A DNA stretch of 62,949 nt, filler included, from Candidatus Rokuibacteriota bacterium (GTDB lineage: Bacteria; JAUVQV01; DATDCY01): NCBI GenBank assembly GCA_031406795.1. It is 4 parts of 4 records of this genome, joined end to end, with 100 filler letters (N's around TTAATTAATTAA, not from the genome) between each part and the next. Parts side by side here need not be neighbours in the genome. Positions count along the whole stretch, not along the records: positions 53,905 to 62,949 come from JANOHV010000013.1; 3 more parts are not named here. One strand, written 5' to 3'. The notes beneath the pieces were generated by a model that saw nothing but the letters and a program-made list of their open reading frames with translations, was not told the origin of the DNA and searched no databases. Within the stretch, counting starts at the first letter, position 1; each line of letters starts with the position of its first letter. A program made the translations under genes and the position numbers. Below, piece by piece: positions 1 to 62,949 of the stretch.

Positions 1-646
1 GGGTCGCCATCAGGGCGGGCGCCACGTTCGACACGACCGAGATCACCCCCTTGCCGCCGATGGCCAGCAGCGGCAGCACCGTGAAGTCGTCGCCCGAGAT
101 CACGGCGATCCGCTCGCCGCACAACTCGATGATCCGGCTCGCCTGGCGCAAATCGGCGGTGGCCTCCTTGATGGCGACGATGTTCGGAAACTGCATCAGC
201 CGCGCAACCGTCTCCGGGAGAAGGTTGACCCCCGTACGGCCCGGGACATTGTAGAGCACGATCGGGATGTCGACTCGCTCGGCAATGTGGGCATAGTGGC
301 GGAAGAGCCCCTCCTGCGTCGGCTTGTTGTAATACGGCGTGATCAGCAGTGCCGCATCGGCGCCGGCCTGCTTGGCGTGGCGGGTCAGCCGCAGCGCCTC
401 GCGGGTGGAGTTCGAACCGGCGCCGGCGATCACGGGCACGCGGCCGGCCGCGGCCGCGATGCAGACATCGACGACGTGGTCGTGCTCCTCGTGCGAGAGC
501 GTCGGGGACTCGCCCGTGGTGCCGCACGGCACGAGGGCGTCCGTGCCGGCGCCGATCTGGGACTCGATGAGTTCGCGGTACGCCTTCTCGTCGAACTCGC
601 CGTCGCGAAACGGCGTGACCAGCGCGGTCATGGAACCTGAAAACAT
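1..646 (-). CDS. dapA: 4-hydroxy-tetrahydrodipicolinate synthase (3' end runs off the window)
   Basis: Minus strand reads MFSGSMTALVTPFRDG...PCGTTGES...YNVPGRTG...AIKEA. GGAG lies upstream and the gene follows dapF. It is not in the ORF track because it is truncated. Confidence 0.95.
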   Translation of the reverse strand, partial: MFSGSMTALVTPFRDGEFDEKAYRELIESQIGAGTDALVPCGTTGESPTLSHEEHDHVVDVCIAAAAGRVPVIAGAGSNSTREALRLTRHAKQAGADAALLITPYYNKPTQEGLFRHYAHIAERVDIPIVLYNVPGRTGVNLLPETVARLMQFPNIVAIKEATADLRQASRIIELCGERIAVISGDDFTVLPLLAIGGKGVISVVSNVAPALMAT

Positions 647-648
647 CG

Positions 649-1518
649 TCATACTCCTCTGGTTCTTTTCGTTGCCGTCCTGCGCCGCGGCGCGGGCACG
701 GGAGGTTCTTCCCAGGTCCGGCCCTCGAAGACCACATCGGCCTTCCCCTCGAGGAAGACCTCGCCAAACTCACCGCCGCGGCGGCGGAAGTGCACCAGCA
801 GTTCCTCGCCGCCGCTGGTCGTCACCGTGACCGGGCTCTTGACGAGGCCGGCCGCGGCCGCAACCAGCGCGGTCGCGACAGAACCGGTGCCGCAGGCCAT
901 GGTCTCGGCTTCCACCCCGCGCTCGTACGTGCGGACCCGCAGGCGTCGCGGCCCCTCGACGCGGAAGAAGTTGACGTTCGCCCCGGCCGGGCCGAACGCC
1001 GGGTCGTGCCTCAGCGCGCGGCCCCACGCGGCGACCGGGGTCTGCTCGAGCGCCGCGGCCTGCACGACCGCGTGCGGCACGCCGACCACGAGAAAGCCGG
1101 GATCCAAGCTGCGGCCATCGACCTCGACGGCCACCCGCTCGCGGAACCCCGACGGCAGCGGCAACTGGAGCTTGACCCGGTCGCCCCTGACCTCGGCGTG
1201 GATCAGCCCCGCGCCGGTCATGAAGCACATCCGGGCCGCGGCGATCCCCTTGAGAAACGCGAAGCGCGCGGCGCAGCGCCCGCCGTTGCCGCACATCGCG
1301 GCCTCGCTCCCGTCGGCGTTGTAGAAACGCCAGGAGAAATCCGCCTCGCGCGAGCGCTCGACGAGAATCAGCCCGTCAGCGCCGACCGAGAAACCGCGCG
1401 CGCACAGGCGACGGGCCAGGTCCGCGCCGGCGCCGGCGGCAACGACCCCGCGGCGGTTGTCGACGAGGATGAAGTCGTTGCCGCTCCCGCTCATCTTCCA
1501 GAACGAAAGGCGCGCCAT
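649..1518 (-). CDS. dapF: diaminopimelate epimerase
   Basis: C-terminal part of ORF 649..3240: KMSGSGNDF, MCGNGGRC, ERGVEAETMACGTG. ATG at 1518. Confidence 0.95.
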   Translation of the reverse strand: MARLSFWKMSGSGNDFILVDNRRGVVAAGAGADLARRLCARGFSVGADGLILVERSREADFSWRFYNADGSEAAMCGNGGRCAARFAFLKGIAAARMCFMTGAGLIHAEVRGDRVKLQLPLPSGFRERVAVEVDGRSLDPGFLVVGVPHAVVQAAALEQTPVAAWGRALRHDPAFGPAGANVNFFRVEGPRRLRVRTYERGVEAETMACGTGSVATALVAAAAGLVKSPVTVTTSGGEELLVHFRRRGGEFGEVFLEGKADVVFEGRTWEEPPVPAPRRRTATKRTRGV

Positions 1519-1544
1519 GGCGTTGCTCGTGCGGTGCTCCGGCG

Positions 1545-2822
1545 TCACCGGGCGTCCGGCGCCCGGAAGACGAGCGCGACGGCGTCGCCTTCGCCGCGCA
1601 CCAGGTCCTCGTAGGACTCGCGCTCGCGGATGACGCTGTAGGAACCCTCGCGCACCAGCACCTCGGCGGCGCGAGGCCGGGAATTGTAGTTCGACGACAT
1701 CGCGAACCCGTACGCGCCGGCCGAGAGGACGGCGACGCACGCGCCCGGCGGCACTGCCGGCAGCTCGCGGTCCTTGGCGAGGAAGTCGCCGGACTCGCAG
1801 ATCGGCCCGACGACATCCATGGCGCGATGCGCCCCGGCGGTCCTGGTCAGCGGGACGATCCGGTGGAAGGAACCGTAGAGGCTCGGCCGTATCAGGTCGT
1901 TCATCCCGGCGTCCACGACGAGGAAGCTCTTCGCGCTGGTGTCCTTGCGGTAGATGACCCGGGTGATCAGCGCCCCGGCGTTGCCGACGATGACGCGTCC
2001 CGGCTCGGTGATGATCGTCGCCTCCAGGCTCTTGAGCACCGGGAGGATCTCGGCCGAGAAGTGTTTCGGCTCGGGCGGCTCCTCCTGGTTGTAGCTGATG
2101 CCGAGCCCGCCGCCGATGTCGACGTAGCGCAGGTCGGCCCCCAGGCCGCGCACCTGGCGCACCAGGTCGGCGATCTTCTCGACCGCCTCGCGAAAGGGTC
2201 CGACCTGGGTGATCTGCGAGCCGATGTGGCAGTGGATGCCGACGACATCGAGATGCCCGAGTTTCAGCGCCGCGCGATAGGTCTCGAGGATGCGCCCGGC
2301 CTCGATGCCGAACTTGCTCTCCTTGAGCCCCGTGGCGATGTACTTGTGCGTCAGTGGGTCGATCGCCGGGTTGACGCGCAGCGCGACCGGCGCCCGCAGG
2401 CCGAGGCTTCCGGCGGTGCGGTCGATCTGCTCGAGCTCCTCGAGCGATTCGACGTTGAACATCAGGATCCCGGCGCGCAGCGCCTCGGCAATCTCGCGCT
2501 CGGTCTTGCCGACGCCGGCGTAGACGATCTTCTTCGGATCCGTCCCCGCGCGCACCGCACGGAAGAGTTCGCCGCCGGAGACCACGTCCATCCCCGCGCC
2601 CCAACCGGCGAGCAGGCCGAGGACGGCGATGTTCGAGTTGGCCTTGACCGCGTAGCAGGTCAGGTGCGGGATGCCGGCGAAGGCGGTGTCGAAGGCGGCG
2701 AAGTGCCGCTCGAGCGTTGCGTGGCTGTACACGTAGAGCGGCGTGCCGCACGCGCCGGCAAGCGCACGAAGGTTGACCCCCTCGCACCAGAGTTCGTCGT
2801 CGCGTTCGTGAAAGTGGTTCAT
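1545..2822 (-). CDS. lysA: diaminopimelate decarboxylase
   Basis: YAVKAN PLP lysine, HIGSQ, DIGGG, EPGR, GPICESGD and SSNYN motifs. Confidence 0.96.
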   Translation of the reverse strand: MNHFHERDDELWCEGVNLRALAGACGTPLYVYSHATLERHFAAFDTAFAGIPHLTCYAVKANSNIAVLGLLAGWGAGMDVVSGGELFRAVRAGTDPKKIVYAGVGKTEREIAEALRAGILMFNVESLEELEQIDRTAGSLGLRAPVALRVNPAIDPLTHKYIATGLKESKFGIEAGRILETYRAALKLGHLDVVGIHCHIGSQITQVGPFREAVEKIADLVRQVRGLGADLRYVDIGGGLGISYNQEEPPEPKHFSAEILPVLKSLEATIITEPGRVIVGNAGALITRVIYRKDTSAKSFLVVDAGMNDLIRPSLYGSFHRIVPLTRTAGAHRAMDVVGPICESGDFLAKDRELPAVPPGACVAVLSAGAYGFAMSSNYNSRPRAAEVLVREGSYSVIRERESYEDLVRGEGDAVALVFRAPDAR

Positions 2823-2879
2823 GATAGAGGCAAAGTAGGTACCACGACGCGCGCGGAGTGTCAAGAAAACGGGGGCTGG

Positions 2880-3209
2880 CTAATGATGGTGCCCGCCGGG
2901 GACATGACCTCCGGCACAGACATAGTGGAGAGCATCCCCACCCACCGCCGTCAACGTCCCGTCCGGCCCTTCCCCGAGATAGGCCCCCTGCCCGGCCGTG
3001 AGAAGCACCTCCTCGCCGCCGAGGATCAGGTTTCCGCTTCCGGCAATGACCAGGAAGATCTCCTCGTGCCCGTGTCCCGCCCGCAGCGGCACCGTCTGCC
3101 CGGGCGCGACTTCGTTGTAGACCAGGTAGGTCGTCCTGCTGCCGACGACGGTCGGTCCGACGATGAATTCCCCGTCCCGGGGGTGGTCCTTGATCGTGAA
3201 GCGCTTCAT
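2880..3209 (-). CDS. small cupin-domain protein
   Basis: GHGHEEIFLVIAGSG cupin motif. GGAGG RBS. Confidence 0.75.
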   Translation of the reverse strand: MKRFTIKDHPRDGEFIVGPTVVGSRTTYLVYNEVAPGQTVPLRAGHGHEEIFLVIAGSGNLILGGEEVLLTAGQGAYLGEGPDGTLTAVGGDALHYVCAGGHVPGGHHH

Positions 3210-3236
3210 GCCTTCCTCCTGTTCGCCGGTGCCCGT

Positions 3237-3875
3237 TCACGCGAGCTTATGGTACCCCAATCCCGGGTCGTCCACGTCGCGCCCGGAGAGGACCGAGTTG
3301 GGCGACTCGGCCGCCACCGCCGAGCCGGGGCGGGCGCGGGCGTCCTTCTCCTTGATGAGCAGCCAGTTGTTCCGCTTCCCGGCGAAGCGGGTGCGGACCA
3401 GCGCGAAGCCTCCCGCGAGTTTCTCGCCCGCGATCTCGATCTTCACCGCACCTTTCTCGAGCATCGTCTCGAAGCTCTCCTCGCCATGCGGCCGAAACGT
3501 ACCGCGGTCCCAGACAATGACGCTGCCCGCCCCGTATTCGCCCTCCGGGATCGCGCCCTCGAAGCCGGCGTAGTCCAGCGGATGGTCTTCGACTTCAACG
3601 GCGAGGCGCCGGTCGGCCGGGTCGAGGCTTGGCCCCTTCGGAACGGCCCAGCTCTTGAGGACGCCGCCGGATTCCAGGCGCAGATCGTAGTGCAGGTGTC
3701 CGGCGTGGTGCTTCTGGATGACGTAGATGCGATCCGTGCCGGGTGTCGCCGCGGGGACTCCCCCGGCCCCGGAGGGCTCGGCGGTCTTCGTGAAGTCGCG
3801 CTTGGCGTGGTAACGACCGAGGCCGGCGCCTGGCTCTGGGGGGAGGGCCTGCGACTTCTTCTTCGCGGGACTCAT
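3237..3875 (-). CDS. stand-alone LigD-type 3'-phosphoesterase domain protein
   Basis: KRDFTKTAEP, IQKHHAGHLHYDLRLE, SWAVPKGPSLDP, EDHPLDY and YGAGSVIVWDRG match the LigD PE domain. Confidence 0.9.
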   Translation of the reverse strand: MSPAKKKSQALPPEPGAGLGRYHAKRDFTKTAEPSGAGGVPAATPGTDRIYVIQKHHAGHLHYDLRLESGGVLKSWAVPKGPSLDPADRRLAVEVEDHPLDYAGFEGAIPEGEYGAGSVIVWDRGTFRPHGEESFETMLEKGAVKIEIAGEKLAGGFALVRTRFAGKRNNWLLIKEKDARARPGSAVAAESPNSVLSGRDVDDPGLGYHKLA

Positions 3876-3946
3876 GCCGGGCAGGATGACACACCGGAAC
3901 CTGCCCGGCAAGCGTCCCTGCGATCGCGCGGAATACCTTTTCTCGG

Positions 3947-4072
3947 GCAGGCGGCTCAAAAAGGTCCAGGTTGCAAGGCGGGCGAGCCCGGAGGAGTGAG
4001 GCGTACTCCAGTACGCCGCAGCGACGAGGGGCGAAGCCCAACGCCGCAGATGGGCCTTTTTCAGCCGCCTGC
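3947..4072 (-). repeat. rod-like dispersed repeat, family A, copy 1
   Basis: About 22-bp terminal inverted repeat (GCAGGCGGCTcAAAAAGGTCCA...TGGGCCTTTTTcAGCCGCCTGC) and central hairpin GGCGTAC-N4-GTACGCC. Similar to 28533-28657 and 41852-41970. Confidence 0.9.
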
Positions 4073-4073
4073 G

Positions 4074-4454
4074 CTAGCGCGGAAGCAGGGTGGCGAGGAG
4101 GTGCCCGGCCCAGACCGCCGCCAGCCCGAGAACGACCTGCCCGCAGGCGTTCGCCGCCGCGAGCGCGGTCTCGCCGACCCGCACCAGGAAAAACGTCTCG
4201 TAGCCATACGCGGAAAAGGTCGTGAATCCGCCGAGAAAACCGGTGATCAGAAAGAGGCGTTGCTCGAGGCTGAACACCCCGCGCGCCTCGGCGAGACCCG
4301 TCAGGAAACCGATCAGCAGGCAGCCGGTCGTGTTCACCGCGAGCGTCCCCCACGGGAAGTGCGCGTATCTCGTCGCGGACTGGACCGCACCGCTCGCCAG
4401 ATAGCGCAGCATCGAACCGAGAAACCCGCCGGCGCCGACCAGGAGCAGCTTCAT
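4074..4454 (-). CDS. crcB: fluoride efflux channel CrcB/FluC
   Basis: GGFLGSMLRY, FPWGTLAVN and TGFLGGFTTFS signature motifs. Confidence 0.95.
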   Translation of the reverse strand: MKLLLVGAGGFLGSMLRYLASGAVQSATRYAHFPWGTLAVNTTGCLLIGFLTGLAEARGVFSLEQRLFLITGFLGGFTTFSAYGYETFFLVRVGETALAAANACGQVVLGLAAVWAGHLLATLLPR

Positions 4455-5614
4455 CACGGGGCCGCCCCTTCCGCTGCGGGAGGCCGCGGGGCGAAAACGC
4501 GGCAGTAGCGCTCCTTGAGCTCCGCCAGCGCCGGGAAGATCCGCACGAATCGAGCCTCTTCCGGCAGCGGCTCCTGGCGCAGACAGCGGTCGCGGAAGTA
4601 CCGCCGCACGAACGCTTCGGCCTCGAGGTTTTCCGGCTGGAGGCGCGAGGCATGTTCGAGAGACGCGAGCGCCTCCCGGTGATCGCCGCGCGCGAGCGCC
4701 ACCATGCCCAGTCCCCAGGCACCCCACCCCTCAGCCGGGATCCGGTCCCCCAGCGCGCGAAAAGTCCGTTCGGCGGCGTCGAGATCCCCCTTGAGCAAGA
4801 TCAGGTTGCCGATGAGATAGCGCAAGTCGCCGCGGTTGATCGTCTCCGGGCTGACCTGCCTGGCCAGTTGCTCGGCCTCGGCGGCGCTGCCGAGCGCCAG
4901 CGAGAGGCGCGCCACCATGATCGGTCCCTCCAGCGAGGCCGGGTCGGCCGCCGCCGATCTTCGAAAGGCCTCGCGGGCCCGGTCCAGATCCCCCTTGGCG
5001 ATGAACTGCCGGCCGAGGTTCGCCAGGGTGCGTGCCTCCTCCTGCGGGCCGGAGAGCACTTCGGTTACCACGGCCGGGGGAACCGCCAGGCCCAGAGCCT
5101 TCCTGATCTGCTCTTCGAGTTCATCACGGAGCGTTTCCGGGTAGCCCGGCAGAACGTACGCGATCCGCCCGCCGGCGTCGAGAAGGACTTCGGTCGGGTG
5201 CGCCATGACGCCCCAGGCCGCGAAGGTCTTCAACCCCTCGTCCAGCAGGACCGGGAACGGCAGATCCCGCGCGGCGGCATATTCGCGGATCGCCGCCTTC
5301 TGCGCGGCCCCGAGGTTTTCGCCGTCGATGTTGATCGCGACGATCCGCAGGCCCTTCGGCCCGTACGTGGCCGCGTGACGCTTGAAATCGTCGAACATCT
5401 CCGCAGAGCGCGGACTCCAGGTCGACCAGAAGAGGACGACCGCAGCGGCGTCGGCGAGCGCGTCCGAGCCCACCCGCCTGCCGGAGAGGTCGGCGAGCGC
5501 GAAGCGCGGGGGCGCATCGCCGGGCCGCAGGCTCATCAGGGCGCCCGCGCCCTGCGGCAGCGCCAGCGCCAGTGCCAGTGCGGTCAGCGATGCGACAAGC
5601 GTTTTCCGTCTCAT
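4454..5614 (-). CDS. exported TlpA/redoxin-fold protein (SxxS instead of CxxC) with C-terminal TPR repeats
   Basis: Signal peptide, then PGDAPPRFALADL, FWSTWSPRS and HPTEVLLD, followed by TPR-like helices. Confidence 0.8.
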   Translation of the reverse strand: MRRKTLVASLTALALALALPQGAGALMSLRPGDAPPRFALADLSGRRVGSDALADAAAVVLFWSTWSPRSAEMFDDFKRHAATYGPKGLRIVAINIDGENLGAAQKAAIREYAAARDLPFPVLLDEGLKTFAAWGVMAHPTEVLLDAGGRIAYVLPGYPETLRDELEEQIRKALGLAVPPAVVTEVLSGPQEEARTLANLGRQFIAKGDLDRAREAFRRSAAADPASLEGPIMVARLSLALGSAAEAEQLARQVSPETINRGDLRYLIGNLILLKGDLDAAERTFRALGDRIPAEGWGAWGLGMVALARGDHREALASLEHASRLQPENLEAEAFVRRYFRDRCLRQEPLPEEARFVRIFPALAELKERYCRVFAPRPPAAEGAAP

Positions 5615-5722
5615 GGCCCTTGAGTCTACCCCCGCAGTCGCGTTGACTTCAACTCCTGCCGCACCTACGATGCCGGGCGGGGACCACGACAGGGACGACA
5701 GAAGACGGGAAGACCAAGCGCC

Positions 5723-5977
5723 ATGACGACCGCACCACCGCCGGCTGCGCCGACCGACACGACGCGCGTCGTGCTGCGGCTCGCGCCGGCGCAAATCGTC
5801 GATCTGCACTGTGTCATCGAGGGGTACGACGATCTGGCGGTCCTGCGCACGCTCGATGCCGCCGCCGGACTCGTCGAGATCCTCGTCTCCCCGGGCTCCG
5901 AGGAGGAGTTCGAGAACCTGCGTCTGGCGCTCTGCCGCGAGAGCCTGCCGACAACCCGCATCGAGGGGGAAACCTGA
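5723..5977 (+). CDS. DUF4911-like small protein
   Basis: IEGYDDLAVLRTLD...G.V motif. Stop overlaps the tldD start. Confidence 0.7.
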   Translation: MTTAPPPAAPTDTTRVVLRLAPAQIVDLHCVIEGYDDLAVLRTLDAAAGLVEILVSPGSEEEFENLRLALCRESLPTTRIEGET

Positions 5978-7359
5978 TGACCGCCGACCCGACGCTCGCC
6001 CGGCTCGCGCGCCGCGGCGCCGACTTCGCCGAGTTCTTCGAGGAGCGCTCCTCCTCGCTGCTGGTACATCTGGAAGACGGCCGCGTCCAGAAAGTCCTCC
6101 AGGGGGACGAATCGGGACTCGGGTTGCGCGTGCTCGCCGGCGACCAGACGTTCTACACCTACTCTCAGCGCCTCGGGGCGGCCTCCGGGCGCGCGCTCGC
6201 CGTGGAACTCGGGCGGGTGAGCGGCGCGCGCGCCGTCGGCGCGAAGCGCCACCGGTATCTGCGCGTGGGCCCCGCACCGGCGCCGGCGAGACGCCGCATC
6301 GCGGCCCCGGTGCCGACCGTCCTCACGACTCTGGTGCGGCGCGTCGACCGCCTCGTGCGCGCCGTCAGCCCCGCGATCCGCCAGGTGATCATCGCCGGCC
6401 GCGAGCGACGCCAGCAGGTGCGTATCGCCAACTCGCTCGGCGAGAGCGCGCGCGATCGGCGCATCGCCTCGGTCTGGATGGTGCAGGTGGTCGCCGCCGA
6501 CGGCGCCGTGATCCAGACCGGCTACGAGACCGCGGGCGGCAGCACCGGGCTCGGCGCGTTCCCTTCCGACACGCTCGAGCGCATCGGGTTGGAGGCGGCG
6601 CGCCGCGCGGTGCAGATGCTCTCGGCGCGACCGGCCCCCGGCGGCCGGATGACGGTCGTGCTCTCCTCCGAGGCGGGTGGAACGATGATCCACGAGGCGG
6701 TCGGCCACGGTCTCGAGGCGGATCTCGCGCAGGAGGGCTTTTCGGTGTACGCGAAGAAACGCGGCAGGCGCATCGCCAGCCCGCTCGTTTCGGTCGTCGA
6801 CGACCCGACACTCTGCGGCGCGCGCGGCAGTTACACCGTGGACGACGAGGGGGTCCCGGCCGAGCGCACGCTGCTCGTGGAGCGCGGCGTGCTGCGCACG
6901 TACCTGTTCGACCGTCTCAGCGCCGCCAAGGACGGACGCGCGAGCAACGGCCACGGACGGCGCCAGTCGTACCACCAGCGGCCGATCCCGCGGATGTCCA
7001 ACACGATGATCCTCCCCGGCGGCGACGACCCCGCGAAGATTCTCAGGGAAGTCAGGCAGGGCCTCCTGGTCAGGAAGATGGGCGGCGGCCAGGTCAACAC
7101 CGTCAACGGCGATTTCGTCTTCGAGGTCACCGAAGGCTACCGGATCGAGGGCGGCGAGGTCGCGTATCCGGTGCGCGGCGCGACGCTCGTCGGCAACGGC
7201 CCCGAGGTGCTGCGACAGATCGACCGCGTCGGCACGGACCTGGGCTTCGCGCTGGGCACCTGCGGCAAGGGCGGCCAGGGGGTCCCGGTCTCGGACGCCC
7301 AGCCGACGATCCGCATTCCGGAACTGACCGTCGGAGGCACGGAATCCGGCACGAAATAA
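5977..7359 (+). CDS. tldD: TldD-family metalloprotease subunit
   Basis: HEAVGH zinc motif, DDEG, PRMSNT and CGKGGQ. Confidence 0.93.
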   Translation: MTADPTLARLARRGADFAEFFEERSSSLLVHLEDGRVQKVLQGDESGLGLRVLAGDQTFYTYSQRLGAASGRALAVELGRVSGARAVGAKRHRYLRVGPAPAPARRRIAAPVPTVLTTLVRRVDRLVRAVSPAIRQVIIAGRERRQQVRIANSLGESARDRRIASVWMVQVVAADGAVIQTGYETAGGSTGLGAFPSDTLERIGLEAARRAVQMLSARPAPGGRMTVVLSSEAGGTMIHEAVGHGLEADLAQEGFSVYAKKRGRRIASPLVSVVDDPTLCGARGSYTVDDEGVPAERTLLVERGVLRTYLFDRLSAAKDGRASNGHGRRQSYHQRPIPRMSNTMILPGGDDPAKILREVRQGLLVRKMGGGQVNTVNGDFVFEVTEGYRIEGGEVAYPVRGATLVGNGPEVLRQIDRVGTDLGFALGTCGKGGQGVPVSDAQPTIRIPELTVGGTESGTK

Positions 7360-7360
7360 G

Positions 7361-7427
7361 GAGGGAATCAACCCCGCCCCGACAACGGCCGCGCGCTCTC
7401 GCAGGGGAAGGGTTCACCCCCTCCCGC
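7361..7427. repeat. degenerate REP-like pair (family C)
   Basis: GGGAATCAACCCCGCCCCGAC and GCAGGGGAAGGGTTCACCCCCTCCCG resemble GTAGGGGCGGGGTTGATCCCCGCCCG at 45069. Confidence 0.65.
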
Positions 7428-7433
7428 GGCACT

Positions 7434-7673
7434 TTAACCTACCTTTTCGCGCAGCCACTCCTGTATCAGGGAATCCTCGCTCCGGTGCGCCTTGCGGGCT
7501 GCATCCTGGATCTTCCGGAAAAGCTTCAACTCGACGCCGATGTACTTGCGCTTCGGAATACTGACCTTGAGATCCACCACTTCGGTCGCCCCGGCGGATT
7601 CGAAGAGATCGTGAGTATCGAAGAAATCCCCGGCCTCCGCGAGTGTCAGATTCTTCCCCTTACTTTTTTTCAT
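7434..7673 (-). CDS. putative antitoxin (BrnA/CopG-like)
   Basis: 79 aa with a FFDTHDL motif and an RHH-like C-terminus (LIQEWLREK). Overlaps the upstream toxin gene. Confidence 0.75.
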   Translation of the reverse strand: MKKSKGKNLTLAEAGDFFDTHDLFESAGATEVVDLKVSIPKRKYIGVELKLFRKIQDAARKAHRSEDSLIQEWLREKVG

Positions 7674-7950
7674 GGCGCCTGCGCTCCCTTTGGTTCATCT
7701 CCCGCGCGGTGACGATCAAGGCCCTGTTGACAGCTTTCCTGATAAAGAACACGGAAAGCCGGCGCCCAGCCTTCGTCTCACCGAAGGCATTATACAGGTC
7801 CTCACCCTCGACTGTCCCGCTCTCCCACCGAAAAATCCGGCAGCGCCCTTTGAGGACTTCCTCAACCTCGTTGGGGAGAACAGCGTGCTTCCAGGCGAGC
7901 TTCTCAACAACCGGATCCAACCATACGATCTCAGTGATTCTGTTTGGCAC
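7660..7950 (-). CDS. putative BrnT-family toxin
   Basis: KLAWKHAV...EVEEV...FGETKAGRRL...VTAREM...ERRR pattern of BrnT/DUF497. Confidence 0.8.
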   Translation of the reverse strand: MPNRITEIVWLDPVVEKLAWKHAVLPNEVEEVLKGRCRIFRWESGTVEGEDLYNAFGETKAGRRLSVFFIRKAVNRALIVTAREMNQRERRRHEKK

Positions 7951-8113
7951 GTCATACTTCCTTCAGGTATCCGAATAACCTCTCAACTTCCGCCTCGGTG
8001 CGGATCGTCTTGTGGAATACCTGGTGCTTCCACGTCTGTCTTGCCTCAATCGGACTCAGTGCCGCCCTTTCGGGACTTATCGGCAGAAGTGTAGCGAGGC
8101 GGGACGTGAAAGT

Positions 8114-10283
8114 CTAAGGTGTCTTCTGAACCCTCAGGCACTCCTCGATGTATCTTCTGGTCTCGTCGTCTTCAAACCAACAGTACACCCCGCGGATCGC
8201 CCGGGTCAGGAGGATTCTATACCCCTGGAGCAGCTTATCCCGCAAGTCCCGATGTGCCGGGCCGTCAGGATCCTCCTCCTTCTTGGCGCGCTGGATGTGG
8301 CGGGTCAAGCCGCTCTCATGGACCTGTGCGGAATCAACACGCCACAACGCCTTTTGCCGCAGTACATCCTTGAACCAGAGAAGTCCGATGAAGTCGTAAT
8401 CGAAACCTCGAACCGTGTAACGACATCCCACCTCGGACAGAGGATCTTCACCCATCTTTGTGCCAGGAAGTCCCTGTACAAAACCGGCGTACCCATGCTT
8501 CAGATCACGGTGATTCCAGATTCGGCTCCAAAAGACCGGCTTGCCGTTTTCGACCCAGGAGATATGAAAATCCATGTTCTTAGCCGGGAGGCCGTGCGGT
8601 AGGGTGGCTTTTCCCGTGACCCACTTCCGCGCATACGAGGCCACAATGCGAGCGGTATGCCCACCGTCCAGCTTCTCCCGCAGTCGCTGTTCGAGTCCCT
8701 TCAGCGTTTCGCACACTTGGAACTCGAAAATCGGGTTTCCTTGAGCCGCAGCAATGCCTGCTTGATACTGTATGGTGGGTTCCGCAGCCACGGGGGTCCC
8801 ACCGGCGACATGGAGCCCGTCCTGCTGTTGAAAAGTCGCCAAGCTCCTGCAACTTGGAGCCGGGACTCCATCGAGAACCGCCTCCACCCATGACACGTAC
8901 TCCGCAGATCCCCCACACCGGAATTGTGCCCCATCGAGGCTTACGGCGGGCAGCACCTCGGCTCCGAGTTCTTTCGCCCACTGTGTTATTTCTGCGACCG
9001 TTGTCGTCTCCCGCTCGCGAAAACTCTGCTTGCCGTCGAGCAGAAACACACTGACAACCGAGCCCCTGATGATGTGGTAGCCAAGCGGACCGAACTGTAC
9101 GGGAAAGCCGAACTGGCCACGGGCATCCGAATGCTCCGGATTAATGAGGGCGTGCGCCTCGTCGACAATTGACACGAGGTAGGCATCGTCATCAAGCCTT
9201 GCGTGCAGGCCCTACTTTCGGGACAAGTCGATGTTCTCGCGCCAGTTCACGATACCGTCGAATTGTCCAGGATAGTCCTTTTTCATCTTGCCGATATCGT
9301 GGGTCGTGTACGGACAGTATCCGGTGGCTTTCTTGACGACCCCCGCCGCCGCCCGATCACCCGAAGCGCGGGAGAACAGCGTCTTCCAGTTGTGTTCCTG
9401 TGCCGTTGACGTGCTGGTCACCACCACATCACCTTCGCGCAAGTCGCTCATCTGCACGAGAGACGCCCAGAGCCGAGCGGCAATCACTGATTTTCCGGAA
9501 CCAGGGGGGCCTTCGATGATCACCACGATCTTCCGCGGTGTCTTCGCCAGTTGCTGCTCATCAAACAAAGCGTGGCGCACCGCCGCGAGTGCCGCAGCAT
9601 GGCCAAGCCGCTGGTGATCCAGAAGTTCGAACGGCGTGCTGTGCGCATCCGAGAGCTGCGCGCCGATCTGACGGACGAAGCCCCGGGATTGACGGTACCC
9701 CCCACGATCGAATGCAACCGCAAATGCTTCATCGGGCTGCGGGATGCGTCCCGCAAGATAGGAGCCGAAGCGATCCGCAACTCGAGATAGGCACCATAGA
9801 AGGCATCCTTCGTGAAGACTACGCACCCGTCCACCTGGGCACCATGATCCAGTACGGCATCATGGTACCGGCGACAGTATTCAGCGTATCCCTTCACCTG
9901 ATCCGAAGGATGAAGGGCTGGCGCCCCCTGTCGAACCATCAGGCCCTCGAGAGATCCCGCCCTATCGCTGCGCGTCGTCCAGTTCTTCAGCTCGACGATG
10001 ACAGCGCACGGACCGCCCGTCGATCGTCCCAGCGGCACCATGTCGCACCATGATGACGAAGCCGGAAGTCGGTATTCCAGTTCTAACCGACCCCGGCCGC
10101 CGAAGTAGACATGCGCATCCTGAAGGACGGTGCGCTGAACATGGTGTCGACAGCCGCAAAGGATTCCTGCCAGGCCTGGGCTTCTGCGCTGCCGTAGCGC
10201 CCCGTCAAGTTCTGGAGATCACGCACGAGCCCCGGCAGGGCACCACGGACCCGGCTTCTGAATTCGGCGACGGTTAACAGCAT
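8114..10283 (-). pseudogene. DUF2075-type nuclease-helicase, disrupted
   Basis: Fragments lie in several frames: MLLTVAEF (10283), IVELKNW, GPPGSGKS, IVDEAH, VGCRYTVRGFDYD and YRILLTRA. There are frameshifts plus an in-frame TAG at 9212-9214. Confidence 0.75.
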
Positions 10284-10293
10284 TGCGATGCCG

Positions 10294-12008
10294 TCACAGG
10301 CCGGCCTCGAACATCGCGACGGCCTGGCGATACTCCTCGTGCAGTGAAATCCCGGCTCGACCCTTTTGAACCCTACGTACATCAGGCACATCAGCTGCAG
10401 ACCGGAGAATGTCTCACCGGGCAGAGAATTCAGCGAATACTGTTGCGCCGGCGATGCGTAATCCAGTCCGGAGCGGCCCAGCACCGCTATCTCGAAGGCG
10501 ATCTCCCGGATCCGGGTTTTGGTCAGACCGGCAAAGCGACGCAATGCCCCAATCAGGTACATGACCGCCGCCGGAGCCTTCTCGCTGAGCAAGGCGGGGT
10601 TGGTCGTCCCCTCCTTACGGTCGGCTAAATGCTCCTTGATCGTCCAGGGTCCGGGGTCCTCGAGCCAGCGGAACCGACCCTGCATGCCGAGCCGGTCCGC
10701 AAATTCATCGACAAAGTCATACTCGTCTCCGGGCGCAAGGCCTTCCGCACGGGATTTCCAGAACCCGTAGAGTTCCCGGGAGACCTTCGAACCCTCAAAG
10801 TGCGCGTAAGGAGTGAAATGGGCGGTCGTGCCTTCAAAGAGTTCGTCGAGAAAGAGCGCGTACGCGCCGTTGATCGCGTCGTTGATCGCGAGAATCCGCC
10901 GCGGCGCGATACTGCGGGCCTCCTGATTGAGCGTGGCAGCAAGCGCCTCGGACGCCAGCAGATGCAGACCGCAGAATTGCGCGTGACGGAGCGCGGGGAG
11001 ATCGCGGCGAATTCGACGCTCGATGAGCATGTCGATCGGCGCATTGAAGAGCAGGCCGCAAGCGCCCTTGACCATCTTTTCAAAGAAGCCCGCGATCTCA
11101 CCTCCCTGCATCCCCCGCTTGCGCAAACGGTTCGTGTCGCTGTGGCAGGAGTCGCAAGCCCGGCTCGAGATCATCCTTAAAACGCAGCGTCGCGTCGCGA
11201 GCAGATTCCTGCGAGTGCTCTGCAAGCCGGGATTCGATCCTGAGATACGACTTGCGCGCATCCGTGTAGATGGGAACAGTGCGCGCATCCGCCCGGTCAG
11301 CTTCGACAAAGAGTCGCTCGAGCGCGGCGGACGCCTCCTGATACCGCGAAAGCAACTCCAGTGCCCGAGCGCGGCCGAGGTGGCCATTGGGGAACGCGGG
11401 TGCGGCATCGACCACCCTGCTGAATACGTCCAGAGCATCGAGAGCGCAATCTTTTTCGAGAAAGAGCACCCCGAGGCCATTGAGCGCCCAGGGGTCTTTC
11501 GGCGCAACCTGCAGGGCGCAGAGAAAATGCTGCTCGCCCCGGTCCAGATTGCGGTCTCGCTTCACGAACGAATTCGCCATGACCACGTGCGCCCAGGGAT
11601 CCTGCGGATTGAGCAGCAGAACTTCGCGCAGAAGCGTACGTGCCTTCTGATGGTCACCAAGTTCGAAGTACACCATCGCCAGATCCCGCCGCGTCTCCAG
11701 GCGACCCGGATCCGCTGCGAGAGCCTTTGCATAGAGATCACACGCTCGTTTGTAGTCGCCGCGGAGCGATGCCTCTGACGCCTTTGACGCGGCTTTCGTC
11801 GCCCTCACCAGCTCAATGTCGCCGGGTTCCGGAACAGCAATGTCCAGAAGATCCCCTTCGGCAGACACCTGGATTCCTTCCCCAAGAAATGATACTCGTT
11901 ACGCAGACGGTCCTGGTCTATAGGGTCAGCCCACACTCGACCTGAGGCATCCTCGCCGGGGAGAGAACGCACCGCAGCAAGCGAAACCGTGAAATGGTGG
12001 CGATTCAT
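10294..12008 (-). pseudogene. TPR-repeat protein with conserved C-terminal domain, frameshifted
   Basis: ORFs 11805..12038, 11098..11868 (TPR helices) and the distal part of 10083..11507 (FSGLQLMCLMYVGFK) join through frameshifts. TGA at 10294-10296. Confidence 0.6.
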
Positions 12009-12216
12009 ATCAGCGCAATTTTCTTTCTTCCTCGACACAAATCACATTGCCGGTGGCGCTGGCACATACCGGCATTGAGGGAGTGTATCGGAAATACTTT
12101 GCTCTGATAAGGCATTCCTACACAGCCACAAAGGTCAGTACTGGCGAATAAGCCGCTGCATCGCATAGTATTGACCACATGAACGTCGTAACAGGACCAT
12201 TTCATCCCGAGCCTTG

Positions 12217-12419
12217 GGGCGGGGGCGGCGCGGTGACGGGTGGCCGCGTGGCGGAGCGCGAGGGCACCTGGGCGACCGCACCGGAGCGTCCCCGCAGGGG
12301 CGAAGGGTGCTGTCCGAGCCCCGCCCGGCGGGGCGAGTTGCACGCTTCGAGCGCAGGTGCGGGCAAGCCCAGGTCGAGCGCGCAGCTGGCGGCCGCACGG
12401 CGCCGCACCGCCACCGCCC
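12217..12419. repeat. about 200-nt imperfect long hairpin at the island border
   Basis: The ~31-nt ends are imperfect inverted repeats. Inner pairs are ACCTGGGC/GCCCAGGT and CCGCACC/GGTGCGG. Confidence 0.55.
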
Positions 12420-12458
12420 TCTGCACGGTCTCATCCCGCACCCCTGCCCGGTGACGCC

Positions 12459-13025
12459 ATGAGCCTGCGCATCACCGCCGGGGAATTTCGCGGCCGCACC
12501 ATTCACACCGTGCCGGGGCCGGCCGTCCGGCCGAGCCCCGCGATGCTGCGCGAGGCGCTCTTCAACATCATCGGGCCGCGCATCGCCGGCAGCCGCTTCC
12601 TCGATCTGTGCGCCGGCAGCGGCGCGGTCGCCATCGAGGCGCTCAGCCGCGGCGCGGCGCATGCGACTCTGGTCGACAATCACCCCGCAGCCCTCGCCGT
12701 CATCCGCCGCAACCTCGAGGCGCTCGGCGCCCTCGAGCGCGCGGCGATCCTGCGCCGCGACGCCATCCGCGCCCCCGACGATCTGGCGCGCCGCGGCGAG
12801 CGCTTCGACTTCGCCTTCCTCGACCCGCCCTACGACACCGGCACCGCCGCCGCCTGCGTGCACGCCGCGGGGCTGCGTGCTATCATTCCCGCCCGGTGCC
12901 GCCTGTACGTCCAGCACCGGCGCGGCACGGCGTTCCCCGCGGCCCCCGGCTGGCGGCTCGCCGACGAGCGGCGGTTCGGCGACACGATGCTGACGATTTT
13001 CGAACGCGAGGAGGATGGCGCATGA
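12459..13025 (+). CDS. rsmD: 16S rRNA m2G966 methyltransferase
   Basis: LRITAGEFRG, REALFNI, LDLCAGSG and DPPY motifs. Precedes coaD. Confidence 0.93.
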   Translation: MSLRITAGEFRGRTIHTVPGPAVRPSPAMLREALFNIIGPRIAGSRFLDLCAGSGAVAIEALSRGAAHATLVDNHPAALAVIRRNLEALGALERAAILRRDAIRAPDDLARRGERFDFAFLDPPYDTGTAAACVHAAGLRAIIPARCRLYVQHRRGTAFPAAPGWRLADERRFGDTMLTIFEREEDGA

Positions 13026-13546
13026 GACGCTCCGGGATCTACCCCGGGACCTTCGACCCGATCACCAATGGGCATCTCGACCTGATCCACCGCTGGCGCG
13101 CGGTGTTCGACCGCGTCGTCGTCGCGGTCGCCCGCAATCCCCAGAAGGGACCGCTCTACCCCGCGAAAGAGCGCCTGGCCATGGCGCGCGAGGCCGTCGG
13201 CGACGACCCGGGGATCGAAGTCGTCCTTTTCGACGAACTCCTGATCGACTTCGCGCGGAAGCACGACTGCATCGCGATCCTGCGCGGCCTGCGCGCGGTC
13301 TCGGACTTCGAGTACGAACTCCAGATCGCCCTGACCAACCGCCAGTTGCGCCCGGAGATCGAGACCATCTTTCTCGCCCCGAGCATCCACTACATCTACC
13401 TCTCCTCGAGCATCGTCAAGGAGATTGCCAGCTACGGCGGGCCGGTATCGGCGCTCGTCCCGCCGGTCGTCGAGAAGCGCCTGCGCGCCAGCTACGGCAC
13501 GCGCAGCGCCGGCCGCACCCGCAGAACGAAAGGACCAGCGCTATGA
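13022..13546 (+). CDS. coaD: phosphopantetheine adenylyltransferase
   Basis: YPGTFDPITNGH, RGLRAVSDFEYE and SSSIVKE motifs. Confidence 0.96.
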   Translation: MRRSGIYPGTFDPITNGHLDLIHRWRAVFDRVVVAVARNPQKGPLYPAKERLAMAREAVGDDPGIEVVLFDELLIDFARKHDCIAILRGLRAVSDFEYELQIALTNRQLRPEIETIFLAPSIHYIYLSSSIVKEIASYGGPVSALVPPVVEKRLRASYGTRSAGRTRRTKGPAL

Positions 13547-14736
13547 AACTCACCAGCCGCCTCTCGGAAATCGTCCCCTCGGCCACGCTCGCGCTGACCG
13601 CCAAGGCGCGCGCGCTGCAACAGCAGGGAGTGGATATCGTGGGCTTCGGCGCCGGCGAGCCGGACTTCGACACGCCGGCCCCGATCAAGCAGGCCGCCAT
13701 CGACGCGCTCGAGGCCGGCTTCACCAAGTACACGCCGACCGCCGGCATCCCGGAGTTGCGCGAAGAGATCTGCCGCAAGCTGCTCGAGGACAACTCCCTG
13801 GCCTACGAGCCGGCCCAGATCCTCGTATCCTGCGGCGCGAAGCACTCGCTCTTCAACTTCTTCCAGGCGGCGCTCGACCCCGGCGACGAGGTGCTCATCC
13901 CCGCCCCCTACTGGGTCTCCTACCCGGAAATGGTGCGGCTCGCCGGCGGGCGCCCCGTCTTCGTTCCGTCCGACGAGAAGGAGGGGTTCCGCCTGTTGGC
14001 CGACGCCGTGCGCCCCCTGATCACGCCCCGCACGAAGGTTCTGATCGTGAACTCGCCCTCGAATCCCACCGGCTGCGGGCTCGAGCGCATGGAACTCGAA
14101 GCGCTGGCGGCGCTGGCCGTCGAACGCGACCTCTTCGTAGTCTCCGACGAGATCTACGAGCCGCTCACCTACGACGGCTTCCGGCACGTTTCGATCGCCT
14201 CGCTCGGGCCGGAGATCAAGAGACGCACGCTCGTGGTCAACGGCTTCTCCAAGGCCTACTCGATGACGGGGTGGCGGCTTGGCTATGCGGCCGGCGAAAA
14301 GGCGGTCATCGCCGCGATGACCACGGTGCAGGACCACAGCACGAGCAACGCCACGTCCTTCGCCCAGAAAGGCGCGGTCGCGGCGCTGCGCGGCCCGAAG
14401 GAGACGCTCCAGGGGTGGGTGCTCGAGTTTTCTGCGCGCAAGGACCACATTGCGCAATTGCTCAGGCGCATCCCCGGCGTGAGCCTCCCGGAGCCCCAGG
14501 GGGCGTTCTACGCCTTCGCGAACTTTTCGGCTTACTTCGGGCGTACGGCGGGGGGGAACCCGATCGCCGGCTCCGCGGCGCTGTCGGACTACCTGCTCTC
14601 GGCGGCACAGGTGGCGATCGTCCCCGGAACGGCATTCGGTTCGGATGAGCATCTGCGCTTCTCGTTCGCGCTCTCGCGCGAGCGGATCGGGGCCGGGATC
14701 GAACGGGTGGCGGCGGCTCTCGGCGAGCTCTGCTAA
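13543..14736 (+). CDS. PLP-dependent class I aminotransferase (aspartate aminotransferase-like)
   Basis: GEPDF, NSPSNPTG, SDEIY and SKAYSMTGWRLG motifs. Confidence 0.93.
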   Translation: MKLTSRLSEIVPSATLALTAKARALQQQGVDIVGFGAGEPDFDTPAPIKQAAIDALEAGFTKYTPTAGIPELREEICRKLLEDNSLAYEPAQILVSCGAKHSLFNFFQAALDPGDEVLIPAPYWVSYPEMVRLAGGRPVFVPSDEKEGFRLLADAVRPLITPRTKVLIVNSPSNPTGCGLERMELEALAALAVERDLFVVSDEIYEPLTYDGFRHVSIASLGPEIKRRTLVVNGFSKAYSMTGWRLGYAAGEKAVIAAMTTVQDHSTSNATSFAQKGAVAALRGPKETLQGWVLEFSARKDHIAQLLRRIPGVSLPEPQGAFYAFANFSAYFGRTAGGNPIAGSAALSDYLLSAAQVAIVPGTAFGSDEHLRFSFALSRERIGAGIERVAAALGELC

Positions 14737-15797
14737 CCTCGGCCTTTGCGGCGCTTCGAAGCCTGCGCCGGGGCGGCTTTCGCCGGCGCGGGCTTCAGAT
14801 TCTTCCGCCGCACGACCTTCGCGATCGTGATCGGCTCGCCCGCGTCGTACTGGTAGACCGCGCGCCCGATCTGGCCGATCGCCTGCTTGGCCTGCGTGAA
14901 GGAGCCGAACTCGGTGGTGAGCACCGCGATCACGAAGTCGTGGTTGCGCCCGTAGAGGATGCCGACGTCGTGGCAGGCGTCCTTCATCAGGCCGGTCTTG
15001 TGCGCGACGACGACCCCCGCCGGCAGATAGCGCGGCAGCCGGTCGCGGACGTGCTGCCCCTTGAGGATCTCGAGCAGCTGCTCACTGGCCGGCGGGTCGA
15101 GGATCTGCTTGGCGTAGAGGGCCTTGAGCAGGCGCCCCATGTCCGTGGCGCTCGTGTAGTTCTCGATCTTGTTGTCGCGCGCCGTCAGATCCATGATGTA
15201 GCGGGGCATGCAGGTCGCCGTGAGTCCCTGGCGGTGGCAGGAGCCGTTGATCTCCTCCAGGCCCAGCAGGTCGGTCAGGATGTTTGTCGCCGTGTTGTCG
15301 CTGCGCTGCAGCATCAGTTCGAGCAGGTTCGCGACGGTGAGTTTCGTCCCCGATCGCGTGCGTTTGAGCACGCCGCTGCCGTCGGCCTTGTCGGTCGCCT
15401 TGAGCACCACCTCGGCATCGAGCTGGATCTTGCCGGCCAGTTCCTGCTCGAAAACCGAGACGGCGATCGGCAGCTTGATGACGCTCGCCGCCGGGAGCTG
15501 CTGGTTCTCGTTCCAGACGAGCGTCCGGCCGGTTTGCAGATCCTCGATGTAGTAGGAGATCACGCCGCGGAAACGCCCGCGCACGCCGGCGAGGAAACCC
15601 TCGAGTTCACCCCACTGCGGGGGGGCGGGCGGCGGGATCGACGCGAGCACCACTGGTTTTTCGGCCGTGCTCGTCGCCGAAGGAAGCGCGAGTCCGGCGA
15701 TCATGCACGCCAGCGCGCACGCCGCAACCCGGCGCGACAGGAGGTCACGCCGCGGCGCGGGTGAAGCAGGCCCGGTCGGCGAAAGGTTCTTTATCAT
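14733..15797 (-). CDS. serine hydrolase with class A beta-lactamase-like fold
   Basis: SVIK, SDN and HKTG motifs. N-terminal hydrophobic segment. Confidence 0.85.
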   Translation of the reverse strand: MIKNLSPTGPASPAPRRDLLSRRVAACALACMIAGLALPSATSTAEKPVVLASIPPPAPPQWGELEGFLAGVRGRFRGVISYYIEDLQTGRTLVWNENQQLPAASVIKLPIAVSVFEQELAGKIQLDAEVVLKATDKADGSGVLKRTRSGTKLTVANLLELMLQRSDNTATNILTDLLGLEEINGSCHRQGLTATCMPRYIMDLTARDNKIENYTSATDMGRLLKALYAKQILDPPASEQLLEILKGQHVRDRLPRYLPAGVVVAHKTGLMKDACHDVGILYGRNHDFVIAVLTTEFGSFTQAKQAIGQIGRAVYQYDAGEPITIAKVVRRKNLKPAPAKAAPAQASKRRKGRG

Positions 15798-15879
15798 CCT
15801 ACTGGTTCCAAGTATAGGATCTCTCACGAAAAAAGGAAACCACTTTTCGCAGGAATCGCCGGCTTCCGGTCACACCCCG

Positions 15880-16563
15880 TCACGCGCGGGCGGCCGACGG
15901 GTAGAACTTGTGGATGACCGCGATCGCCTCTTCGGCGGTGTCGACCACCCGGAGCAGCGCGAGGTCCTCCGCCGAAATCTTCTGATCCCGCATCATTACG
16001 TCCTGAATCCAGCTCAGCAGCCCGCTCCAGTACTCGCGGCCGACCAGCACGACGGGAAAGGGCCTGATCTTCCTGGTCTGCATCAGGGTGATCGACTCGA
16101 ACAATTCGTCCAGCGTCCCGAATCCGCCGGGGAGGATGACGAATCCCGAGGCATACTTGACGAACATCACCTTGCGGACGAAGAAGTAGCGGAAGCTGAC
16201 CCTGATGTTCGAGTAGGGGTTCGGCGACTGCTCCATCGGCAGTTCGATGTTCAAGCCCACCGACCGGCCGCCGGCCTCGAACGCGCCCTTGTTCGCCGCC
16301 TCCATGACGCCCGGGCCGCCGCCGGTGATGATCGAGAAGCCCTCCCGGGCGAGCTGGCGAGCGATCGCCTCGGCCTTCTGGTAGTCCGCATGGTCCGGAG
16401 TCGCGCGCGCCGAGCCGAAGATCGACACGGCCGGGACGCAATCCGCGAGCGCCTCGAAGCCCTCGACGAATTCCGCCATGATGCGGAACATCCTCCAGGG
16501 ATCCTGCCGCGTGAAGTCCTCGAGCTGGAAGTCGGGGCCGTTCTTGCGCTGATTGGTGAGCAT
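15880..16563 (-). CDS. LOG family (TIGR00730) Rossmann-fold protein
   Basis: SIFGSAR, TGGGPGVMEA and PGGFGTLDE motifs. Confidence 0.92.
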   Translation of the reverse strand: MLTNQRKNGPDFQLEDFTRQDPWRMFRIMAEFVEGFEALADCVPAVSIFGSARATPDHADYQKAEAIARQLAREGFSIITGGGPGVMEAANKGAFEAGGRSVGLNIELPMEQSPNPYSNIRVSFRYFFVRKVMFVKYASGFVILPGGFGTLDELFESITLMQTRKIRPFPVVLVGREYWSGLLSWIQDVMMRDQKISAEDLALLRVVDTAEEAIAVIHKFYPSAARA

Positions 16564-16593
16564 GGGTGTCCCTCGCCGGTGCCGGGCTCTCCC

Positions 16594-16875
16594 CTAGGGC
16601 TTGGGCATCTCCCGCGGCTCGCAGAGCAGCTCGGCATTGACCGAGACCTTGTTGCACGTGGCGCAGACCCAGCGGATGTTATTCTTGCGGTTGACGCACT
16701 GGCGCGGCGGATTGTTGTCCGGAATCCCGCACCAATCGGCCTTGGTCCCCTTGCCCTGCACCTTGCAGATCTTGTTCGGGTCGAGCGACACGGCGCCGCA
16801 ATTGGCGCAGAAGAACGCCGGCGTCTCTTTCGGGAGGGTAACGTGCGCGACCGGCTTCGATTGCTTTTTCAACAT
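16594..16875 (-). CDS. small Cys-rich hypothetical protein
   Basis: 93 aa with two CxxC-x10-C units. AAGGAG RBS. Confidence 0.75.
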   Translation of the reverse strand: MLKKQSKPVAHVTLPKETPAFFCANCGAVSLDPNKICKVQGKGTKADWCGIPDNNPPRQCVNRKNNIRWVCATCNKVSVNAELLCEPREMPKP

Positions 16876-16970
16876 CGTTTGTCCGCTCCTTTGCTGTCGG
16901 CAGAGTTGCCCGTGTGCCCGTGTCGGGTATTGTAGTCGGAGCTGCGCGGCGAGTCAAAAGGCGGCGGCGC

Positions 16971-17612
16971 TCACTCCTCGGCCCAGACGAAGCGCTTCAG
17001 CACCTGCTGTTCATCGGGGGAGAGACCCACGAACCGCGCCCCGAAGCAGTGCGGGCCGTCCTCGGGGTCGTCGAAGGCGCGCACGACCTCGCCCTCGAGC
17101 GAGACACGGCGGCGGGCGCCGGGGACGAAGAACGAGATCAGGATCCGCTCGGAGAGCTGCAGGTCGACCGCCAGCGAGAAGGAGAGTCCCGTGAGGCTGA
17201 ACTCGCGCGAGGCCCCCATGTGCACATGCTCGCCTCCCGCGCGCTTGATCCCGATCACCGCCCGGAAGAGGCGGCGCTCCGAGACGCCGAGCAGCCGCGA
17301 GGTCAGCGAGAGAAACGCGCGCTCGCCGATGCTGCTCGACGCCGCCATCCGGTGCGCTCCCTGTCCGATCGGGGTGACCAGATCGGGCGGGCGGCCTTTT
17401 TCGAGGACCAGCAGCGCGCCGTCCCACCAGCCCGGCTGCAGGGCGGCCTGGCGGGTGTCGCCGATGAGCACGAGATCGGGCCTCGCCGCCATGGCCGCCC
17501 CGATGGAGTCCCCGCTGCCCACCTCCGCCACGACCGCGTTGACTTTCGCCAGGAGGTCCCGGATGCGCGGCCAGAACGGGCGGCCGTCCTCGATGAGCAG
17601 GATGCGCTTCAT
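16971..17612 (-). CDS. PilZ-domain protein with degenerate receiver-like N-terminus
   Basis: RRLFR (RxxxR), EFSLTG, and GEVVR...FGARFV. Confidence 0.75.
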   Translation of the reverse strand: MKRILLIEDGRPFWPRIRDLLAKVNAVVAEVGSGDSIGAAMAARPDLVLIGDTRQAALQPGWWDGALLVLEKGRPPDLVTPIGQGAHRMAASSSIGERAFLSLTSRLLGVSERRLFRAVIGIKRAGGEHVHMGASREFSLTGLSFSLAVDLQLSERILISFFVPGARRRVSLEGEVVRAFDDPEDGPHCFGARFVGLSPDEQQVLKRFVWAEE

Positions 17613-17666
17613 GACCGGCCGTCGCCAGCCACCCTGGCCGGCCGACCGGCGGCTGCTCGCGCCGGG

Positions 17667-18050
17667 TTACCCGAGATACGCGGCAAGCCGGGCCCGCAGA
17701 TGGTCGATCCGGTACGGCTTCGTGACGTAATCAACGCAGCCGGCCTCCCGGGCCTTGCGCTCGTCAAAATCGCCCGTGCGCGCGGTGAGCGCTACCACGG
17801 GTATCGCCGCCAGCATCGGGTCGGACTTGATGCGTCGGGTCGCGTCGAAGCCGTCGAGTTTCGGCAGCATCATGTCCATCACGATCAGATCGGGCCGCTC
17901 GCTGGTCGCGAGGCGCACTGCCTCTTCACCGTCACGCGCAAAGAACAACTGGCGGTTGTGGCGCTGCAAAGCCAGCGTCAGCACGTGCAGACTCGTCTCC
18001 TCGTCTTCGACGATGAGCACCTTGATCTTCGCGGGATTCTCACTGCTCAC
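17667..18050 (-). CDS. single-domain response regulator
   Basis: VLIVEDE, MDMMLPKLDG, ALTA and TKP motifs. Confidence 0.92.
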   Translation of the reverse strand: MSSENPAKIKVLIVEDEETSLHVLTLALQRHNRQLFFARDGEEAVRLATSERPDLIVMDMMLPKLDGFDATRRIKSDPMLAAIPVVALTARTGDFDERKAREAGCVDYVTKPYRIDHLRARLAAYLG

Positions 18051-18063
18051 GGCCCGGCACCCC

Positions 18064-20004
18064 CTACGTTGCGGCGAGGACGATCGTCACGGCAGCACCC
18101 TGGCGGCCAAGAGTCTCCAGCAGGAACGTCCCCCCATGGCTTTCGATGATATCACGCGCCAGCGCGAGGTTCACGTGCACGTGCCGCAGATCGAGGTTCT
18201 CGTCGCTCTGCGCGGCCGGCTGCCCCCGGTTGACCTGCTCCACCAGACCTTCGAGCAGGATTTCCCCGCGGTTGGCGAGCCGGATGCGCACCCGCCCGGC
18301 CGCCGCGAACCGCTCGATCGAGACGAAGATGCCGGTCCCGGGGTAGGCATAGCGGATGTTGTTGTTGAGCACGTTGAACAGCACGCTTTGCAGGAGCTGG
18401 CGGTCGGCCGTCAGCATGTACGGCCGACCGTCGGCAGCGGGCCACCCGGCGCGCTCCACGGTGAGCCGCTTCTTCCGCAGTTCCTCGCTGAACTGGAGCA
18501 GCAGCCCCTCGATGATGGTTTCGATCTTGAAGGAACTGGTCACGAGCGCCACCTTGCGGGCGGTGCGCAGCGGGCGCAGCGGCAGCGTGAAGCAGAACTG
18601 GCTGCCCCCGCCGGGGGCCTCCTCGATCCAGATCCGCCCCCAGTGCAGATCGACGATCTCCTTGGCCACGGCGAGGCCGAGACCCATCCGGCTCGGCGAG
18701 GAATCGCGGGAGAGCCCCCGACCCCGGTAGAAGAGCTCGAAGATATGCGGCCGGTCGTCCGGGGCGACCCCCGGGCCCTCGTCGGCGATGAGGATGCGCA
18801 CCGCCTCGGCGTTCGAGATCAGGTGCGGAAAGCGCGCCTCGAGCGTGGCGTCCACGACGACCTCGGCCACGACCCGCACCCGCCGGCCGGCCGGCGTGTA
18901 CCGGACGGCGTTGGCGAGGATGTTCAGCAGCACGAGCTTCACCTTGTCGCCGTCGGCGATCATCTCGGGCAACTCGCCCAGGCGGTCGAAGTCGATCGCG
19001 ACGCCTTTCTTCTTCGCCTCGGGCAGGACCGTGGCGAGCGCGTCCTCGACGAGCCGCGCGGGGTCCACGGGCCCGAGCCGCAGCGACCAGCGTCCGCTCT
19101 GCACCTTGTGGATGTTGAGGATGTTGTCGATGAGGTTCAGCAGGTCGATCCCCTTGCCCATGATCTCCCGGATGAACTCGCGCTGGCGCTCCTCGAGCCC
19201 CCCGACCTCGCCGAGCAGCATCAGGTCGCTGTAGCCGATGATGCCGGTGAGCGGCGTGCGCAGTTCGTGGCTGATGATGGCGAAGAAATCCCGCTGCAGC
19301 TCCTGGGAGCGCCTCAGCACATCGAGTTCGTGGCGGGCCGCGTCGAGATCGGACGCCGTCGCGGCCAGATCCCGATCCACCGCGCGCACGAGACGCCAGG
19401 CCTTGGACCGTCCCTCCGCGAACCAGCCGCAGACCAGCGCGACGCCGACGAGGCCGACCGCGTCGAGGAGGAATCGGCCGGGGGAGACCTCCCCCGCAGC
19501 CAAAAGCACCGAGAGATAGTAGGCGACGATCATGATCGGCCCGATGGCGAGGCTAAAGCGGAAGTTCGCCCGCAGCGCGACGACGATGATCAGCAGGTGG
19601 AAGAAGAACAGCAGCCCCTGGTGGAAGATGTTCGAGAAGTAGGTGAGCGCCACGAGCAGCAGGATGTCGCAGAGCAGGAGAAAGGAGAGGTAATGCGGCA
19701 GGTCACGGGCGACGCGCCCCCCCATCAGCAGGTGGAAGATGTAGACCGCGTAGAGCGCGCCGACGGCAACGAAGAACCAGAGAAGGGAGAGCTCGACCGG
19801 GTGGTTCGGCGGCTTGAGCCAGCCGATGAGCGCGAAAGCGACGAGGCCGACCGGGCGGAGGAACGCCACGATCCACTCGGCGGCGACCGCCTGGGCGGTG
19901 GCGTCCGCGGCCCGGGGCAGCACGCCGCCGGCCGCCGGGACCCCGGCCGGATCGGGCATCTCGCCGCCGCGGTCGCCGGTGAGTCCGGGGTCAGGCCGGA
20001 TCAT
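18064..20004 (-). CDS. membrane sensor histidine kinase with a second degenerate HATPase domain (start uncertain)
   Basis: TM helices, SHELRTPL, NAVRY, DEGPG and GLGL. A second N-box-like NVLNNNIRY...IIESHGG follows. Confidence 0.88.
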   Translation of the reverse strand: MIRPDPGLTGDRGGEMPDPAGVPAAGGVLPRAADATAQAVAAEWIVAFLRPVGLVAFALIGWLKPPNHPVELSLLWFFVAVGALYAVYIFHLLMGGRVARDLPHYLSFLLLCDILLLVALTYFSNIFHQGLLFFFHLLIIVVALRANFRFSLAIGPIMIVAYYLSVLLAAGEVSPGRFLLDAVGLVGVALVCGWFAEGRSKAWRLVRAVDRDLAATASDLDAARHELDVLRRSQELQRDFFAIISHELRTPLTGIIGYSDLMLLGEVGGLEERQREFIREIMGKGIDLLNLIDNILNIHKVQSGRWSLRLGPVDPARLVEDALATVLPEAKKKGVAIDFDRLGELPEMIADGDKVKLVLLNILANAVRYTPAGRRVRVVAEVVVDATLEARFPHLISNAEAVRILIADEGPGVAPDDRPHIFELFYRGRGLSRDSSPSRMGLGLAVAKEIVDLHWGRIWIEEAPGGGSQFCFTLPLRPLRTARKVALVTSSFKIETIIEGLLLQFSEELRKKRLTVERAGWPAADGRPYMLTADRQLLQSVLFNVLNNNIRYAYPGTGIFVSIERFAAAGRVRIRLANRGEILLEGLVEQVNRGQPAAQSDENLDLRHVHVNLALARDIIESHGGTFLLETLGRQGAAVTIVLAAT

Positions 20005-20260
20005 CGGCGGGCGCCGGGGGGCCCGGCACGGCGGCGAGAATCTCGGCCGCGCGGTCGGCGTCGCCGGCGCGCACCTGCAGCAGAATCGGGAACATGGTCG
20101 CAGTCGGCAGCAGCGAGCCGAGACCGCCGCCCTGCACGTAACTGGTCAGGCCGTCGGACTCGAGCAGGCTGCGGGCGAACTGCGCCTCGATCGGGTCGAT
20201 GAAGCGCCCGACCGTCACCAGGCCGTCCGGGTCGTCGGCCGGGGCCATCGCGCCGGTCAT
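19991..20260 (-). CDS. DUF2007-like putative signal-transducing protein
   Basis: EAQFARSLLESDGL...LQV..GDADRAAEIL pattern. Confidence 0.75.
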   Translation of the reverse strand: MTGAMAPADDPDGLVTVGRFIDPIEAQFARSLLESDGLTSYVQGGGLGSLLPTATMFPILLQVRAGDADRAAEILAAVPGPPAPADDPA

Positions 20261-20475
20261 GGTTTCTTCAGCGAGAGCAGCCCCTTGGCGAGCGCGACCA
20301 GCCAGGGGGCCGCGTGAAAGAGCAGGTCGAACCAGTCGACGGGCTTGCGCAGCTCGCCCCGCGCGAGCAGCGCGAGTTTCTCGAACAGGTGCGGCGGCGC
20401 AAACGGCGCCAGGCCGAGGGTGAGACAGCCGAAGATCACCGCCGGCCAGGGCAGCGCGAGGAGCCAGTTCTGCAT
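20257..20475 (-). CDS. small membrane protein
   Basis: 72 aa with LGLAPF.PPHLFEKL...DWFDLLFH. Translationally coupled to the next gene. Confidence 0.7.
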   Translation of the reverse strand: MQNWLLALPWPAVIFGCLTLGLAPFAPPHLFEKLALLARGELRKPVDWFDLLFHAAPWLVALAKGLLSLKKP

Positions 20476-20496
20476 CGGCGTCGTCCTCGCCCCGCC

Positions 20497-21514
20497 CTAC
20501 CCGCGGCGGCGGGCGGCGGACCGCCTCGCGCCACCGCCGAAGATCCGTTTGAAGATGGCGTCCGTCCATCGCAGCGCGTGCTTCGGGTCGAATGCCGCGT
20601 CGAGCTGCGCCGCGTCGAGCCTCTTGGCGACCTCGGGATCGGCCCCCAGCAGTTCGCGCAGCGGCCGCCCGGAGCGCATCCCCTCCATGGCGTTGCGCTG
20701 GACGATTTCGTAGGCCTGCTCGCGCCGCAGGCCGGTACGCGTGAGCGCGAGCATGACCGTCTCCGAGTGCATCCGTCCGCCCGTGAGCCCGAGGTTGCGC
20801 TTCATGACGTCCGGATGCACCACGAAGTCGGCGACCAGGTAGGTCATGCGGTCGAGCAGGTAGTCCATCAGGATCGAGGCGTCGGGCAGGACGATCCGCT
20901 CGACCGAGGAGTTCGAGATGTCGCGCTCGTGCCAGAGCGGGTTGTTCTCGAGCGTCGCGAGCGCGTAGCCGCGCATCACGCGCGCGAGCCCGCAGATCTG
21001 CTCGGAGATGATCGGGTTCTTCTTGTGCGGCATCGCCGAGGAACCCTTCTGCCCGGTGGTGAACGGCTCTTCGACCTCGCCGACCTCGGTCCGCTGCAGG
21101 TGGCGGATCTCGAGCGCGAATTTCTCGAGCGAGGTCGCCAGCTGCGCGAGCGCCAGCAGATAGTCGGCGTGGCGGTCGCGCTGGACCACCTGCGTCGAGA
21201 TCGGGTCGGCCACGAGTCCGAGCTTCCTGCAGACCTCGGTTTCGATGGCCGGGTCGAGGTGGGCGTAGGTGCCGACCGCCCCGGAGATCTTCCCGACCGC
21301 GATGCTGACGCGCGCCCGCACAAGGCGCTCGCGGTTGCGCCGCATCTCTTCGTACCAGGAGCAGAGCTTGAGGCCGAACGTGATCGGCTCGGCGTGCATG
21401 CCGTGCGTGCGCCCGGCCATCGGCGTGTGTTTGTAGCGCCGGGCCTGCTTTCTGATCGCGGCCAGAAGCGCGTCGACGCCCTCGAGGAGCAGGTCGGCCG
21501 ACTGCGCGAGCAGC
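20497..21514 (-). CDS. purB: adenylosuccinate lyase (5' end lost in gap)
   Basis: GRTHG, ISGAVG and GSSAMPHKKNP signature motifs. Confidence 0.95.
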
Positions 21515-21614
21515 NNNNNNNNNNNNNNNNNNNNNNNNNNNNNNNNNNNNNNNNNNNNTTAATTAATTAANNNNNNNNNNNNNNNNNNNNNNNNNNNNNN
21601 NNNNNNNNNNNNNN
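21515..21614. other. artificial contig linker
   Basis: N44-TTAATTAATTAA-N44, with stops in all six frames. Confidence 0.98.
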
Positions 21615-21742
21615 CCGCGCATCTGCCTGCGACGCACACCAGTGCGTCTCGGCATCTGCTTGTCGCCTTCCTTGCACCTGGGCCCTTTTGATCGGCCTCC
21701 CCGCGACCGTGACGGCCGCTGAAAAGGGCCCATCTGCGGCGT
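21615..21742 (+). repeat. family A repeat: 3' part of one copy followed by 5' part of another
   Basis: TGCGACGCAC-ACCA-GTGCGTCTC...CCTTGCACCTGGGCCCTTTTGA, then GGCCGCTGAAAAGGGCCCATCTGCGGCGT. Confidence 0.8.
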
Positions 21743-21837
21743 CTCGCTCCCGGCACAACCGTCTCATCGCCCAGCGAAGCGAGGGTAACGCTCCTGGCAC
21801 GCGCCAAGGCCTTCCGTGCACGTGCTGCCCGAGTCAG

Positions 21838-21957
21838 TCAGGAGCGTCATGATTCGTCCTGGCAAGGCAGCCGCGAAGCGCGCGCGGAGGCGCACTCGTG
21901 TGCGCCGCACAAGCGACGCGAGCGGCAACGCCGCCAGGGCGGATCAGGGCCTCCTGA
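21838..21957 (-). repeat. family A repeat, divergent copy
   Basis: Minus strand reads GCGGCGTTG...TGCGGCGCAC-ACGA-GTGCGCCTC...GCCTTGC inside a different but still paired outer stem. Confidence 0.75.
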
Positions 21958-21967
21958 ATGACCCGGG

Positions 21968-23500
21968 CTAACTGTCCAGGATCAGCGAGAAGAAGGTGCG
22001 GAAGGCCTCCAGGTGCCCGGCCTCGTCGCTCTCGCCGTACCCGGTGACCGCCCAGCGCACGGCCGGCGTCCACGTGAGGGAGGCCCCCTCGGCGGGCGTG
22101 CCGAGTCCGGGGCCGGCGACCAGAAACGGCAGGCGCAGCATCTCGTCGCTCGTTTTCGCGAAAGGCGGGAACGGCGGGAACGCGCCGGTCAGGACGATCC
22201 CGCCCACGGCACCGTTGGCGAGCGCTTCCCACAGGGGGCGGAAGGGCGGCGCGCCGGGAATCGCGAACAGCACCAGTTCGGTGCCCTCGAGCACCTGGAT
22301 GGTGCCGACGGGCCCGAACAGCGCGGCATCGCCCTGCTGGCCGAGCACCACCGAGGCGTCGATGCGGAACTCCTTGAGGCGCGAGATGCTCTCGAGAAAG
22401 CGCCGCAACAGGCCGCCGTTCTCGGAGATGAGCAGCACCTTGCCGCTCCAGACCCGCGGTCCCTCTTCGCGGCCCACCCCGAGCTGGTAACTGAGCTTGA
22501 GCGCCGCCTCGAGCGAGAGCAGCGGCTGCGCTGCGGGCGCGTGCCCCCGCTCCTCGTGCGCGGCGACCACTGCGATGATTTTGCGGTCGACCAGCGCCTG
22601 AATCGCGGCGCACAGCTCCAGATCGAGCAGGGTGCTCTGATTCAGGATGTCCGCCAGATTCGAGAAGTACTCCAGGAGCTTGAGGATCTCACGCGTCACG
22701 GGTTTGAGCCGCTCGGGCGGGCCCTCGAAGCGCCGGACCAGCAGCAGATGCGTCCCGGGGGGGGAGAGCGCGGCGCGCAACTTATTGACCTCGTCGAGCT
22801 GACGCAGCCCCTCGAGGATCAGGTTCTCCCCGGGCCGCTTGATCAGCTGGCTTACGGTAACCGGCTGCGGCCGGAACTCGAACTTGCCGCCCTCCCACTC
22901 GAGGGTGCGGAAGAAGGCTTTCTCCCCGCGGAAGCGCCCGACCTCGGCGTCGAGGATCTCCCCTTCACTGATGAAGAGGGTACCGCGTCGTCCATCCATC
23001 TCCAGTTCGAGCAGCCCGGAGCGCCGGTTCATCCGCAGGATCTGCAGCAGGTCCATCAGGCTGATTTCGGTGAGCGTGCCGAGCAGCCGCTGCTGGTCGT
23101 CGATGACCGGCCGCGCGGCCCGGCCTCGTGAGAGGATCGCGCCGACGCGCGTGAGGAACTCCTGCTCCCGGACGGGCTTGAGCAGGAATTCGTCGGTCGG
23201 CCGCAGGTACTTGCCCAGGTCGGCGGTGGTCGTCTCCTTGCTCGTCAGGAAGACGAACGGAATCTCGCGGGTGACCGGGTTGGTGCGCAGCAACTGGCAC
23301 AGCTTGAAGCCGTCGACCAGCGGCATCTCCGTGGCGGTGACGATCAGCTGCGGGGGCGCCGCGAGCGCCTTGTTCATCGCCAGCGCGCCGTCGGTCGCCA
23401 CCGCCACCTCGTGGCCGGCGCGGCGCAGAATCGCCTCGAGGCTGCGCAGCACCTCGAGGTCGCTCTCTGCGACGAGGACGAGAGCCGCCGTGTCCGCCAT
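21968..23500 (-). CDS. receiver + DUF4388 + degenerate MglA-like GTPase domain protein
   Basis: Atypical REC (VAESD, ATEMP). GTLTEISLMDLLQ...G.L (DUF4388). C-terminal LFAIPG..PFRPLWEALANGAVGGIVL. Confidence 0.75.
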   Translation of the reverse strand: MADTAALVLVAESDLEVLRSLEAILRRAGHEVAVATDGALAMNKALAAPPQLIVTATEMPLVDGFKLCQLLRTNPVTREIPFVFLTSKETTTADLGKYLRPTDEFLLKPVREQEFLTRVGAILSRGRAARPVIDDQQRLLGTLTEISLMDLLQILRMNRRSGLLELEMDGRRGTLFISEGEILDAEVGRFRGEKAFFRTLEWEGGKFEFRPQPVTVSQLIKRPGENLILEGLRQLDEVNKLRAALSPPGTHLLLVRRFEGPPERLKPVTREILKLLEYFSNLADILNQSTLLDLELCAAIQALVDRKIIAVVAAHEERGHAPAAQPLLSLEAALKLSYQLGVGREEGPRVWSGKVLLISENGGLLRRFLESISRLKEFRIDASVVLGQQGDAALFGPVGTIQVLEGTELVLFAIPGAPPFRPLWEALANGAVGGIVLTGAFPPFPPFAKTSDEMLRLPFLVAGPGLGTPAEGASLTWTPAVRWAVTGYGESDEAGHLEAFRTFFSLILDS

Positions 23501-25383
23501 CAGCCGAGCCTCTGCTGGAGCAGGTAGCGCTCCTGCAGCTTGCTGACCAGCTCCTGGGCCAGGAGCGGGTCGGCGCTGTGGAAGATGCGCCAGCGATCGG
23601 GCCCGTCCGGCCGGCAGAGACAGGTGTAGTAGCTGTACTCGGTCACGCACAGCAGGAAGCGGTTGGTCGCGATCTGTTCGTCGGCGAGGTAGACCGGGGT
23701 GATCTCGGGGTGGGTCCAGCCGCCGGCGCCGCGGGTGCCGAGGCAGAAGACCGAGGTCCGCGAACCGGCCAGGCGCGAGAAGCCGGTGTAGGAAAACCCG
23801 CCGGACTCCACGACCTGGGCGCCGATGTAGAGCAGCCCGCGCGTGCCCCCGAGGCGGCCGATCTCCTCGAGAAAGATGTTGCGCAGCTGGTCGACCTCGG
23901 CGGTGGTGAGCGTCAGGAAGTCGCCGAGCGGCGGCGGCGAGGACCCCTCGTCGAGGCCGAGGAGGAAGGCGAAAGTGTTCCAGAACGAACGCTCGCTCAG
24001 CCCGAGCGTGCGCACGACGCTGACGCGATCCAGCGTCAGTCGCTCGCGGGCGCGGCGCAGGATCGTCACGAGTTGCTCGCCGTCGCGCGGGTAACTTGCC
24101 GCGCCCATGGAAACCCGGGGCTTGAACTCGCGGCTCAGGTCGACGGAGCAGACCATGCCGCGCAGCGCCGCGCGCAGGCGCTTGATCAGCATCAGGGCCC
24201 CGTAGTAGTCGGTCTCCGGCACGATGACCCCGAAGACGCCCTCGTCGAGCATGGCCACGACGTCGGTTTCCCGCGCGATCTCGAGGATCTTGGCCGCGAA
24301 CTCCCGGAGCAGCTGGCGCGCCTGGGTCTCCTTCAGGGAACTTTTCGCGGCCGCGTAGGTGTCCAGCTGGATGACCATGGCCGACATGCTGCGGCCGTAG
24401 CGGTGAGCGATATTGACCTCCTTGGCCCCCGCCTGGTGGAAGTAAACGGGCGAGTAGGTGCCGGTGAGCGCGTCGTGGACGTCGCGCGAGGCCTCCAACT
24501 CGTAGCGTCGGGCATTCTCGAGGGCCAGAGCGCCGCTCTCGGCGAGGACGCGCGCGACATTGACCTGGTAGTCGCGGTGGGGGGCGTCGTCGCGGCGCGG
24601 TCCGACGACGACCATGCCGGTCACGACATCGCGTACGAGCAGCGGCAGCCGGAAGAGGTGGCCGCCCTCGACGTCTCCCTCGGGGTGCTGACCGGCTTCG
24701 CGATCTTCCAGCAGCGCGCGTCCGCGGAAAAACTGATCGCGCAGCGCCGTGGTCCGGAACGTGGTGCCGGGGCGCTCGAGGCGCACGTCGTGAATGCCCC
24801 GCCGGGCGGCGAAGGCAAAGCTGCCGTCGTCATCGTGGTAGAAATACAGCGTCGCCCAGACCGCGGCGGTTTCGGCGATCACCAGATCGAGGAAGTGATC
24901 GATGATCCGGTCGGTGTCGAGCATCGTCAGCAGCTCCAGCCCGCGCTTGTGGACCCGGAGCTGCTCGTAGAACAGGACATTCTCGCCGACCAGGCGCGAG
25001 TGTTCCTGGTTCATCGTCTGACGCTCGATGAGCGTGCGCAGCAGCAGCAGCAGCTCCTCGCCGTCGACCGGCTTGGTCAGGTAGTCCGCGGCGCCGCGTT
25101 TGAGGGCGTCCACGGCCTTGCGCAACGACTGCATGCTGGTGATCATCACGACGTCCTGGCGGGGATTCGCGGCCTTCACCGCTTCGAGGAAGGTCAGGCC
25201 CTCCTCGGCGCCGAGCACCATGTCGGAGATCACGACCTCGCACGGCTGCTCCCGGTAGCGGCGCAGACCATCCTCGATGCTCTCGGCGTGCACGACCCGA
25301 TAGCCCTCGCGGGTCAGGAGCTTTTCGTAGAAGGACGAGTAGAAGGCGTCCTTCTCGACGACGAGGATGGTGCCTCTTGACAC
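23500..25383 (-). CDS. receiver + GAF + degenerate GGDEF (+ DICT-like) protein
   Basis: REC (SDMVL, YLTKP), GAF-like region, HDALTG, and RETD-x5-DEGVF in place of RxxD-x5-GGDEF. Confidence 0.85.
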   Translation of the reverse strand: MSRGTILVVEKDAFYSSFYEKLLTREGYRVVHAESIEDGLRRYREQPCEVVISDMVLGAEEGLTFLEAVKAANPRQDVVMITSMQSLRKAVDALKRGAADYLTKPVDGEELLLLLRTLIERQTMNQEHSRLVGENVLFYEQLRVHKRGLELLTMLDTDRIIDHFLDLVIAETAAVWATLYFYHDDDGSFAFAARRGIHDVRLERPGTTFRTTALRDQFFRGRALLEDREAGQHPEGDVEGGHLFRLPLLVRDVVTGMVVVGPRRDDAPHRDYQVNVARVLAESGALALENARRYELEASRDVHDALTGTYSPVYFHQAGAKEVNIAHRYGRSMSAMVIQLDTYAAAKSSLKETQARQLLREFAAKILEIARETDVVAMLDEGVFGVIVPETDYYGALMLIKRLRAALRGMVCSVDLSREFKPRVSMGAASYPRDGEQLVTILRRARERLTLDRVSVVRTLGLSERSFWNTFAFLLGLDEGSSPPPLGDFLTLTTAEVDQLRNIFLEEIGRLGGTRGLLYIGAQVVESGGFSYTGFSRLAGSRTSVFCLGTRGAGGWTHPEITPVYLADEQIATNRFLLCVTEYSYYTCLCRPDGPDRWRIFHSADPLLAQELVSKLQERYLLQQRLG

Positions 25384-25487
25384 GACCTGTCCCGCTCCCC
25401 TCCGTGATGATGCCGTTTCACGATAGCACAGGTGCCCGGGTCGTGGTTGCGCAACGTGCCCCGGCGCACTACAATCCCCGGACGATC

Positions 25488-26084
25488 ATGACCAGGGACG
25501 CGAAACAGCAGGAGCCGGCCTACCTTCGTCCGCGCGGCGTCTATTGGCGCTCGGTGACGGCGCTGCTGGTGTTTCAGGCGGTGGGCTGGGGGGGCGCCGC
25601 CGGCCTCGCCTACTTGATCCTTTCGCCGGAGCTCGCGAAGGACTACTTCTCGGCCCACCGCACGGTCAAGGCGACCTGGCAGCTCGTTGTTCCCGGGCTT
25701 GCGGTCGCCGCCGGCGTCGGTTTCCTCGTGGTCGGCGTCGGCACCGCGCTGAGCGTCTGGAGTCACACACGGCGGCTCCTCGAGCCGCTGCGGCGGATCG
25801 GCGTGCTGCTCGGCGGGCTGGCCGCGGGCCGGATTCCCCGGCCCGACCCCGCCGACAAGACCCCGGGCCTCGAGCACGAGATCGCCGGCCTCCTCGCGCC
25901 CCTGCGTTCGCATGCCGAGGAGATCCAGCGCATCTCGCGGGATATCCAGAAGATTTCCCTCGAACTCAACTACCGCTCCGCGGGGACCGCGGAACTCACG
26001 CTCAAGGACATCCGGGCCCTGGCCGACAAGTTCGATGCGCTTTCCAAGGAACTCACCCGCGCCTCCGGCTGGTTTGAAGGCTGA
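25488..26084 (+). CDS. membrane protein with HAMP-like/coiled-coil C-terminus
   Basis: Two TM segments, YFSAH motif, and LLEPLRRI...LAAG. Overlaps the cytochrome start. Confidence 0.65.
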   Translation: MTRDAKQQEPAYLRPRGVYWRSVTALLVFQAVGWGGAAGLAYLILSPELAKDYFSAHRTVKATWQLVVPGLAVAAGVGFLVVGVGTALSVWSHTRRLLEPLRRIGVLLGGLAAGRIPRPDPADKTPGLEHEIAGLLAPLRSHAEEIQRISRDIQKISLELNYRSAGTAELTLKDIRALADKFDALSKELTRASGWFEG

Positions 26085-27639
26085 ACGGGCCGCCGGGGCC
26101 GCAGCCGTCCTGCTGACCCTGATCGCCTGCGGCGCAATCGTCGACCCGGCCGTTGGCCGGGAGAATCCGCACGCCTTCATGAGCAATCCGGCGAAGTGCG
26201 CGGATTGCCACACCACTGCGCCGGAGCGGGGCAAGGACGATTTTCTCTCGGTCACCTTCAAGGACTCGATCGTGAACCTCTGCGTGGCCTGCCACGCCGG
26301 CGAACACCTGCGCGAGGAGCACCCGGTCGAGATCCGGCCCGGCTCCGCCGTGCCTGAGGATCTGCATCTGGACAGCGCGTACACCATCACCTGCGTCACC
26401 TGCCACAATGCGCACGGTCCCCACGAGGCCGACCGGCCATACACGCCGCAGACGTTCTGGGAGCGCGCGCGGGCATTCGCCGGCCGCCAGCAGACGTTTC
26501 GCACGCGCTTCCTGCGCCGGCCGAACCCCGACGGCGAACTCTGCGCCGCCTGCCATCCCGAGGGCATCGTCACCGCCGAGGGGGAAGCGCGGCCATCGGG
26601 TGAGCAGGGATTCCCGGATTACGTCGGTTCCGAACGCTGCAAGGAGTGCCACGAGGAAGTCTGGCGGCAGTGGCGGCTCACGCTGCACGCCCGGAACTAC
26701 CGCGACGCGAAGCGCGACCCCGCGGCGATCCTCGGGGTGTTCGCGGGCGACGAGCCGTTCCCGAAGGGCGAGGTGCTGCGCACGGTCGGGGAGCACTGGA
26801 CCCAGCGCTATCTTGTGCAGGGCAAGAAGGAGCTGATGGTGGTGCCGGACACCTGGTCGATCCAGGCCGGGGCGTGGATGAAGGAGGGATCGTTCAACCG
26901 CCCCTGGCTCAAGTACTGCGCCGGCTGCCACGTGACCGCCCTCAACCCCTTCGACGGGAGTTCCTTCGAGCTGGGCACCGGGTGCGAGGGCTGCCACGGG
27001 CCGGGGCGGCGTCACGCCGAGAGCTCCGACCAGACGGAGATCATCAACCCCGAAATCCTGATCGAGAGCCGCCGCGACATGATCTGCGAATCCTGCCACA
27101 CCGCCGGCCACGACCGCAGCGGCAACTTCCGCTACCCGGTCGGCTACCGGCCGGGCGACGATCTCCAGCGCACCTACCGCGGCCTGGTCCCCAAGCCGGG
27201 GCAGGATGTCTCGAACTACAAGGGCGACAATTCCTACGAGGACCGCCACCGCCAGTTTCTCTTCTGGGCGTCGCGGATGAACATTCTCGTCGGCGTCACC
27301 TGCGACGTCTGTTCCGCCGACCGTCGCGCCGGCGCGGACATGGAGGGGAAGAACCCGGAGTACCGGCTGACCCCCGACGAAATGTGCGGGACCTGCCATC
27401 GGGAAATCAAGAAGAACCAACAGGCGCACGCCGACCACCGGCCGGCGGTCGCCGGCTGTGTCGACTGCCACGTGCCGCTGCTCAACGAAAGCCGCACCGC
27501 CTACAGCATTCACGACCACAAGTTTCAGTTCGGCCCACCGAGACCGGAGCACGTCGCGGGGGGCGACCCCTGCGAGGGTTGCCACGAGCGCACGCGCGCA
27601 CCGCGGAAGCGGCTTGTCCGCGGGCCCGACCGGCGCTGA
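26074..27639 (+). CDS. exported multiheme c-type cytochrome (11 CxxCH; start approximate)
   Basis: CADCH, CVACH, CVTCH, CAACH, CKECH, CAGCH, CEGCH, CESCH, CGTCH, CVDCH and CEGCH, plus CDVCS. Signal-like N-terminus. Confidence 0.9.
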   Translation: MKAERAAGAAAVLLTLIACGAIVDPAVGRENPHAFMSNPAKCADCHTTAPERGKDDFLSVTFKDSIVNLCVACHAGEHLREEHPVEIRPGSAVPEDLHLDSAYTITCVTCHNAHGPHEADRPYTPQTFWERARAFAGRQQTFRTRFLRRPNPDGELCAACHPEGIVTAEGEARPSGEQGFPDYVGSERCKECHEEVWRQWRLTLHARNYRDAKRDPAAILGVFAGDEPFPKGEVLRTVGEHWTQRYLVQGKKELMVVPDTWSIQAGAWMKEGSFNRPWLKYCAGCHVTALNPFDGSSFELGTGCEGCHGPGRRHAESSDQTEIINPEILIESRRDMICESCHTAGHDRSGNFRYPVGYRPGDDLQRTYRGLVPKPGQDVSNYKGDNSYEDRHRQFLFWASRMNILVGVTCDVCSADRRAGADMEGKNPEYRLTPDEMCGTCHREIKKNQQAHADHRPAVAGCVDCHVPLLNESRTAYSIHDHKFQFGPPRPEHVAGGDPCEGCHERTRAPRKRLVRGPDRR

Positions 27640-27719
27640 ATGGCGCGGCTGCGTCGCGGGCGGTTGAATGCTGCCCGCCGCCCGGTGTATAAGGAGCGCA
27701 AGACCATGGGGAGTGCGGG

Positions 27720-28280
27720 ATGCTCGGCGCAGCGGTGATCACGGCCAGCGACCGCTCTTCGCGCGGCGAAAGGGCGGACGCCAGCGGTCCGGCCCTCGCC
27801 GCCCTGCTCGGGAGCGTCCCGATGCGGCTGGTGACGCTATTCGTGGTGCCGGACGCGGTCCGCGACATCCGCGCGGCGCTGCGGACCCTGCTGAGGGACC
27901 CGCAGGTAAAGTTGATCCTGACCACCGGAGGGACCGGCGTGACGCCGCGAGACGTGACCCCCGAGGCGACCGCCCCGCTGATCGAGCGGGCGCTCCCCGG
28001 GGTGGGGCTGGCGATGCGCTGGGGGAGTTACCGCACGACGCCCTTTGCGATGATCTCGCGCGCAATCGCCGGGTTTCACGGCGACTGCCTGATCGTGAAC
28101 ATGCCCGGCAGCCCGCGGGCGGTTGGGGAGTGCTTCGAAATCCTGCTGCCGACCTTTCGACGGCTGTTCGGCAACCAGACGGCGCCCCCTCGACCCTCCG
28201 CGGGAGAGGGCAGGGTAAGGGGCGTCCAACCACTCGACGGAGAACGCGATGGCCTTGATCGACTATCACGACATGGATGA
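27720..28280 (+). CDS. MogA/MoaB-family molybdopterin adenylyltransferase
   Basis: ITASD, DASGP, TTGGTG..PRDVTPEAT and NMPGSP motifs. Confidence 0.9.
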   Translation: MLGAAVITASDRSSRGERADASGPALAALLGSVPMRLVTLFVVPDAVRDIRAALRTLLRDPQVKLILTTGGTGVTPRDVTPEATAPLIERALPGVGLAMRWGSYRTTPFAMISRAIAGFHGDCLIVNMPGSPRAVGECFEILLPTFRRLFGNQTAPPRPSAGEGRVRGVQPLDGERDGLDRLSRHG

Positions 28281-28533
28281 ACTGAAGAACCGCAACGAGG
28301 AGAGGGTCTGGGCGGCGATGGAGGAGTTTCTGGCAGCGAACCCCGCTGTCTGCCGCTGCCGCGACTGCATCCTGGACACGGCCGCGATCACCCTCAACCG
28401 GCTGACGCCCCGGTACCAGGTCTACTCGTTCCACGAGAACAACCCGGCGGAGGATGCCGCGCACGACAAGCTCGTCAAGGAGACGGTAGCGGCATCGTCC
28501 ACCCAAGTCGCCAAGCGCCCGCACCATTTTTAG
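28249..28533 (+). CDS. ComFB-family protein
   Basis: N.NEE.V...CRCRDCILD..AITLN.L.PRY...V.KRPHH signature. Confidence 0.85.
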   Translation: MALIDYHDMDELKNRNEERVWAAMEEFLAANPAVCRCRDCILDTAAITLNRLTPRYQVYSFHENNPAEDAAHDKLVKETVAASSTQVAKRPHHF

Positions 28534-28657
28534 CAGGCAGCTGAAAAAGGCCCATCTGCGGCGTTGTCCTTCTCCCGGCTCCCTGCGGCGGGCACGAGCC
28601 CGCCTCAGTCGCCGGATCGTCGTCCGCCTTGCACCTGGACCTTTTTGAGCAGCCTGC
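28533..28657 (+). repeat. family A repeat, full copy
   Basis: GCAGGCAGCTGAAAAAGGCCCATCTGCGGCGTTG...GGCGGGC-ACGA-GCCCGCC...GCCTTGCACCTGGACCTTTTTGAGCAGCCTGC. Confidence 0.9.
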
Positions 28658-28670
28658 CCGGGAACCGTCC

Positions 28671-30107
28671 TTACTGGTTGTTCTGCTTGCGGGTGAAGTA
28701 CCTCGCCGTGTGCTCGCCGAGCTGTCTCAGGTACGGCTCGTACTTGAAGGTCGGGCTGTTTTCCGTGCTGTGGCAGCGGCGGCAGATGGCTTCCGTGACT
28801 CTGCCGCGGATCTTGCCCTTGCCGCGGTGTTCGCGCCCGAAGCCGTGGCAGGCTTCGCACTGCACGTTGCCCAGATCGGCTCCCCTCCTGTCCCCGGGGC
28901 GGTAACCGCCGCTGTCGCCGTATCCCGTGACGTGACAGCGGACGCACTCGGGATTCAGCTCCTGCCGCTTGCGCACCAGCGAGGCCAGTGCCCTGGCGTG
29001 CCTGCTCGCCGCCCACTGGCGCAGCTGCGCGGGATGGCAGGCGCCGCAGGCCGCCGCGCCGACATAGGCGGGGTTTGCCGGCGGGGGCGACGGCGGGGCG
29101 GCCGCCTGCTCGACGAGGTTGCCCGCCCGCAGCTCCTCGCGATGGCGTTCGAGGAGGGCCGACAGGACGGGGTGATCGGCAAGCGTGGTATTCAACGGTA
29201 CGAGGCTCCAGCGGTAGATACGGGCTTCACTGCCGCGGGCCTTGGCGCGAGCGGTCCACGCCCCCTCACGGCCGGGCAGAAGCTCGAGCTCGAGCCGGCC
29301 GAGCTGCATCCCCTTCGCCCCCGACTGGAGGATCATCGTCGAGCCCTCGAACCGGGGGGCGGGCGTGGCCCGGCGGTCAAAACCGCCGAGGATGAGGTCG
29401 ATCCCCGGCACTTCCCTGGCCAGGCGCGCATCCGCCTCGAGCCCGAGCTGCGAGAGGGCGATCACGAGATCGGCGGTGCGCCGCAGCCCGGCAACGGCCG
29501 CGCGTGCGGCGGGGATCGGGTCCTGAACCGTCAGCCCGCGGTCGGGAAGATCGGGCAGCCCTGGCGTCTGGACGCCCGCCAGCCCGAATATCCCGACGCG
29601 TACGCCGCCCGACTCCTCGAGGATCCAGCCTCTGAAGGGCGCCTGCCCCGCGGCGTCGAGGATGTTCGCCGAGAGCACCGGAAAGGCGGCGCTCGCGGCG
29701 ATCTTACGCAGCAGCGTCGGGGAGAGCAGCAGGTCGGCGCCGCCCAGATTCAGGGCGTCGTAGCCGATCTTGCCGAGGCCCTCGACCATCGCGGCGGTGG
29801 TCAGCTCGACGAGCGGGGCGTTGGCGGCGTCCCCGGGATTCTTGAGAAAGGTGCCGCCGGTGTCCAACAGCAGCAGGGGCGTGCCCGACGCGCGCTCACG
29901 CTCCACCCAGGTTGCTCGTCTGGGCAGCCCGCCCAGGAGATTGGAGTGTCAGCCGCAGGGCTCGAGGTAGCCGCTGACATCGCCGGTGAAAGCGATCGTC
30001 AGGCGCAACGGCTGAGGCTCGGCGGCGCGGGCGGCGGGAGTGCCGGCCGCGGCCGCGGCGAGGACTGCCAGCAACGCCGCGACAGGCAGGATTCCAGGGC
30101 ACCTCAT
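28671..30107 (-). CDS. probable selenoprotein: UshA/5'-nucleotidase-like domain (CxU) fused to a tetraheme cytochrome c domain
   Basis: ORFs 29949..30440 and 28671..29906 are in frame across TGA 29949-29951, reading GYLEPCG-U-HSNLLGGLPRR. Four CxxCH motifs at the C-terminus. Confidence 0.85.
29915..29939 (-). promoter_or_regulatory. candidate bacterial SECIS hairpin
   Basis: CTC-CTGGGC-GGGCT-GCCCAG-AC-GAG. The G-starting loop begins 19 nt after the UGA. Confidence 0.6.
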
Positions 30108-30988
30108 CGGTCGTTCTCCTGAGTTGCGGGCGGCTCCGGCAGGGGTTGGCCGAGCCGTTGCATGATCAGCTGCAGGTCTTTCCAGGCCGGACCCTTGTCG
30201 GCCGGGGTGCGCAACAGGTACGAGGGGTGGAAGGTCGGCAGCAACGGCGTGCCGCGGTAATCGAAGAAGCGCCCGCGCAACCGGCTGAGGGAGTCCTTGC
30301 GCTCCAGCAGCGCCTGAGTCGCGTGTTTGCCGAGTGAACAGATGACCGCCGGGCGGATCAACGCGATCTGGGCGCGCAGATACGGCAGGCAGGCGGCCAC
30401 CTCGTGCTCCTGCGGATCCCGGTTGCCGGGCGGGCGGCACTTCAGAACGTTGGCGATGAAGACCTGGTCGCGCGTGAAACCCATCGCCACGATCATCTTG
30501 TCGAGGAGTTGGCCGGCGGCGCCGATGAAAGGGCGGCCGAGCCGGTCCTCGTCCGCCCCGGGCGCCTCACCGACGAACATCAGGCGCGCCCGGACGTCGC
30601 CTTCGCCGGGCACGGTGCGCGCGCGCGTCGCGTGCAGCGGACACTTCGTGCAGGTGCTGACGGCTTGCGCGATCTGTTCCAGCGAACTCCACGGGCCGGC
30701 CTCTTCGTGCGCCGGGCCGCCGGACGTGGCTGCCGTCGCCGGGGGCGAAGGGGACGTGAGGCGTTGTGCTGCCGGCGCCTGCGAAGTTCGGGGTGCCGGA
30801 CGTCCGGTCGGCACCGGCGGGCGAGAGGAAGCGGCCGGCTTGCGGACGGGAGCCCGGGCAGATTCCGCCGCCGCCGTTCTCGGCGGCTCGAACCCCGGCC
30901 AACGGCTCTCGCGGAGCTGACCGAGCAGTTCTCGCGCCTGCCGGGCGATTTCCGCGATCCGGACGTGCGGACCGGGCGGGGTGCTCAC
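30104..30988 (-). CDS. family 4 uracil-DNA glycosylase (4Fe-4S)
   Basis: CTKCPL, GEAPG, KCRPPGNRDP and FHPSYLLR motifs. Confidence 0.92.
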   Translation of the reverse strand: MSTPPGPHVRIAEIARQARELLGQLRESRWPGFEPPRTAAAESARAPVRKPAASSRPPVPTGRPAPRTSQAPAAQRLTSPSPPATAATSGGPAHEEAGPWSSLEQIAQAVSTCTKCPLHATRARTVPGEGDVRARLMFVGEAPGADEDRLGRPFIGAAGQLLDKMIVAMGFTRDQVFIANVLKCRPPGNRDPQEHEVAACLPYLRAQIALIRPAVICSLGKHATQALLERKDSLSRLRGRFFDYRGTPLLPTFHPSYLLRTPADKGPAWKDLQLIMQRLGQPLPEPPATQENDR

Positions 30989-32196
30989 CCGACCTCTCGC
31001 CGCCCGAGCGCGGCGACAACTTCGTCGAGGATGCGCTCCGCGACCCGGTCCTTCGACCCGAGCGGCACCGCGATGCTGCGGCCGTCGCGGGTGAAAATTT
31101 CCACCTGGTTGGTGTCGACGTCGAAACCGGCGCCCGGCAGCGTCACGTCGTTGGCGACTACGAGATCGAGGTTCTTGTCCGTAAGCTTGCGCCGGGCGGC
31201 GGCGGCCGGATCGCCCGTCTCCGCCGCGAAGCCGACGAGCACCTGCCGGCCGCGCCGGGCGCCGAGTTCGGCGAGGATGTCCGGCGTGGCTTCGAACTCG
31301 ACGACGAGCGGTCCGCCCCCGGCCTTCTTGATCTTCGCGGTCCGGGGCGCGCTCGGGCGATAGTCGGCCACGGCCGCGGCCATGACGACGACGTCGGCCG
31401 CGTCAACGTGCGCGAGGACCGCCTGGCGCATCTGCTCGGCGCTGACGATGGCGATCACGTCGACACCGGCCGGCGCGGGCAGCGCGATCGGACCGGCGAT
31501 CAGGGTGACCTGCGCGCCGCGGTCGCGGGCGGCAGCGGCAACGGCCAGACCCATCTTCCCTGAGGAGCGATTGGACAAGTAGCGCACCGGGTCGAGCGCT
31601 TCGCGCGTCGGCCCCGCGGTGACCAGCACCCGCCGGCCGGCGAGGTCGCGGGCCTTCAGGAGCAGTTCGCGCACGCGCGCGTGGATGGTCTCGACCGCGG
31701 CGAGCCGCCCGTAGCCGGCTTCCTCGGCGGCGAGCGCGCCGCTCTCGGCGGGCACCACGAGCACGCCGCGAGCGACGAGGGTCGCCAGGTTCGCGCGCGT
31801 CGCGGGGTGCAGGATCATCCTCGTGTTCATCGACGGCGCGACCAGCACCGGCGCGGTCACGGCGAGCAGGAGCGTCCCGAGCAGGTCGTCGGCGATCCCG
31901 GCGGCCATCTTCGCCAGCGTGTTCGCGGTGGCCGGGGCCACGATCGCCAGTTCGGCGGTGTGCGCGAGCGCCAGGTGCTCGATCGGCATTCCCGGACTGC
32001 AGGCCCAGAGATCGTCGGCCACCGGCCGCCCCGAAAGCGCCTGGAACGTCGCCGGCCCGACGAAGCGCTTCGCGTTTTCGGTCATGACGACGGTGACGTC
32101 CGCGCCGTCCTTCTTCAGCAGGCGCAGCAGTTCGACCGCCTTGTACGCGGCGATGCCGCCGGTGACGCCGAGCAGGATGGCACGATTCTCGAGCAT
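30985..32196 (-). CDS. coaBC: phosphopantothenoylcysteine decarboxylase/ligase
   Basis: GVTGGIAAYK, PSMN, TAGPTREALDPVRYLSNRSSGKMG and GFAAET motifs. Confidence 0.95.
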   Translation of the reverse strand: MLENRAILLGVTGGIAAYKAVELLRLLKKDGADVTVVMTENAKRFVGPATFQALSGRPVADDLWACSPGMPIEHLALAHTAELAIVAPATANTLAKMAAGIADDLLGTLLLAVTAPVLVAPSMNTRMILHPATRANLATLVARGVLVVPAESGALAAEEAGYGRLAAVETIHARVRELLLKARDLAGRRVLVTAGPTREALDPVRYLSNRSSGKMGLAVAAAARDRGAQVTLIAGPIALPAPAGVDVIAIVSAEQMRQAVLAHVDAADVVVMAAAVADYRPSAPRTAKIKKAGGGPLVVEFEATPDILAELGARRGRQVLVGFAAETGDPAAAARRKLTDKNLDLVVANDVTLPGAGFDVDTNQVEIFTRDGRSIAVPLGSKDRVAERILDEVVAALGRREVG

Positions 32197-32253
32197 GCGC
32201 TCATTATACGCGCAGCCGGCGCGGGCGGGCAATCAGGCCGTCGCTGGGGAGGG

Positions 32254-32517
32254 CTATTCGGACGCTGCTTTGTCGGCGTGAGCCGAGAGGCGTTGGGAGA
32301 TCGTCTCCCCCTGGACCGCGGAGAGAATCACGTGATTCGAATCGGTGACGATGATCGAGCGCGTCCGCCGTCCCTGCGTCGCGTCGACGAGCCGTCCGTC
32401 TTCGCTCGCGTCGTCCTTGAGGCGCCGCGCGGGGGAGGATCCCGGGTGAACCACCGCCACGACGCGCGCGGCGGCCACGACATTGCCGAAGCCGATGTTG
32501 ACGAGTGAGATCGCCAC
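32254..32517 (-). CDS. remA: RemA/DUF370 family protein
   Basis: [18 protein letters not shown] and [11 protein letters not shown] motifs. Confidence 0.88.
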
Positions 32518-32531
32518 GGGCGTGAGCGCCG

Positions 32532-32963
32532 TCAGTCCGCGTGGGGGATGATCTCGCGGATCGCCTCGGTGATCTGGTTGATCTTGAAGGGTTTGTCGAT
32601 CACCGCGCGAACGCCGAGCGAACGGGCCTCTTCGATGACCGCCTTGAGCGTCTTGCCGTAGCCGGTGATCATGACCACCGCGCTCCCGGGGGCCGCCTGC
32701 CCGAGCTTGACGAACGTCTCGAGCCCGTTCATCCCCGGCATGTTCACGTCGAGGAAGACGATGTCGTAGTGCGACTCCTTCGCCTTGCTCAGCGCCTCCT
32801 CGCCGGAGTTCGCCGTCTCGGTGCGGTAGCCCTCGGCGGAGAGCAGCCGGCGCATCGCGAGGGTGAGGTTCATCTCGTCGTCGACGACGAGTACGGTGAT
32901 CTCGGAGCGCTTCTTCGGTTCCGCCTGCTTGGGTGCCGCGGCCGCCTTCGGTTTTCTTCCCAT
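32532..32963 (-). CDS. single-domain response regulator
   Basis: [22 protein letters not shown] and KPF motifs. Confidence 0.92.
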
Positions 32964-33001
32964 CACATTCCTCCTTGCGTGTCGCCGGTCGGGCGGCACT
33001 C

Positions 33002-33880
33002 CTACTCCAGATTCTGGACCTGCTCCCGCACTTTTTCCAGTTCAAGCTTCCCGCGGATCGCCAGGTGCGCGAGCGCGCCCGTGTTCGCCTTTGCCGCTGC
33101 CGTGTTCAACTCACGGTGCATCTCCTGGAGAAGAAAGTCCATCTGTCTCCCGGCCGGGCCGCCTGCCGCGAGCGCCGCGGCGCAGGCTTCGAGATGGCCG
33201 CCGAAGCGGGTCAACTCCTCGGTGATGTCGCTCTTCATCGCCAGCAGCGCCGCCTCCTGCTCGATCCGTTCGGGGGCCAGTCGGCCGGAGCCGAAGAGTT
33301 CGTCCGCGCGGGCCGTGATCGTCTCCTTGAGCTGGCGCGCGACCGCCGGGGCGAGCGCGAGCATCTTCGCGTGCACGTCGCCCAACTCCCGGAGCGCCGC
33401 CGCCAACACGGCCGTCAGCGCCGCGCCCTCGCGCTGCCGTGCGATCGCGAGCTGGTCCAGCGCCGCGGTGAAAGCCGCCAGCGTGCCCGCATGCAGCTCC
33501 TCGAGGTCGTCCGGCGCCGCCTCGAAGCGGAAGATCTCGCGGAACTGCGAGAGCGTCGCGAGGTCGAACCGATTGTCGACGCCGAGTCGGGCGGCGGCCG
33601 CGGCAAACCCCGTGGCCGCCTGCGCGAGCAGCGCCTCGTCGACCACGAACCGCCGCGCCGCGCCGTCCTGCCGCTCGAGCTGGACGGTCGCATCGACCGC
33701 GCCGCGGCCGAAGCGGTCCCGCAGCGCCGCGCGCATCTCCTGTTCCCTGGCATTCAGCTCGCGGGGGATGCGGAGCTTGACCTCGAGAAATCGATGATTG
33801 ACGCTCTTGATCTCGACTCCGACCTGGTACCGCTCGCTGCGGTACTCCCCGCGACCGTAGCCAGTCATGCTTTCCGCCAT
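33002..33880 (-). CDS. yicC: YicC/YloC-family endoribonuclease
   Basis: [40 protein letters not shown] and EQVQNLE motifs. Confidence 0.92.
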
Positions 33881-33946
33881 GACCATCTCCGGTGTTTGGG
33901 GAATCCTAGGTGCGACGCGCCCGAATGTCAACGGATATTCCGCCGT

Positions 33947-34140
33947 CCAAATCCGCGCGTAACGGGCGGATCAGTTGAGGCAGGCTTGTTGCCTGGTCTT
34001 GTTTTTCGGGTGTTGTGGCTCATGCCGGACTGCGTTGCTCGCTCCAGGCGTTGCTTGACCGCTGTACCCTGCTCTTCGTGAGCGAAATAGGCTTTCCCCG
34101 GTGAGTTGAGATGCCTGCTGTTCTTCCGCCGCGGTTTGAC
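33947..34140. repeat. family B ~200-nt repeat, copy 1 (right end degenerate)
   Basis: Colinear with 44725-44932: CCAAATCCGCGCG.AACG.GCGGATCAG, CAGGCTTGT..CCTGGTC, GCTCAT, TGCTTGA and GTTGA.ATGC. Confidence 0.75.
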
Positions 34141-34186
34141 TCACCCCTGCGCATGGCCTAGCATGGCGCGGGAAACGGGAAGAATC

Positions 34187-35893
34187 ATGGAAGCCATCGT
34201 CCTCAAGGCTGTGGCGCGTGAACTGGCGAACGACCTGCCCGCGCGCGTCCAGGCCGTCCAGCAGCCGTCGGCCCGGGAACTCGTGTTCCTGCTGCGCGGC
34301 GCGGCCGAGCGCCGGTTGCTGATCTCGACCGACCCCGAGGCGCCGCGGCTTCACCTGCTCGAGGCGCGCCCGGCATTCCTGCCGTCGCCGACCGCGTTCT
34401 GCCGGCTGCTGCGCAAGCGCCTGGAGGGCCGGGTGTTGGTGCGGCTCGAGTGTCCCGGCGTGGAGCGCTCCGTTACGCTGGCGTTCGCGGCCCCGCGCGG
34501 CGCCGCGGCCGATCTGCTGCTGATCGCCGAACTGATGGGCAAGCACAGCAATCTGATTCTGCTGGAGGCCGCCACCGGCCTTGTCATCGATTCCCTGCAG
34601 CACGTCGCCCCGCCGATGAGCCGGGTGCGGACCGTGCTTCCGGGGCTCCCTTACACGCCGCCGCCGGCGTCCGGCCGGGTGGCCCTCGATGTCCTCGACG
34701 CGCCCGCATTCGCGGCAATCTGGCGGGAAACCGGCGGGGAACCCGAAGCCCTCTTCCGCCGCGTCCTCGGACTCGGTCCCGGGATGCTGGCGCTCGCGGT
34801 TGCCCACGCGCGTTCCGCACCGGGATTTGGCGACGACCCGGGGTCCGCCGTGCACGCCGCGCTTCGCGAATGCGCGGCGCGGGTGGCGGGCGGCGCCAGC
34901 CAGCCGGTCTTCTACCCCGATCGCGGGGTGCTGCTTCCGCTCCCCGTCCCCGGGTGGGAATCCGAGCCTCAGGTTTCGGCAGCAACCATGAGCGCGGCAG
35001 CGGCAGCGTTCTACGCGCAGCGGATCGGCCGCCGCGCCGCCGATCGCCGCCGCAACCAGATCAGCCGCGAACTGGGTCGGCGTCTGAAGCGACTGGCGGC
35101 TGAAGAATCGCTGCGCGTCGAGGAGGCGGCCGCCGACGGCGCGGCGGCTTTTCTGCAGGCCGCGGCGGGGGCGCTCCAGAGCGCGGCCGCAACGGTGCCG
35201 AAAGGCGCAACCGTGTTCGTGTTCGACGATCCGCGCACCGGCAGCGGCAGGGAGGTGCCGCTCGATCCGGCGCTCGGGCCGCGTCAGAATGCCGAAGCGC
35301 TGTTCCGCCGCGCGCGCAAGATCCGCCGCCGCTCGGTTCTGGCTGCGCAGAAACTGCCGTCGATCATCGCCCGGCGGCGGCTCCTCGAGGAGGAATCGGC
35401 ACTGGTTTCCGTCCTGCCGCCGGAGGCGCTTCTGGAGCGGTTGCCGTCCCCGGTCGCCGGGTCCGGGAAGCGGGCCGCGGCAGCGGAGCAGACCACGCGG
35501 CCGGTGAAGACGCCTGCCGGCATCAGAGAGTACCGCTCGCCGGAGGGCTGGCGGATCCTCGTCGGAAAAAGCGACGCCGGCAACGACCAGCTGACGGGGC
35601 GGATTGCCGCGCCGGATGATTTCTGGTTCCATGTCCGGGACTATCCGGGCGCGCACGTGGTTCTGAAGGGCGCGGGCGCACAGCCGCCGGATGAGGCGAT
35701 ACGTGCCGCCGGCGCGGTGGCGGCCTGGCACAGCGGCGCCCGCACGGAGCGGCAGGTCGACGTGGCCTACACGAGGAGGAGGAACGTGCGCAAGGTGAAG
35801 GGCGGCCCGGCCGGGAAAGTGACCCTCGGCGAGTCGGCGACGGTGCGGGTGTGCCCCGGGGTGCCCGCGACCGTTCAGGAGTCACCGGCGTGA
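34187..35893 (+). CDS. rqcH: NFACT/FbpA-family ribosome quality-control protein
   Basis: FCRLLRKRL, ELMGKHSN, NA..LF...RK, GKS...ND.LT, FWFH..DYPGAHV and VDVAYT motifs. Confidence 0.85.
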   Translation: MEAIVLKAVARELANDLPARVQAVQQPSARELVFLLRGAAERRLLISTDPEAPRLHLLEARPAFLPSPTAFCRLLRKRLEGRVLVRLECPGVERSVTLAFAAPRGAAADLLLIAELMGKHSNLILLEAATGLVIDSLQHVAPPMSRVRTVLPGLPYTPPPASGRVALDVLDAPAFAAIWRETGGEPEALFRRVLGLGPGMLALAVAHARSAPGFGDDPGSAVHAALRECAARVAGGASQPVFYPDRGVLLPLPVPGWESEPQVSAATMSAAAAAFYAQRIGRRAADRRRNQISRELGRRLKRLAAEESLRVEEAAADGAAAFLQAAAGALQSAAATVPKGATVFVFDDPRTGSGREVPLDPALGPRQNAEALFRRARKIRRRSVLAAQKLPSIIARRRLLEEESALVSVLPPEALLERLPSPVAGSGKRAAAAEQTTRPVKTPAGIREYRSPEGWRILVGKSDAGNDQLTGRIAAPDDFWFHVRDYPGAHVVLKGAGAQPPDEAIRAAGAVAAWHSGARTERQVDVAYTRRRNVRKVKGGPAGKVTLGESATVRVCPGVPATVQESPA

Positions 35894-35915
35894 GGGCGGT
35901 CGCGGTGCACGCCTG

Positions 35916-37349
35916 ATGCGCAAGACGCTGCTGTACCTGGCCGCTCTTGCCGTTGCCGCTGTGGTGGTCTTTCTCGCGACCTATCTGCTGGGACGGCATC
36001 CGTCCCTCGAGGCCGAACTCGAGCGGCTGACATCACCGCGGGCCGCGCCCGACTCCGGCAAGTCAAGGGGCATTCCGTCGCTTCAACTCCCCGAAACGCC
36101 ACCGGAAGCGCCGGTTGCGCCGCCGGATCCGGGCGGAGAACCCCTCGGCGCGGGGATTCTGGTGAACCGCTCGCCGCTCGAGCCCGCGGGAATGGTGATT
36201 GTCGCCGACGTGCCGGCGCTGGCCTCCGCTTCCCGGGATGAAACGGCCTCTTTCGCGGGCGGGCTCGCGGCATTCCTCTCGCGGCCACCGGCCGGCCTGC
36301 GGGTCGGCTTGCGCGCCCTCGCCGGGGCTGCGGGCCAATGCGGCACCACCGATGCCCTGTCGGGTCTGGGGCAGGGCGGGGGCGCCGGGCTCGCGACTGC
36401 ACTCGATCCCGCATCCGGGCTCGGCCTCGGGCCGCGAAACCCCGCGGGTGCCGTGCGGGCCGCCGCGGAGGATCTCGCGTCCGTCCCGGGGGAGCATTGT
36501 CTGGTCATCGTTGCCGGGGGCGAGGAGGGGTGCGGCGCCGACCTGTGCGGCGCCGACGCGCCACCCGGCGGCCCCGCACAACGCATTCATGTGCTGCTGC
36601 TCGCTGCCCGACCGCAGCCAGGTACGGACCCCGGGATGCCGGACGCCGGTTCCGCCGGCACGCCACCGCCGGTGTTCGAACCTTCCTGGGCCGTGCCGTA
36701 CCGGTGCCTTGCGGACCGCAGCGGCGGCACGGTGACCGCAGCGACTTCGCCGGCCGAACTCGAAGCCGCCCTGCGTCGGATCGCCGGCACGCTCGAGTCC
36801 GCGATCGTCGTCAAGGCGTTCCACTACACGGGCCAGGAGATCAGGGGGATCTCCCCGGGGGGCGATGTCGGCTGGGGAGCGACGCTGCGGTCGGGAGTCG
36901 GGACCAGAGCCGGCTCCCCGACGTTCGAGTCGGATCTCTTTCCGACGGCCTTCGCCGTCTCCCCCGGCGTGCACGTGGTCAAGGCGCGGTATGCGGGGCA
37001 GGAGCGGACCGCCGCCGTCGCGGTGGCGGCCGGGGAGCGCGCCGAGGTGCGCATCACCTTCGCGACCGGAGAGTTGTTCCTGCAGGCGCTCGATGCGGCG
37101 GGCCGGGAGATCGTCGGCGACAGTTCGGGGTTCCGCTGCGCCTGGGGCGCCGACATTCTCCCGGGAGGCAGCGAGGAGCCCGGGGCAGTGGCGAGCACCT
37201 GCACCTTTCCGGCCCGCCTGGAACTGGCCCCGGGGACCTATCGGATTCGCGCCCGGTGGAAGGGGGTCGAGAGAGTCATCGAAGAGGTGACCGTCGAGGC
37301 GGGTGCGAGCACCGTGCGCGCCGTCTCGTTCGGCAAAGACGACAACTAG
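35916..37349 (+). CDS. membrane-anchored protein with degenerate VWA-like domain
   Basis: N-terminal TM segment. VGLRAL and LVIVAGGEEGCGADLC resemble the VWA TDGEETCG motif. Beta-rich C-terminal repeats. Confidence 0.6.
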   Translation: MRKTLLYLAALAVAAVVVFLATYLLGRHPSLEAELERLTSPRAAPDSGKSRGIPSLQLPETPPEAPVAPPDPGGEPLGAGILVNRSPLEPAGMVIVADVPALASASRDETASFAGGLAAFLSRPPAGLRVGLRALAGAAGQCGTTDALSGLGQGGGAGLATALDPASGLGLGPRNPAGAVRAAAEDLASVPGEHCLVIVAGGEEGCGADLCGADAPPGGPAQRIHVLLLAARPQPGTDPGMPDAGSAGTPPPVFEPSWAVPYRCLADRSGGTVTAATSPAELEAALRRIAGTLESAIVVKAFHYTGQEIRGISPGGDVGWGATLRSGVGTRAGSPTFESDLFPTAFAVSPGVHVVKARYAGQERTAAVAVAAGERAEVRITFATGELFLQALDAAGREIVGDSSGFRCAWGADILPGGSEEPGAVASTCTFPARLELAPGTYRIRARWKGVERVIEEVTVEAGASTVRAVSFGKDDN

Positions 37350-37369
37350 GCGTGCGGGAAGGAGCCGAC

Positions 37370-38482
37370 ATGCGGTATCGCGAGGGGTTGCTCAAGCTGT
37401 TCAGGGAGAATTTCCGACTCAAGAAGTCCGAGCGCGTGCTGGTCTTCGCCGACCTGCCGGACAAGCGGGTGCCGGCCTGGGTGCGCCAGCATCGCTGCGC
37501 GCGCGAGGCGGCCGAGATTGCCGCCGAGTTGGCGGGAGAGGCCACGCTGGTGGAGTACGCACCGACCGGGACGCACGGGGCCGAACCGCCCGCGGGGCTC
37601 TGGGCCGAGTTTTTCGGCGCACCCGCCGTCGAAGCCCTCGAGCGCTCGGGGGCGCTCGCGCGGATCCTCGCGAAGCAGGCGAGCCCGCGGGATCTGGCGG
37701 CGGCCGAGAAGATCCTGCGCGCCGGCGCCGGAGCCGCGCCGCAGGTGGTCGTCGGGCTTTCGCGCTACTCCACCACGCACACCCGGTTTCGCAGCTTCGC
37801 GACCACGCTCGGGCGGAGCCGCTATGCGAGCATGCCCCTGTTCGACCCGCTGATGTTCTCGGGGCCGATGGCGGTCGACTGGGCCGAGGTGGCGCGAAAG
37901 ACGCGGGCCTGCGCCGCCGTGCTCAACAAGGCGGCCCGCGTCGTGGTGCGGGGCGCCAACGGCACCTATCTCAGGATGGATCTCGGCGAGCGGGTCTGTC
38001 ACCCGGATGACGGCCAGCTGCATGCCCCGGGCAAGTACGGCAACCTTCCGGCGGGCGAGGCGTTCCTCGCGCCGCTCGAGGGGACGACGCAGGGAGTGCT
38101 GGTCGCGGAGTGGTCGCAGACCGACAAGCTCAAGCGGCCGCTGGCGCTGTGGGTGCGCGACGGGCTGCTGCACGAGGTCGAAGGCGAGGGTCCGGCCGCC
38201 GAGCTGCTGCGGAACAAAGTGCGCGAGAGCCCGCTCAACGCGAACGTCGCCGAGTTGGGTGTCGGTACGAACGCGGGGGCGAAGCGGCCGGACAACATCC
38301 TGGAGTCCGAGAAGATCCTCGGCACGGTCCACGTGGCCTTCGGCGACAACCACGGTTTCGGCGGGAAGGTCTCGACGCCCTTCCATCAGGACTATGTGGT
38401 CTTCCGCGCTTCGCTGACCGCGGAACTTCCCGGCGGAAGTAAGCGGGAGATCCTGCGCGACGGGAAGTGGCTCCTGAAGTAG
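37370..38482 (+). CDS. M29-like (leucyl) aminopeptidase
   Basis: GNLPAGE, AELGVGTN, ESEKILGTVHVAFG and HQD motifs. Confidence 0.85.
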   Translation: MRYREGLLKLFRENFRLKKSERVLVFADLPDKRVPAWVRQHRCAREAAEIAAELAGEATLVEYAPTGTHGAEPPAGLWAEFFGAPAVEALERSGALARILAKQASPRDLAAAEKILRAGAGAAPQVVVGLSRYSTTHTRFRSFATTLGRSRYASMPLFDPLMFSGPMAVDWAEVARKTRACAAVLNKAARVVVRGANGTYLRMDLGERVCHPDDGQLHAPGKYGNLPAGEAFLAPLEGTTQGVLVAEWSQTDKLKRPLALWVRDGLLHEVEGEGPAAELLRNKVRESPLNANVAELGVGTNAGAKRPDNILESEKILGTVHVAFGDNHGFGGKVSTPFHQDYVVFRASLTAELPGGSKREILRDGKWLLK

Positions 38483-38494
38483 CGCTGCGGTCGC

Positions 38495-39208
38495 TCACCT
38501 CCCCCGCAGCCAGGCGGCGAGCTGGCCGAGCGTCCCTTGGTGATCGGCGAGGGGGGCGAAGCGCGGCGCGGCCTCCTCGCGCTCGGCCAGCCAGGTCGCG
38601 ATGCCCGCGTCCTTCGCGGCCATGTCCATCCGCGGGTCGTCGCCGACCATCAGGCACTGTTCCGGGCGGCGGCCGGTCATCGCGAGAATCTGCCGGTAAT
38701 AACTCGCGTGCGGCTTGGTCCAGAACATGAGTTCCGCGCTGGTCACCAGCGCGAAGGGAACGTCGGCGAGGCCGGCCCAGCGCATCCGTGCCCGGATCGG
38801 GTCCAGAAAGAACAGGGGATTCGTGGCAAGGACCAGCTCAAAGCCCAGGCCGAGCGCCTCGTCCACGAAGGCCCGCGCGCCGGGGATCGGGCGCACGAAC
38901 CGCTGCAAGCGCTCGAACTCCTCGCGGTAGCAGGCGGCGAACCGTGCGCGGGCTTCCGCGGGGGTGCAGCCGACCGCGGATGCGAAGCTTTCGAGGAAGA
39001 CCAGGTCGACCGTCCGGGCGCCGTCGCGCGCCGCCATCATCGCGCGCGCGGCCTCGCCCATTGCCTGCGAAACCCGGCGCGCCTCCCCGGGGCTGCCGAA
39101 CCGGGCCGCCGCCAAAGCAAAGAATGCGTCGAGGAAGCTGCGCATCTCGACGTCGAGCAGCGTGCCGTCGAGGTCGAGCAGCAGGGTCGTGAAGCGCAGG
39201 GAACGCAC
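38495..39208 (-). CDS. HAD-family hydrolase
   Basis: DLDGTL, LATNP, KP and MVGDD...D motifs. Confidence 0.88.
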   Translation of the reverse strand: MRSLRFTTLLLDLDGTLLDVEMRSFLDAFFALAAARFGSPGEARRVSQAMGEAARAMMAARDGARTVDLVFLESFASAVGCTPAEARARFAACYREEFERLQRFVRPIPGARAFVDEALGLGFELVLATNPLFFLDPIRARMRWAGLADVPFALVTSAELMFWTKPHASYYRQILAMTGRRPEQCLMVGDDPRMDMAAKDAGIATWLAEREEAAPRFAPLADHQGTLGQLAAWLRGR

Positions 39209-39211
39209 GCG

Positions 39212-39640
39212 TCAGAGGGTGTAGATTTCGTCGTCGGAGAGGGTCCTGATCCCGTGTTCGCGCAAAACCACGATCGCTTCCGGGATCTTCTCGACTTCGA
39301 CGACGAGCACGGCGCGCCGCTTGTCCTCGATCACGAAGCCGTAGGCGTCCTCGATGTTGATCCCCGCCCGGCTCAGCGCCTGCGTCGCCGCGAGCAGCCC
39401 CCCGGGGCGGTCGTCCATGACGACGGCGACGATCTCGCGCTTGAACACCGAGATGCCGCCGGCCGCGAGCGCGGCGTAGGCTTTCTCCGGGTCGTCGACC
39501 AGCAGCTTGATGATCCCGAAGGCGTCCGCCGTGGCGACCGTGATCGCCCGGATGCTGACCCCTGCCTCACCGAGGATGCGCGAAACCCGCTCGATGCGCC
39601 CCGGCTTGTTCTCGGCGAAGACCGCGATCTGGTGCGCCAT
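39212..39640 (-). CDS. ACT-domain protein
   Basis: QIAVFAENKPG and DDRPGGL...INIE.AY tandem ACT domains. Typical neighbour of paaK. Confidence 0.9.
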   Translation of the reverse strand: MAHQIAVFAENKPGRIERVSRILGEAGVSIRAITVATADAFGIIKLLVDDPEKAYAALAAGGISVFKREIVAVVMDDRPGGLLAATQALSRAGINIEDAYGFVIEDKRRAVLVVEVEKIPEAIVVLREHGIRTLSDDEIYTL

Positions 39641-39665
39641 GGCTCTCCCCTGCGGCGGTGTGCCG

Positions 39666-40991
39666 CTATTTTTCCCGACGGTCCTCGACCCGCACCGCCT
39701 TGCCTTCGGGTTTCGGCAGGCTGCCGTGCTCCAGCAGTTCCACGCGCGCGCTGACGAGGAGTTCCCCGCGCAGGTCGTCCGCGATGCGCCGGCGCAGCGC
39801 CTCCAGTTCGTGCAGGTCGCCGTGGAACGCGTCCGGCTTGAGCTCGGCGCGCACCGTGAACTGATCGAGGTGGTTGATGGTCGCCAGGACGATCAGATAA
39901 TCGCTCCCGAGTTCGGCGAAGCGCATCAGCACGCGCTCGACCTGCACCGGGTAGATGTTCACGCCCTTGACGATGAGCATGTCGTCGGTGCGGCCGGTGA
40001 TGCGCTCGATCCGCCGGTGCGTGCGCCCGCAGGGGCAGGGCTCGGCGCGCAGGCTGGTGATGTCGCGCGTGCGGTAGCGCAGCAGCGGCATCCCCTCGCG
40101 GTTGAGGTTGGTCAGGACCAGTTCGCCGCGCGCGCCGTCGGGAAGGGCCTGCCCGGTTTCCGGGTCGACGATTTCGGCCAGGTAGCTGTCCTCCCAGAGG
40201 TGCAGACCGTCCTGGACCGGGCACTCGAACGCGACGGCCGGGCCATTGAGTTCCGAGAGTCCGTAGCAGTTGTAGGCGCGGATGCCGAAGAGCCCTTCGA
40301 TGCGTTTGCGGGCGGCATCGGAGTGCGGTTCGGCGCCGAGGACGGCCAGGCGCAGGCTGAAACTCTTCGGGTCCTCGCCGGCCTCGTGGAAGGTGTCGAT
40401 CAGCCGCAGGGCGTACGAGGGGATGATGTGCAGCGCCGTGGTGCCGAAGTCCTTCATCAGCGCGATCTGGCGCCGGCTGTTGCCCGCCCCGGCGGGGATG
40501 GTCAGCGCGCCGAGCCGCTCCGAGCCGTAGTGCAGCCCCAGCCCGCCGGTGAAGAGCCCGTAACCCATCATGTTCTGGAAGACGTCGCCGGGGCGCAGGC
40601 CGATCATCCAGAGCGAACGCGCGATCAGGTCGGTCCACGTCGCCAGGTCGCGTCGGGTGTGGAAGACCGCCGTCGGGCGCCCGGTTGTTCCCGAGGAGGA
40701 GTGCAGCCGCACCAGCCGCTCTTTGCCGACGGTGAGCAGCCCGTAGGGGAAGTTCTCGTCCGAGCGCAGGTCGTCCTTGACCGTGAACGGCAGGCGCGCG
40801 AGGTCGGCGAGGGACCGGAAGCTTGCCGGGTCGAAGCCAGCGGAGCGGAAGACCCGGCGGTAGTGCGGCGAGCGGCGGGCGCGGGCGAGAGTCTTCTGCA
40901 GCCGCGCCAGCTGCAGGCGCTCGAGATCGGCGCGGTTCAGCGTCTCGAACTCGGGAGCCCAGTAGGCACGGGAGCGGTCAGCGCGAGCCAT
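39666..40991 (-). CDS. paaK: phenylacetate-CoA ligase
   Basis: HSSSGTTG, YGLFTGGLG, YGLSE, RYRTRD and GRTDDM..KGVN motifs. Confidence 0.92.
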   Translation of the reverse strand: MARADRSRAYWAPEFETLNRADLERLQLARLQKTLARARRSPHYRRVFRSAGFDPASFRSLADLARLPFTVKDDLRSDENFPYGLLTVGKERLVRLHSSSGTTGRPTAVFHTRRDLATWTDLIARSLWMIGLRPGDVFQNMMGYGLFTGGLGLHYGSERLGALTIPAGAGNSRRQIALMKDFGTTALHIIPSYALRLIDTFHEAGEDPKSFSLRLAVLGAEPHSDAARKRIEGLFGIRAYNCYGLSELNGPAVAFECPVQDGLHLWEDSYLAEIVDPETGQALPDGARGELVLTNLNREGMPLLRYRTRDITSLRAEPCPCGRTHRRIERITGRTDDMLIVKGVNIYPVQVERVLMRFAELGSDYLIVLATINHLDQFTVRAELKPDAFHGDLHELEALRRRIADDLRGELLVSARVELLEHGSLPKPEGKAVRVEDRREK

Positions 40992-41104
40992 GTCGGGGAG
41001 GGATTCTAGCGCCCCGGTCGGTGCGATGTCAAAGCCGCGACCGGAGGCGCGAGGCCGGCGGCGCCAGTTGACCGGAACGAGCCGCGTGGTTCATCATCCG
41101 ACGC

Positions 41105-41863
41105 ATGCAGCCCGGAGTGCCTCCGCCGGATCCGGCCGGGATCGCCGAACGCCTGTGTAGACGCCTCGCGGCGGTCAGCGACCAGGAGCAGCGGGCGCGT
41201 TCGCTCGGCAGCCTGTTGTCGCATCACGAGCCCGAGGTGATCGCGGCGGTTCTCGCGCAGATCATCGAGGCGGCCGATCGGCGCCTGCGGGGCGCGGACC
41301 TGCTCGTCAAGGCGATGATCGCGCCGGGGTTGCGGTTCGTGTGGGACGAAAAGCTCGCGCTCCAGGTGGTGGCCTACGCGCGGCGCGACGGTCGCTACGA
41401 CCTGGCCGGGATGTTTCTCGACCTCCCGCCGCTGGACCCGCGCCTCGAGCCGGTGGCGCCGCCGCTGCCGCGGGCGATGGCGAAAGTGCCGCTCGGCGTG
41501 CGGCGGTCGCTGGCGCGGCGCAACGACATCGGCGTGATCGAACGTCTGCTCGGCGATCCCGATCCGGCGGTTCTTCAGAATCTGTTGAACAACCCGAGGA
41601 TCACCGAATTGGAGGTCGTGCGCATGGCGGCGCGCTCGCCGGTGCGTGAAGAGGTGCTCGCGGCGATCTCCCGGCACCCGCGCTGGGGCGTGCGGCATCG
41701 GGTGCGGGTCACCCTCGCCCACAACCCGGGGACACCGACCGGGATCACCCTCGGGCTGCTGCACCTGCTGCTCGATCAGGAACTGGAGGCGCTGGCGAGG
41801 GACGGGCGGCTCTCGCAGGTCATCGTCTCCCGCGCCGAGGCGTTGCTCGCCGGACGCCGATAA
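41105..41863 (+). CDS. hypothetical helical-repeat protein
   Basis: LL.DPDP.V..NLL.NPRITE..V and LAHNP.TP repeats. Clean ORF between known genes. Confidence 0.65.
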   Translation: MQPGVPPPDPAGIAERLCRRLAAVSDQEQRARSLGSLLSHHEPEVIAAVLAQIIEAADRRLRGADLLVKAMIAPGLRFVWDEKLALQVVAYARRDGRYDLAGMFLDLPPLDPRLEPVAPPLPRAMAKVPLGVRRSLARRNDIGVIERLLGDPDPAVLQNLLNNPRITELEVVRMAARSPVREEVLAAISRHPRWGVRHRVRVTLAHNPGTPTGITLGLLHLLLDQELEALARDGRLSQVIVSRAEALLAGRR

Positions 41864-41970
41864 GGGCCCAGCTGCGGCGTTGGGCTTCGCCCCTCGTCGC
41901 TGCGGCGTGCACGAGCACACCTCACTCCTCAGGACTCGCCCGCCTTGCATCTGGACCCTTCTCGGCGTCC
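41852..41970 (+). repeat. family A repeat, full copy containing the upstream gene's stop codon
   Basis: Interior is nearly identical to the reverse complement of 3947-4072. Terminal stem is GGACGCCGA.AAGGG.CCA on both arms. Confidence 0.9.
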
Positions 41971-42029
41971 GGCGGGCCGACTCGCGCCGGGGTCGGGATC
42001 GGGCCGCCGTCATCGGCGAATTTCGCTGG

Positions 42030-43292
42030 TCAATGCTCCTGCGCATGGTTGGGCGGGACATTCGGCCCGCCGCCCTGCACGCGGCTGAGCAGCGCGAGCC
42101 CCGCGACGAAGAAGACTGCGATCGAGAGGATCGCCGGGCGCTGGCTGCCGAAGGCGGCCGACATTTGGCCGAAGAGCAAGGGCCCGACAACGGCGGAGGT
42201 CTTTCCGACGAGCGAGTAGACCCCGAAGTACTCGGCTTCCTTCCCCGCCGGGATGAACTGCGCGAAAAAGGCGCGGGTGCCGGCCTGGACCGACCCGAGT
42301 CCGAGGCCGGCGATGCAGGCCACCCCCCAGAACTGCGTCTTGCCCGCGATGAAGTACGACGAAATAGAGACGATGGCCCAGAGCAGCAGGGAGAGCGAGA
42401 CGACTCTTTTCGGGCCCCAGACGTCGATCGGCCGGGCGAGCGCAAAGGCCCCGAGCAGCGCGGTGACCTGCACCACCAGATACAGAGCGATCAGCTCGCC
42501 CGGTGCGAAGCCGAAGGTCGTCGCGGCGAGGCTGCTCGAAAAGATGATCACGGTGTTGACGCCGTCCTCGTAGATCAGATAGGCCAGCAGGAAGCGCCGC
42601 GCCTGGCGGCGGCCCCAGATCTCGCGAAGGGTTCGCATGGCCCCCGCGTAGCCGCTTCGCGCGGCCGCCGCCGCGCCGAAGCCCGAGCGTTCGTCGCCGG
42701 GGAGCACCAGGAACGCGGGCAGGGAACAGACGGCGAAGAACACGGCGACCATGACCCAGATCGCATCGAAACGGCCGGCCTTGGCCAGCGGCAAGGCGAT
42801 CAGCAGCGCGATGATCGAGCCGGTGTACCCGACCCCGAAACCCCAGCCGGAGACCCGCCCCTGATACTGGGGCGGCGCAATCCGGGGGAGGAAGGAATTA
42901 TAGAAAACCACCCCCCCCTCCATGCCGACGTTGGCCATCAGAATCAGGAAGAAACCGGCGAGGTACGCTCCCGGCTCCAGCAACGTGAAGCCTGCCACGG
43001 CGGCGACGCACGTGGCGGTGTAGACGCCGAGGAGCCGTTTGCGCAGGCCGGCGTGATCGGCGAGACCCCCGACGAATGGCGAGCTGACCGAAACCAGCAG
43101 CATGCTTGCCGAGATCGCCCGCCCCCACCAGAGGTCGCCCTGCCCATCGGCGTTTCCCACGATCATGTTGATGTAGTAAACTTGGAAGACGACCGCGGCG
43201 ATAACGGCTGAGTAGCTGGAGTTCGCGAAATCGAACAGGCACCAGCTGGCGACCTGTTTGCGGTTCAGCTCGGCGACGACGATCTGCCGCAT
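42030..43292 (-). CDS. MFS transporter (UMF1/ATG22-like)
   Basis: SWCLFDFANS, VFYNSFLP, SGWGFGVGY and EYFGVY...GK motifs. Confidence 0.88.
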   Translation of the reverse strand: MRQIVVAELNRKQVASWCLFDFANSSYSAVIAAVVFQVYYINMIVGNADGQGDLWWGRAISASMLLVSVSSPFVGGLADHAGLRKRLLGVYTATCVAAVAGFTLLEPGAYLAGFFLILMANVGMEGGVVFYNSFLPRIAPPQYQGRVSGWGFGVGYTGSIIALLIALPLAKAGRFDAIWVMVAVFFAVCSLPAFLVLPGDERSGFGAAAAARSGYAGAMRTLREIWGRRQARRFLLAYLIYEDGVNTVIIFSSSLAATTFGFAPGELIALYLVVQVTALLGAFALARPIDVWGPKRVVSLSLLLWAIVSISSYFIAGKTQFWGVACIAGLGLGSVQAGTRAFFAQFIPAGKEAEYFGVYSLVGKTSAVVGPLLFGQMSAAFGSQRPAILSIAVFFVAGLALLSRVQGGGPNVPPNHAQEH

Positions 43293-43329
43293 CGTCACCT
43301 CGCGCGCGGCCCGGGTTGCCTCCGCACGG

Positions 43330-44064
43330 CTAGATGAATTCGATTTCGGCATAGAGCGGGAGGTGGTCCGATGCGAACCGCGCCTCCCGCAGGTGCGAGC
43401 GGAACAGATGGAGCACGCGGATGTTGCCGCGGACGTAGACCGCGTCGAGGGCGCGCACCGGCGCCCACGCCGGGAAAGTGCGGGTGGGGCGATGGGGCAC
43501 GCCGAAGCCCGCGGGCTCGAAAAACGCCCTCCCGAGGCGCCCCCAGACGTCGTTGAAGTCCCCGCCGACGATGACCGGCGTCCGCTGCGCAAGTCCGGCG
43601 AATGGATGGTCGGCGAAAAACCGCGACAGCTGCCAGGTGCGCTCGAATCCGGCCAGCCCGAGGTGCAGGTTGAAGACGTGGACTGCGCGCGCGTGCCCGC
43701 CGTGCGTCCCGGGGACGTTCATGACGGCGTACAACGCGCTGCGGTGCTTGCGCCCCGGATAGGTCAGGTCGATGTTGCGCGCCGCCGCGATCGGGAACCG
43801 GCTGAGCACGGCGTTGCCGTAGGACCCGCCGCCGCGGACACGGACGTTCGGGAAGAAGGCCCGGTGCGGCATGCCGAGCGCCGCTCCGAACAACTCGTAC
43901 TGGCGGTCGCGCTGCGAGCGCCTCGCCCCGTCGTCCACCTCCTGGAGCAGCACGACGTCGGGGTCGTAGTGCCCGAGCACGGCCGTGACGCGCTCGGGGC
44001 GGTAGCGCCGATCGATGCCGCCAATGCCCTTGTGGATGTTGTAGGTCAGCAGCTTGAGGCGCAC
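43330..44064 (-). CDS. endonuclease/exonuclease/phosphatase family protein
   Basis: TYNIH, LQEV, GNAVLSR, GDFN and SDHLP motifs. Confidence 0.9.
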   Translation of the reverse strand: MRLKLLTYNIHKGIGGIDRRYRPERVTAVLGHYDPDVVLLQEVDDGARRSQRDRQYELFGAALGMPHRAFFPNVRVRGGGSYGNAVLSRFPIAAARNIDLTYPGRKHRSALYAVMNVPGTHGGHARAVHVFNLHLGLAGFERTWQLSRFFADHPFAGLAQRTPVIVGGDFNDVWGRLGRAFFEPAGFGVPHRPTRTFPAWAPVRALDAVYVRGNIRVLHLFRSHLREARFASDHLPLYAEIEFI

Positions 44065-44098
44065 AGCAGGCCCCGTCGGATCGCCGCCCGCGCGGCGC

Positions 44099-44593
44099 TC
44101 AGTCGACCTTCCTGAAGGCCGGGCGCTTGGCCCCGCAGATCGGGCAGGTGTCGGGCGGCTCGCCTTCGACGGTGTTGCCGCAGACGTCGCAGACCCAGTA
44201 GTCGGTCTGCACGTTGTTTCCGAGGGCGTCGAGCGCTTTCTGGTAGAGCCGCGCGTGGACCTGCTCCACCTCGTTGGCGAGGCGGAAGGAGCGGGCGGCG
44301 GCGCGGTGGCCCTCGGCCTCGGCGTCCGCGATCATGCGCGGGTACATCGACATGAACTCGTGCGTCTCGCCGCCGATGGCCGCGCGCAGGTTCGCCGCGG
44401 TGTCGTGAACCCCGCCGCGGGCGCGCAGATGGGCGAGCGCATGCACCGTCTCGGCCTGGGCTGCCGCCCGGAAGAGCCGCGCCACGGCCGGGTGACCATC
44501 CTTCTCGGCCTGGGCGGCGAAGGCGAGATAGGTGCGGTTGGCCTGCGACTCGCCGGCAAAAGCCTCCTTGAGGTGCGCTTCGGTTTTGCTCAT
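44099..44593 (-). CDS. rubrerythrin
   Basis: AFAGESQA, AETVHA, EQVH and CDVC...CPIC motifs. Confidence 0.93.
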   Translation of the reverse strand: MSKTEAHLKEAFAGESQANRTYLAFAAQAEKDGHPAVARLFRAAAQAETVHALAHLRARGGVHDTAANLRAAIGGETHEFMSMYPRMIADAEAEGHRAAARSFRLANEVEQVHARLYQKALDALGNNVQTDYWVCDVCGNTVEGEPPDTCPICGAKRPAFRKVD

Positions 44594-44696
44594 CGCGATT
44601 CTCCCTCAGTTGCTCTCGATTATTCCGCCGCTGTCATGGTCGGGTGGATTATGCAGCAGTTGCCGGCCGCGCTCAAGGGATGCGCCGGCAGGATGT

Positions 44697-45094
44697 CGGG
44701 CGGGGGTCAACCCCGCCCCTACATCCCAAATCCGCGCGCAACGCGCGGATCAGGAAAGTCAGGCTTGTCACCTGGTCCGGTTTATCCAAGTCGTTGCTCA
44801 TATCTGATCGCAAGGCATGCTTCAAGCGATGCTTGATCTCTGCCACGCTGTGCTTCCTGCAATAAGTCCGGCTTTTTCGGCGGTTGAAATGCTTCCTCTG
44901 CTGCTGGATCCGCGCGTACGCGCGGATCGGGGTGCATGCGGACCGGATTGTTGTCGGGCGAGGATGATTATTGTCGTCGGGGGAGGTTGATTCCCGCGCC
45001 GCACCCGGACCGTTCTTCCGTAGGGACGGGGTTGATCCCCGCCTGGGCGCCGCCCGGACCGTCTTTCCGTAGGGGCGGGGTTGATCCCCGCCCG
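44697..45094. repeat. REP cluster (family C): copies at 44697-44722 (reverse), 44976-45001, 45020-45045 and 45069-45094
   Basis: GTAG-headed palindrome GTAGGGGCGGGGTTGATCCCCGCCCG. The last two copies lie in a 49-bp tandem unit. Confidence 0.85.
44725..44932. repeat. family B ~200-nt repeat, copy 2 (MITE-like)
   Basis: Both ends are the self-palindrome ATCCGCGCG-N1/2-ACGCGCGGATC. Homologous to 33947-34140. Confidence 0.75.
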
Positions 45095-45113
45095 TGCTGC
45101 GGATCGACCCTTT

Positions 45114-46580
45114 TCAGCGGTCGGCCACCCTGATGCCGCGGCGCTCCAGAAGCGTCCCCTCGAGCCGGTAGCACTCCACGAGGGCCTTGAGCAGGTCGAC
45201 GGCGGCGGTCGTCTCGTCGTTTTCGGCCTGGAGCAGGTCGCGCTGCGCCTGCGCGACCAGGAAGGCCGTCGACTTTCCCACCCGGAACTACACGGTTACG
45301 GCGCGCAGTTTCTCGTCCAGGAGCCGGTGTGTGGCGGCGGTCGCCGCGACCTGCTCGCGCAGGCGACCGGCCTCGATCCAGGCGCCGCGCACATCGACCT
45401 CGACGAGTTGGGCGAGGTTCTCGAGGGAGATTTCCGTCTGCCGGTGCGAGAGGACGGCGCGGCGCTCGTTTGCTCGCGCGGCACTATTGCCGAGCGGCAT
45501 GCGCAGGGTCAACCCCGCGGTGATGTCGTGCCCGTCACCCACGTCGAAGCTGCCGCCGAAGGACGCCGCGTATCCGGTGGCGCCGAGCGAAATAAAGAGA
45601 TCCAGGCGCGGCAGAAGCCCGTTGCGGGTTTGCTGCAGCAACAGCTCGCCGCTCTCGAGCTGCAGGCGGGCCTGGGCCAACTCCGGGCGCCGCCGCAGGG
45701 CCAGCGCGACGCGATCCTCGATGGCGGCAGGGTCGTCGTCGGGAAGCGCGGGCAGGTCGGTGATCGTGATCTCCCGGCTCAACGCCGCGGCACCGGGCGG
45801 GTTGATCAGCCGCAACAGCTTGAGACGCCCGGCTTCGCGCGCGCTCCGCGCGTTGATCAGCGCTTCGCGCCGCAGGGCGACTTCGGCCTCGGCAGCCGCC
45901 TGCTCGATTTCCGCCATCCGGCCCACGGCAATGCGCTCGCGCACCTCGGCGAGCTGGGCCTCGGCGATGCCGAGCGAACGTTCAACGATCGCGATTCGGC
46001 GGATGGCGAGCAGATAGTCCCAGCAGGCAAGCTCGACCTGGGCGACCAGGCTCTCGGTGAAACCCTGAAGCTCCGCGCGCGAGAACGCCGTCTCGAGCCG
46101 CGCCTGCCGGACCGCGGCGAGGTTGGCGTCGGTCCCCCGTCCCTGAAGCAGGGCCTGGGTCAGGCTGACGCCGAGGCGCGTGGACGCGCTGTCGGCGGAG
46201 CCGGAGCGCGAGGTGTCCAAGTCGACCCCGAGCGTGGTTCCGGTTGCGAAAAGGCGGCTGGCGCCGAGCGTGAGACGCTGGGAGTCGTTCGTCTCCAGGG
46301 TGCCCGCGCCACCCTGCGGGCTGCGGGTCGACGAGCCGGTGATCTGGCCGTCGATCGTGGTGTCGAAGGGCGCCTCGGCCGAGAGTTCACCGAGCTGCGT
46401 GATCGCCGGGGCGATGCGCTGCATCTCCAGACTCCGGTTGTTGGCCAGGCTGCCGAGCACCGCCTCGGCGATGCTCAGAATCAGAGGCCCGCCGGGGGGC
46501 GCCCCGGCGGCGCCCGCCGTCGCGCACAGCCATGGGGCACAGGACAGAAGCAGCGTCAGAACGGTCGTTAACCTTCTCAC
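45114..46580 (-). CDS. TolC-family outer-membrane protein interrupted by an in-frame TAG at 45288-45290
   Basis: Signal peptide and OEP repeats (AL.RRPEL, LLPRLDL). The frame continues past the stop as FRVGKSTAFLVAQAQRDL to TGA at 45114. Confidence 0.8.
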
Positions 46581-46668
46581 GGTATTAGCTCCAGTCTCGA
46601 AGTTGGAACCATCTGATATCCGCCGTCAAGGCGCGACGGTGACGCCTTCGCATATTCGTCACCCCCGG

Positions 46669-47874
46669 TCACTCATAGCGGAGGGCCTGGATGGGGTCGA
46701 GGCGTGAGGCCCGCCAGGCCGGGTAGAAGCCGAAGAAGATGCCCACGCCCGCCGCGACTCCCATGGACATCAAGGCGCTCGAGAGGTCGAGGACGGTTGC
46801 CAGGGGGCTGTACTTGGCGATCAGCAGCGCTGCTCCGGTGCCGACGCCGAGGCCGATCACGCCGCCGAGTCCGCTCATGATCACGGACTCGACGAGGAAC
46901 TGGAGCAGGATGTGCGCGTCGCGCGCGCCGATCGCCTTGCGGATGCCGATCTCGCGGGTGCGCTCGGTGACGGTCACGAGCATGATATTCATGATGCCGA
47001 TCCCGCCGACGAGCAGGGAGATCGCCGCGATCCCGCCGAGCAGGTACTTGAAGATGCCGGTGACCTCGCTGGCGCTCTCCCGGATGTCCGCCATGTTCGT
47101 GACCTGGAAGTCGTCATCGGCGCCCCGCGCGATCTTGTGCTCGCGGCGAAGCAGCTTGGTCACGCCCTCCTGCACCGCCGCCAGGTCGGCGCCGTCGGCG
47201 GCTTGAATCTCGATCTGGCGCAGCCGCGTCGTGCCGAAGAGCAGCTGCATCGCGACGGTGTAGGGCAGGGTGATGCGGTCGTCGGGGCTCATCCAGCCCT
47301 CGCCCTTGGGTTTGGTCACCCCGATGACGAGGAAATTGATCCCGTTGGCCTTGATGGTCTCGCCGAGAGCGTCGCTCGCGCCGAAGATGTTCTTTGCGGC
47401 CACGGGGCCGATGATCGCCACGCGCGACATGCGGTCGACCTCCCCCTCGGTGAAGGCCCGCCCGCGGTCGAGCTGGACATCGCGCAGGCGCAGGTAGGTC
47501 GCCGCGGTGCCGATGACCGTCGTGCGCGCGTTGCGGTTGGCGTACTTGATCTGGGCGCTGCCCTGGACGATCGGGGCGATCATCGCGATCCCCGGCACCT
47601 CGCGGGCAATCGCCTGAGCCTCCTCGAGCGTCAGGTTCTGCTGGAGGCCGGAGGCGACCCCGCCGGTGCCGCGCTGGCCCGGCTGCACGATCAGCAGGTT
47701 GGTCCCCATCGCGTTGAAACGGTCCATGACCTGCTTTTGCGCGCCGCTGCCGATGGCGAGCATCGCGATCACCGCGCCGACGCCGATGATGATCCCGAGC
47801 ATCGCGAGGATCGAGCGCAGCTTGCTCGCGAGCAGGCTCTTGATGCCGACCTTGAACACGGTCCAGAACAGCAT
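46669..47874 (-). CDS. MacB-like ABC permease
   Basis: LGIIIGVGAV, GGIGIMNIM..VTERTREIGIRKAIGA and LDPI.ALRYE motifs. Confidence 0.93.
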   Translation of the reverse strand: MLFWTVFKVGIKSLLASKLRSILAMLGIIIGVGAVIAMLAIGSGAQKQVMDRFNAMGTNLLIVQPGQRGTGGVASGLQQNLTLEEAQAIAREVPGIAMIAPIVQGSAQIKYANRNARTTVIGTAATYLRLRDVQLDRGRAFTEGEVDRMSRVAIIGPVAAKNIFGASDALGETIKANGINFLVIGVTKPKGEGWMSPDDRITLPYTVAMQLLFGTTRLRQIEIQAADGADLAAVQEGVTKLLRREHKIARGADDDFQVTNMADIRESASEVTGIFKYLLGGIAAISLLVGGIGIMNIMLVTVTERTREIGIRKAIGARDAHILLQFLVESVIMSGLGGVIGLGVGTGAALLIAKYSPLATVLDLSSALMSMGVAAGVGIFFGFYPAWRASRLDPIQALRYE

Positions 47875-47877
47875 GGC

Positions 47878-48563
<686 letters not shown>

Positions 48564-48564
<1 letters not shown>

Positions 48565-49276
48565 CAGCGCAGGCGCATCATCGGCGGCCCGCCGCCCGGA
48601 CGCTGCCCCTGGCCGTTCCATTTGCTTTCGGTGCCTTGAACCAGCACGGTTTCCCCCGCGGTGAGCCCCGAGAGGATCTCGGTGCGCCGCCCGTCGCTGA
48701 TCCCGGTGCTCACTTCGCGGTCGGATTTCGCGCCGTCGGGCAGCTGCAGCGAGACCCAGGTCTTGCCGCCGCGCCGGAAGATTGCGTCCGTGGGGGCGAG
48801 CAGCGCGTCCGGCCGCTCGTCGATCAGGATCTCGACGTTGGCGGTCATCTCGGGGCGTAACGACTCCTTGTCCCGGGCGGTGACCTCGAGCTTGACCTCG
48901 AACGTGACGACGTTGGAGACGTTCACCCCGCGCGGCGAGATCCGGGCCACCTCGCCGGCGAACTCCCGGTTGCGGAAGGCGTCCACGGTGATCTTGACCT
49001 GCTGCCCGGGGCGCACCTGACCGATGTCGCTCTCGTCGACCGCAGCCAGCACGAAGATCCGCGAGAGATCCGAGACGACGAGGGCCGTCGTGCCGCCGCC
49101 GACGTTGCTGATCCCCGAGGAGATGATCTGCCCGATCTGGACGGCGCGCTGGGTGACCACGCCATCGACCGGCGAGACGACCCGTGTCTCGGTCAGGCGC
49201 TGGCGCGCGAGGTCGAGGCTGACCTGGTCGTTGTCGACCTGGGCCTCGGCGATGCGGATCTGCTGGCGGGCCTGCT
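48564..49276 (-). CDS. MacA-like periplasmic adaptor (5' end lost in gap)
   Basis: SPVDGVV, VDESDIG.V..GQ, LRPEMTANV and EILSGL motifs. Confidence 0.88.
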
Positions 49277-49376
49277 NNNNNNNNNNNNNNNNNNNNNNNN
49301 NNNNNNNNNNNNNNNNNNNNTTAATTAATTAANNNNNNNNNNNNNNNNNNNNNNNNNNNNNNNNNNNNNNNNNNNN
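49277..49376. other. artificial contig linker
   Basis: N44-TTAATTAATTAA-N44. Confidence 0.98.
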
Positions 49377-50453
49377 GGCCGAGAGGAACACGAGGAACTG
49401 CTCGTTCTGGTGCGGCGTGTGGCCCGGCTCAAGCAGGTTGAGCCCGTCGTCGGTGGCCAGCGACCAGTTGTTGTGCTTGCCCGAGCCGTTGATGCCGGCG
49501 TAGGGCTTCTCGTGGAGCAGGCAGACCATGTCGTGGCGCAGCGCCACCTTCTGCATCGTCTCCATGACCAGCTGGTTGTGGTCGGCGGCGATGTTGGTCG
49601 TCGAGAAGATCGGCGCCATCTCGAACTGCGCCGGGGCGACCTCGTTGTGCTTCGTCTTCGAGGTGATGCCCATCTTCCAGAGCTGGATGTCGAGATCCTT
49701 CATGTAGGCGGCGACGCGGTCCTTGATCGCGCCGAAGTACTGGTCCTCGAGCTCCTGCCCCTTGGGGGGCGCGGCGCCGAACAGCGTGCGGCCGCAGGCG
49801 ATCAGGTCGAGGCGCTCGAGGTAGCGCTCCTTCTCGACGAGGAAGTACTCCTGCTCCGGGCCGACGGTGGCCGTCACCCGCGTGGCGGTCTTGTCGCCGA
49901 GGGCGCGCAGCACGCGCAGCGCCTGGTCGGAGACCGCCCTCATCGAACGCAACAGCGGCGTCTTCTTGTCGAGCGCCTCCCCGTGGTAGGAGTAGAACGC
50001 GGTCGGGATGCACAGCGTGACGTCCCCGGCGGCGTCCTCCTTGAGGAAGGCCGGCGAGGTCGCGTCCCAGGCGGTGTAGCCTCTCGCCTCGAAGGTGGCG
50101 CGCAGCCCCCCCGACGGAAACGAGGATGCGTCCGGCTCGCCCTGGATCAGCTGCTTGCCGGAAAACTCCATGATCACGCCGCCGTCCTCGGTGGGCGTGA
50201 TGAAGGAATCGTGCTTTTCGGCGGTGGTCCCGGTCAGGGGCTGGAACCAGTGGGTGTAGTGCGAGGCACCCTTCTCGAGCGCCCAATCCTTCATCGCGTT
50301 GGCAACGACCGCGGCGATCTCCGGCTTGAGCGGCAGTCCCTTGTCGATCGTCTGCCGCATGCCCTTATAGGCCTCCTTGGGCAGGCGCTCCTTCATGACC
50401 CGGTCGTTGAAGACGTTGGCGCCGAACAATTCAGGTATCGTGTTCTTCCCCAT
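49377..50453 (-). CDS. glnA: glutamine synthetase type III (3' end lost in gap)
   Basis: [43 protein letters not shown] and NGSGKH motifs. Confidence 0.93.
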
Positions 50454-50494
50454 CTGTTTCCCCTCCGTTAGGGTTGATTTCGCTGGCTGAGTGT

Positions 50495-50510
50495 AGCAAT
50501 GGACGTGCCA
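50495..50510 (-). promoter_or_regulatory. sigma54 (-24/-12) promoter of glnA
   Basis: Minus strand TGGCAC-GTCCA-TTGCT matches TGGCAC-N5-TTGC exactly, about 40 nt upstream of the ATG. Confidence 0.85.
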
Positions 50511-50693
50511 TGAATGCCAATTTTCATTCACTCCTGTAACCAATGATAAACAAAGGAATATTTAACGATTTCGTGATCACGCCCCACTTCCCGAGCGACA
50601 AAACCGCTGTTTTTGCACTAAAGAACATACCGCATGGTAGCCTTGTTGTCACGGACGGTGAACCGTACCTGCTACTCCAACTCCTGTCTATGC

Positions 50694-50772
50694 GTAGGGA
50701 AGCGGGTGAATCCCCTCCTGTCGTACCCTTTGAACCGTTCTCGACTCGGGCGGGGATCAACCCCGCCCCAAC
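50694..50772. repeat. inverted REP pair (family C)
   Basis: GTAGGGAAGCGGGTGAATCCCCTCCTG and CGGGCGGGGATCAACCCCGCCCCAAC. Confidence 0.75.
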
Positions 50773-50793
50773 GAAGCTTCGTGCTCCCGTCGC

Positions 50794-52482
50794 TCACCCC
50801 TTCACTTCGAAGACATGCAACAGCACGCGCGCCCGCGCTGCCGCCGTGTAGAGGATGGCGCGGTCGCTGAAAAGGTCGTTCTCCCGCACGTCGATCAGGA
50901 TGACGACGTCGGATTCCAGGCCCTTGAACTTGTGGATCGTGGTGCAGAGTACCGCGCCCTCGCGGTTCAGCGGGTCGGTGGAGAGACGCTGGCCGGCGAG
51001 CTGGTCGACCCCGCTGAGGCTGCTGTTCTCCTTGGTGTGGGGGGCAATGACCGTGATTCGTCCGGGGGGGACCTGCTTTTGGTTCACCAGATCCTCGACG
51101 AGCCGGTCGACGGCGCGTGCGGCGGCTGCCGCCCCGTGCGGCTGTGGGTGGAACACCGGCGCTTCCCCCTCGGGGTTGCGCGTGAAGGGGGCGGCGGCGT
51201 GCTCGGCGAGGCCGCGCAGGAAGCCGGCGATGCTGCGGGTGTTGCGGAAGTTGACGCCGAGGACAGTGGCCGGGTGCGGGGGGAGGTTGCAGCCTGTGCC
51301 GAAGATGTCCTGCGCCGGGTCGTAAAAAACGACGAAGGTGCCGCGCGCCGGGTCGCGCAGGAGCCCCTCGAGCAGGTCGAACCAGTCCCGGTGAAAGTCC
51401 TGGCCCTCGTCGACGATCACGGCATCATAGCGGGGAAGCAGACCGGCCTCGAGCGCCGCCAGGAGTCTGTCCGGCATCAGTTCGTTCCAGTACGCCCCGG
51501 CGGCCGGCCTGTCGCCGGCGGGGGGCCGCGGCGGGACATCCCCGGTGGCTGCCGCGGCCTCGGCGCAGAGGTCGTGGAAGGTCGCCGCGCGGACGCGGTC
51601 CGCGAGCGGGCCCCAGGAAGCGATGATCTCGCCGATCCACCGTGCCAGCGCGATGTTGAAGCAGGTCAGCAGGACGTGCCGGCCCTCGAGCGCGGCCGCG
51701 CGCGCCAGCTCGAGCGCGAGCAGCGTCTTGCCGCTGCCGGCCCCGCCGCGGACGAGCAGGCGCGGGGCGGAGACCAGGCTGCGCAGCACCTCGATCTGCT
51801 CGTCGCTCAAGCGAACGATGGCCTGGCTGTCGAGCTCCAGGCGGGCGCCGAAGGTGGGGGCGAGCCTCCAGCGGGGGAGAAGGACGTGCTTGCGGAACTG
51901 GGTGAACTGGCGCTCGTCGAGCGCGCGGGCGGGCGGGCGGCCGCTCCCCCAGTACCCGAGGATCTCGGGCACGCGCCTCCCGAGGCGGGCCAGGTCCTCG
52001 CCGAAAAGAACGATCCCCGGCGAAACCTCCGCGGGCAGGGGGCCGAGGCGGCCGGCGCCGACGGCGGGGAACGCGACGGCGTGGCCGTACACGAACGGAA
52101 AGGCGCCATCGAGTTCGGGGAAGAGCCGCGCGATCTTCGGGCGGAGCTCATCGACGAGTTCCTTGATGTGCCGCTGCGACTGGCGAAAGGGGCTCTCGTC
52201 GAGGGGCTCCTCGCGGCCGCCGGCGGCCAGGCGCATCCAGGTGCCGTCGCCGCGCAGATGGACGCCCTCTCCCTTGCACCCGATCGCGAGCAGCCCCAGC
52301 TCGCGGTGGACGACGAGAAAGTCGATCGCGCCCTCACGGGGCTGCACGCTGCCGAGGTAGGCGTAGTCGTGAAAGACGTGGAACTCCTCGGGGAGGCCGG
52401 AGCGCAGAGCCTCGAAGAGGTTCTTCTCGGCGAACCACCCGGGGCGCCAGAGCGGGGGGGAGGGGGGAACCATGAGCGCCAC
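50794..52482 (-). CDS. NERD-domain + SF1 helicase-like protein
   Basis: IDFLVVH...KG, GGAGSGKT, VDEGQD, NFRNT, FKGLE and YTAAARA motifs. Confidence 0.85.
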   Translation of the reverse strand: MALMVPPSPPLWRPGWFAEKNLFEALRSGLPEEFHVFHDYAYLGSVQPREGAIDFLVVHRELGLLAIGCKGEGVHLRGDGTWMRLAAGGREEPLDESPFRQSQRHIKELVDELRPKIARLFPELDGAFPFVYGHAVAFPAVGAGRLGPLPAEVSPGIVLFGEDLARLGRRVPEILGYWGSGRPPARALDERQFTQFRKHVLLPRWRLAPTFGARLELDSQAIVRLSDEQIEVLRSLVSAPRLLVRGGAGSGKTLLALELARAAALEGRHVLLTCFNIALARWIGEIIASWGPLADRVRAATFHDLCAEAAAATGDVPPRPPAGDRPAAGAYWNELMPDRLLAALEAGLLPRYDAVIVDEGQDFHRDWFDLLEGLLRDPARGTFVVFYDPAQDIFGTGCNLPPHPATVLGVNFRNTRSIAGFLRGLAEHAAAPFTRNPEGEAPVFHPQPHGAAAAARAVDRLVEDLVNQKQVPPGRITVIAPHTKENSSLSGVDQLAGQRLSTDPLNREGAVLCTTIHKFKGLESDVVILIDVRENDLFSDRAILYTAAARARVLLHVFEVKG

Positions 52483-52506
52483 GGGTGGCCGGTCCTTCCG
52501 CGAGCC

Positions 52507-52983
52507 TTACTTCAGGACGGGCGCGGCCGGGGCGGACGGCTTGACCGGCGCCACCAGCGAGAGATACAGCGTGATCGCGCCAACCTCCGCGTCGGCGAGC
52601 GTCCCGGGCTTCATGGCCGCCATCCGCAGAACGGTGGCCTTCCACTGTTCGGGGTTCTTGATCGCCGTGAGCGGGCGCTGCAGGTCGTGGCAGCCGTTGC
52701 ACTTCGTTTCGAAAACGGATTTCGCGGTGAGGTAACCGACGAGCGGGTCAACCTGCGACTTTTCGAGTTCCATCCGCTTCGCGAGCATCCGCTTGACGGT
52801 GTTCTCCCAACCGGCGCGGTCCGCCTGCACGGCGAGAACGCGTTCGAGCGTGTGGCAGGTGATGCAGTTCTTCTCGAAGAGGGTCCGGCCCTCGCCAAGC
52901 GGGGAGGGCTCGGCGCCGATCGCGACTGTGGCGGACAGGGTCAGGGCAGCGGCGGCGATGAGGGTGGTGAAGCTGGTACGCAT
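52507..52983 (-). CDS. exported diheme c-type cytochrome
   Basis: Signal peptide and a duplicated unit CxxCH...W..TV.RM (CITCH, CNGCH). AGGAGG RBS. Confidence 0.85.
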   Translation of the reverse strand: MRTSFTTLIAAAALTLSATVAIGAEPSPLGEGRTLFEKNCITCHTLERVLAVQADRAGWENTVKRMLAKRMELEKSQVDPLVGYLTAKSVFETKCNGCHDLQRPLTAIKNPEQWKATVLRMAAMKPGTLADAEVGAITLYLSLVAPVKPSAPAAPVLK

Positions 52984-53125
52984 GGTCTGTCTCCTCCTGG
53001 TTGTGGTTCTCTTCCATTCCCGTGCGGGCTGCGGGTTCCTGGCGCTGCGGACTCCGCTCCGCGCCACCCCGTCGCCCTGCTAAGTTCCAGGCGACAATGA
53101 TAAATGATTTTCGTCCACGATTAAG

Positions 53126-53804
53126 CTATTTAGTCCGCAGGTAGCGGTCGGCGGCGGCCGCGGCGCGGCGGCCCTGATCGATCGCGGTGACGATCAGCCG
53201 CGCACCAAGCACGCAGTCGCCGGCGGCGAAGACCCCGGGCGCGGAGGTCATCAGATCGGCATCGGTCAGCAGGCAGGCTCCGGGGTTGAGCTCCAGCCCG
53301 AAGTCGGTGACCAGCGCGCTGTGCTCGGTGTGCATGAAGCCCATCGCGAAGACCACCAGGTCGGCCGGCAGCTCGAATTCGCTGCCGGGGATCTCCTTGA
53401 AGGAGCGCCGTCCGGCGGTGTCGACCGCGCCCCACTCGACCCTGACGCAGCGCAGGGCCCGCACGCGGCCCTCCTGGTCGCCGAGAACCTCCTGCGTCGA
53501 GATTCCCCACATTCGCGCGCACCCCTCGTCGTGGGAGGATCCGGTGCGGAGGATCTGCGGCCAGTGCGGCCACGGGTTGTCGATCGAGCGCTCGCGCGGC
53601 GGTTCGGGGAGGATTTCGACCTGGGTGATCGCGGCCGCTCCCTGGCGCCGGGCTGTCCCGACGCAGTCGGCGCCGGTGTCACCGCCGCCGACCACGACCA
53701 CGGTTCGCCCGGCGGCGGCGACGTCGGTGCCGGGAGCGAGCGAGTCGCCCGCGACGCGGCGGTTCTGGGCGGTGAGATACTCCATCGCCAGGTGAACGCC
53801 CTGC
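53126..53804 (-). CDS. gltD: glutamate synthase small subunit, C-terminal part
   Basis: GGGDTGADC, NPWPHWP, AMGF, FAAGD and AI.QGR motifs. Confidence 0.88.
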
Positions 53805-53904
53805 NNNNNNNNNNNNNNNNNNNNNNNNNNNNNNNNNNNNNNNNNNNNTTAATTAATTAANNNNNNNNNNNNNNNNNNNNNNNNNNNNNNNNNNNNNNNN
53901 NNNN
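53805..53904. other. artificial contig linker
   Basis: N44-TTAATTAATTAA-N44. Confidence 0.98.
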
Positions 53905-54118
53905 GTTCACCCCGCCGGTTGGTATGCCCGTAGAGATGCGCCTGGTAGCCCCGCACGACTTCCCGCGTGATGCCGGCGACGTCGTCCACGTCGTTCTCGT
54001 CAAGGAATTCAAAGAACCGCCTGAGGTAAAAGCGATGCTGCTTGATCGTGCCGGGGGCGAGGTTCCGGACAGCCATGTGCGCCAGATAGCGCTCCGCAAG
54101 GGTCGCCAGGTCAGTCAC
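53905..54118 (-). CDS. second tyrosine recombinase, N-terminal SAM-like domain (truncated by gap)
   Basis: YL.HM..RNLAPGTI......LRRF.EFL...ITREVVRGYQ.HL parallels the N-terminus of the adjacent recombinase. Confidence 0.75.
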
Positions 54119-55100
54119 GGCGGCGCGGCTCCTTCACGGTCCTGATGTCGGGAGTGAATTCTTCCTTAACCGCCTCGTCACGCTCCCGGGGATGCGAGAG
54201 ACGGTGTGTCTTCTTGATCTCCACGCCGGCAACGTGCGCATACAACTGCGTCACCGAGAGGTTGGCATGCCCGAGCATCCTTTGCACCGCGGTGATGTCC
54301 GCGCCATTTCGGACCATATCCGTCGCGAACGTGTGCCGAAAGGTGTGGGGCGTGACATTCTTTCGCATGCCGGCGGCGCGCGCGTATTTCCTCACTGTCT
54401 TCTGAACGGCTTGCTGCGAAAGCGGCACGCCCAATCGGCCCACGAACAGGCATCTCTCCGCCCGTTTCCCCCGCGTGTAGTGCGGACGCACCTTCGCGAG
54501 GTACGTCTTCAGGAACTTCACGGCGTGGCGGCCGAGGGGGATCACCCGGTCCTTGGCTCCCTTGCCCTTGTTGACCCGCAGCAAGCCTCCTTGCAGATCG
54601 CAATCAAAGAGTGTCAGGCGCCTCAGCTCCCCCAGCCGAATCCCGGTGGAGTAAAAGACCTCCAGCATGGCGCGGTCCCGGACACCGATTTCGAGCGAGA
54701 GGTTCGGCGCATTCAGGATCCGCCGTGTCTCCTTCGCGGTCAGCACCACCCGCGGCAGGCGGGTTTCTTTCTTCGGCTCCTTGAACGTCTCGGCGGGGTT
54801 GACCAGGATCCGGTTCATCGCCTCCAGGTACTCGAACAGCCGCCTTACCGCGCGGACCTTGAGGCAGAGCGTCGAGACGCTGTAACCACGGTCGCCGCGG
54901 ACTCGGTGCTCCGCGAGCCGCAGCCGGTAGGCTTCGAGGTGGTCACGGGTGACACGTTTGGCGTCCTTGACGCCGATCTCGGCGAGATAGGCAAAGAACC
55001 CGCGCAGATAGTCGGTGTAGGTGGCAATGCTCGCCGTGGTGTAGCTCTTGACCTGCAGGTGCTCCCGGAACGCAAAAAGCAGATCCTCGAACGCGCTCAT
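54111..55100 (-). CDS. XerC/D-like tyrosine recombinase
   Basis: TGIRLGEL, KGKGAKDR, HTFRH, LGH and TQLY give the full catalytic set. Confidence 0.95.
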   Translation of the reverse strand: MSAFEDLLFAFREHLQVKSYTTASIATYTDYLRGFFAYLAEIGVKDAKRVTRDHLEAYRLRLAEHRVRGDRGYSVSTLCLKVRAVRRLFEYLEAMNRILVNPAETFKEPKKETRLPRVVLTAKETRRILNAPNLSLEIGVRDRAMLEVFYSTGIRLGELRRLTLFDCDLQGGLLRVNKGKGAKDRVIPLGRHAVKFLKTYLAKVRPHYTRGKRAERCLFVGRLGVPLSQQAVQKTVRKYARAAGMRKNVTPHTFRHTFATDMVRNGADITAVQRMLGHANLSVTQLYAHVAGVEIKKTHRLSHPRERDEAVKEEFTPDIRTVKEPRRRD

Positions 55101-55156
55101 CTGCCAACGAACACTCGGCGGTTAAGAGAGAGCGGTATCCATGCTCTTGCCACGAA

Positions 55157-55288
55157 CCCTCCAAGTTGGGGACGGATTGCCCGTAACTCCTTGCCGGGCA
55201 AGGTCTGGCGGTGTTTCGCGGTCGCCCTCCAAGTGCCCACCAACCGCCCTCCAACTACCCTCCAAGTTCACGGATTCGCCCTCCAAGT
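55157..55288. repeat. iteron-like direct repeats CCCTCCAA(G/C)T
   Basis: Copies start at 55157, 55225, 55236 (variant), 55247, 55258 and 55279. Four are spaced exactly 11 bp apart. Confidence 0.85.
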
Positions 55289-57996
55289 TAGGGCTGCGGC
55301 GCCGGGCGTTCCTTGGTCCCGGCGATCCTTTCCCTTAACCGCTCCACGCTCATGAGCCCCGCGAGGAACGGTCGGCCGTCCTCACCGCCGCCCGAATAGA
55401 GCAGCTCGTAGATGTACTCCTTGCCCTTCTTGCCGGCGACCGAGTAGAGGTACTCCATGTCCTCAAGCTGTTTGATGTGGCACTTGACCTGGAAGTCGCT
55501 CCACCGGCACCAGTCGCGCACGTCGCGGCGCGTAAAGTGGAACTCCGCCACTTCGGTCTTCGCCTGGCGGCACCTGGCCTCGACCATCTCCCGGATCATC
55601 TTCAAGAGCAGGCGCGAGGGCGGGGAGAGCTCGTCCAACGTGCGGCCCAGCACCTCGCCGGCGAGGCGGTTGGCCTTTTCGATGTCCTCGAGCGTCACCT
55701 CGATGTACTCGATCACCGCGCCGCCGTGCTCGACGCTCTTCACCGGCCGTTGGTATTGGTGCAGGAACGCGATGGCCTTGATCAGCCCGAGGTACTTCTT
55801 GTGGTCCCGCCGCGCTCGTAAGGAATCGGAGGGGAACGTCAGGTGCCCGGCATAAGGGTTGATCACCTGCAGGGGCCGTAGGAGCCGCTGCGCGTTCTGG
55901 TGGCGGCGCACCACGCAATCGGTCTCGGCCTTCTTCACCAAGCCCGCCAACGTCTCCTGCTCGCGCTGCTTGTCGAGGATCTTCTCGGTCATTTCCCGGG
56001 ACTCGTCAATGGTGAGCGTCACGAACCGGTTGCTCGTCTCGTAGTCCAGCTCGACTTCGGTCGTCGTGATCATCAGCGCCACCGGCCCCCGGACCCGGTA
56101 CTCCTCGGTCTTGAGCTTTCCGGTGGCCGGGTCCTTGCCGGTCGCGGCGATCGTGAGGCACTTCGCGGACTGAATGTTGCGGATGCTGTAGGAGGCCTCC
56201 CGCGCACCGTGTTCCTCCTCGATGGCGAGGAGTTTGTGAACCAGACTGTCTTCCTCCTTGTAGAACAGCGCCTGTCCGGTGAGCCGGGTGTACTTGATGC
56301 AGTCTTCCGGCGGCATGAGCGAGATCACGGCGTCCTGCAACGTGCTCTTGCCCGCCGCACTTCTGGACTGGACCAGCACCGAGATCGGATCATCGAGCTT
56401 GCGGCTCGTGGCGGCCACGTACCCGACGAGCTTGTTCGCCTCCTCGCCCGTGAGCCCGATCGTCTCGAAATCCTCCAGAATGCGGTTAAAGAGGGAAGGG
56501 TCTTTCAGGAACTCCAGGGCCTCCTCTTCATCGGTCCGGGTCATCTTCGGCGCGCTGGACTTGTCCTCCTTCGCCGACGGCGACCACCCCTCCGCCAGTT
56601 CGATCAGCCGGGTGACGTCCTCGGCGACCAGGTCTTCCTTTTCCCCGAACAGCTCCGCGCAGGCCTTCGCGAACAGAACGCGACTGCGGTTCGAATTCAG
56701 GTCCACGGTGTCCAGGTGGAACTTTTCCCGGGTGTCGCTCTGGCCTCGCTTGACAGCCTTCACCGTGAGCCGCAGCCTGAGGCCGGTCTTTTCGACGCCG
56801 CGCACCTCGTACCGACGTTCCCCGTATTGCACGACAAAGCCGCCCTCAGTCGGCTCGTAATGCCGCCGCTCGGCCTTGACCGACTTGTCGGAGTGGACGG
56901 CTGTCCGCGGATTCGCCTCCCGCAGCAGCCGCTCGAACACCGCGGCCGGCTCGGGGACGGTTGCAAAGAGACTGTTCACGTCCACCTTCGTCGCGGCGTC
57001 GCCGGCAGCGGGGAGGCGCATGACGTAGGCCGCGATGCCTTTCTCTTTTAACTGCCCGGCGATCTTCTCGGCGCCCTTGTCCCCGGCATCGTCCCGATCA
57101 AAGCAGACGTAAACCTCCTTGGTCTTGTGCCGGGCAATGAGGGCGAGATGGTCCTCCGTGAGACCGTTGACACCCCAGCATGGCACCACGTCCTTGAACC
57201 CGGATCCGTAGAGCGTCAGAGCGTCAACCACGGACTCGGCGAGGATCAGGGTGGGACTCCTCTTAACCGCCGGGTGGTTCCAGACACCTTGCCGTGGACC
57301 GGGCAGGTAAAGGTGGTTGACCTCGCCATCCGTGATCCGCCGTCCGTAGAGCCCCACGCAGTCCCGGTTCTCGTCGAACACCGGGAACACCGCGCACCCG
57401 TAGAACAGCTCCCGGCCCCGCTCGGTGAGGATCCCCGCTTCCCGGAGGGCGGCACGGACGTCGCCTTCCTCGGGCACGGTGTTCAGGAGCGTCCCGTTGG
57501 CATAGCCGACCTGGAAGTTCTCGAACGTCGCGGCGTCCGTGATCCCCCGGGCCTTGAGGTACTCACGCGCTCGGGGGTCTTCGCAAAACGTCTGGTGGTA
57601 AAAAGACACGACACGATTGAGCAAACGCACACGATTTGGTGACGAAACGTCGGGCGCCGGCACGTCAGTCTTGCCGCCTCGCCCTTTTAAAAGGGCGGGG
57701 GCCGGGGTGGGAGACCCTTTACCATTGCCGCTGCGTAGTTTCTCGACAGCTTCTCGAAACCCGAGGCCATCTTTTTTCGTGAGGAATCCGATTGCGTCAC
57801 CGCCAGCGCCGCACCCGAAACAGTGCCAAAGATTCGTCTTGGGATTGACAGTAAATGAGGGGGTCTTCTCATCGTGGAACGGACACAAGCCGACCCAGTT
57901 CGTCCCCTTGCGCTTGAGCACCACCCCGCCGGACTCCACCACCGCCCGCAGGTCCGCCCGCTTGATCGCAGCGAGCTCCTCCCGATTGATCAGCAT
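55288..57996 (-). CDS. CHC2 zinc-finger/Toprim DNA primase fused to a P-loop ATPase (primase-helicase-like)
   Basis: CPFHDEKTPSF...CFGC, AESVVDA, CFDRDDAG, SRSAAGKS and LLAIEEE motifs. GAGGAG RBS before ATG 57996. Confidence 0.9.
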   Translation of the reverse strand: MLINREELAAIKRADLRAVVESGGVVLKRKGTNWVGLCPFHDEKTPSFTVNPKTNLWHCFGCGAGGDAIGFLTKKDGLGFREAVEKLRSGNGKGSPTPAPALLKGRGGKTDVPAPDVSSPNRVRLLNRVVSFYHQTFCEDPRAREYLKARGITDAATFENFQVGYANGTLLNTVPEEGDVRAALREAGILTERGRELFYGCAVFPVFDENRDCVGLYGRRITDGEVNHLYLPGPRQGVWNHPAVKRSPTLILAESVVDALTLYGSGFKDVVPCWGVNGLTEDHLALIARHKTKEVYVCFDRDDAGDKGAEKIAGQLKEKGIAAYVMRLPAAGDAATKVDVNSLFATVPEPAAVFERLLREANPRTAVHSDKSVKAERRHYEPTEGGFVVQYGERRYEVRGVEKTGLRLRLTVKAVKRGQSDTREKFHLDTVDLNSNRSRVLFAKACAELFGEKEDLVAEDVTRLIELAEGWSPSAKEDKSSAPKMTRTDEEEALEFLKDPSLFNRILEDFETIGLTGEEANKLVGYVAATSRKLDDPISVLVQSRSAAGKSTLQDAVISLMPPEDCIKYTRLTGQALFYKEEDSLVHKLLAIEEEHGAREASYSIRNIQSAKCLTIAATGKDPATGKLKTEEYRVRGPVALMITTTEVELDYETSNRFVTLTIDESREMTEKILDKQREQETLAGLVKKAETDCVVRRHQNAQRLLRPLQVINPYAGHLTFPSDSLRARRDHKKYLGLIKAIAFLHQYQRPVKSVEHGGAVIEYIEVTLEDIEKANRLAGEVLGRTLDELSPPSRLLLKMIREMVEARCRQAKTEVAEFHFTRRDVRDWCRWSDFQVKCHIKQLEDMEYLYSVAGKKGKEYIYELLYSGGGEDGRPFLAGLMSVERLRERIAGTKERPAPQP

Positions 57997-58261
57997 GTGC
58001 CGCTCCTCTCGTCTTATTTCTCTCGTCACCCCGTAAGGTCTGGAACAAAACGTCTCGAAGCTGGTTCAGGCTCTCCCTCAGCCGCAGAGGATTTACCGTG
58101 GCGTTGCCGTTGCGGTACGTCTCCTCGATCTCCGAGAGGTCTTCGCCGACGATCCGGAATGCCACGATCCGCCGATCGAAGTCAGAGACGTAAGCCCCGT
58201 CCAGCTTGCCGCCCTTGCACAGCAGGAACGCTCCTCGAAAGACGTCGGTCGTCTCAAGCAT
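57869..58261 (-). CDS. hypothetical protein, first gene of the replication/recombination operon
   Basis: ATG at 58261 with GGAG upstream. Globular-looking sequence. Its tail overlaps the primase start. Confidence 0.6.
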   Translation of the reverse strand: MLETTDVFRGAFLLCKGGKLDGAYVSDFDRRIVAFRIVGEDLSEIEETYRNGNATVNPLRLRESLNQLRDVLFQTLRGDERNKTRGAAHADQSGGARCDQAGGPAGGGGVRRGGAQAQGDELGRLVSVPR

Positions 58262-58336
58262 CGTTCTCAACTCCAGCCACCTCCTCTCCACAAAAATCGT
58301 GTCAAGCGCTTTTTCGCCCGAAATACATGCTACCAT

Positions 58337-58366
58337 AAAATAACGATTATCGTTATTCTGTGTCAA
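58337..58366 (-). promoter_or_regulatory. sigma70 promoter overlapped by palindromic operator AATAACGAT-T-ATCGTTATT (58339-58357)
   Basis: Minus strand TTGACA-N18-TATTTT with a perfect 9-1-9 inverted repeat in the spacer/-10 region. Lies between divergent xre and the primase operon. Confidence 0.7.
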
Positions 58367-58400
58367 GGGCGATTTACTACCAGAGATAGAATCATCGCCC

Positions 58401-58766
58401 ATGAAAGGAAAAACGACGGTCACGGACTTCGGGAGCAGACTTGCCACCCTCCGCAAGGAACGGGGACTCACCCAGCACCAGCTCGGCGAGAGTGTCGGTG
58501 TGTCGAACAGGGTCATCCACTACTACGAGGGGGAGACGCAATACCCGCCGGCGCACCTGATTACACCGCTCTCCAAGGCGTTGAAAGTCTCCACCGATGA
58601 ACTCCTGGGCATCCGGGAGGTCAGGCAAGAGCGCAGCCCGGAGAACGCCGCCCTCTGGCGACGCCTGCGCAAGATCGAGACCCTCCCCAAAAGAGACCAA
58701 AGGGCGCTCCTGCACTACCTTGACGCCTTGGTGCAAAAGAACGAACCTACCAAGGTAGGAGGGTAG
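58401..58766 (+). CDS. XRE-family HTH transcriptional regulator
   Basis: FGSRL..LRKERGLTQ.QL...VGVS...I.YYE and LKVSTDELLG motifs. Confidence 0.92.
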   Translation: MKGKTTVTDFGSRLATLRKERGLTQHQLGESVGVSNRVIHYYEGETQYPPAHLITPLSKALKVSTDELLGIREVRQERSPENAALWRRLRKIETLPKRDQRALLHYLDALVQKNEPTKVGG

Positions 58767-58773
58767 AGGCGCG

Positions 58774-59019
58774 ATGCCGGTGGTCTTCCGGTATAAGGGT
58801 TATCGGTTCTTCTTCTTTTCCAACGAGGGCGACCCGCGCGAGCCGATGCATATCCACGTCAGAAAGGGAGAGGCCACCGCCAAGTTCTGGATCAACCCCT
58901 TTGTCGCCATCGCCGAGGCCTACCGGCTGGATGCGGCAGAACTGCGGGAGTTGGCCAAAGTCGCCGAGGAGAACCGTGGGCGGATCGAAAGGAGCTGGAA
59001 TGAACACTTTCCCGAGTAA
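58774..59019 (+). CDS. DUF4160-family protein (putative TA component)
   Basis: GYRFFFFSNE...EPMHIHV...AKFW...W.EHF signature. Confidence 0.88.
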   Translation: MPVVFRYKGYRFFFFSNEGDPREPMHIHVRKGEATAKFWINPFVAIAEAYRLDAAELRELAKVAEENRGRIERSWNEHFPE

Positions 59020-59281
59020 CGCTCAGGCCACCAGGCTCGCCTTTGACGAGAACAGCTTCACCGTCTATCTCGCCGATGGCAGGATCCTCAATGTCCCGCT
59101 GGCTTTCTTCCCGCGCCTGTTGCATGCCGACCAGCCCCAGCGCGAGCACTACGAGCTCAGCGGCGGCGGCACCGGCATCCATTGGGACGACCTGGACGAG
59201 GACATCTCCGTCGAGGGGTTGCTTCTTGGCGTCGGCGACAGGACACGCCGCCACCTGGAACCGTCTCAGAAATCCGCGTAG
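59000..59281 (+). CDS. DUF2442-family protein (putative TA component)
   Basis: L.DGR.L.VPL.FFPRL...GIHWDDLDEDISVEGLL signature. Confidence 0.88.
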   Translation: MNTFPSNAQATRLAFDENSFTVYLADGRILNVPLAFFPRLLHADQPQREHYELSGGGTGIHWDDLDEDISVEGLLLGVGDRTRRHLEPSQKSA

Positions 59282-59288
59282 ACCGGAG

Positions 59289-59516
59289 ATGGCTGACAAC
59301 GAACGAGCCGTGATGCGTGACGCATTCGACGAATCGTTCGACGAGTTCATCGAAAAGGGCTGGATCGAGGAGACCGGCAGTGGCTCCGAGGGGGAGCCGG
59401 TTTACCGTCTAACGGACAAGGCCATTGAGGAGCAGCTTTATCTGGTCGAGCTATGGAAAGCCCTCGCGAACAACAGTCCAGCGGAAATCCTTAAGCGGAT
59501 CGCCAAGTCGAACTGA
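59289..59516 (+). CDS. small hypothetical protein (possible winged-helix remnant)
   Basis: 75 aa with GWIEE...VYRLTDK. GGAG precedes the ATG. Confidence 0.5.
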   Translation: MADNERAVMRDAFDESFDEFIEKGWIEETGSGSEGEPVYRLTDKAIEEQLYLVELWKALANNSPAEILKRIAKSN

Positions 59517-59572
59517 CGCTACGTCCGGAGTCTGGCAGTGATGTGTAACCATGACCACAGAAAGGGAGTGCT

Positions 59573-61453
59573 ATGAAACGAGGGACTGTCTCATGTTCGT
59601 GGGCACTCGTCCTTTCCTTGGCGGCATCGGTTCACATAGCCAACGCAGCTAGCTTTGATTGTGCGAAGGCAGGATCAACAGCCGAGAAATTGATCTGTAA
59701 AATCAAGCAACTCTCAGACCTCGATGACCAACTCTCCGCACAATACAAGACCGCGATGAGCACTACCTCCAACAAAGAAGCTATAAAGGCTGAACAACTC
59801 CGTTGGCTGAAGGAACGTAATGCCCAAAAAGATGAGACTTCCTTGAGGTATGTTTATGAGGGACGCATTGCAGTTTTGACCATGGGGGGGGAAGAGACAC
59901 TGAGAAGGCGAGCTGAGCAAGGCGACGTTAAAGCTCAGGTCATCCTCGGGGAAATGCTATCCATGAAGAACGACGCCGAAGATATCAAATGGTTTCGCAA
60001 AGCCGCGGAGCAGGGAAACGTTGACGCTCAGGTATTATTGGGGGTGCGCTATTCCGGTGCCGAATCGATCAAATGGTTACGCAAGGCTGCCGAGCAGGGG
60101 TCCACTGAAGGCATGGTGCTCATCGCTGTCTCGTATTACGACGGCCGTAATGGGACCCAGGACTACGCCGAAGCGATCAAGTGGTACCGCAAGGCCGCCG
60201 ATTTGGGCGATGCCAACGCTAAGTGCAGACTTGGGGAGATTTACTCAGAAGGGATCGGCGTACCCCGGGACTACGCCGAAGGGATGAAGTGGTACCGCAG
60301 TGCCGCCGCGCAAGGCGATGGCCCTGCTCAGGACGCACTGGGCGAGATCTACTGCAAGGGTGAAGGTGTGCCTCAGGACACCGCCGCCGGAATCAAGTGG
60401 TACAGCATGAAGGCGGAACACGGAGAGCGACTTCATCAGCGCCTCCTCGGGGATATGTACTACAAGAGGTACGACCACAACAAAGATACATGCGTACCTC
60501 AGGATTACACTGAGGCTGCGAAGTGGTACCGCAAGGCCGCGGAACAGTGGGACATTGACGCTCCATTGCACCTCGGGGAGATGTATGCCAATGGCACTGG
60601 CGTACCCAAGAACAGCGCCGAGGCTGCAAAGTGGTACCGCCAGGCGGCAGAACTGGGGAACGTCGAGGCGCAGTTACACCTCGGGGAGATGTACTCCACA
60701 GGAACCGGCGTGCCCAAAGACTACGCTGAATCTGCGAAGTGGTACCGCGAGGCGGCGGAGCAAGGGAGCGCTCCGGCTCAGATCAATCTCGGGGAGATGT
60801 ACTCAGAAGGGATCGGCGTACCCAAAGACAGCGCCAAGGCCGCCGAATGGTACAGCAAGGCGGGCGAGCATGGCTATGAATTTGACGCAGCCGATCAGCC
60901 AACACCTGTACCCTCTTCGGAACCTGCTCCCGATGTACCTCCTGCACCGATATCGACGCCACCATCCGCAGCAGCCGCCGGCGCGCCTGCTGCCCGAACA
61001 ACCAACACGCCTGAGCCCTCCTTGAAGATTAAAGGGCTCTTCATCGGAATGGATATCAGGACGGTGCCAGCGATCTTGAAACAGAAGTTTCCTGATGGAC
61101 AAGACTTCGAAGTTGGGGATCTCATTGCCGAACGACAATCTGTTCTGGTTCTCCATGGAACGGATGGTGTTGTCTGTATTATTGCGTGTGGGCCCGACAG
61201 CCCGGCCGTAGTTGCCATAGCTTTCGAGAAGGTTGCCGTCGATGCCTTGTTCAATGCCGCTGGCATGGAGGCATCGGAGTTTGCCAAAGCTTTTGTCGAC
61301 GGGTACCAGATTCCAAGCATGGATGTCAGCGACGACAGAAAGTCCTGGGTCTATCTCAGCCCAGAAGGCTATAAGGTCAGCATTACTTTAGGCAAGCAGC
61401 TGATCATTGTTAAGACTCCAAACTCCACCGAACGAAAGAAGTCTTTTGATTAG
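59573..61453 (+). CDS. exported LprI-like + Sel1-repeat protein
   Basis: Signal peptide, ASFDCAKA...EKLIC...LD..L, and repeated A.KWYRKAAEQG...AQ..LGEMY..G.GVP.D. Confidence 0.92.
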   Translation: MKRGTVSCSWALVLSLAASVHIANAASFDCAKAGSTAEKLICKIKQLSDLDDQLSAQYKTAMSTTSNKEAIKAEQLRWLKERNAQKDETSLRYVYEGRIAVLTMGGEETLRRRAEQGDVKAQVILGEMLSMKNDAEDIKWFRKAAEQGNVDAQVLLGVRYSGAESIKWLRKAAEQGSTEGMVLIAVSYYDGRNGTQDYAEAIKWYRKAADLGDANAKCRLGEIYSEGIGVPRDYAEGMKWYRSAAAQGDGPAQDALGEIYCKGEGVPQDTAAGIKWYSMKAEHGERLHQRLLGDMYYKRYDHNKDTCVPQDYTEAAKWYRKAAEQWDIDAPLHLGEMYANGTGVPKNSAEAAKWYRQAAELGNVEAQLHLGEMYSTGTGVPKDYAESAKWYREAAEQGSAPAQINLGEMYSEGIGVPKDSAKAAEWYSKAGEHGYEFDAADQPTPVPSSEPAPDVPPAPISTPPSAAAAGAPAARTTNTPEPSLKIKGLFIGMDIRTVPAILKQKFPDGQDFEVGDLIAERQSVLVLHGTDGVVCIIACGPDSPAVVAIAFEKVAVDALFNAAGMEASEFAKAFVDGYQIPSMDVSDDRKSWVYLSPEGYKVSITLGKQLIIVKTPNSTERKKSFD

Positions 61454-61457
61454 GGAT

Positions 61458-62237
61458 ATGAAAACAAGCGACCAGGAAAAGAAACATTACGCACGCCAAG
61501 AATGCAGGGCTTTTTCATCGTGGGATCAGCTCCTGCCAGTTGGGCAGTTAAGCGTGGTCTTCCATGCCATCCATGGCTTGGAATCGGCGTGGGGAAAAAC
61601 AGGTGATCTGGCAGAACAAAATAATTACAACCTGTTTCGAGCACTCAACCCACACATTAGTCCTGCTCTCGTCAATCCGATCATCAGCGGTAGCTTTAAG
61701 CCTAGGAATTTCATTCACCGCTTTGAGCAGCACTATTCTACGCCGGGATATTTGGACATACAGGTTTTGCCACACTTTTTTAAAACCGTGGACGAATTGG
61801 CGCATAGTTTTGTAGACAAGAAGGAGAAAGATGAGGCCGAAGAATTCCTAGCGTTTGTCTACATGTACTTTCTCATTTGCCATCCCTTTGTCGACGGAAA
61901 TGGCCGAGTAGCACGCAGTCTGCTTGATTACTATAATCACAAATTAGATTTTATGATCCATGATGTCTGGAACAATTCAGACCCCAAGTTCGCCAACGAG
62001 GCATTTCACAAGGAAGCTTTCAATATGTTCTACTGCTCACAGGCACATCTCATTTCATACGACTATGCAACGGTTGTATCTCTCCCAATACATGTCAAGC
62101 AGGAGTTGACTAAATTAGCCGACCATCTGATCGGATGGGCTGATAATGTCAGAAACTCAAAAGCTCTATCGAGCTACAGGAGTGTTTCAGTTATGGCGAA
62201 TGGAATCAGGATGCTCCATTCAAAGAAGGGAGTCTGA
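61458..62237 (+). CDS. Fic-domain protein
   Basis: Canonical HPFVDGNGRVAR motif. AT-rich relative to the host. Confidence 0.88.
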   Translation: MKTSDQEKKHYARQECRAFSSWDQLLPVGQLSVVFHAIHGLESAWGKTGDLAEQNNYNLFRALNPHISPALVNPIISGSFKPRNFIHRFEQHYSTPGYLDIQVLPHFFKTVDELAHSFVDKKEKDEAEEFLAFVYMYFLICHPFVDGNGRVARSLLDYYNHKLDFMIHDVWNNSDPKFANEAFHKEAFNMFYCSQAHLISYDYATVVSLPIHVKQELTKLADHLIGWADNVRNSKALSSYRSVSVMANGIRMLHSKKGV

Positions 62238-62436
62238 TCGATCCGTCAAGTCGAGGTTGCCTCGTGCAGTCTCAAGCCAGATCCGACGCCTGACGTTTCC
62301 CCCAGGATCAACGATTCTCGGTCCACGAAGGCTTGTGTTACCGTGCCAGTATCCCCCGCCCGCCCCGTGCTCCGGGCCACCTCCGCCAGCTCCGGGACTC
62401 CGGTCACTACGGCACCGCAAAAGCCGCTCCGCTCAG

Positions 62437-62468
62437 CACGGCCGATAACTGCGCAGTTATCGGCCGTG
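62437..62468. repeat. perfect 32-bp palindrome
   Basis: CACGGCCGATAA-CTGCGCAG-TTATCGGCCGTG. Confidence 0.9.
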
Positions 62469-62566
62469 GCCATTCAGTCACGCCCCTTGCAGCCAAAGCA
62501 GCGGTTAAGGAAAAAACAGGCTCGTTCCGCAAGGGTCGCGCCTTCATGGCTCCCCTCGCTCCCGCT

Positions 62567-62591
62567 TTTACATAACCGGAGGTTATGTAAA
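62567..62591. other. dif/att-like tyrosine recombinase core site
   Basis: TTTACATAA-CCGGAGG-TTATGTAAA. The inverted arms resemble the CATAA...TTATGTTAAA core of dif. Confidence 0.7.
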
Positions 62592-62949
62592 CTTTTGCGG
62601 TGCCTCCGTTCCCTACGCCCCTGCGCCACCTCCGGCGGCCCTCCGCACTCCCGTCCGGCCCCCAGGGGCCTCCCTTCCCGTGCAGAGGCGCTCCGTCATG
62701 CGCCTTGCCCGCGGCGGCAAGGCGCCCGCCGTCGCTACCGTGCCAAAAACAAGCCGTTAAAAGAGGGATGCGGATCTTTCCCTTAACCGTCGCCGTGCCG
62801 ACAATTGCGGGGTCAAGTACGCAAACGACATCTCGATTGTGAGGCTAGAAAGGTCCACGGTCCCCGACGATGCCGAGAGCCACATACTCGAATCCCCATC
62901 GACAGTTACGGGTTCGTGCCCGGAGGAGCGCAATCGGATTATTGCCGCA

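What the first reader, a model, noticed from the sequence alone, without database searches (positions are those of the whole stretch)
53905..62790. Capsid-less, conjugation-less replicating integrative element (primase-ATPase + twin Xer-like recombinases) with a readable cis architecture
Seen: a leftward operon (small ORF, 902-aa CHC2/Toprim/ATPase, recombinase 1, recombinase 2) and a divergent XRE gene followed by TA, Sel1 and Fic cargo. Phased repeats follow the primase gene and a dif-like site follows the cargo. No phage structural, relaxase or T4SS gene is in view. From recollection, similar xre-primase-two-integrase neighbourhoods occur in other bacteria but are little characterised. Inference: a satellite-like element that excises with its own XerC/D-like pair, amplifies via its primase-helicase and carries variable cargo.
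Basis: partly seen in the sequence, partly recalled or inferred. Interest (0 to 1): 0.78.

Follow-up and report, generated by a model that had tools for sequence, protein, structure and literature searches.

The report
Small self-replicating integrative element family
This 9-kb contig is most of a small mobile DNA element that carries its own DNA-copying enzyme and two cut-and-paste enzymes; it belongs to a large family for which I found no description, many of whose members plug new toxin tips into bacterial Rhs toxin genes.

Summary
The finding is one whole 9,045-bp metagenome contig (53905-62949). The window is several contigs joined by N-linkers, so the "missing left flank" is a contig break that cuts recombinase 2 after 71 residues.

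The genes are as described:
- a divergent XRE/RstR-like repressor;
- a conserved small ORF;
- a DnaG-type primase fused to an MCM-like helicase;
- a phased iteron array;
- two XerC/D-like tyrosine recombinases;
- cargo: DUF4160/DUF2442, Sel1 and Fic.

This core recurs across several phyla. Two tandem recombinases are present in 39 of 42 loci and the divergent xre in 52 of 55. The elements are multi-copy, often in tandem arrays. Two contigs have circular-type end overlaps, and one pair of identical 6.9-kb copies has exact ends and no capsid or transfer genes. Iterons keep their position and spacing but change sequence by lineage, as at an origin.

- The "dif-like site" and the nearby palindrome are two hairpins of a conserved, strongly covarying ~180-nt four-helix module with no Rfam match. 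It is internal in the delimited relative, so it is probably not the crossover site.
- About a third of relatives sit in Rhs toxin genes and supply a new C-terminal tip.

"Satellite" is unsupported. Three literature searches found no description.

The parts
53905..54118 (-). 5' fragment (71 aa) of tyrosine recombinase 2, cut by the contig end
   Evidence: Phage_int_SAM_1/4 match. N-linker at 53805-53904. The start overlaps the recombinase 1 stop. Full-length second recombinases follow in 39 of 42 relatives.
54111..55100 (-). tyrosine recombinase 1, XerC/D-like, 329 aa
   Evidence: Pfam Phage_integrase E 1.7e-46. NCBIfam XerC subfamily 269.5 bits (cut-off 371) and XerD 244.6 bits (cut-off 329.6). 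The sequence shows GIRLGEL, HTFRH and LYAHV motifs.
55157..55288 (-). iteron array: six TTGGWGGG units in helical phase, a short palindrome, then a lone iteron; the putative replication origin
   Evidence: An equivalent array with spacing 21, 21, 11, 57-68 lies in the same intergenic position in relatives; 51 of 70 segments have 3 or more matches. The iteron sequence changes by lineage.
55288..58029 (-). DnaG-type primase (CHC2 zinc finger, DnaG_N, Toprim) fused to an MCM-like AAA+ helicase with a winged-helix-like C-terminus; 913 aa, or 902 aa from the ATG
   Evidence: Pfam. TIGR01391 dnaG domain E 2e-54. PDB DnaG by sequence. C-terminal model pLDDT 80.8. MCM matches: Foldseek E 4e-11; VIA Z 23, rmsd 2.9 A, 281 aligned. 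Walker A SAAGKST is invariant.
57869..58261 (-). conserved small ORF upstream of the primase (about 80-aa core; its tail overlaps the primase start)
   Evidence: tblastn finds the core in about 44 loci among the first 60 rows printed. No Pfam match. Atlas lead to DUF5659 at 0.89, a lead only.
58401..58766 (+). divergent XRE-family repressor, RstR-like
   Evidence: HTH_31/HTH_3. NF041951 RstR family, 70.6 bits against a cut-off of 80. A divergent xre is present in 52 of 55 relatives.
58774..59281 (+). DUF4160 + DUF2442 gene pair (cargo; a toxin-antitoxin role is recalled, not tested)
   Evidence: Pfam E 1.1e-18 and 1e-18.
59573..61453 (+). secreted Sel1-repeat protein with an LprI-like N-terminal domain (cargo)
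   Evidence: Pfam Sel1 E 1.5e-71 in 7 stretches, plus LprI. The 108-nt DNA repeats in the repeat finder are these Sel1 units.
61407..62237 (+). Fic-domain protein (cargo), probably starting at the ATG near 61458
   Evidence: Pfam Fic E 4.9e-8. HPFVDGNGRVAR is present in the translation. GC falls to 0.48 here.
62413..62623 (+). conserved four-helix structured module; P2 is the 32-bp palindrome 62437-62468 and P4 is the 'dif-like' site 62567-62591
   Evidence: Covariance model match of 134 bits. Covariation. The DNA fold gives the same helices, z -5.16. No Rfam family matches.
62674..62736 (.). segment shared with close relatives L083/L084, holding the palindrome GCGCCTTGCC-CGCGGC-GGCAAGGCGC (62700-62725); a possible core-type site or element boundary, unresolved
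   Evidence: Sequence. blastn to L083/L084. Unitigs of three runs stop at 62662 and resume at 62726, with other continuations in run X2.

Best explanation
The contig is most of one copy of a small (about 7-10 kb) integrative, self-replicating mobile element. It belongs to a widespread family for which I found no description.

Core layout. An XRE/RstR-like repressor is read divergently from an operon. The operon encodes a small conserved protein, a DnaG-type primase fused to an MCM-like helicase, an iteron origin directly after that gene, and two XerC/D-like tyrosine recombinases.

Proposed cycle (inferred):
1. The repressor keeps the operon silent.
2. When it is relieved, the recombinase pair excises the element as a circle at short core sites made of inverted arms around a 6-8 bp spacer.
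3. The primase-helicase binds its own iterons, opens the origin and primes replication of the circle.
4. Copies reintegrate, often beside a resident copy, which gives tandem arrays.

Cargo sits on the xre side. Here it is DUF4160/DUF2442, Sel1 and Fic. In about a third of relatives it is an Rhs toxin tip with a downstream small gene.

The palindrome and the dif-like site after the cargo are hairpins P2 and P4 of a conserved, roughly 180-nt, four-helix folded module. Their stems resemble XerC-type and XerD-type arms. It is a cis element of the family, most likely used as folded single-stranded DNA, by the recombinases or as a priming signal. It is probably not the chromosomal crossover site.

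Shown: gene content, synteny, iterons, the module and its covariation, and the multi-copy, tandem, circular-type and exactly bounded states in relatives.

Inferred: excision, replication, regulation, and whether this particular copy is integrated or free.
For: - Domains. MCM-like fold of residues 385-913.
- Family size: 5849 proteins at E <= 0.001 among 7994 scored candidates. The best 120 are 63-93% identical over 93-99% of the query.
- 158 matching stretches in species-representative genomes, of which the best 80 were kept, giving 78 distinct loci.
- Synteny: two tandem recombinases in 39 of 42 loci with at least 3.3 kb downstream; divergent xre in 52 of 55 with at least 1.3 kb upstream.
- Iterons: 3 or more ACNNNGNGG matches in 51 of 70 primase-recombinase spacers, against 0.1-0.8 expected in most. 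Spacing is conserved and the sequence differs by lineage.
- Exact ends: L015 and L016, on one 6.2-Mb contig, share 6,892 bp at 99.97% identity. Both ends carry the core AGG(G)CAA. The element holds only a tip gene, a small ORF, the module, xre, the primase and two recombinases.
- Tandem arrays with periods of 8.3-10 kb.
- Terminal overlaps of 151 and 127 nt on L028 and L090, 2 of 100 sources checked.
- Module: 33 full-length matches in 25 of 100 sources. 94.2% of cells are paired against 72.8% in shuffles. 26 of 38 pairs show compensatory change: 9 of 9 in P1 and 7 of 8 in P3.
- The contig is a real molecule. Three runs of one study hold 93-97% of its sampled words, with even unitig depth of about 6-8.
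Against: - No junction, circle or copy-number evidence exists for this copy itself. Its left end is missing and its right end is not mapped.
- The contig is only one bin member. Its GC is 0.48-0.64 against about 0.69 for most of the other contigs, so host assignment is weak.
- The window's nearest relatives by primase (L005-L011, 63-69%; L066, 78% over its C-terminal part) gave no strong match to the module models; the only hit was a weak one in L005, at E 0.003 with R1. The module is therefore not universal.
- The role of each recombinase and of the module is untested.
- Covariation in P2 and P4 alone could also come from palindromic protein-binding sites.
- G.T cells (11) are fewer than A.C cells (31), so even the folding strand is unsettled.
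- Circular-type end overlaps can also arise from tandem repeats.
Confidence: 0.72

Rival explanations
1. This copy is a small free plasmid, not an integrated element. The primase-helicase and iterons are its replicon. The Xer-like pair, with the palindromic sites of the module, serves only to resolve multimers.
For: - It is a separate 9-kb contig with lower GC than the rest of the bin.
- Two relatives have circular-type end overlaps.
- Most family members lie on contigs of 3-12 kb.
- The palindromic sites have Xer-like arms.
Against: - Relatives lie inside contigs of 0.2-7.3 Mb, including a complete chromosome, with exact insertion junctions.
- Short contigs are expected for multi-copy repeats.
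- Flank sequence at 62674-62736 recurs in relatives in a different order.
- An element that is both a free circle and integrated fits the main explanation.
Confidence: 0.12
2. It is a phage satellite of the PICI type. A helper phage lifts the repressor, the element replicates from its pri-rep-ori module and is packaged in helper capsids.
For: - A repressor divergent from a primase/helicase gene that is followed directly by iterons is the SaPI/PICI replication layout (recalled).
- The small ORF gives a weak lead to a phage-associated DUF.
- The primase N-terminus matches phage primase families.
Against: - None of the 11 ORFs of this contig scanned in Pfam, 6 of them also in PHROGs, matched a terminase small subunit, capsid-remodelling or packaging-interference gene. 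In the complete 6.9-kb relative no such ORF was seen by position, but of its ORFs only the tip gene and the small ORF after it went through Pfam, with no match.
- No helper phage is in view.
- Two Xer-like recombinases replace the usual single integrase.
- Copy numbers of 5-7 per genome and tandem arrays are unusual for PICIs.
Confidence: 0.08
3. The dif-like site at 62567 is the double-stranded attachment site at which the twin recombinases integrate and excise the element, in the manner of XerC/D at dif.
For: - The arms TTTACATAA/TTATGTAAA recur exactly in L013 and L032, 300-650 bp after recombinase 2.
- P2 and P4 stems resemble XerC and XerD arms of dif. L061 has a near-canonical dif, and L080 has GGTGCGCATAA.
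- Palindromic ATAA...TTAT sites number 51 in 1.09 Mb against 8 in shuffles.
Against: - In L015/L016 the module lies at 8947-9125, about 1 kb inside the ends at 7917-7920 and 14801-14807.
- In L023 and L049 the Rhs-type junction is 230-280 bp beyond the module.
- Homology between L029 and L033 runs 364 bp past P4.
- The long-range P1 helix and the variable-loop P3 helix covary. A flat double-stranded site does not need this.
Confidence: 0.15

Closest known systems
SaPI/PICI replication module (pri, rep, ori) and phage P4 alpha protein (recalled; not read here)
   Same: A primase and a hexameric helicase, with origin recognition, are encoded together. An iteron origin lies directly 3' of the gene. 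A repressor is read divergently. The element is integrative.
   Different: The primase is DnaG-type and fused to an MCM-like helicase. There are two Xer-like recombinases rather than one integrase. No packaging genes are present. Copies are many and in tandem. No helper is known.
SCCmec Cch MCM-like helicase with its primase (PMC7581432: search listing and start of abstract only; the MCM-like nature of Cch is recalled)
   Same: A capsid-less, transfer-less integrative element that encodes an MCM-like helicase and a primase and so may replicate after excision.
   Different: SCC uses serine recombinases and a different primase-polymerase (recalled). Cch was not among the 50 PDB entries shown in the second-look list, which does not exclude likeness.
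Tycheposons (bioRxiv 10.1101/2020.12.28.424599; passages read)
   Same: Site-specific integrase plus autonomous-replication genes plus variable cargo. Repeated integration at one site gives neighbouring copies.
   Different: Tycheposons have one recombinase of a distinct clade and integrate at tRNA or tmRNA genes. Here there are two Xer-like recombinases, no tRNA in the window, Rhs-gene or other targets, an iteron origin and a folded module.
IMEX elements and the CTX phage attP(+) hairpin (recalled; listings)
   Same: Arm sequences are dif-like. The repressor is RstR-like. Arrays are tandem. In relatives L001, L038, L042, L048, L051, L061 and L077, two inverted dif-like sites fold into one long hairpin, like the folded CTX attP.
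   Different: IMEX elements have no recombinase of their own and insert at the chromosomal dif site. This family encodes its own pair and inserts elsewhere. The window's version has the C-type and D-type arms on separate hairpins.
IncQ (RSF1010) oriV with ssiA/ssiB priming hairpins, and phage G4-type priming signals (recalled)
   Same: Iterons go with plasmid-own helicase and primase. Structured single-strand signals lie on opposite strands. The module is usually oriented so that the modelled strand is the lagging-strand template for forks leaving the iterons, and three loci have two inverted copies.
   Different: The modules lie 2-4 kb from the iterons, not beside them. They are larger (four helices) and carry Xer-arm-like stems.
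Strand-biased circularizing integrative elements SE-6283/SE-6945 (PMC9345347; passages read)
   Same: Small integrative elements driven by two tyrosine recombinases, with inverted end motifs.
   Different: The SE core is intA-CDS2-intB-CDS4. The word 'primase' does not occur in the paper's main text. The recombinases are not Xer-like neighbours.
XerC/D recombinases beside polyimmunity loci of polymorphic toxin systems (PMC3482391; one passage read)
   Same: Xer-type recombinases are associated with Rhs/polymorphic-toxin loci.
   Different: That report notes adjacency only. It describes no element, no primase, no attachment in the Rhs core and no tip replacement.

Membership tests
IMEX (integrative mobile elements exploiting host Xer) | No recombinase of its own; uses host XerC/D | tested here: not met
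   The element encodes two Xer-like recombinases, as do 39 of 42 relatives.
IMEX (integrative mobile elements exploiting host Xer) | Inserted at the chromosomal dif site | tested here: not met
   Mapped insertions in relatives lie in Rhs genes or a repeat-protein gene. The D. alkanivorans chromosome has two separate loci. The site for the window copy is unknown.
PICI / SaPI phage satellites | Repressor divergent from a primase-helicase module with an iteron origin after it | tested here: met
PICI / SaPI phage satellites | Packaging or capsid-redirection genes (terS, cpm, ppi or similar) | tested here: not met
   None of the 11 ORFs of this contig scanned in Pfam, 6 of them also in PHROGs, matched such a family. 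In the complete 6.9-kb relative only the tip gene and the small ORF after it were scanned, with no match. Remote homologues cannot be excluded.
PICI / SaPI phage satellites | Induction and packaging by a helper phage | not testable with these tools
   Needs a cultured host and phage.
Tycheposons | Single tycheposon-clade tyrosine recombinase with attachment in a tRNA/tmRNA gene | tested here: not met
   No tRNA or tmRNA in the window. Two Xer-like recombinases. The recombinase clade was not tested by a tree.
Recombinase-in-trio (RIT) elements (recalled definition) | Three adjacent tyrosine recombinase genes | tested here: not met
   Two, not three, in 39 of 42 relatives; one in L035 and L080. 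The window copy is cut after the start of the second.
Chromosomal XerC/XerD (dimer resolution) | Score above the NCBIfam equivalog cut-offs | tested here: not met
   Recombinase 1 scores XerD 244.6 against 329.6 and XerC 238.2 against 335.15. L001 recombinase 2 scores 242 and 231.
MCM-family AAA+ helicases | MCM-like N-terminal beta domain plus AAA+ core fold with a P-loop | tested here: met
   Foldseek E 4e-11 over 550-600 columns. VIA Z 22-23, rmsd 2.9-3.1 A, about 280 residues aligned, including archaeal MCM 6mii and 4r7y. The GKS/T motif is invariant. Helicase activity was not tested.
Any Rfam family (for the structured module) | Covariance-model match | tested here: not met
   No match at E <= 1 over the 9,045 bases on both strands.
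Rhs-targeting members of this element family | RxYDPxxGR(F/Y/W) tip gene at the element end, in primase sense | tested here: not met
   The motif occurs 52 times, all on the + strand, in 36 of 99 loci, but not in the window contig. The missing left end is untested.

The most novel reading that the evidence does not exclude
The family is a new class of replicative integrative elements whose Xer-like recombinase pair acts on folded single-stranded DNA. Either the four-helix module presents one XerC-type and one XerD-type hairpin, or, in other members, a CTX-like hairpin does so. The folded DNA would be exposed when the element's own primase-MCM helicase fires the iteron origin, which would couple replication to recombination. 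Through attachment sites that mimic conserved Rhs core codons (PGQYYD / RYYDP), the elements would act as mobile cassettes that rewrite the toxic tips of Rhs proteins. The window copy would be a member that has exchanged the toxin tip for TA/Sel1/Fic cargo.
Probability: 0.25. Interest if true: 0.9.

Novelty: new variant of a known kind. Interest (0 to 1): 0.8.

Why it matters
- Small non-viral, non-conjugative elements that both integrate and replicate are known from only a few systems: PICIs, SCC, pipolins, casposons and tycheposons. This family adds one that is abundant in sediment and groundwater bacteria of several phyla.
- Its cis architecture can be read directly: an iteron origin, core sites, and a covarying folded module with Xer-arm-like hairpins. 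That makes concrete experiments possible.
- The Rhs link in relatives suggests a site-specific route by which polymorphic toxin tips, and perhaps their immunity genes, are exchanged. So far this has been ascribed mainly to homologous recombination with orphan cassettes (recalled).
- The multi-copy nature of the element also explains why assemblies break at these loci.

Tried and rejected
- Whole genome of the window: none is held.
- Host identity from a housekeeping gene. The best match to the aspartate aminotransferase in species-representative genomes was only 56% identical.
- Closest relatives for the missing left end. The metagenome scan gave contigs that stop within 116 bp of the same place (L093) or earlier. 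A contig of run X3 extends 593 nt past 53905, but its letters could not be read.
- Reads. All four runs are kept as contigs, so they give no read-level junction or copy-number evidence. The joints listed have short sides (20-30 nt) within Sel1 repeats or relatives, and I give them no weight.
- A second covariance model built on 28 sequences found the same 33 sites and no more.
- A weak second module-like match at 62634-62791 (19.9 bits) is left open.
- I considered whether the paired dif-like sites of other members are inversion products of the P2/P4 palindromes. I rejected this on paper: inversion would give direct, not inverted, hybrid sites.
- CCTTGCC/GGCAAGG words shared by the origin palindrome and the 62700 palindrome are too few to count.
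- ORFs at the right contig end (62757-62948) gave uninformative translations.
- Pfam found nothing for the small ORF, for ORF 59043-59516, or for the Rhs tips of L015 and L028.
- Literature. Searches found no paper describing a primase plus twin-Xer element or Rhs-targeted integration. Supplements were not seen.
Full report
WHAT THE WINDOW HOLDS

The window is not one stretch of genome. Linkers of 44 N, TTAATTAATTAA and 44 N at 21515, 49277 and 53805 join four contigs. The finding is the last contig, 53905-62949 (9,045 bp). Its GC is 0.63 over the core and falls to 0.48 over the cargo, against about 0.69 for most of the other contigs. No whole genome is held.

Three runs of one freshwater-sediment study hold 93-97% of the contig's sampled words. 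Their unitigs cover it at an even depth of about 6-8. One of these runs may be the source of the contig and is then not independent.

GENES

Read on the minus strand from 58261:
- A small ORF, 57869-58261.
- A 913-aa protein, 55288-58029 (902 aa from the ATG), with CHC2 zinc finger, DnaG catalytic core and Toprim domains.
- A 329-aa tyrosine recombinase, 54111-55100.
- The first 71 residues of a second recombinase, 53905-54118, cut by the contig end.

Both recombinase types score best against XerC/XerD models but stay below the equivalog cut-offs. They are Xer-like paralogues, not the chromosomal enzymes.

The C-terminal 529 residues of the primase have no sequence match in the PDB. A model built on 39 homologues has pLDDT 80.8. 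It matches MCM helicases over its beta domain and AAA+ core, with helices after the core that I read as winged-helix-like:
- Foldseek E 4e-11.
- VIA Z 23, rmsd 2.9 A, 281 residues aligned, including archaeal MCM.
- An invariant GKS/T P-loop.

On the plus strand lie:
- An XRE repressor whose best NCBIfam match is the RstR family (70.6 bits, cut-off 80).
- DUF4160 and DUF2442.
- A short ORF of unknown family.
- A secreted Sel1-repeat protein.
- A Fic protein with an intact HPFVDGNGRVAR motif.

None of the 11 ORFs scanned in Pfam, 6 of them also in PHROGs, matches a capsid, terminase, relaxase or T4SS family.

THE FAMILY

The primase-MCM protein has thousands of relatives: 5849 at E <= 0.001 among 7994 scored candidates. 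The best 120 are 63-93% identical over nearly the full length, mostly on contigs of 3-30 kb. In one genome per species, 158 stretches encode a relative. I kept 78 loci from that scan and 4 from an earlier one, plus 18 metagenome loci.

By record title the carriers include:
- Nitrospirota and many Desulfobacterota;
- Gammaproteobacteria and Burkholderiales;
- Spirochaetes, FCPU426 and Polyangiaceae;
- the complete chromosome of Desulfosarcina alkanivorans PL12.

The core is conserved. Two tandem recombinase genes follow the primase in 39 of 42 loci with enough sequence; L035 and L080 have one, and one copy in L022 has none. A divergent xre precedes the primase in 52 of 55. The small ORF core is found in about 44 loci among the first 60 rows printed.

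EVIDENCE OF MOBILITY IN RELATIVES

- Many genomes carry several copies. There are seven loci in one Desulfofustis MAG and five in one Desulfobulbia MAG. Many copies sit at contig ends.
- L015 and L016, 2 Mb apart on one 6.2-Mb contig, share 6,892 bp at 99.97% identity and differ outside it.
- That element holds only a toxin-tip gene, a small ORF, the structured module, xre, the primase-MCM gene and two recombinases.
- In L016 it sits in a 1,311-codon Rhs-type reading frame, exactly at the codons for RARYYDP. It carries its own copy of that motif and a new tip. The displaced old tip follows the right end.
- In L015 it sits in an unrelated repeat-protein gene, at a sequence that resembles the core AGGGCAA. 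This is typical of a secondary attachment site.
- Tandem arrays with periods of 8.3-10 kb occur in at least L024, L033/L034, L049/L078, L073 and L080.
- Two contigs have terminal overlaps equal to an assembler word (151 and 127 nt). This marks a circle or a tandem repeat (2 of 100 sources).

THE ORIGIN

Six TTGGWGGG units lie in helical phase from the primase stop codon, followed by a short palindrome and a lone unit 68 nt on.

The same layout sits in the same spacer in relatives. Three or more ACNNNGNGG matches occur in 51 of 70 spacers, against 0.1-0.8 expected in most. The spacing recurs as 21, 21, 11 and 57-68.

The word itself differs by lineage: ACTTGGAGG, ACTTCGAGG, ACTACGAGG, ACTTGGTGG, ACCCCGAGG, ACTCCGAGG. 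Conserved geometry with co-varying sequence is what an initiator and its iterons show. This supports an origin read by the C-terminal part of the primase-MCM protein. It is an inference; no binding was tested.

THE 'DIF-LIKE SITE' IS PART OF A FOLDED MODULE

The site TTTACATAA-CCGGAGG-TTATGTAAA (62567-62591) is real, and so is a perfect 32-bp palindrome at 62437-62468. Palindromes of the form NNNNNATAA-N6-8-TTATNNNNN number 51 in 1.09 Mb of loci against 8 after shuffling.

These palindromes come in pairs about 90-125 bp apart. An alignment of 13 such regions shows more than two palindromes. A long-range closing helix P1, hairpin P2 (arms like XerC arms), a variable-loop hairpin P3 and hairpin P4 (arms like XerD arms) all covary.

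A covariance model finds 33 full-length copies in 25 of 100 sources, the window at 134 bits. A second model built on 28 sequences finds the same set.

On 26 distinct sequences:
- 94.2% of cells pair, against 72.8% in shuffles and 31-46% when partners are slid.
- 26 of 38 pairs show changes on both sides, including 9 of 9 in P1 and 7 of 8 in P3.

The alignment was fitted to the model, which favours pairing. The first, unfitted MAFFT alignment already gave 21 of 38 compensatory pairs.

The window's copy folds into the same helices on its own with DNA parameters, z -5.16. Rfam has no match. Wobble pairs are rare, with 11 G.T against 31 A.C cells of 941. This points to DNA rather than RNA but does not settle the strand.

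WHERE THE MODULE SITS

It lies 150-500 bp after recombinase 2 on the primase-sense strand (23 hits), or downstream of xre and cargo on the xre-sense strand (10 hits, the window among them). L023, L052 and L053 have both, in inverted order. Seven of the nine xre-sense hits in loci lie 119-1,103 bp beyond a mapped xre. L085 and L001 were not mapped.

In this arrangement the modelled strand is both the gene-sense strand and, if forks leave the iterons in both directions, the lagging-strand template.

In L015/L016 the module lies about 1 kb inside the mapped ends. In L023 and L049 the Rhs-type junction lies 230-280 bp beyond it. So it is a conserved cis element but probably not the crossover site.

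Other members (L001, L038, L042, L048, L051, L061, L077) instead carry two complete dif-like sites in inverted order. These fold into one long hairpin, the design of the folded CTX phage attachment site (the comparison is recalled).

The module is therefore exchangeable between lineages.

In run X4, from another study, depth laid on the module bin is 354, against 0-217 elsewhere. As summed contig depth this says only that this segment is shared by many sequences there.

ENDS OF THE WINDOW COPY

The left end is missing. On the right:
- The 50 nt after the module are conserved in L018 and L026.
- 62674-62736 recurs in the close relatives L083 and L084, but on the other side of the segment that precedes the module. 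The element therefore reaches at least 62736.
- That segment holds a palindrome with 10-bp arms and a 6-bp spacer, at 62700-62725.
- Unitigs of the three near-identical runs all stop at 62662 and resume at 62726, and run X2 has other continuations at 62699 and 62726.

This may be a core site or boundary. I could not decide.

RHS LINK

The motif RxY(D/N/S)PxxGR(F/Y/W) occurs 52 times in 36 of 99 loci, always on the primase-sense strand. It lies either 2-3 kb upstream of the primase or just after recombinase 2.

In 8 of 15 cases examined, the reading frame through the upstream motif runs for 1,086-2,639 codons before it. That of L001 is a bona fide RHS-repeat protein (RHS_repeat E 1.7e-62).

Junction comparison shows element-type sequence giving way to Rhs sequence at short cores. 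In L077 the core is a perfect palindrome, ATCGTAATACTG-CCGGGG-CAGTATTACGAT, whose right half encodes PGQYYD.

The window contig has no such motif. Its cargo is read the other way and is of a different kind.

COMPARISON WITH WHAT IS KNOWN

The replication module works like the SaPI/PICI pri-rep-ori module and like P4 alpha (recalled). SCCmec is another element with an MCM-like helicase (PMC7581432, listing only). The life style is closest to tycheposons (passages read), but those use a single integrase at tRNA genes. IMEX membership fails, because the element has its own recombinases and does not sit at dif. SE elements share only the twin recombinases. A 2012 survey notes XerC/D genes beside polyimmunity loci without describing an element.

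Four full-text searches found no description of this family. Supplements were closed and might hold relevant tables.

VERDICT

It is a capsid-less, transfer-less, integrative and very probably self-replicating element of a large family for which I found no description. 'Satellite' is unsupported. The dif-like site is reinterpreted as one hairpin of a conserved folded module. Whether this copy is integrated or free, and what the module does, remain open.

Noticed in passing
window 21515-21614, 49277-49376, 53805-53904: The window is four contigs joined by N44-TTAATTAATTAA-N44 linkers. Neighbourhood arguments across these points are not valid.
   Followed up: yes
L016:4494-8429 and 14808 onward; L001:2122-6480; L044, L019, L063, L070, L059, L007: Relatives of the element sit at the 3' end of very long Rhs/YD-repeat genes and supply the C-terminal tip. 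The displaced tip follows the element's right end.
   Followed up: partly
L061:7390-7586, L077:12890-13100, L001:7130-7330, L038, L042, L048, L051: Two full dif-like sites in inverted order, about 60 bp apart, fold into one long hairpin with XerC-arm and XerD-arm duplexes and a mismatched centre. This resembles the folded CTX phage attachment site (recalled).
   Followed up: partly
L036:6024-8666: In the Desulfosarcina alkanivorans chromosome, a unit of module, xre and the first 315 codons of the primase is repeated 2,498 bp upstream of the full copy.
   Followed up: no
L038:7549-7603 and L048:1-55: The end of one contig is identical to the start of another from the same MAG over 55 nt. These are assembly-graph neighbours broken at the repeated element.
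   Followed up: no
L083:285-7270: In a relative with 87% primase identity, the region between xre and a partial module match holds a hybrid histidine kinase, a phosphonate-binding protein, CheW, an MCP and a porin, all on the xre strand. This is either large cargo or host genes.
   Followed up: partly
window 62361-62662 in run X4: Summed contig depth on the module bin is 354, against 0-217 for the rest of the contig, in a sediment metagenome of another study. The module sequence seems to be shared by many different sequences there.
   Followed up: no
window 50794-52482 (-): The neighbouring contig has a 562-aa ORF with a GSGKT P-loop that looks like a UvrD-type helicase with an N-terminal nuclease-related domain. 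It was not scanned.
   Followed up: no
L026, L032, L044 primase matches: Some copies have in-frame stop codons in the primase gene (1, 1 and 2 stops), and L010, L011, L022 and L064 show split matches. Decayed copies exist beside intact ones.
   Followed up: no
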